From contig CAYLZE010000039.1 of the NCBI GenBank assembly GCA_964388035.1, positions 18,096-42,095 of the forward strand: 24,000 nt of DNA, read 5' to 3'. Shown in pieces: positions 1-24,000 of the stretch (position 1 is its first letter; every line of letters begins with the position of its first letter). The notes beneath the pieces were generated by a model. The model had not been told where the DNA came from, ran no database searches, and saw only the letters and a program-made list of their open reading frames with translations. Source of the DNA: an uncultured archaeon (GTDB lineage: Archaea; Asgardarchaeota; Lokiarchaeia; Sigyniarchaeales; SOKP01). The position numbers were made by a program, and so were the translations under genes.

Positions 1-2905
1 CAACTTCCTCGATAGGAACTGGTTTTTCTTTTTTGATTTCTTCTTCAACTATTGATTCCTTTAATTCTTTTTTCACATCAGAGGGAACCTGTTTTTCTTT
101 AATAGTTTCTTGAAATGTTTCCTCCTTCGCTTTTGGTACCTTCTGGGGTTCAGCTGTTTCTTCTAATATATTATAAGCCACATTTTTTTTACTTATCGAA
201 TTGCGCATTAAGTTTTCCAATTCATCTTTTGTTATTTGATCTTTAAATTTACTTCCTTCCTTGGCAATATTAAAAATACTACTGACGAATTTAGGGATAT
301 ATCTTTCAATTAAATTGGCACGTTTTTCTCTCTTATTAATTGCTATTCTCCTATTGAGATATGTTCTCAATCTTCTCCCAATTGCTTCTAAACAATATTT
401 TATTTCCTTTATTAAGTTCTCATCGTCAGCAAGGGCATTCTTCGACTGTGATTTAAACATTAAATGAACATATGGTCCGGAAACATTTATTAGAAGTTTT
501 ATGGGTCCTTTAGGTAAATTGTTATCATAAATATCTAATTTATAATTCTTCCAATTTACAGATTGCACAGCCTTGGTTATAGCGCAATCCGCACTATCTC
601 TCAATTTTGGGGTCCTGTTTACAAACCGGGATAATACATCCCTTGAACGTTTTGGCGTTTCGAGACTATTAGAATATGCCATGACGGCCTCAACAACAAA
701 AGCCAATCCCTTCCCACTCGTAGGGGTTCTGGTTTCGGCTGCCACGAAATCATCATCCTTACTAAAAGTTTCTAAAAAATAATCAAATATTTCTTGATAT
801 GTCTCTTTAGATTCTATTTCATCTAATACAATAAGATCTCCAATATTTTTTATAATATTCTCTTGAGACTCCTCTTGTCCATCGATATCGATATTAGAAA
901 GAATTTGAGTATTCAATTGGAGTACATCACTGTCTTCTATGGATATTTGTTCTAAAAGACTTGCATCACTCAAATTACTTTCTTTTATAATAGAATTCTT
1001 TTTTTCTTGGAGTAGTAATTCATGGGAATCTTGAATAGTCTCGATGGGGGTTCCAAAATCATCCAAATTTTCGGAAATTTTAAGCCCTAATTCCTTAATT
1101 AACGTGTTTTCCAAAACAGCTTCACCTACGGGAATTGTTGTATCCGTAGGAGGAGCCATATAATTTATGGATTTAAAAGCTAAAAAAAGAGAATCAAATT
1201 GATCTTTAGTTAATTCTGAAGGCTTACTTTTTGAAATTTCTACTTCATTAATTAAATCCTCCAAATTCTCCCTTTCTTTAAATTTTTTTAATTCTGTTAA
1301 ACCGTCCTTTACATTCTCAAAGAGAGTGCTGAAATTATTTTTGATTTGATCTTTATTTTTTCTAATTTTTTTAATCTCTTTTTTCAAATCATCTTTATTT
1401 TTTTCAATTTTTTTTTCTTCTTTCTTTGTCTCGGAATTTTCAATCTCATCATTTAATTTCTTAATTTCTTTTATAATTTTTTTGTTTTCTTTTAGCTGAT
1501 TATCATAGTCCGAAATTAATTTCTTATAATCATTTATCAAATTTTCGGAAGTTAATTGATATATGATTAATTGATCTCGCGTTTTTTTAGATTTTCCATA
1601 AACTCTTTTTTCATTTCGCATGAAGTAAATATCTTCACTGCTCTTAGATGCTTTTGTAATATATCCATTTTTTAATATTAAAACATTTAATTTATCCTGA
1701 AGATCCCTTTCGGCTAATTCGACTATTTTATTTGCAACCTTTTGACTTATTCTTACGAAATTGTCCTTTAAAAAAGAGGTAATGGTCAAATAATTTTCTG
1801 CTTTTGAGATTAAATCTTGTAAATCACCAATATTCGTGGATGCAGGATGAGGCTTAGCATACTTAGGTTCCTCTGGAAAATGTAATGCCAATCTAGGATA
1901 TTTGGATTCCTCCCCATATGGATCAATATAAATTATTGTAACATGGCTGTTTAGCATGGCTGTCTCACGAATATAATAATCGACGTATCCTCTAACATAT
2001 TTAGTGTTTAAATAGCTCAGCTTAATATAAGTTCCATGTAAATAGGGACTATCAACATCCGTGGGATGGATGATGTATCTTTTTTTATTTTTAGAAGTAG
2101 TAAAAAATTCAGATACAGTGGCATAAATATTATCAGCAGTTTTAGATATACTAATAATTGGCTTTCCGGTTGTATTCTGTGCATCACTAAATGCACTAGG
2201 TGCCCCAAATCCTTGACTCCCTCTTGTTTGCTTTAATTGGGTGCTTTTTGATGATGCTAAATATCTTCCAAATTTTCCAAAATCCCGCTTGTTCATCCCA
2301 AATCCATTATCAAAGATTTCAAAAGTATAACTCATTACGTTTTTTTGATTAAGCTCTGATGTTAAATAACTGGATGCTTCTGCTTCCCTCAACCGAATTA
2401 TCACCATCGGTTCGATATCAATGATCTTTTCTACTGGCTTTATTAATTCAGTCATATCTTCTATTATTCTCATGACTTCCTCCTCCACTTCGATTTCCTT
2501 TTTATCCTTGTTTTTCTCCGAGTTATCTCTGCTTTCTCCTCCTTTTTCTTCTGACTTTTCCTCTATTGGTTTGTTTCCATACTCTTTTCTTAAAATTTCT
2601 TTTGCATCCTGTTCAAGTTGGGGCTTTTCCTGACTCTTAGCATCATGAGTTAAAGATAAATGTTCCAATGATAACTCTTGATCTAGAGAAAAACTGATTT
2701 TTGATTCGGGATTCTCAATTTCTTGCCATTGAAAGGTTTCGATTGCATCCAAAGCATTATCCAGAAATTCAGCGCAATATTGTACATGCTTCCAATGTCC
2801 AAATTCGAATCCAACGAGCTGGGTCCTTTTGCGCATGAATTGAGCAATGGTTCCTTGTTTAATTCTTCCTTCTTCTTCCTCTTCATCTGTCGCCATTTGA
2901 GTCAT
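1..2905 (-). CDS. top6B: DNA topoisomerase VI subunit B (Top6B-like GHKL ATPase), 3'-partial, more than 968 aa
   Basis: Missing from the ORF track because it has no stop inside the window. My manual minus-strand translation from the ATG at 2905 is stop-free down to position 2 (968 codons). Motifs read: Bergerat N-box EFLDNALDA (2744-2770); G1 box DNGFGM (2294-2311); G2-like RGSQGFGAPSA...TTGKP; H2TH-like PHPAS...ITSFLKDNFVRIS; transducer GLAFVVEAVMAY, RFVNRTPKL and the WKxY motif (NWKNY); switch-lysine context FKSQSKNAL. Confidence 0.8.
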   Translation of the reverse strand, partial: MTQMATDEEEEEGRIKQGTIAQFMRKRTQLVGFEFGHWKHVQYCAEFLDNALDAIETFQWQEIENPESKISFSLDQELSLEHLSLTHDAKSQEKPQLEQDAKEILRKEYGNKPIEEKSEEKGGESRDNSEKNKDKKEIEVEEEVMRIIEDMTELIKPVEKIIDIEPMVIIRLREAEASSYLTSELNQKNVMSYTFEIFDNGFGMNKRDFGKFGRYLASSKSTQLKQTRGSQGFGAPSAFSDAQNTTGKPIISISKTADNIYATVSEFFTTSKNKKRYIIHPTDVDSPYLHGTYIKLSYLNTKYVRGYVDYYIRETAMLNSHVTIIYIDPYGEESKYPRLALHFPEEPKYAKPHPASTNIGDLQDLISKAENYLTITSFLKDNFVRISQKVANKIVELAERDLQDKLNVLILKNGYITKASKSSEDIYFMRNEKRVYGKSKKTRDQLIIYQLTSENLINDYKKLISDYDNQLKENKKIIKEIKKLNDEIENSETKKEEKKIEKNKDDLKKEIKKIRKNKDQIKNNFSTLFENVKDGLTELKKFKERENLEDLINEVEISKSKPSELTKDQFDSLFLAFKSINYMAPPTDTTIPVGEAVLENTLIKELGLKISENLDDFGTPIETIQDSHELLLQEKKNSIIKESNLSDASLLEQISIEDSDVLQLNTQILSNIDIDGQEESQENIIKNIGDLIVLDEIESKETYQEIFDYFLETFSKDDDFVAAETRTPTSGKGLAFVVEAVMAYSNSLETPKRSRDVLSRFVNRTPKLRDSADCAITKAVQSVNWKNYKLDIYDNNLPKGPIKLLINVSGPYVHLMFKSQSKNALADDENLIKEIKYCLEAIGRRLRTYLNRRIAINKREKRANLIERYIPKFVSSIFNIAKEGSKFKDQITKDELENLMRNSISKKNVAYNILEETAEPQKVPKAKEETFQETIKEKQVPSDVKKELKESIVEEEIKKEKPVPIEEV

Positions 2906-3280
2906 AATTGATAACCTATTTTTAATACTTTAATTACTCTTTATTTAAAGGTCAATAATTTATCTTTAAATTTTCAGTTCTCCAGAGACTGAATTCTTAT
3001 TTAAACTTTTGCCTTAATGAAAAACTTTAAAAGAAATAATTTGAAAATGAAATTGATATCCTCCTTTATCCCTTTATTATTCTATTCTATTAACTATAAC
3101 GCATAATAACCAAAAAATTTTTTCATTCTGGATATACCTTTTTAATCTCGTTAATAGTATTAAACTTGAAAATTAATTATTCTCGTATGAAGTATAGGCA
3201 GATCCAAAAATATAATTAATGAGAAAATCCGCATAGAAGGTATTTTAAACTTATTTTTATATAAAAGAAGATCCTAATTT

Positions 3281-4564
3281 TTAATCTCGCTTTTTAATTC
3301 TATAATTTTCCAAAGCCACATCAATGATCCTTGAAGCAATAAATCGCTTCGAATGCTTGCTTACATGCGTGGCGTGTTTTTCTGTATCTATAATGTAAAC
3401 TTCATTTTCTTTACTTTCAAATCCAATATCTTCTCGACCTACGTCATTTGCAACAATTAAATCTGCATTTGATTCTACTAATCGTTTATATGCACGATCT
3501 ATTAATTCTGATCTTGAAACATTTGTCTCTGCTTTGAAAGCTATTATGAAAACCCTATGATTTTTGTGTCTCGCTTCATTTATAATTTTTGGGGTTAATC
3601 TCATGTTTATTTTTAATTCACTTATTACATCTGTTGATATTTTTCCTTCAATACAAGTTTCGGGGGTATAATCTGAAATGGCCGCAGCACAAATAAAAAA
3701 ATCATAATCCTTAAACTCTAATTCGTCCTTTACTGCTTTAATAAAATCTTCCGTGGAAATAACATTAATTGTATTCAGATAATCGGGAATTTTCACTAAA
3801 CATTTTCCCGCTATAAGCAAAACATCTGCCCCCCTTGCTGATGCTTCCTTTGCGATTTCTATGCCCATGCGGCCACTAGAGTCATTACTTACAAATCTAA
3901 TTTGATCAATATACTCACGACTTGGTCCTGCAGTAATAAGTACTCTCTTACCCTCTAAATCCTTTTTAGAAATTAAAAGATCAATCACTCTATCGACGAT
4001 AGTGTTTACTCGCACCATCTTTGCTTTTCCTTCTGAAATTCTAGGTCCTAATACTTCAACGCCGAATGATTTCAATTTTTTTAGATTTTCCTCTAAAATT
4101 GGATGTCGATACATCGATTCATGAGCAGCAGGACAGATGATGATAGGAAGTGCTGAACCAAAGGCGGTTGTAACCACTGTTGTAACAGGAGTGTCATCGA
4201 TTGCACTAGCTATTTTTGATATTGTATTTGCAGTCGCAGGACATACTAATATTAAATCTGCTTTACCGAATGCTCTTGGTCTTTCACCAGCCAAGTATAT
4301 ATGTTCCACTTCACCTGTTAACTTTGTTATTACTGGATTACCTGTAGCCCAGTGTATCAAAGAGGGATTAATTAATTCACACGCTGCTTGAGACATTACG
4401 GCTATTACTTCTGCACCAAGCCTCATTAATTCCCTTGCAATAATTGGAGATTGTATGGCTGCTACTGAACCCGTGATACACAAGCAAATTGTTTTTCCTC
4501 GAAGAATGGTACCTTCTGTTTCTAATATATCTTTGGAAGGATGTTTGGGTTCTCTAGACGACAT
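3281..4564 (-). CDS. coaBC: Bifunctional phosphopantothenoylcysteine decarboxylase / phosphopantothenate-cysteine ligase (CoaBC/Dfp)
   Basis: The 433-aa track ORF has an N-terminal flavoprotein half (ICLCITGSVAAIQSPIIARELMRLGAEVIAVMSQAA, PATANTISKIA) and a C-terminal CoaB half (VLITAGPSREYID.IRFVSNDSSGRMG, ISDY). The track starts at TTG 4582. I prefer the in-frame ATG at 4564 (MSSREPK...). Confidence 0.88.
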   Translation of the reverse strand: MSSREPKHPSKDILETEGTILRGKTICLCITGSVAAIQSPIIARELMRLGAEVIAVMSQAACELINPSLIHWATGNPVITKLTGEVEHIYLAGERPRAFGKADLILVCPATANTISKIASAIDDTPVTTVVTTAFGSALPIIICPAAHESMYRHPILEENLKKLKSFGVEVLGPRISEGKAKMVRVNTIVDRVIDLLISKKDLEGKRVLITAGPSREYIDQIRFVSNDSSGRMGIEIAKEASARGADVLLIAGKCLVKIPDYLNTINVISTEDFIKAVKDELEFKDYDFFICAAAISDYTPETCIEGKISTDVISELKINMRLTPKIINEARHKNHRVFIIAFKAETNVSRSELIDRAYKRLVESNADLIVANDVGREDIGFESKENEVYIIDTEKHATHVSKHSKRFIASRIIDVALENYRIKKRD

Positions 4565-4582
4565 TTTTACATAATTTTTCAA

Positions 4583-4810
4583 TTATCTTAAAAATAAAGA
4601 ATTAAACATGAATTATAAAAATCATTGAATTTCACATTAGATTTTCTTCTATTTTTAATTAAATATTTTACTCACTAAATTAAGAAGAATCTCACAGAAA
4701 TCTCGCATTTTTCTTTTTTAATGAATTTTGGCAAAAAAATCTTATTTTATATACAAACTTTTAATTCTTTTTCATTTTTAAGATCCATATTACGTTATGA
4801 GGTCTTTCAA
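4583..4810. promoter_or_regulatory. Divergent intergenic region that should hold the coaBC and lysX promoters
   Basis: AT-rich gap between two divergently oriented genes. Several TATA-like runs are present, but they cannot be told apart from background in this AT-rich DNA. Confidence 0.35.
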
Positions 4811-5683
4811 TTGTCAGTTGGAATTTTAATGAATAGAATCACATGGGAAATTAAACAATTAATACAAGAAATGGAAAAGAGAAATATTAAATGTAATTTG
4901 ATCAATAATCAAAATATCTTTTTTAATTTAACTAAGGAAAAAGATTTAGAAAGTAATGATGAAATCATTTTGGAACGTTCATTAAGTTATGTGAGAGGTT
5001 TATTCTCATCTGCAATTTTAGAATCAAAAGGTTATAAAATCATAAATAATCATGCCTGTTTAACCTTAACGGGAAATAAATTATTAACTACTTTAAAATT
5101 AATAGAAAAAAATATTCCCACTCCTGAGACTTGTGTTGCTTTCACAGAAGAAGCATCAATAAATGCGATTGAAAAAAAATTGAACTATCCTGTTGTCATT
5201 AAACCAATTATTGGTTCTTGGGGGAGATTAATAGCAAAATTAGACGATTATAATAGCGCCTTATCTAACTTGGAATGTAGGGAAGAAATGGGAAATATCT
5301 GGCAAAAGATTTATTACCTTCAAAAGTATATTGGAGAACCAGAGAAAGATTTAAAATTACCAACAGATTTGAGAATCATTGTAATAGGAAATGAATGCGT
5401 GGCAGCTATGGGAAGATATCACCCAGAAAGAGATTTTAGAGCGAATTTAGCAATAGGGGGTCATGCGGAACCCCTAGAACTTTCAGAGGAATTAAAGCTT
5501 CTTAGTATCAAAGCTTCCGAAGCTATAAATGGAGAGATCGTGGGAGTTGATATCATGCGTGATGCTGGATCCTATAAGGTTATTGAAGTAAATGGAACAC
5601 CTCAATTTAAAGGGATTTCTACTGCAACTAAAATAAATATTGCTTCTAAAATTGTCGATTATCTCCAAGAAAAATATTTATAG
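4811..5683 (+). CDS. lysX: RimK/LysX-family ATP-grasp ligase (LysW-glutamate/alpha-aminoadipate ligase, LysX/ArgX)
   Basis: ATP-grasp motifs YPVVIKPIIGSWGRLIAKL, DLRIIVIG and GVDIMRD..YKVIEVNGTPQFKG resemble Thermus LysX as I recall it. Family N-termini begin just before the (V/A)ILYDRIR-like motif, here SVGILMNRITWE, so TTG 4811 is the likely start (alternative ATG 4829). The track start at 4721 adds an implausible 30-aa extension. Adjacency to lysZ and lysK supports the call. Confidence 0.8.
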   Translation: MSVGILMNRITWEIKQLIQEMEKRNIKCNLINNQNIFFNLTKEKDLESNDEIILERSLSYVRGLFSSAILESKGYKIINNHACLTLTGNKLLTTLKLIEKNIPTPETCVAFTEEASINAIEKKLNYPVVIKPIIGSWGRLIAKLDDYNSALSNLECREEMGNIWQKIYYLQKYIGEPEKDLKLPTDLRIIVIGNECVAAMGRYHPERDFRANLAIGGHAEPLELSEELKLLSIKASEAINGEIVGVDIMRDAGSYKVIEVNGTPQFKGISTATKINIASKIVDYLQEKYL

Positions 5684-5708
5684 AATAATAATATTACCAT
5701 GGAAATTG

Positions 5709-6542
5709 ATGAAAATGATTATCGTGATTAAGATTGGAGGTGCATTGATTGCAAAAAACTTCCAAAATGTTATTAAAGACATTGGTGAAATTGCGAAAAA
5801 TTTTAGTGATAAATATCAATTAGTAGTTGTTCATGGTGGTGGGCCTCAAATAAATAAGACCATGAAAAGATTAAATCTCGAACCTAAATATTTTGATACT
5901 CCTTCTGGTTTCAAAACAAGATATACTGATCAAGAAACTATTGACGCTGTAATAATGAGCTTAGGAGGGCTAAATAATAAACGTTTGGTTGAAGCATTAC
6001 AAAAAAGTAAAGTAAATGCAGTAGGGCTTACTGGAATAGATGGTGGCATAATCATTGCAGAAAGAAAAGACAAGATCTTGGTTTTAATAAATGGAAAAAG
6101 AATAATAAAAAGAGGAGAATTTTCTGGAAAAGTGGTGGGTGTTAACCCGGAGATTTTAATTTTTCTTCTAAATAAAGGATATTTACCTGTCATTGGGTGT
6201 ATTGCCAAGAGTAAAGAGGGGGATATTGTGAATGTTGACGGTGATCGGGCTGCCAGTCATGTTGCAAAAGCATTAAATGCTGATTTATTAGTAAGCATGA
6301 CGGATGTTGAGGGTATATACAAAAATATTAATGATAAAAACAGCTATCTTTCAAAAATTAATAAAAAGCAATTAGAATTATTAATGGATGACTTGCAAGG
6401 TGGCATGAAAAAAAAAGCTCATGCGATTTTAGAAGCATTTCAATTAGGCGTTAAAAAAGTAATAATATGTTCTGGATTAAAAGAATCTCCCTTATTTGAA
6501 GTATTGGAACAAGACAAAGGTACCGTGATTATTAATGAGTGA
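5709..6542 (+). CDS. lysZ: [LysW]-aminoadipate / acetylglutamate kinase (amino-acid kinase family, LysZ/ArgB)
   Basis: Motifs IVIKIGGA, VVVHGGGPQIN, NKRLVEALQ and NVDGDRAA, plus a GKRIIKRGEFSGKV segment typical of LysZ. ATG 5709 (MKMIIVIKIGG) lies 25 nt after the lysX stop. The track start at 5640 overlaps lysX and is rejected. Confidence 0.82.
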   Translation: MKMIIVIKIGGALIAKNFQNVIKDIGEIAKNFSDKYQLVVVHGGGPQINKTMKRLNLEPKYFDTPSGFKTRYTDQETIDAVIMSLGGLNNKRLVEALQKSKVNAVGLTGIDGGIIIAERKDKILVLINGKRIIKRGEFSGKVVGVNPEILIFLLNKGYLPVIGCIAKSKEGDIVNVDGDRAASHVAKALNADLLVSMTDVEGIYKNINDKNSYLSKINKKQLELLMDDLQGGMKKKAHAILEAFQLGVKKVIICSGLKESPLFEVLEQDKGTVIINE

Positions 6543-7686
6543 TGAAGCTGTTCAATTTTTAAAAAAATGTTTGGAAATATATAGTCCATCTGGTAAAGAA
6601 GTTGAATATTCTCAATTTATCGCCCGCTTTTTAGAAAAAAAAGGATTTACCATACGATTTGATAAAATTGGAAATTTAATTGCACAAAAAGGCTCAGAAA
6701 AACCCGTTTTATTACTTGTTTCTCATTTTGACACAATTCCTGGAGAATTACCTGTTTTTGAAAAGGATGGCAGAATATATGGAAGAGGGGCAGTAGATTG
6801 TAAATCCTCTTTAGCAGCCATGGTTTATTCCCTTTCCCAATATGACTTTAATAAAGAATCAACAGGTAAGGTAGTCTTTGTAGGAATTGTTAGGGAGGAA
6901 GATAGCTTAATTGGTATTAAAGAATTCATGAATTCATCTATCGAGGCGGATTACGCAATATTTGGAGAACCAACGAATATATTTCAATTCTGCATTAGTT
7001 ATAAAGGCAGATTATGCATCCGTTATAAAGTAAACACAGAAACGGGTCATGTTGCGAGTGCTTGGTTATTTAATAATTCTATAATGATATGTTTTGAGAT
7101 ATGGAAACTTATTAAACATGCTTGTTCTGAATTAAATCAAAAACACATGATATCTGATGGCCAATTAAAATATTTTAATAAAATTATTCCTAACCTTACT
7201 CAAATTTCAGGAGGTGAATTAAGCAATACTGTCCCTGCAAACTGTTCTATTACCGTGGATATAAGGTTTCCTCCTTTTATAAAAGCAGATGAACTTCTTT
7301 ATCTCATTCAAAAGAAAATAAACAATTTTAAGATCCTTCGTGAAAAAGAAATAAAAAAGTCCATAAAAATCCAAGAGGAAATCTTGAGTTCAGTAAATGG
7401 GTACGATTTTAAAGGAGATAAATTGGTGCTTGGGGCACTACGATGGGCCATATTCAACACTTTAAATGAAAAGCCGAAGATGATCAAAAAAACTGGAACA
7501 ACGATGATAAATTTAATCGCCGTGGAAAAAAATATTCCTTCCATCACATATGGACCCGGAGATCCTAAATTAGAACATACTAAAGATGAGTTTATTAATA
7601 TCGAGGAGTTTCTAAAAAGTATCCAAATTTATTTGAAATTCTATGATAAATTCTTTGAAAATTATAAAAAAAGGCAATACCAATAA
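6535..7686 (+). CDS. lysK: M20-family metallopeptidase, [LysW]-lysine/ornithine hydrolase or acetylornithine deacetylase (LysK/ArgE)
   Basis: Motifs LLLVSHFDTIPG, GRGAVDCKSSLAAMV, VREEDSLIG and AIFGEPT. The ATG overlaps the lysZ stop by 8 nt, which suggests translational coupling. Confidence 0.78.
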   Translation: MSDEAVQFLKKCLEIYSPSGKEVEYSQFIARFLEKKGFTIRFDKIGNLIAQKGSEKPVLLLVSHFDTIPGELPVFEKDGRIYGRGAVDCKSSLAAMVYSLSQYDFNKESTGKVVFVGIVREEDSLIGIKEFMNSSIEADYAIFGEPTNIFQFCISYKGRLCIRYKVNTETGHVASAWLFNNSIMICFEIWKLIKHACSELNQKHMISDGQLKYFNKIIPNLTQISGGELSNTVPANCSITVDIRFPPFIKADELLYLIQKKINNFKILREKEIKKSIKIQEEILSSVNGYDFKGDKLVLGALRWAIFNTLNEKPKMIKKTGTTMINLIAVEKNIPSITYGPGDPKLEHTKDEFINIEEFLKSIQIYLKFYDKFFENYKKRQYQ

Positions 7687-7690
7687 TTAA

Positions 7691-10042
7691 TTAGTTATTA
7701 TCATTTTCCTTTAAATGCGGTTTTAAATTTAATTTATCGGCAATTGCGAGGAATTTTCCGAATGTTTTTTCATCGATTATATTTACTTCGTCGATATGAA
7801 GTAATTCCATTATCTTTTTACCATAATAAGTATCTTTAACATTTGCTAGATCATATTTTGAGTATTCCTTATTGATGATGCTAGATTCGAATTCTTGCTT
7901 TCTAATTGATAATATTTGATCAAAATACTTAGCAAAAGGAGTATTCCGTAATTGAGTTAAGTCAAAAACATCTGTTGCTCCAATCTTTTTAATTCTCAAT
8001 AATTCCTCAATATATTCTTGAATTTCTTTTAGAAATGCCAATTTAAAAGAATTTAAGTCAAATTTTTCAATTGGTATTTTTTTAAATATGTCAGAAAAAT
8101 CAATTTTTAATCCTTCAAGCTCCCTTTTGAGGTCCATCAAAATTAATAATTGATTGGTCCTCTCCTCCATGTTATTCTTTAATTCATTAAAAATGAAGTC
8201 TTTTTCACGGTTAATGAATTCGATTGAAAAGTTTTTAAAAGCTTTTATGAATTCACTATAATTTGGAATGAATTTCTTATTTGGATTGTTGATTATGCGT
8301 TCATGAGCATCAAAAGGACTTATTTCTTTTTGCATCACGGATTTTACCAGCGATAAAGGATAATATCCTTCGATAAATGACATCCCCTTTTGAATACTCT
8401 TGATTGCATCCGTAAAGGAGCATTTACTAATAACATTCACTGACTTGATTGTGTTTGCCTCAATTTTTACGGGCTTCTTCTTGCAATAACAAAGATCAAA
8501 CGGTTTTATATCATAGAATAAAGGGTTATTTACATCAGGGATTATTACTTGATTTCCATATGCTTGGAGGATGCTACTTTGAATGGGTTTATTTGCCAAA
8601 TCCCATTCTATTATAATAACGTCTTTTTCGCTGGGATATTTATGATATATATCGTAATTATAAGTAATATGTTTCGATACTAGCGAAAATCCGTCTATAA
8701 CGCTAATTTCATAATTATTTTTTTCACCCCAAAATTGATTTTTATAATACATTACGTCGGAAAAAGAATTAAAATCATCCAAAAAAAGTTCCTTAAAAAT
8801 GTATATATTCATACCAATTTCTGAGGATTTAATAGTAGGATCCTTAATTCCAAAAAATCCAATTCTAGAAAGGATGTAATGATAAACAGGATTTTTTAAA
8901 TTAGTAGGATCTTGAGAGATAATGTATGTATTTCGCTTTTTTCTAAAATTGCCCTTTGTCTTAATTATATCATGCTTATCCATTAATAACTTTAAAAATG
9001 CAAATTTCTTTAGGTAGAGCTTCTTTTCTAATTCTTTCAATTCCCTTTTATATTTGGAATATTCCTGCTGATAGGATGTTTTAGGGATGTTAAATGTTTC
9101 AAATTGGCTCTTCATCAATTTCAAGGTATCTATTATGCTAAAACTTTCAATTTGGCTAAAAAAATACTCCAAAATTACTTCCTTGAACTCTTTTAAATTC
9201 ATTGATGAGATAATATCTGTTATTTCGGGATGCATCTGAATTAGCTCGTCTTGATATTTAAAAATCAAATAATATGAAAAGTATTTCTCATTAAAATTGG
9301 AACTTAATAGCATCTTTTTAAATTCATCAATTTCCATTATTATGAACCTAAGATAATCAAATTTAAAGATGTTATCAAGCGAGTTCAGGATATGAAGTAT
9401 ATCATAAAATGTGTATTTTGAAATTGAGGATAAAAACCGCGTAAATCCCTTCTTAATAATATTTTCATATACCTTTAAATAACTGCCTAATTCATTTTCA
9501 TAACTCAATTTTATAAAGTTAAAAAATTCAAGGAAAAGATCATTATCAATTGATATGGTCAAATATCTATTGATAATGCTATTACACTTTTTTTGATCGA
9601 TAATCGCTTTATTAAGAAAACTCAATCCTTCAATATAATTATTATCCATTAAACAGTTATTTGCTAATAGTAAGAAGTTTTTACTCTTTTTATGGGAGCC
9701 ATAATCTTCATGCGTCAAATCATATTCATGAATATTTTCTAAAATCTTCATAGCAATATTTTCATTAATCATTAAAAAGAGTTTTATTAAATGGACACAC
9801 ATTTTTTTTTCAATTTCAGAATAAATTAAAAAGGAAGGGCAGTCATGGAATATCTCCCTTCTCTCATCATCTATAATGAGATGAAACTCACGATCGTTAT
9901 CAAGAATTAAACTCCTTATTTTAATAGGACTTTCTCTATAATAAATGATATTAATTTTATTTTTTGGGAAATCTTTTGCTTTCTGATAAAGATACTGGCC
10001 AAATTTTTCCTTTATTTGGTTAATTAGCTTATCTTTAATCAT
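7691..10042 (-). CDS. Large (783 aa) protein with an N-terminal SWIM-like zinc-finger variant; third gene of the MoxR-VWA operon
   Basis: A long ORF in AT-rich DNA is unlikely by chance. The motif H-D-C-P-S-F-x12-C-V-H (aa 66-84, nt 9791-9847) resembles SWIM CxCxnCxH with the first Cys replaced by His. I did not recognise the rest of the protein. Its start is 6 nt after the VWA gene stop. Confidence 0.6.
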   Translation of the reverse strand: MIKDKLINQIKEKFGQYLYQKAKDFPKNKINIIYYRESPIKIRSLILDNDREFHLIIDDERREIFHDCPSFLIYSEIEKKMCVHLIKLFLMINENIAMKILENIHEYDLTHEDYGSHKKSKNFLLLANNCLMDNNYIEGLSFLNKAIIDQKKCNSIINRYLTISIDNDLFLEFFNFIKLSYENELGSYLKVYENIIKKGFTRFLSSISKYTFYDILHILNSLDNIFKFDYLRFIIMEIDEFKKMLLSSNFNEKYFSYYLIFKYQDELIQMHPEITDIISSMNLKEFKEVILEYFFSQIESFSIIDTLKLMKSQFETFNIPKTSYQQEYSKYKRELKELEKKLYLKKFAFLKLLMDKHDIIKTKGNFRKKRNTYIISQDPTNLKNPVYHYILSRIGFFGIKDPTIKSSEIGMNIYIFKELFLDDFNSFSDVMYYKNQFWGEKNNYEISVIDGFSLVSKHITYNYDIYHKYPSEKDVIIIEWDLANKPIQSSILQAYGNQVIIPDVNNPLFYDIKPFDLCYCKKKPVKIEANTIKSVNVISKCSFTDAIKSIQKGMSFIEGYYPLSLVKSVMQKEISPFDAHERIINNPNKKFIPNYSEFIKAFKNFSIEFINREKDFIFNELKNNMEERTNQLLILMDLKRELEGLKIDFSDIFKKIPIEKFDLNSFKLAFLKEIQEYIEELLRIKKIGATDVFDLTQLRNTPFAKYFDQILSIRKQEFESSIINKEYSKYDLANVKDTYYGKKIMELLHIDEVNIIDEKTFGKFLAIADKLNLKPHLKENDNN

Positions 10043-10048
10043 TTTTCT

Positions 10049-12541
10049 CTAGAATTTTGATTTAATGATAGAACTAATCAAATTTGGAAATTTCTCCCAA
10101 TCAGAAATTGTTAACAATTGTCCACCAGTAATTTTTACCATTTTTTCTGCTTCTTTAAGATTATATTGATTTTCTGGACATACCAAGATAAAGTCTACCC
10201 CCATCGATCGCATGACTCTCAAGTCTTCTGCCACGTCCTTAATATCAAAGATCTCTGCATCTGTGAAAAGAATGTTCAATTTTTCCCGCGAGCTTGAACT
10301 TTCTTTAAATTGTTTTATTGCAAAATCCAAAGCTGCTTTAAGACGAGTTCCTCCTTTAGCTGTAACTGATAATAATTCTTCCGCTAACGATTCCAGCTCC
10401 ACTTTTTTTGTCATTTCTTTTAATACATGAGTATTCGATTCAAAGAAAGCAACAGCCAATTCATCCATTTTCATTCCGTATATTAACATCGTAATGCAAA
10501 TGCCCATATAAGCCAATTTATCCCCTGACATGCTTCCTGATATATCCAATTCAAAACAAGCGCTTCTCTGTCCTTTAGCAGTTTCATATACATAAAAATC
10601 ATCATAATTTATATGTTCTAATCTTTTTCCTTTTTCTAAGATATTATTGATAGTTTCTTCGAGATCTACATTTTCATAATCATCGCCGATTGTGAGAGGC
10701 CTTACAATATTAATCGGAATAGGCCCCGTCACGGCTGTACCCAATCTTGCTCGAGAATAATAGATTCCCAATTCTATAAGTATCTTTTTTGCCAGTTCTT
10801 TAACTTTCTCTTTTGCTTTTGGAGGAATGTTTTGTCGATGAATAAACCATTGCTTTAAAAGGTTTTCTCCACTTCCTGCTTGAAGTGAGCCAATAATTTC
10901 ATTCATTCCTTCATTTCCTCCTATTTTATTGGCTCCTTTTAGGGCTTTTTCCAAATCGAAATGACCTAACGCTGCTAATGCATCTCTATTGTCCGAGGAT
11001 AAAGCACTCTTTAAAAGTTCATTGATTCTATCTTCATTCAATTGATCTTTAATTTGGTTCATTAAATTACTTAATCTATTGAAATCTTGCACGTTCTTAT
11101 CAATTAATTTTTTCAACAATTGATAATTAGGTTCAATTAATTCATAAATTTCTTCTTCACTCATCCCTAAATCCTTGCCTTTTTTTTCGATATCATCAGG
11201 ATTTGGTTCCAATCCGATATTTCTTAAGAATTCTACGGAATCTTTTAACTGATTCGAATTTTCACATGATTCTAAGGTTCTGTTCACCATATCAGGTATT
11301 TCTCTACCCATTTTTTGATTACAGCTTATGTTTGAACAAGAATTCATTAATTGCTGTAATTGATGTGAAAGGGATTTAAATGCCTCAAATTTCTTAGCTT
11401 GCCCATCAGCAGATTGAATTGCTTTTTGTAAAGCTTTATCAAAGAGCGATTTCCAAGCTTTATTTGCTAAAGCTGCCTTTGAAAGCATTTCGAGTGATAA
11501 ATTATTCATTTGAGAATTATCTAAATTTTCATTTAGTTTTTCTAGAAAAGGCACTCTCATGTTTGTTCCAAAATATTGATCCAACGCATTAGCTAAGTTG
11601 AAATTATGCTCAAAATCGAGATTCTTGAGAGAATTTTGTAAAATTTTATCCAAATCAAAATTCGGTACTTCTCCAAGATTTTTGGCGGCATTGAATAATT
11701 CATCAAAATTATTTAATTTGCCCTCCAATTCTTTCATTAAATTCTTTAAATTCTCACGCGGTATTGCATTCGAGTCTTTTAAAAACTTCAAGCTCTGAAT
11801 TAAATCGTTTAAATTGCCTGATTTCAATAGATCATTTAAATCTTGATCAATATTTTTATTATTTAGTGCCTTGCTCGTTAATTTTTCCCATTGTCTTATA
11901 GAATTCTCTTCAATCATTGAATCCAAATTCAATTCTTTAGCTGCCTTTAAATCAGCGGGATCTAATGAGTTTATTTTTTGAGATAATCTTTTTCTTGCTT
12001 CTTCTAATAATTGTTCCAATGAAGTGATTTGTTCCTTGAACAAATCAGAATCATCTTCAAAATATTTCAATGCCGATTTGTAAGGTTCAGAATTTTTTTT
12101 ATTTTCCAATTCATTAAGAAATTTTTCCATTTGTTCAATTAAATCAACGTCAACGGATTTAGAAGCTTCAATTTCATCTATTAGATCTTGAAGTTGGTTC
12201 AATTCCTTTTTCTGAGTTGATGAAATTAAATCATCCATATCTTCAATCCCTTGCTCATCTTGAAAAAAAGAGGAAATTAAATCTTTATTATAATTCGGAA
12301 ATAAAATTTCAAAAGAAATTTGTTTTGCTAATTCTTGATTATCAGGATAAGAAGTGACTATGCTGATATCTATAAAATCTTGAGGAGTAATGTGCCCCTT
12401 GCGCATGTATCTCGATAAAATCATCTTGGGAATGGATAACACCTGTCGGGAAGAAGGAATTTGAATTATGTCTGGATGATTTCTCATTCTACGTATAAAC
12501 TCAACGCTAAACTCGCAAGGGCTTTCAGGAAAAATTCCCAA
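10049..12541 (-). CDS. von Willebrand factor A (VWA/MIDAS) domain protein with an ~600-aa coiled-coil/low-complexity N-terminal region
   Basis: The C-terminal VWA domain has a complete MIDAS set: DISGSMSG (DxSxS, nt 10532-10546), KGGTRL and LFTDAE. The upstream segment RARLG...IVRPL.IGDDYENVDLEETI is typical of MoxR-partner VWA proteins. The TTG start at 12541 is 8 nt after the MoxR stop; an alternative ATG (MRNHPD) lies ~50 nt downstream. Confidence 0.75.
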   Translation of the reverse strand: MGIFPESPCEFSVEFIRRMRNHPDIIQIPSSRQVLSIPKMILSRYMRKGHITPQDFIDISIVTSYPDNQELAKQISFEILFPNYNKDLISSFFQDEQGIEDMDDLISSTQKKELNQLQDLIDEIEASKSVDVDLIEQMEKFLNELENKKNSEPYKSALKYFEDDSDLFKEQITSLEQLLEEARKRLSQKINSLDPADLKAAKELNLDSMIEENSIRQWEKLTSKALNNKNIDQDLNDLLKSGNLNDLIQSLKFLKDSNAIPRENLKNLMKELEGKLNNFDELFNAAKNLGEVPNFDLDKILQNSLKNLDFEHNFNLANALDQYFGTNMRVPFLEKLNENLDNSQMNNLSLEMLSKAALANKAWKSLFDKALQKAIQSADGQAKKFEAFKSLSHQLQQLMNSCSNISCNQKMGREIPDMVNRTLESCENSNQLKDSVEFLRNIGLEPNPDDIEKKGKDLGMSEEEIYELIEPNYQLLKKLIDKNVQDFNRLSNLMNQIKDQLNEDRINELLKSALSSDNRDALAALGHFDLEKALKGANKIGGNEGMNEIIGSLQAGSGENLLKQWFIHRQNIPPKAKEKVKELAKKILIELGIYYSRARLGTAVTGPIPINIVRPLTIGDDYENVDLEETINNILEKGKRLEHINYDDFYVYETAKGQRSACFELDISGSMSGDKLAYMGICITMLIYGMKMDELAVAFFESNTHVLKEMTKKVELESLAEELLSVTAKGGTRLKAALDFAIKQFKESSSSREKLNILFTDAEIFDIKDVAEDLRVMRSMGVDFILVCPENQYNLKEAEKMVKITGGQLLTISDWEKFPNLISSIIKSKF

Positions 12542-12549
12542 TTATAGAT

Positions 12550-13485
12550 TCACCCGCCTAATAATTTATTAATGATATTATTAACCACGTCCTCTACATC
12601 TACACCCGGTTTAGGTTTTACACTACCCAATAAAACATTTCTCGATATTTCAGATAGGTGAATGTATGCAGATTTTTTTTCTTGGACATCTCCTTGTTTT
12701 TCTAACGCTCTTTTTCTTCCCAAAAGCTTTGCCATGGCAATTCCTGCTCTAATTGAGGCGGGTATTTCTATATCAATCATATTTTTACGTGTTTCATTAA
12801 TTATTGAATATATCAATTCTAATTCAGATTCTTCTATTGTAAAATGCTCCGGCAAATTAATCCGAATTATATCCAACTCAGTAGCTTTATCAGGATAATC
12901 CAATTTTATCCAGACTTTAATTCGATCTTTCAAAGCTTCAGATAACCTGTGCGTTCCGGATAATTCCTCCGGATTCATCGCACAAATGAAGAAAAAATCC
13001 TTATCTGCCTTGACCCTTCCTAAATGAGGTACGCTTACGGATGCCTCTTCTAATGGTTCCAACAAGGTATTTTGGGAATATTCCGTTGCTCGGTTTATTT
13101 CATTAGCTAAAAATGTTCCTCCTTCAAGCATCGCACTCAATAATGGTCCAGGATTAAATGCATCCAAGGTAAAGCCTTGCTTTAACACGATCGCGGGATC
13201 ATAACTTCCTATGAAGTGCGAGGGCTTAATTGACTCATCCATGGTCAACCAGTAGAAATTTTTCTGCTTTTCCGCTCTCATACTCGCAAAATACCTGCAT
13301 AGAATTGTTTTTCCTACACCAGGTGGACCGATTAAAGCAGGAAATAAAGATGTTGCCTCAGCATCTTTTAATAATTCCAAAGCCTTACCGTATTGTCCTG
13401 ATAGGACAATATCTATCTTTTCTAAGCTTAAATCTTTTATGAGCTGTTGATTAAATAATGTAGTAAATCTCTCTCTATTTATCAC
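12550..13485 (-). CDS. MoxR-family AAA+ ATPase
   Basis: Walker A is LIGPPGVGKT (nt ~13307-13332). The Walker B region FLANEINRA (nt 13093-13110) reads N-E instead of the usual D-E. Also present: TLLEPLEE, FFFICAMNPEE and ALKDRI, and a C-terminal lid. The GTG start at 13485 is the only start candidate upstream of the P-loop. Confidence 0.85.
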   Translation of the reverse strand: MINRERFTTLFNQQLIKDLSLEKIDIVLSGQYGKALELLKDAEATSLFPALIGPPGVGKTILCRYFASMRAEKQKNFYWLTMDESIKPSHFIGSYDPAIVLKQGFTLDAFNPGPLLSAMLEGGTFLANEINRATEYSQNTLLEPLEEASVSVPHLGRVKADKDFFFICAMNPEELSGTHRLSEALKDRIKVWIKLDYPDKATELDIIRINLPEHFTIEESELELIYSIINETRKNMIDIEIPASIRAGIAMAKLLGRKRALEKQGDVQEKKSAYIHLSEISRNVLLGSVKPKPGVDVEDVVNNIINKLLGG

Positions 13486-13774
13486 TATATATCCTCATTT
13501 ATTTTATTTCTAGTGATGATAATTTCTAATGCTTGAAAATATTTATTTTTAAATATAATAAGTCATGAGAATCTTGTAATGAATCATTATTGCAAATAAA
13601 ATAGATAAAGAAGAGATTTAAAAATCAATAATTTTTACTAAACTCTTGCTCTCTTTATTTATTTTTTCATGCTTTATTCTCTAAAATACTAAAATTTTAT
13701 ATGATCCATTTGCCTATTTTTAATTTAACAGTAATAAATTAAATTCGAATATAAGAGGATTGAGATAAAGCATC
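13486..13774. promoter_or_regulatory. Divergent intergenic region between the MoxR operon and the glycyl-radical enzyme gene
   Basis: A 289-bp AT-rich gap between divergently transcribed genes, so both promoters must lie here. No specific operator could be resolved by eye. Confidence 0.35.
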
Positions 13775-16153
13775 ATGATCATCGAACAAAGGTCTTATTC
13801 TGATTATGAAGAACAAATACAACGAATGAAAAAAGAAGTACTATCTTTTCCCCACGAGATATGTATAGAAAGAGCAAAAATCTTTACTTCATCTTATAAA
13901 AAGACCGTGGGCGAACCTCCAATTATCCGATTTGCTAAAGCAATGGATAAATTGCTCAGGGAAATGACAATAAAAATTTGGAATGATGAATATATTGTCG
14001 GGAATCGATGTACTAAAAAGATTGGAACGCCCCTTTATCCTGAGGTAAGAATTGATACCATTGAACAAGATATTTATTCCTATGAAAAACGTGAGGCTCA
14101 AAAATTATTCATTTCTGAAGAAGATAGAAGTAATCTAATTTCTGAAATATTACCCTATTGGAAAACGGAAGAAGAAACCGTAAAAGAGCGGTACTTATCT
14201 TATATCCCTGCCGATATCAAAGAAAAGGTCGATACTTTAGTATTCACCATAGAAACAGAGGTAACAAATGGAATTGGCCACTTTTTTCCGGGTCATGAAA
14301 ATGTACTTAAATATGGGCTTAGAGGATTAATTCAGAAAGTTGAAGATAAATTGAGCACTATAGTTGAAGATCCCAAAAAGAAAGTAAACATGAATGCAAT
14401 GCTCATTGAATTAAATGCAGTTAGTTTCTTTATTAAAAGATTTTCGAATCTTGCATTAGAATTATCCAAAAATGAATTGAATCCTCAACGAAATCGAGAA
14501 TTAATCGAGATAAGCGAAACATGTAATAATATCGCTGAAAAACCCCCTAATACTTTTAAAGAGGCGCTTCAATTAATTTATTTTACCCATCTGGCATGTG
14601 GATTGGAGGATGGTGGTTTTGCAATAAGTATTGGTCGCTTGGATCAGTATTTATATCCCTATTATATGGAAGACTTGAATAATGGTACGATTACGGATAG
14701 TGAGGTCCAATTCTTAATAGAGTGTTTCTTTTTAAAATTGAATACCCTTTGGAATTATGTATTTTATTTGGGCGTGAATGCTGCGGAAGGTCCTCCCATC
14801 GCTGAGAATGTAACGATCGGAGGATTAGATTCTAACGGAAATGATGCTACTAATAATTTATCAATCATTATATTAAAAGCATATACAAATCTAAAAACAG
14901 TCCAGCCTACATTTTCTATTCGAGTTCATAAAAAAACATCTACTAAATTCTTATCCCTCGTAGCAGATTCAATAAAGGAAGGAACCAGCATGGCCCTTTT
15001 TAATGATTCGGTTATGATAGAAGGATTAGTTAATCGAGGTTTCACGTTACAAGATGCGCGCCATTATGCTCCAATTGGTTGCGTGGAACCCCAGCATCCC
15101 TATAAGTCATTTGGATCCACTAATGCTAATCAATTCAATATTGTAAAATGTGTAGAATTAGCTCTAAATAATGGAACGGATATTTTTCTCAGGAGAGAGA
15201 TAGGATTAAAATACGATACTCCAATTACATCCTATCAAGATCTATGGCAGAGATTCTTGGAAAATATGAAACTTTTCATTGATTACATGGTAAAATCTAT
15301 GTATTATCTCGATAAAGCAATTTCTGAAATTAATCCCCAACCTTTTTTATCAACGACCATAAACAATTGCATTGAAAGGGGATTGGATATAACGCAAGGG
15401 GGTGCAGTGTATGATTTTACGGGACCGCAAATGATCGGATTGGCCACGGCAGCGGATAGTTTGGCTGTAATTAAAAAAATCATTTTCGATGAAAAATTGC
15501 TCTCGCTTGAAGAGCTCACTCAGATGTTAAAAAAAAACTTTAAAGGAAAGTATCAAGGAAAAGATGGGAAAGAATGGAGAGAGATTTTTATTAATAAAGT
15601 CCCTAAATTCGGCAATGATAATGATTATGTTGATAATATTGCTATTGACATTGTTGATAATTTCTGTAATGAGATATCGAAACATGCTAATTTCAGAGGA
15701 GGTAAATATAATCCGGGAATTTATTCTACATCCTTGCATCTTGCTTTTGGCACCTTTACAGGAGCTTCCGCTGATGGCAGAAAATCTCGCGATCCCTTAT
15801 CAAACGGTTTAGGACCTACACATGGAAGAGATAAAGAGGGTCCAACAGCTATTTTAAATTCCGTCAAAAAATTAGATAATTCCCTCCAAACAAATGGAAA
15901 TTCTTTAATTCTTGCCTTTCATCCAAAATCTTTTAAATCCGAATTATTTCCCTCATTAATTCGTTCCTATTTTACGGAAAATGGAGGCTATCATATTCAA
16001 TTTAACGTAGTCGGAAAAGACACGTTATATGATGCTCAAGTCCATCCGGAGAAGCATCTTGGTCTTGTTGTTCGCATTGCGGGTTATTCAGTTTTATTTA
16101 ATGAATTGTCCACTAACGCTCAAAATGAAATTATTGCTCGAACTGAATACTAA
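13775..16153 (+). CDS. Glycyl radical enzyme, PFL2 / glycerol-dehydratase / choline-lyase-like clade (792 aa)
   Basis: C-terminal glycyl-radical fingerprint VVRIAGYSVLF (RIAGYS at 16073-16090). Active-site loop APIGCVEPQ has Cys at 15080-15082 and Glu two residues later. The N-terminal ERAKIFTSSY...IIRFAKAM...DEYIVG is typical of the PFL2 family. Confidence 0.9.
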   Translation: MIIEQRSYSDYEEQIQRMKKEVLSFPHEICIERAKIFTSSYKKTVGEPPIIRFAKAMDKLLREMTIKIWNDEYIVGNRCTKKIGTPLYPEVRIDTIEQDIYSYEKREAQKLFISEEDRSNLISEILPYWKTEEETVKERYLSYIPADIKEKVDTLVFTIETEVTNGIGHFFPGHENVLKYGLRGLIQKVEDKLSTIVEDPKKKVNMNAMLIELNAVSFFIKRFSNLALELSKNELNPQRNRELIEISETCNNIAEKPPNTFKEALQLIYFTHLACGLEDGGFAISIGRLDQYLYPYYMEDLNNGTITDSEVQFLIECFFLKLNTLWNYVFYLGVNAAEGPPIAENVTIGGLDSNGNDATNNLSIIILKAYTNLKTVQPTFSIRVHKKTSTKFLSLVADSIKEGTSMALFNDSVMIEGLVNRGFTLQDARHYAPIGCVEPQHPYKSFGSTNANQFNIVKCVELALNNGTDIFLRREIGLKYDTPITSYQDLWQRFLENMKLFIDYMVKSMYYLDKAISEINPQPFLSTTINNCIERGLDITQGGAVYDFTGPQMIGLATAADSLAVIKKIIFDEKLLSLEELTQMLKKNFKGKYQGKDGKEWREIFINKVPKFGNDNDYVDNIAIDIVDNFCNEISKHANFRGGKYNPGIYSTSLHLAFGTFTGASADGRKSRDPLSNGLGPTHGRDKEGPTAILNSVKKLDNSLQTNGNSLILAFHPKSFKSELFPSLIRSYFTENGGYHIQFNVVGKDTLYDAQVHPEKHLGLVVRIAGYSVLFNELSTNAQNEIIARTEY

Positions 16154-16410
16154 TTTAATTTTTCTTATCTTTCTTGATTTTTGCCCATATCAATAATCAT
16201 GAATTTACCCTTTACTTGAGAAAATATACAGCATCAGCATTCTAAAACACTGACAATGAGGAATATATGATAAAAAAAGTTCACTATTCAAACAGATTGT
16301 TTTTTTATGAATTAAATCCACAAAAATTATATTTTTTTATTAATTATATTTCAAAAAAATGAAAGTGATTCTTCTACGTATTAAATGATACATGGTTCAC
16401 TTTCTTTCAT

Positions 16411-16512
16411 GGGCCTGTAGATTAGTGGCAGATAGCTATGCTTAAATGCTTGCATGCCTGAAACGCGAGATTCGCATTCTCGAGGCCACGGGTTCAAATC
16501 CCGTCAGGTCCA
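16411..16512 (+). tRNA. tRNA-Ala (anticodon CGC) interrupted by a ~30-nt non-canonical intron in the D-arm; no encoded CCA
   Basis: Hand-folded. Acceptor stem GGGCCTG/CAGGTCC has a G3:U70 wobble and discriminator A73, the alanine identity elements. Anticodon arm CGAGA-TTCGCAT-TCTCG. Variable loop AGGCC. T-arm ACGGG-TTCAAAT-CCCGT. The locus is 102 nt against 72 nt expected. Removing 16434-16463 restores the D-arm GATT-AGTGGCA-GATC. Confidence 0.8.
16434..16463 (+). other. Predicted tRNA intron (between tRNA positions 24 and 25) with a relaxed bulge-helix-bulge motif
   Basis: The intron forms an internal hairpin, GC(T)ATGC-loop-GCATGC (16435-16441 / 16452-16457). A central helix CAG/CTG (16429-16431 / 16458-16460) is flanked by 3-nt bulges ATA (16432-16434) and AAC (16462-16464). 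Cutting after the second bulge nucleotide gives exactly the junction that restores the cloverleaf. Confidence 0.55.
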
Positions 16513-16542
16513 TTCATTATTTAATAATCTCAGGATAATAAA

Positions 16543-19149
16543 ATGACGCCAGAGCAAGAATATCCTAAAAGGTATAATCATGGTCAAGTCCAGAAAAAAT
16601 GGATTACATTTTGGAAGAAGGAGGGGATTTATAAATTCAATCCCAAATGTAAAGATAAAGTATTTTCTATTGACACTCCTCCACCTTTCGTTAGCGGAAC
16701 CCTTCATTTAGGGCACGTTCTTAATCATTCATGGATTGATTTTGTTGCGAGATATCATAAAATGGCAGGTGATAATGTCTTCTTCCCGCAAGGTTTTGAT
16801 TGCCATGGACTTCCCGTGGAACTAGCCGTCGAGAAAAATTATGGAATCACCAAAGAAAATAGAGAACAATTTCTAACCAAATGCGTGGAATGGGTCGAAC
16901 AAAATATAAATAATATGACCCAACAATTCGATGAGCTGGGATATTCAACGGATTGGAATTATACCTATCGAACCATGAATGATGATTATAAATATAAAGT
17001 GCAATGGTCGCTTTTATATTTTTATAATAAGGGCTGGTTATATCGTGAAAAATTTCCCACTCATTTCTGCGTAAATTGTCAAACATCCGTGGCAAAGGCT
17101 GAAGTCGGATATGAAGATGAAATGGGCAAGTTATGGTACATAAAATTACCTCTTGTGAATAGAGAGAATGAATTCATCACCATTGCTACTACGCGTCCGG
17201 AGTACATGGAAGCTTGCGTGGGAATTTTCATCCATCCGAATGATGATCGTTATTATGATCTTTCTGCAGCAGAAGTTAAAATTCCTTTTACTGATCGCAC
17301 GGTTCAGATTCGCATGGATAAAAACGTTGATATGAATTTTGGTACGGGAATAGTATATAACTGTACATATGGAGATGAAACCGATATAAAATGGAGAATT
17401 CAATATGATTTACCGGAAATACAAATTTTTACTATTGATGGACACATGAATCAAAATTCTAAATATGAAGGTCTAACCATTTTGGAGGCAAGAGAACAGA
17501 TTTTAAAAGAGCTAGAAGAAATAGGGCTCTTAGAAAAAGTAGAAGACTATGAACATCGCATAATTATTCATTCGGAAAGATCTTCTTGTAGAAAACCCAT
17601 AGAATATTTACCCGTGTATCAATGGTTCATTAACGTGAAAGATTTTACAGGTGAAATAATTGAGTCTGCAAATATCATGAAATGGTATCCTGAAAAACAT
17701 AAACAAAGACTTATAGATTGGTGTGAGGGTTTAGATTGGAATTGGGTCATTTCTCGTCAAAGAGTTTTTGGTACTCCTATCCCCTTTTGGTATTGTAAAA
17801 AATGTAATGAAATTATTGCTCCAAACGAGGAAGATTTACCCTTGGACCCCGTAAAGACACCCGCTCCCGTGAAAAAATGCCCAAAATGCGGGAGTTCAGA
17901 CTTAGAAGGTGAAAAAGACGTGTGTGATTGTTGGATAGATTCCAGCATCTCTCCATTAGCGATTAGTAAATGGCTAGAAGACGAGGAATTTTTTAAAAAA
18001 ACCTACATGAATGCTAAAGTTCATAGACCGCAAGGATACGAAATCATACGCACCTGGTTGTTCTATACTCTTTTTAGATGCAAAAAATTAACCGGTAAGG
18101 CACCATTCCACGAGGCAATGATTAACGGGATGGTAGCAGGCCCTGACGCACGCAAGATGTCCAAGAGTTTTGGAAATATCGTATCGCCTGATGAAGTCAT
18201 GCCCGAATTTGGTGCGGATGCCATAAGGCAATGGGCCGCATTAGGTACTCTTGGCGATGATTATCCCTTTGAATATACTTGGTATGATATTAATAAGAAA
18301 CAACCCGTGTCAGAAGAAACAATACAGAAAGAAAAAAAGCGTTTAGGAAAAGATAAATTCAAAAAAAAATATCAACGAAGATATGAACAATTAATTGCGG
18401 CTTCTCGCTTTCTAACAAAAATGTGGAATGCTTATCGATTTCTCTATTTAAATGTATCAAAAATTGATTTGTCTGATATTGATGTTGAAATCAAAGATTT
18501 ATCTGCGGTAGATTCTTACATTTTTTCTGAATTTAACGAAAAACTTGAAGCGATCAAAAATGCTTTTGAAGGCTATAACTGGCATGATGCTTTTATAAAT
18601 TTGAAGACGTTCTTTTGGAACGATGTTTGTGATAATTATATAGAAGCAATTAAACATAAATTCTATTCGGAGGATAATACTGAATCTAACTCTGCTTTAA
18701 AGAATACTTTAAATTTATTTTATGAGTTATTGAAAATATTTGCTATTTTCATTCCTTTCATATCGGAAGAGATTCATGATTTATTGTATAAAAAATATGT
18801 GAAATCAAAATCAATTCATTTGGAACAACTTCCCAAAAAATTTGAAGATATTTCCAATGAAAAAGTGAATCAAGGTAAATTCTGTATAGAGATTATCAAA
18901 AACCTAAGAAATCTTAAATCAAAATTTGGTATCCCTCTGAATCAAGAAATAAGAGAAGTATATCTAATCTTAGAAAATAAGGATTCAGAAAAATTATCAA
19001 ATGAAACACTGGAAGATATTAGAAATACAATACGCATAAATGAATTAAAGATCAATGAAAAAATTGATAAATCCTTAATAGATAATGAACAAAGTTTTTT
19101 CAAGGAGGAAATCAAAGAAATGGGAATGACAGCTTACTTTTTTATTTGA
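16543..19149 (+). CDS. valS: Valyl-tRNA synthetase (archaeal type)
   Basis: Class I aaRS with HIGH-type motif PPPFVSGTLHLGHVLNHS and KMSKS (ARKMSKSFGN). Zn-ribbon-like CVNCQT and CKKCNE...CPKCGS are present. FPQGFDCHGLPVE matches archaeal ValRS as I recall it. A TATA-like TTATTTAATAA lies ~20 nt upstream of the ATG, compatible with a leaderless or short-leader mRNA. Confidence 0.88.
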   Translation: MTPEQEYPKRYNHGQVQKKWITFWKKEGIYKFNPKCKDKVFSIDTPPPFVSGTLHLGHVLNHSWIDFVARYHKMAGDNVFFPQGFDCHGLPVELAVEKNYGITKENREQFLTKCVEWVEQNINNMTQQFDELGYSTDWNYTYRTMNDDYKYKVQWSLLYFYNKGWLYREKFPTHFCVNCQTSVAKAEVGYEDEMGKLWYIKLPLVNRENEFITIATTRPEYMEACVGIFIHPNDDRYYDLSAAEVKIPFTDRTVQIRMDKNVDMNFGTGIVYNCTYGDETDIKWRIQYDLPEIQIFTIDGHMNQNSKYEGLTILEAREQILKELEEIGLLEKVEDYEHRIIIHSERSSCRKPIEYLPVYQWFINVKDFTGEIIESANIMKWYPEKHKQRLIDWCEGLDWNWVISRQRVFGTPIPFWYCKKCNEIIAPNEEDLPLDPVKTPAPVKKCPKCGSSDLEGEKDVCDCWIDSSISPLAISKWLEDEEFFKKTYMNAKVHRPQGYEIIRTWLFYTLFRCKKLTGKAPFHEAMINGMVAGPDARKMSKSFGNIVSPDEVMPEFGADAIRQWAALGTLGDDYPFEYTWYDINKKQPVSEETIQKEKKRLGKDKFKKKYQRRYEQLIAASRFLTKMWNAYRFLYLNVSKIDLSDIDVEIKDLSAVDSYIFSEFNEKLEAIKNAFEGYNWHDAFINLKTFFWNDVCDNYIEAIKHKFYSEDNTESNSALKNTLNLFYELLKIFAIFIPFISEEIHDLLYKKYVKSKSIHLEQLPKKFEDISNEKVNQGKFCIEIIKNLRNLKSKFGIPLNQEIREVYLILENKDSEKLSNETLEDIRNTIRINELKINEKIDKSLIDNEQSFFKEEIKEMGMTAYFFI

Positions 19150-19227
19150 TTTCCTTTAAAAACTCTCTTATTTTTAAAACTAAACTCCGTTTTTATAAAC
19201 GATGTAGATTTTTTCTGGTAAAGAGGA
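19150..19227. terminator. Convergent terminator region between valS and scpB
   Basis: Two T5 runs on the plus strand (19171-19175, 19190-19194) lie within 45 nt of the valS stop. An A5 run (19158-19162), which is T5 on the minus strand, lies downstream of scpB. Oligo-T tracts are the usual archaeal termination signal, but they are also common here by composition. Confidence 0.3.
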
Positions 19228-19965
19228 TTAATTTTCCCCTAGCTTTTCTTTTTTTTCTTCAATACCCAATTGAGCTATCATCATCCGTTTCATTTCTTCA
19301 ACATTTTTGGGCATTCCATACATTTCTGCATATTTATCCGTAGTTGTTAATTCTTGGGTTCTTCCTTTTTTTTTCGCTGAAATATACCCATTTTCTAAAA
19401 GATAACTAACATGTTCGTATGCTCCAGATCCTCTTATCTTTATCAAAGTTGATTTAAGAATTGGTTGTTTTAATGCAATAATTGTTAATGTTCTTAAATA
19501 TCGTTCTGCAATAGCCCCTCCTTTTGCAAATTTTGAAATTCGGTCCATGTATTCGGGTTTAATTTGTAATTGATACGTATCTTCTCCCAATTGGCTTATA
19601 ATTAGAGCAGAATTGCGATCCAAATATTCGAATGCTAATTCTTTCATTAAGTTTTCGACTTCTTTCTTGGAAAGATTCAATTTATTTGAAACTTCTTCAA
19701 TAGTGAGAGACGTTCCCGCAACAAATAAAGACGCTTCAATTAAATTCTTATTAAATTGTTGAGGTTCAATCTCAATGGTTATTTCGCCCTCATCTAACAT
19801 ATCGTTTGAAAGTTCAGTATCTGTTTCATTATTAATTTCTTCTTCAATCGGTGGATTTGAAATTTGATCTCCTTCTAAAGATTCGCCCAATTCTTCTTCG
19901 GGCTTTCCTTGTTCAAAATCCTCCTTTTCCTCTTCATCATTTTCTTCTTTATCATTCTCCATCAT
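19228..19965 (-). CDS. scpB: Segregation and condensation protein B (ScpB) with an ~70-aa acidic N-terminal extension
   Basis: Tandem winged-helix pattern: IEASLFVAG..LTIEEVS, then YLRTLTIIALKQPILKSTLIKIRGSGAYEHVSYLLENGYI...GRTQELTTTDKY. The N-terminus is E/D-rich (MMENDKEENDEEEKEDFEQGKPEEE...). It lies 31 nt downstream of scpA. Confidence 0.82.
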   Translation of the reverse strand: MMENDKEENDEEEKEDFEQGKPEEELGESLEGDQISNPPIEEEINNETDTELSNDMLDEGEITIEIEPQQFNKNLIEASLFVAGTSLTIEEVSNKLNLSKKEVENLMKELAFEYLDRNSALIISQLGEDTYQLQIKPEYMDRISKFAKGGAIAERYLRTLTIIALKQPILKSTLIKIRGSGAYEHVSYLLENGYISAKKKGRTQELTTTDKYAEMYGMPKNVEEMKRMMIAQLGIEEKKEKLGEN

Positions 19966-19996
19966 GATTAATATCCTATTTTTAAAAAATTCTAAA

Positions 19997-21103
19997 TTAT
20001 TTCAATTCGATAATTATGTCTTTAAAATCACTTTCTTGACTTAATTGAATTTCAGAAAATGCTTTACCCGCACCTCTAGCCCCTCCTGTGGATAAAAACA
20101 TGAGAGCAAGAAACAATCGAACTAAAACAAATTTTTTTCCCATAGAGGTTGATTCCTCATTTTTTATGATATTCATTAACTCAAAAAAAGATGTCTGTTC
20201 TTTATTATCTAAATTTATCGTTGCTCTAATGCGTTTTAACCAAGAATCATGTAATTCTTCAATAGTCTGTTCTTTTCCGCTTATATGTTTCAATATTTCC
20301 TTAGGTAGCTTTGCCTTGGATCTCATCTGAATTCTTTGCTGTTTATTTTCTTCTCTACGGATTCTCATTCTTTTAAGTTTTTCTTTCTTCTGCATGGTTT
20401 CAATGATCGCAGATCTCATGGCATCAAACAATTCTTCTTTGGTAGAGATTTCCATCTTTGGTCGAACTGGCTGAGGAAGGGACTTTGGAATCGTTCTTTC
20501 ATGACTTTTCCGCAGTTTTTCAATTTCTTCCTGTTTTTGGATCTCTTCTTCTTCTTTTATGACACTTGAAATTTTATAATGATGCAATACTGCCGAGTTC
20601 TTCAATGCTATTCCTGAGATTTTATAATTAATAAGATTCTCTTTAAGCATTTTGTCAAAGAAGTCATTAACTAAACTACCAAGCCCATAAAACACGATTT
20701 CGGACTCTTTAGCGAGTTCTGAATCTAATAAACTAGAATATGGGGGTTTATTCCAAAAATTTAACTCCATCTTGTCTTTTTTACCTAAGGAGGGATCTTC
20801 TTCTATTCCCGCAATGAGTTCCTTTTCTACCTCTTGGGTACTTTCTTCTTCACTATCAATTAAATTTGAACCATTATCTTCTATCTTTTTCTCTTCTGTT
20901 TCTGCATCGCCATTCTTATCTTTAAGAAACACTACAGCACGTTGAATATATTTTGAAGCAGTTGATTTTCCAATCCCCTTTACTTTAATTAGATCTTCTA
21001 CTTTAACTGAAGCTAAATCTTCGACAGAATCAATCCCTGCTTCCCTTAGAGTGGTAGCTGTCTTTTTTCCAATTCCGCCTATTTCTTCTAATGAGTGAAC
21101 CAT
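19997..21103 (-). CDS. scpA: ScpA-like kleisin fused to an N-terminal (HhH)2 DNA-binding domain
   Basis: The N-terminus LEEIGGIGKKTATTLREAGIDSVEDLA...LIKVKGIGKSTASKYIQRA contains two helix-hairpin-helix GIG motifs and resembles the RadA/Rad51 N-terminal domain. The middle segment ISGIALKNSAVLHHYKISS and the C-terminal FVLVRLFLALMFL...IQLSQESDFKDIII match the ScpA N-terminal helix and C-terminal winged helix. Adjacency to scpB supports the call. Confidence 0.72.
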   Translation of the reverse strand: MVHSLEEIGGIGKKTATTLREAGIDSVEDLASVKVEDLIKVKGIGKSTASKYIQRAVVFLKDKNGDAETEEKKIEDNGSNLIDSEEESTQEVEKELIAGIEEDPSLGKKDKMELNFWNKPPYSSLLDSELAKESEIVFYGLGSLVNDFFDKMLKENLINYKISGIALKNSAVLHHYKISSVIKEEEEIQKQEEIEKLRKSHERTIPKSLPQPVRPKMEISTKEELFDAMRSAIIETMQKKEKLKRMRIRREENKQQRIQMRSKAKLPKEILKHISGKEQTIEELHDSWLKRIRATINLDNKEQTSFFELMNIIKNEESTSMGKKFVLVRLFLALMFLSTGGARGAGKAFSEIQLSQESDFKDIIIELK

Positions 21104-21362
21104 ATGAATAATTTGGACTTATTTACTATTTACTAAGATACTTTAAATTATTCTATTATTATTAATAGAATCACTATTTCTTACCACTATTTTATAATTA
21201 ATTCATAATATTCGGTTTTTAAATATCTTTCTTCTTTAAAGTTGAAACTCTATTAATAAATGAAATCATAACATAATTAGTGAAATTAAATTCTCTAACT
21301 ATTACAAAATTAATAGAAAAAATCCAGAGGATAACGGAATTTAAATTACAAGTGATAGAAAT

Positions 21363-22010
21363 TTAAATAATTACTAATCTCTCGTTTTTTAAAGTAGGCT
21401 CAAGTAATGTTAATAAATCGGGATTGATAAATAACAGGATTTGTCTAAGTGCTTCTAACGCGCCATAGCCCTTAACTGCAATGGTAATTCTGTATGATAT
21501 TCTTAAATGCTCCTCATTATCAATAAAATTACCAAAACGGGCCCTTAAGACCTCTCTGAACTCATCTATCGAAATTAGATCTGATTTATTCGTGTCATAC
21601 TTATTTAAACATAAAACAATAGGTATTTTTGAGAGATTTTCACCAAAAATGGAAACGAGCTCGGAAAAACTTGCCAAATCGTGCTCCAATTCTGATTTTC
21701 TTGCATCTGCAATAAATACTATTCCATCACAACCTTGTTTCATGATTACCATGCGATTATCTTTATAGTATTTTTGTCCTGTTGTACCGATTAAGACGAG
21801 TTTGACCTTCCAACCCTTAGAAATAACAAAGGTATAAACCCCGTGATCCCAGAACAACGTTCTTCCATGAGTGCCCTCAATCTTATCTAAAACGCCACTT
21901 GCTCCATACAACGAATGAATATAATCGATCATGGTTGTTTTTCCTGCCATTGCAGGCCCATAATATATAATTTTAACAAAGATGGTCTTTGAAAGTTGAT
22001 CAATAATCAT
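21363..22010 (-). CDS. MglA-like small GTPase (Ras superfamily)
   Basis: G1 is KIIYYGPAMAGKTT (nt ~21933-21959). The switch I region is GRTLFWDH. G3 is GTTGQ, lacking the Ras Asp as MglA's TVPGQ does. The G4 motif is LNKYD. The G5-like motif is AVKGYGALEAL. The stretch VIMKQGCDGIVFIADA closely parallels MglA LILKGVDGVVFVADS as I recall it. Confidence 0.8.
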   Translation of the reverse strand: MIIDQLSKTIFVKIIYYGPAMAGKTTMIDYIHSLYGASGVLDKIEGTHGRTLFWDHGVYTFVISKGWKVKLVLIGTTGQKYYKDNRMVIMKQGCDGIVFIADARKSELEHDLASFSELVSIFGENLSKIPIVLCLNKYDTNKSDLISIDEFREVLRARFGNFIDNEEHLRISYRITIAVKGYGALEALRQILLFINPDLLTLLEPTLKNERLVII

Positions 22011-22153
22011 ATCTATTATCTTTCTCTATCTTATTATTTAAACTGAACTTTTTATTAATTTAGAATTCTAAATAAATCCCACGAAGTGAAAGGAGATTTT
22101 TGGTTTTAATAACCTCATAATTCCCATATCTGCCAAATTTTCTTCATGAAATA

Positions 22154-22450
22154 TTAAGCAGCAACAATCAGGTAACATATTTGGGCAAAGAAAAAGACTC
22201 CTAAAAGACCAATAGTAATTACAACAAGAGTTAGTAGAGAATTAATAAAAAGCGTGGATTCTAAACCATAAAAATAAAGTATGGTTTTCAATTTTTCTAT
22301 TAATATAAGAAGAGGCAAAAGTAAAATGAGATAAAAAATAAAACATATAAGTGTTCCAAAAAGATCTGCTGAGATTGCTGCATACATGAAAATTATTATT
22401 AACAAGCTTAAATACAATATTATTCCAAACAAGAGAATATTAAAATTCAC
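22154..22450 (-). CDS. Small hydrophobic membrane protein (98 aa, about three predicted TM helices)
   Basis: The ORF is almost entirely L/I/F/Y-rich hydrophobic segments. An open frame of this length is uncommon by chance in stop-rich AT DNA. I recognised no family. Confidence 0.5.
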   Translation of the reverse strand: MNFNILLFGIILYLSLLIIIFMYAAISADLFGTLICFIFYLILLLPLLILIEKLKTILYFYGLESTLFINSLLTLVVITIGLLGVFFFAQICYLIVAA

Positions 22451-22874
22451 GATAAAACTATATTCTTAAAAAAGTAGATTAATTCCACTATTTCTTATTT
22501 AGGAATTTTCAAAAGACCTTATTCTAACCATAATTCCGTAAATTCTTAAACTAAAGAAAAATCAACTAAATAATTAAAAGGGAGATTTTTAATTGTGAAA
22601 AGGGTTAATCTTTATTGCAGAGGGGTGCCACTTTTTTTTCCATAAAGGCTAATTGATGTGATATATTAAAATATAATCTTCCTGCATGTAAATAATTCTA
22701 AAATAAAATTATCGTACTTTTAAAAATTATCTTTCAAAAAAGTATTATGATCTCTTATTTTAATGAAGTCTTAAAAGCGACTGAGAGGGATAGATATTTT
22801 TCAAGGTGTTCTTTAAATAGATCCTATGCGTCTTTTTTTAATTCATTAGTTATAATTATAAAAAAAGAAATCTG

Positions 22875-23633
22875 GTGATAATTATCTCGGAAATTGATGA
22901 TGATTATAACGAGGACAATGAAAATGATTATGACCTTGATTGCGAGGAAGAAGTTGAGGAGGAACTTGAAGAGAAAATAGAAAATTTAAAAGAAATTGAT
23001 GATGATCTTGAAGAAAAAAAGATTGAGGTTTCGGAAAAGATTCAAGAATTCAAGAGAAAATCTTCCGGGGTTGAGAATTTAAGTAAACAAGATATTGATA
23101 TTAAGAATTATTATAAAGATTCTTCATTGAAAACGGAAAAAATATTGCATGATACTAAGAATGAACTTTTAAACAATGAAAAAACAGATCAATTGATTGC
23201 ATTTAAGCTAAAAAATGATACTTGTTCACTTTACGACAAATCATATTTAACAGAGATAGGATTAAAAAAAAAAATAGATTTAGACGGAATTCCTGATGAA
23301 ATTTCTTTCTTTTTGAACATGAGACGAATTAAAGTAAAAGAACTTGCAAGAAACATACCAAAAATCAGGGATAACGAAAATATTATACTAAAGAAAGAAA
23401 AAACCCAAATTTGTAAAAATGTTGTTAATTCTAATCAAAATGATAATTCTAATGAAATAAATGATGCGCATTCATTGGGGAAAAAAGATTTGCAGCAAAA
23501 TGAAGAGATAAATGAAAAAACAGAAATCCTTATCGAAATTTTAAAGGTGCTAATCAATCTTATTGCCCAGGAAAATTCACAATCTGATAACTTTAAAAAA
23601 GACATCTTAAAGATCTTAAATAAAAGAAATTAA
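22875..23633 (+). CDS. Hypothetical acidic/low-complexity protein (252 aa)
   Basis: A 759-nt open frame in ~30% GC DNA is unlikely by chance. It has a GTG start about 10-25 nt downstream of a TATA-like TTATAATTATAAAAAAAG, which may indicate a leaderless mRNA. The N-terminal 60 aa are D/E-rich and the rest is K/N/E-rich. No recognisable domain. Confidence 0.55.
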   Translation: MIIISEIDDDYNEDNENDYDLDCEEEVEEELEEKIENLKEIDDDLEEKKIEVSEKIQEFKRKSSGVENLSKQDIDIKNYYKDSSLKTEKILHDTKNELLNNEKTDQLIAFKLKNDTCSLYDKSYLTEIGLKKKIDLDGIPDEISFFLNMRRIKVKELARNIPKIRDNENIILKKEKTQICKNVVNSNQNDNSNEINDAHSLGKKDLQQNEEINEKTEILIEILKVLINLIAQENSQSDNFKKDILKILNKRN

Positions 23634-24000
23634 ACCAATTTTAATTAAAGGAAATTATAAGATCTTTTTGTTATCTCTATTTTTAACTTTTATCGCATCA
23701 AATCAACTTATAAAATCAAATGTAAAAAAAGTCATAAATGGACCACAACTCCCGGCGCGGTTTATCAAGGTAGTTGGTGTCCAAATTGTAAAAAACGGTC
23801 AAATAGCTAGGATGTTATCTTTAAGTTTAAGAAAAAAGTATCTAAATTAAATTACGAATAATCAAAATATGAAAATAATATTAGATCTGTAAGAATTCAA
23901 TGCTAAAAAGGGCATATCTTATGCATAACTCTACAACATTTGAAGTATTTGATGAAAAATAATCTTGAACGTAATAACAAAAGTAGAAAGACAGATGACC

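Follow-up and report, generated by a model that had tools for sequence, protein, structure and literature searches.

A conserved gene trio of Lokiarchaeia-type Asgard archaea encoding a predicted MoxR-class ATPase, a VWA protein and a protein with a SWIM-like motif

MoxR-VWA pairs rank among the least understood AAA+ machines, and the few that are understood each activate a key enzyme, for example Rubisco, CO dehydrogenase or nitric-oxide reductase. In the 24,000-nucleotide stretch of archaeal DNA analyzed here (the window) such a pair is joined by a gene for a third large protein, which raises the question of what the three proteins are, whether they belong together and what kind of machine they could form.

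Gene layout and the three proteins

The original prediction for this DNA had described three co-directional genes with gaps of 8 nt and 6 nt, and an ORF check of the window bore out their coordinates, spacing and shared direction. All three lie on the minus strand, as do all features given below: gene A (12550–13485, 311 aa, GTG start) for the MoxR-class AAA+ ATPase, gene B (10049–12541, 830 aa, TTG start) for the VWA protein and gene C (7691–10042, 783 aa, ATG start) for a SWIM-like zinc-finger and helical-repeat protein of a family without annotation. Reading of the sequence showed that the 8-nt A/B junction (12542–12549) carries GGGTGA in front of the TTG of B, overlapping the stop codon at the end of A, and the B/C junction (10043–10048) measures 6 nt; in orthologous loci the intergenic junctions are mostly 7–25 nt long, with a B/C spacing of 7–12 nt in most of them. 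The TTG start of B is probably correct, since homologues keep the N-terminus MG[IV]FPE in the alignment; the start called by NCBI gives a protein 18 aa shorter. An AT-rich intergenic region (13486–13774) 5' of A, which is divergent from a glycyl-radical enzyme gene, is presumed to be the promoter region of A. GAGGA is located 7 nt upstream of the GTG of A, and an oligo-T run is found downstream of the stop codon of C. No transmembrane segments were found in A, B or C.

The domains predicted for A and B were both recovered by profile searches. A matches AAA_5 (5.9e-18, 65.6 bits, cut-off 22) and AAA_3 (1.2e-14, 54.8 bits, cut-off 27) in Pfam as well as the MoxR structure 2r44 (E 9e-11) and NorQ structures (E 8e-6) in the PDB, and by these Pfam thresholds and the similarity to a solved MoxR it is assigned to the MoxR-class AAA+ ATPases; weak matches to the BchD-ChlD and Mg_chelatase profiles were also obtained. 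Its orthologues are 77–87% identical (67 loci). The Walker A motif GPPGVGKT (aa 53–60, 13306–13329; translation checked) is kept in 77 MoxR copies. In the Walker B region FLANEINRA (aa 125–133, 13087–13113), which aligns to ILADEVNR of 2r44, the catalytic Glu is kept and Asn128 occupies the site of the Mg-coordinating Asp in MoxR proteins. This exchange is no peculiarity of the window, as Walker B reads ANE in 77 of 77 MoxR copies across the trio subtypes and ADE in none of them, and consequently the motor may hydrolyse ATP slowly or be a nucleotide switch.

B ends in a CoxE-like VWA domain (aa 624–794, 10160–10672) that is matched by Pfam and by VWA structures in the PDB, with scores above the cut-off for VWA_2 (2.6e-8, 34.9 bits, cut-off 27) and VWA_CoxE (3e-6, 27.3 bits, cut-off 26.4). 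The MIDAS motif D-I-S-G-S (aa 666–670, 10532–10546; translation checked) is intact and is completed in the alignments by T732 (10346–10348) and D761 (10259–10261); the five residues D666, S668, S670, T732 and D761 are invariant in all trio subtypes (alignments A2 and A5). Profile score and residue signature both identify B as a predicted VWA/MIDAS protein. From the same alignments and an AF2 model, the N-terminal ~620 aa (10673–12541) comprise a conserved N-domain (aa 1–95), a variable acidic linker (~aa 95–112) and an all-alpha solenoid that is modelled with confidence for ~aa 210–590, in a model with an overall pLDDT of 62 in which the VWA domain is modelled poorly. Foldseek with this model returned generic solenoids only, and the N-terminal 600 aa gave no match in Pfam, NCBIfam or the PDB, profile searches included. 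This region aligns with the paralogous trios at 25–35% identity and is family-specific, without a known relative. Orthologues of B are 59–80% identical over the full length, and C402, C407 and C426 are invariant in the alignment.

For C no match was found in Pfam (E≤1), NCBIfam, PADLOC or the PDB, and the whole family amounts to only 92 matches among 1.84 billion cluster representatives. The SWIM-like feature of C is the motif HDCPSFLIYSEIEKKMCVH (aa 66–84, 9791–9847), seen in the alignments and the AF2 model. The putative ligands H66, C68, C82 and H84 (H66-D-C68...C82-x-H84) are invariant across type-1 orthologues and present in at least 90% of the sequences once diverged relatives join. In the model H66 and C68 follow a four-stranded sheet, and C82 and H84 are located at a helix start, a secondary structure compatible with the beta-beta-alpha unit of SWIM fingers. 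In the resulting pattern HxC-x13-CxH the first Cys of the SWIM signature CxCxnCxH is exchanged for His. The predicted SWIM-like finger rests on this H-x-C...C-x-H motif; C itself does not reach the PF04434 gathering score of 19.6 bits, and diverged relatives match this profile at the motif site with sub-threshold 13.4–17.3 bits.

The motif is followed by a helical-repeat, TPR-like region (aa 117–356, 8975–9694; AF2 model, Foldseek), for which Foldseek retrieved TPR and HEAT solenoids, and the relative P0259 gave sub-threshold TPR and MA3 matches. A conserved core recognized in the alignments (aa 430–570, 8333–8755) contains W438, E479, W480, P514, C520 and P562, all invariant across the subtypes, as well as the invariant C541; its aa 451–541 have a pLDDT below 50 and no confident fold in an AF2 model of moderate overall quality (pLDDT 77, pTM 0.46). 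The C-terminal domain (~aa 670–783, 7694–8035), with the signature G-x-T-x-x-F-D ... R-K-x-E-F-E ... T-Y-Y-G, is a mobile one and is also present in LRR proteins and Arf/Ras-like GTPases of Asgard archaea (18 others, 38–49 bits), labelled Lokiarchaeia or Thorarchaeota. The description of B and C as rich in coiled coils was not borne out by the AlphaFold models, which have short-helix alpha-solenoid or TPR-like regions. The N-terminal 600 aa of B and most of C, noted at the outset as unexplained, are still so after diverse profiles and structure models.

Conservation and inheritance of the trio

Of 80 species-level Asgard loci, 67 retain the order A-B-C on a common strand; in the remaining 13 part of A or B is missing, cut off by a contig end or, in L057, by an assembly gap. 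The prediction of an uncharacterised ATP-driven module is thus supported, and among Asgard archaea the three genes are syntenic. The 80 loci are uniform in architecture and in the lengths of the proteins, and A is conserved across ~70 species of the archaeal class that includes the cultured Asgard strains. Median identities to the window are 81% for A, 65% for B and 53% for C, compared with 72% for CoaBC, 64–65% for LysX/LysZ and 59% for LysK. The trio is conserved at the level of housekeeping genes, and the motor gene A exceeds CoaBC and the Lys-pathway genes.

The distance matrices of the three proteins follow the CoaBC tree (r 0.84–0.86), and the trio is inherited vertically. Partial correlations controlled for CoaBC, the one control gene used, are 0.56 for A-B, 0.69 for B-C and 0.35 for A-C; the two highest values would fit a B protein that touches both partners.

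The three genes are also co-inherited outside the orthologous loci. Four more diverged trio versions were found in archaeal MAGs (L086/L087/L088, L090/L091, L093 and L094), each with a C-like gene 3–25 nt downstream of the MoxR-VWA pair. In the three versions compared, identity to the window drops in parallel, to 51–55% for MoxR, 25–35% over the full length for the VWA protein and at most ~22% for C. The set has been duplicated as a whole: L088 comes from one genome assembly with L052, a locus of the window's type, so that two paralogous trios coexist there. In L092, whose 4-kb contig stops too early to show a MoxR gene, a C-like gene starts 4 nt after the VWA gene, and P0291 (L089), a diverged C-like protein, has no MoxR-VWA pair alongside on its 8.8-kb contig.

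The gene neighbours vary among the trio subtypes. Type-1 trios are found next to ScpB, an HhH protein, Topo VI B and a TIGR00375-family protein, and one neighbour slot is taken by two unrelated DNA methyltransferase families in 49 loci; the other subtypes lie amid hydrolase, transporter and redox genes. In 36 loci the gene divergent from A encodes the glycyl-radical enzyme, and some trios have a radical-SAM gene inserted in them or close by. A conserved motor, two large proteins without known relatives and a set that was duplicated and retained together point to an important cellular job in Lokiarchaeia.

Relationship to known MoxR-VWA systems

A close parallel in gene content, named in the original prediction, is the uncharacterised YehLMPQ operon of E. 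coli. The content was confirmed (AAA_5, DUF5682, VWA_CoxE and SWIM at aa 56–88), but homology to the trio could not be demonstrated outside the generic domains. Both have co-directional, tightly spaced genes, an AAA_5-type MoxR and a CoxE-type VWA domain; YehQ is, like C, a large protein whose sole recognisable feature is a zinc finger towards the N-terminus (aa 56–88 in YehQ, aa 66–84 in C), and YehL shares with A a non-canonical Walker B (F-E-E in YehL). Unlike the trio, the E. coli operon has four genes with YehM (DUF5682, 759 aa) and YehP (378 aa) as separate proteins in place of the single 830-aa B. No DUF5682 match was found in the N-terminal part of B and nothing was found between B and YehM, the match of B to YehP is confined to the VWA domain, and hhalign of C with YehQ gave a probability of 0.1%, that is, no detectable kinship. 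A is 25% identical to YehL over the AAA core, against 51–55% to the MoxR proteins of other archaeal trios. Assignment to the YehLMPQ type was rejected as AAA_5 fits and VWA_CoxE is marginal, but DUF5682 is absent and the comparisons with YehQ and YehM found nothing.

CbbQ/CbbO and NorQ/NorD resemble A-B in their layout, in which a protein of ~600–800 aa with a C-terminal VWA domain and an intact MIDAS comes after a small AAA_5-type ATPase. In these systems, as in RavA/ViaA and BchI/BchD/BchH, an AAA+ ring and a VWA/MIDAS adaptor act on a large partner (PMC7159879), and by analogy CbbQ/CbbO and NorQ/NorD likely represent the working principle of the trio. The trio differs from them by its obligatory third partner of 783 aa and by the Asp to Asn exchange in Walker B of A. 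Neither NorD nor CbbO was among the matches of B in the PDB profile search or Foldseek, and the window contains no Rubisco or nitric-oxide reductase genes. An activase of the CbbQO/NorQD type was rejected on both grounds, B showing no homology to NorD or CbbO in these searches and the client gene being absent from the window.

Class I chelatases (BchI/BchD/BchH, CobS/CobT/CobN) likewise have three parts, namely the AAA+ motor, a large third subunit and an adaptor that resembles B in its acidic linker and in the VWA/MIDAS domain at its C-terminus; homologues of B carry the JGI name 'Mg-chelatase subunit ChlD'. In contrast to BchD, B has no AAA-like N-terminal half, and there is no tetrapyrrole context. 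A chelatase assignment was rejected because C has no homology to CobN or BchH (no Pfam or NCBIfam match). A midasin/Rea1-like machine was rejected as well: Rea1/Mdn1 structures are present in the PDB and appeared neither among the matches of A (E≤0.01) nor among the profile matches of B (E≤10). Judged from sequence, the module seems to be a new variant among MoxR-VWA systems; its homology to YehLMPQ is demonstrable for generic domains only, and it does not match the published conflict systems.

Possible function

We consider it probable that the trio forms one cytosolic housekeeping machine for ATP-driven remodelling, specific to Lokiarchaeia-type Asgard archaea, in which B bridges the motor and C. 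The functional motifs are all intact, from Walker A and the catalytic Glu to the MIDAS residues and H-x-C...C-x-H. A would be the MoxR-class AAA+ motor and, by family precedent, a hexameric ring. B, its obligatory partner with a family-specific alpha-solenoid of 600 aa and the C-terminal VWA domain, would link A to C and, at its MIDAS metal site, capture a target by an acidic residue. C would be a soluble scaffold of SWIM-like zinc module, TPR-like repeats, conserved core and mobile C-terminal domain, serving either as a substrate-recruiting adaptor or as the dedicated client. ATP turnover by A would then act on whatever B and C hold in such a complex and change its conformation or its state of assembly.

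Metal-centre maturation is the role of most characterised MoxR-VWA pairs. It is conceivable, though we regard it as unlikely, that A and B insert or deliver a metal or cofactor into a metalloenzyme with C as carrier or scaffold, for which CoxD/E/F, NorQ/NorD and the class I chelatases BchI/D/H and CobS/T/N would be working models. This reading would account for the VWA_CoxE score of B, the 'ChlD' naming, the weak BchD-ChlD and Mg_chelatase matches of A, the invariant Cys and His residues in C (H66, C68, C82, H84, C520, C541) and B (C402, C407, C426) and the glycyl-radical and radical-SAM genes near some trios, but C resembles neither CobN/BchH nor CoxF nor any Pfam or PDB family, and the PDB profile search with B retrieved neither NorD nor CbbO. 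Moreover, no metalloenzyme neighbour is common to the trio subtypes, the L090 version lacks the Cys cluster of B, and the trio shows no co-evolution with the glycyl-radical enzyme (raw r 0.38–0.57, partial r with A -0.02).

The neighbours of the type-1 trios, with ScpB, the HhH protein, Topo VI B, the methyltransferases and the TIGR00375 protein, could instead point to a DNA or chromosome remodeller, in which the SWIM-like module of C would be directed at DNA or at a protein of replication or repair, while A-B would load, unload or disassemble a nucleoprotein complex. In the search of 1.84 billion proteins the N-terminal module of C matched small archaeal proteins (E ~1e-4 to 1e-5) that combine a weak DUF2240 match with an HDCPDW...CKH motif as in C, and one of them is encoded 22 nt after orc1/cdc6 and adjoining the PolD small subunit. 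DUF2240 has been identified as the Rpa1 connecting domain (bioRxiv 10.1101/2022.07.20.500673), and Deinococcus deserti has a radiation-induced five-gene operon with a SWIM gene first and a MoxR ATPase included (PMC4007540), likened to the trio by its published gene content only. We nevertheless rate such a remodeller as rather improbable, as the support is circumstantial throughout: the DUF2240 matches are under the Pfam cut-off, synteny in related genomes is inherited and by itself no sign of function, the other subtypes have neighbours of a different kind, and neither a nuclease nor a helicase nor any recognised DNA-binding domain is present in C.

The original prediction pointed to ternary vWA-MoxR systems that have been proposed as conflict systems in bacteria. 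That the trio is of this type and serves in defence against viruses or in another conflict, C being the sensor or the effector, is very improbable and largely refuted: the trio shares with the published systems the layout of MoxR, vWA and conserved third protein and the paralogous copies in one genome (in the published systems found sometimes), and DNA methyltransferases often adjoin it, but these systems have VMAP, iSTAND, FtsH or beta-propeller components and are marked by effector domains that vary, by diverse architectures and by fast evolution (Kaur et al. 2020, PMC7159879, without mention of SWIM), whereas the trio of this archaeal host has none of the four third components and no effector or EAD domain, carries its VWA C-terminal to a constant region where published effectors are fused C-terminal to vWA, combines uniform architecture with vertical inheritance and a conservation equal to or above that of core enzymes, lacks PADLOC matches in B and C, with those of A confined to weak P-loop ones, scores 11.7 bits with A on bpMoxR (cut-off 27), and has no relatives in 2.9 million viral contigs.

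Returning to the housekeeping remodelling machine, a more speculative idea concerns the C-terminal domain of C. Rsa4 and Ytm1 are gripped by Rea1/midasin at their UBL domains. By analogy, this domain, with its invariant Glu in R-K-x-E-F-E, could be a 'handle' gripped by the MIDAS of B, an idea to which we give only a slim chance of being right. If true, a MoxR-VWA motor would have a whole series of small-GTPase signalling proteins of Asgard archaea as its targets, as an Asgard-specific, ATP-driven regulator of GTPase/LRR assemblies without bacterial counterpart. Concrete handles for experiments are offered by the two new protein families defined here, by the variant zinc-finger signature H-x-C-P-D...C-K-H, which recurs in the small archaeal proteins including the one encoded beside orc1/cdc6, and by the new mobile domain that C has in common with Asgard GTPase and LRR proteins.

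Operon layout and conservation in Asgard archaea

The operon is real and conserved. Three minus-strand open reading frames occupy exactly the span of the original prediction: gene A (12550-13485, GTG start) encodes a MoxR-class AAA+ ATPase of 311 aa, gene B (10049-12541, TTG start) a VWA protein of 830 aa and gene C (7691-10042, ATG start) a protein of 783 aa with a SWIM-like zinc finger and helical repeats, and the gaps between them are, as described there, 8 nt (A/B) and 6 nt (B/C). The sequence GAGGA lies 7 nt upstream of the GTG of A, GGGTGA is found just 5' of the TTG of B, where it overlaps the stop codon of A, and an oligo-T run follows the stop codon of C. The public annotation places the start of B 18 codons further downstream, but the homologues share the N-terminus MG[IV]FPENPCEF, which supports the TTG start. 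In none of the three proteins did we find a hydrophobic stretch of membrane-spanning length.

B and C have at least 372 and 253 close homologues, respectively, and among the best 120 of each, which are near full length, every given source name is Asgard. When one genome per GTDB species was scanned, 97 relatives were detected and 80 loci were fetched, and all record titles that bear a lineage are Asgard (Promethearchaeota/Promethearchaeia and a few Thor-, Hermod-, Hod- or Odinarchaeota), about 10 titles reading 'uncultured archaeon' only. The predicted trio is syntenic in these related genomes: 67 of the 80 loci show identical order and strand for A, B and C, and the remaining 13 are interrupted by a contig end or, in the locus L057, by an assembly gap. 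The junction between B and C mostly measures 7–12 nt, with 200-nt gaps or an inserted gene in a few loci; in L003 and L034, for example, a B12-binding/radical-SAM gene is inserted here. In L057 (CP070805.1, a MAG labelled as complete chromosome) a run of 100 N at 6008-6107 interrupts gene B, and upstream of the run neither A nor the initial two thirds of B is present; a scaffolding gap or misjoin is the probable cause.

The median identity to the proteins of the window is 81% for A, 65% for B and 53% for C, which is comparable to CoaBC (72%), LysX and LysZ (64–65%) and LysK (59%) from the same loci, so that the trio is under the same degree of constraint as core metabolism; the median for the glycyl-radical enzyme is 65%. 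CoaBC itself was rejected as a fourth member of the operon, being separated from it by gaps of at least 93 nt (median about 1.4 kb) with other genes intervening. No paper linking MoxR, VWA and Asgard archaea or Lokiarchaeota, or describing the family, was found in the literature collection searched. The trio is of interest mainly because it is so strongly conserved and keeps its gene order from one species-level Asgard genome to the next.

The three proteins and their diverged versions

Protein A matches the Pfam families AAA_5 (5.9e-18) and AAA_3 (1.2e-14) and, among solved structures, MoxR 2r44 (9e-11) and NorQ (8e-6). Its Walker A motif is GPPGVGKT. The Walker B motif (13087-13113, minus strand) reads FLANE where 2r44 has ILADE, and the Mg-coordinating aspartate is therefore replaced by asparagine with the catalytic glutamate being retained. 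ANE is present in all 77 MoxR genes of the fetched trios, covering all trio subtypes, and ADE in none of them, and the remainder of the MoxR active site appears intact. This universal asparagine suggests slow hydrolysis or a switch-like behaviour of the ATPase.

In protein B, VWA_2 and VWA_CoxE match residues 624–794, and the MIDAS residues D666, S668, S670, T732 and D761 are invariant even in the diverged paralogues. For the N-terminal 600 residues, which the original prediction called unexplained, Pfam and PDB sequences gave no match, even with an 11-member profile covering all trio types. The AlphaFold model of B is confident only at residues ~210–590, which form an all-alpha solenoid; Foldseek returned generic HEAT, TPR and ARM proteins as well as VWA domains, but CbbO and NorD were not among the matches. 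A CbbO/NorD-like or midasin-like B was rejected, as ever more diverse profiles and Foldseek against the PDB yielded VWA matches and generic solenoids only. The helical region also carries a Cys/His cluster (H393...C402-x3-H406-C407...C426; 11264-11365, minus strand), which is present in the type-1 trios (the version of the window), partly present in the version of locus L088 and absent from that of L090. In precomputed annotations some B homologues (P0165, P0167, P0195 and others) are assigned PF27098.

Protein C showed no match in Pfam, NCBIfam, PADLOC or PDB, and its profile retrieved only 92 matches from 1.84 billion cluster representatives. H66-D-C68-P and C82-x-H84 are invariant in an alignment of 33 sequences, and diverged relatives retain H-x-C-P-D ... 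C-K-H with a shorter spacing but score only 13–17 bits against Pfam SWIM at this site (cut-off 19.6 bits). Because the motif is kept and the scores stay under the cut-off, the predicted 'SWIM-like' zinc finger is a fair description that falls short of proven membership in the SWIM family. The AlphaFold model of C (pLDDT 77) can be divided into five parts, namely a four-stranded sheet running into the zinc motif, with C82 and H84 at a helix start, TPR-like repeats (residues 117–356), a small alpha/beta unit, an unfolded-looking yet very conserved core (residues 451–541, within a conserved block at 430–570) and a helical C-terminal portion; Foldseek against the PDB gave zero matches at E ≤ 1e-3. 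With a solenoid in B and TPR-like repeats in C, the models do not support the coiled-coil-rich partners originally proposed.

The last ~110 residues of C (7694-8035, minus strand) form an unannotated mobile domain with the motifs G-x-T-x-x-F-D, R-K-x-E-F-E and T-Y-Y-G, which matches 18 other proteins with 38–49 bits. Among these are proteins in which it is fused to LRR repeats or to Arf/Ras-like GTPase domains (P0302, P0304, P0310, P0311, P0316, P0318, P0326, P0330 and others), and the four with source names are labelled Lokiarchaeia or Thorarchaeota. Its residue E717 is conserved in all aligned members listed.

Starting from weak matches to the C profile we could trace four further versions of the trio. 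Their MoxR, VWA and C-like proteins comprise 367–424, 854–873 and 781–797 aa in L086, L087 and L088, 358–363, 846 and 680 aa in L090 and L091, 297, 744 and 697 aa in L093 and 385, 901 and 941 aa in L094, which belongs to a Helarchaeota cluster. In L092 a C-like gene starts 4 nt past the VWA gene and the 4-kb contig ends short of any visible MoxR gene; P0291, a diverged, high-GC C-like protein, occurs on its own. In L088, L090 and L093 the MoxR proteins are 51–55% identical to A, the VWA proteins 25–35% identical to B over the entire length and the third proteins about 22% or less identical to C. As L088 and the type-1 locus L052 are from the same assembly, a single genome carries two paralogous trios. 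Co-duplication and parallel divergence are strong evidence for a joint function of the three proteins and for their being mutually matched. For each of A, B and C the matrix of pairwise distances correlates with that of CoaBC (r 0.84–0.86, 51 loci), which indicates vertical inheritance. Controlled for CoaBC as the one control gene, the partial correlations are 0.56 (A-B), 0.69 (B-C) and 0.35 (A-C), a pattern expected if B touches both partners and, with one control gene, only suggestive.

A candidate remodelling machine

The best-supported reading of the trio is a MoxR-VWA remodelling machine. Following family precedent, A would be a nucleotide-driven ring with B attached to it, the MIDAS of B holding an acidic residue of a partner, and C may be an adaptor or client, as judged from synteny, co-duplication and co-evolution. 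That the MIDAS grips the C-terminal domain of C, which would open several GTPase and LRR proteins to the action of the motor, seems improbable to us.

Metal-centre maturation, the usual job of MoxR-VWA pairs, is a possible, more specific reading of the trio. The CoxE-type VWA domain of B and the conserved cysteine and histidine residues agree with such a role, but there is neither a chelatase-like third subunit nor a conserved metalloenzyme neighbour. Four circumstantial points make a DNA-linked role another possible reading. The N-terminal module of C is related to small archaeal proteins having the same zinc motif and a weak match to DUF2240, one of them encoded 22 nt past orc1/cdc6 and adjacent to the gene of the PolD small subunit; DUF2240 is the Rpa1 connecting domain (bioRxiv 10.1101/2022.07.20.500673); many genes around the type-1 trio are DNA-related; and a SWIM-MoxR operon of Deinococcus deserti is radiation-induced (PMC4007540).

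The neighbouring glycyl-radical enzyme was rejected as a client: no more than 36 loci have its gene divergent from A, usually with a methyltransferase gene in between, and it correlates poorly with the trio (r 0.38–0.57) and shows no co-evolution with it. Membership of the trio in the chelatase, CbbQO/NorQD or midasin systems fails in each case on a tested defining feature.

Known systems and genomic neighbourhood

B and C represent two protein families without annotation, and the trio is neither a demonstrable YehLMPQ orthologue nor a defence system. The original prediction described the E. coli operon correctly, with AAA_5 in YehL, DUF5682 in YehM, VWA_CoxE in YehP and SWIM at residues 56–88 of YehQ, and its layout is strikingly parallel. 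BLASTP and hhalign for each pair revealed generic AAA/VWA similarity only: A is just 25% identical to YehL, B shows no relation to YehM and shares the VWA domain alone with YehP, and C shows none to YehQ, to which the weak SWIM-bearing intermediates P0305 and P0309 provided no link either. A conflict-system reading is rejected. The defining features of the published ternary vWA-MoxR conflict systems are a third component of the VMAP, iSTAND, FtsH or beta-propeller type, effector domains and architectural variability, with SWIM not being mentioned (PMC7159879), whereas the trio has no effectors, no variability, no PADLOC match and no relatives on viral contigs and is conserved at a housekeeping level.

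The glycyl-radical enzyme (13775-16153, plus strand; PFL2/glycerol-dehydratase subfamily, TIGR01774 with 707 bits, above cut-off) is encoded divergently from the operon, and its activating radical-SAM gene is absent from the window. Between this gene and A, 49 of about 70 loci with upstream DNA contain a DNA methyltransferase gene, mostly divergent from A, belonging to the unrelated families N6_N4_Mtase (32 loci) or D12/Dam (17) across L006–L085 (e.g. L032 2533-3408 and L025 308-1252); the window has no such gene. Downstream of C, L008 (5646-6878, minus strand) and 21 other loci encode a convergent 410-aa protein with a CPYC motif, scoring 145 bits against TIGR00375 (cut-off 327 bits), which we take to be the endonuclease Q family. 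Small archaeal proteins combining a weak DUF2240 match with HDCPDW...CKH were found in L095 (4665-7241) and as P0307, P0308, P0320, P0328 and P0374, with stand-alone versions of 107–111 aa in Wukongarchaeota; L095 also has a separate small MoxR-VWA pair 3 kb from the DUF2240-type gene adjoining orc1/cdc6.

Elsewhere in the window, Rfam identified a 102-nt tRNA (16411-16512, plus strand; 51.5 bits) just upstream of a class I aminoacyl-tRNA synthetase gene, annotated as ValRS-type in related loci; ARAGORN found no tRNA in the window, and the length suggests an intron. An open reading frame that runs off the left edge and comprises 976 codons or more (2-2929, minus strand) encodes a Topo VI B subunit of unusual length, with Topo-VIb_trans at residues 726–869 and large acidic insertions. 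ScpB (19228-19965, minus strand) has a long acidic N-terminal extension and is adjoined by a 368-aa protein (19997-21103, minus strand) that carries an HhH motif at its N-terminus and has a basic or acidic tail. A 215-aa small GTPase (21363-22010, minus strand) matches Gtr1/RagA and Ras weakly, and a highly acidic 252-aa protein without a family match is encoded at 22875-23633 (plus strand).
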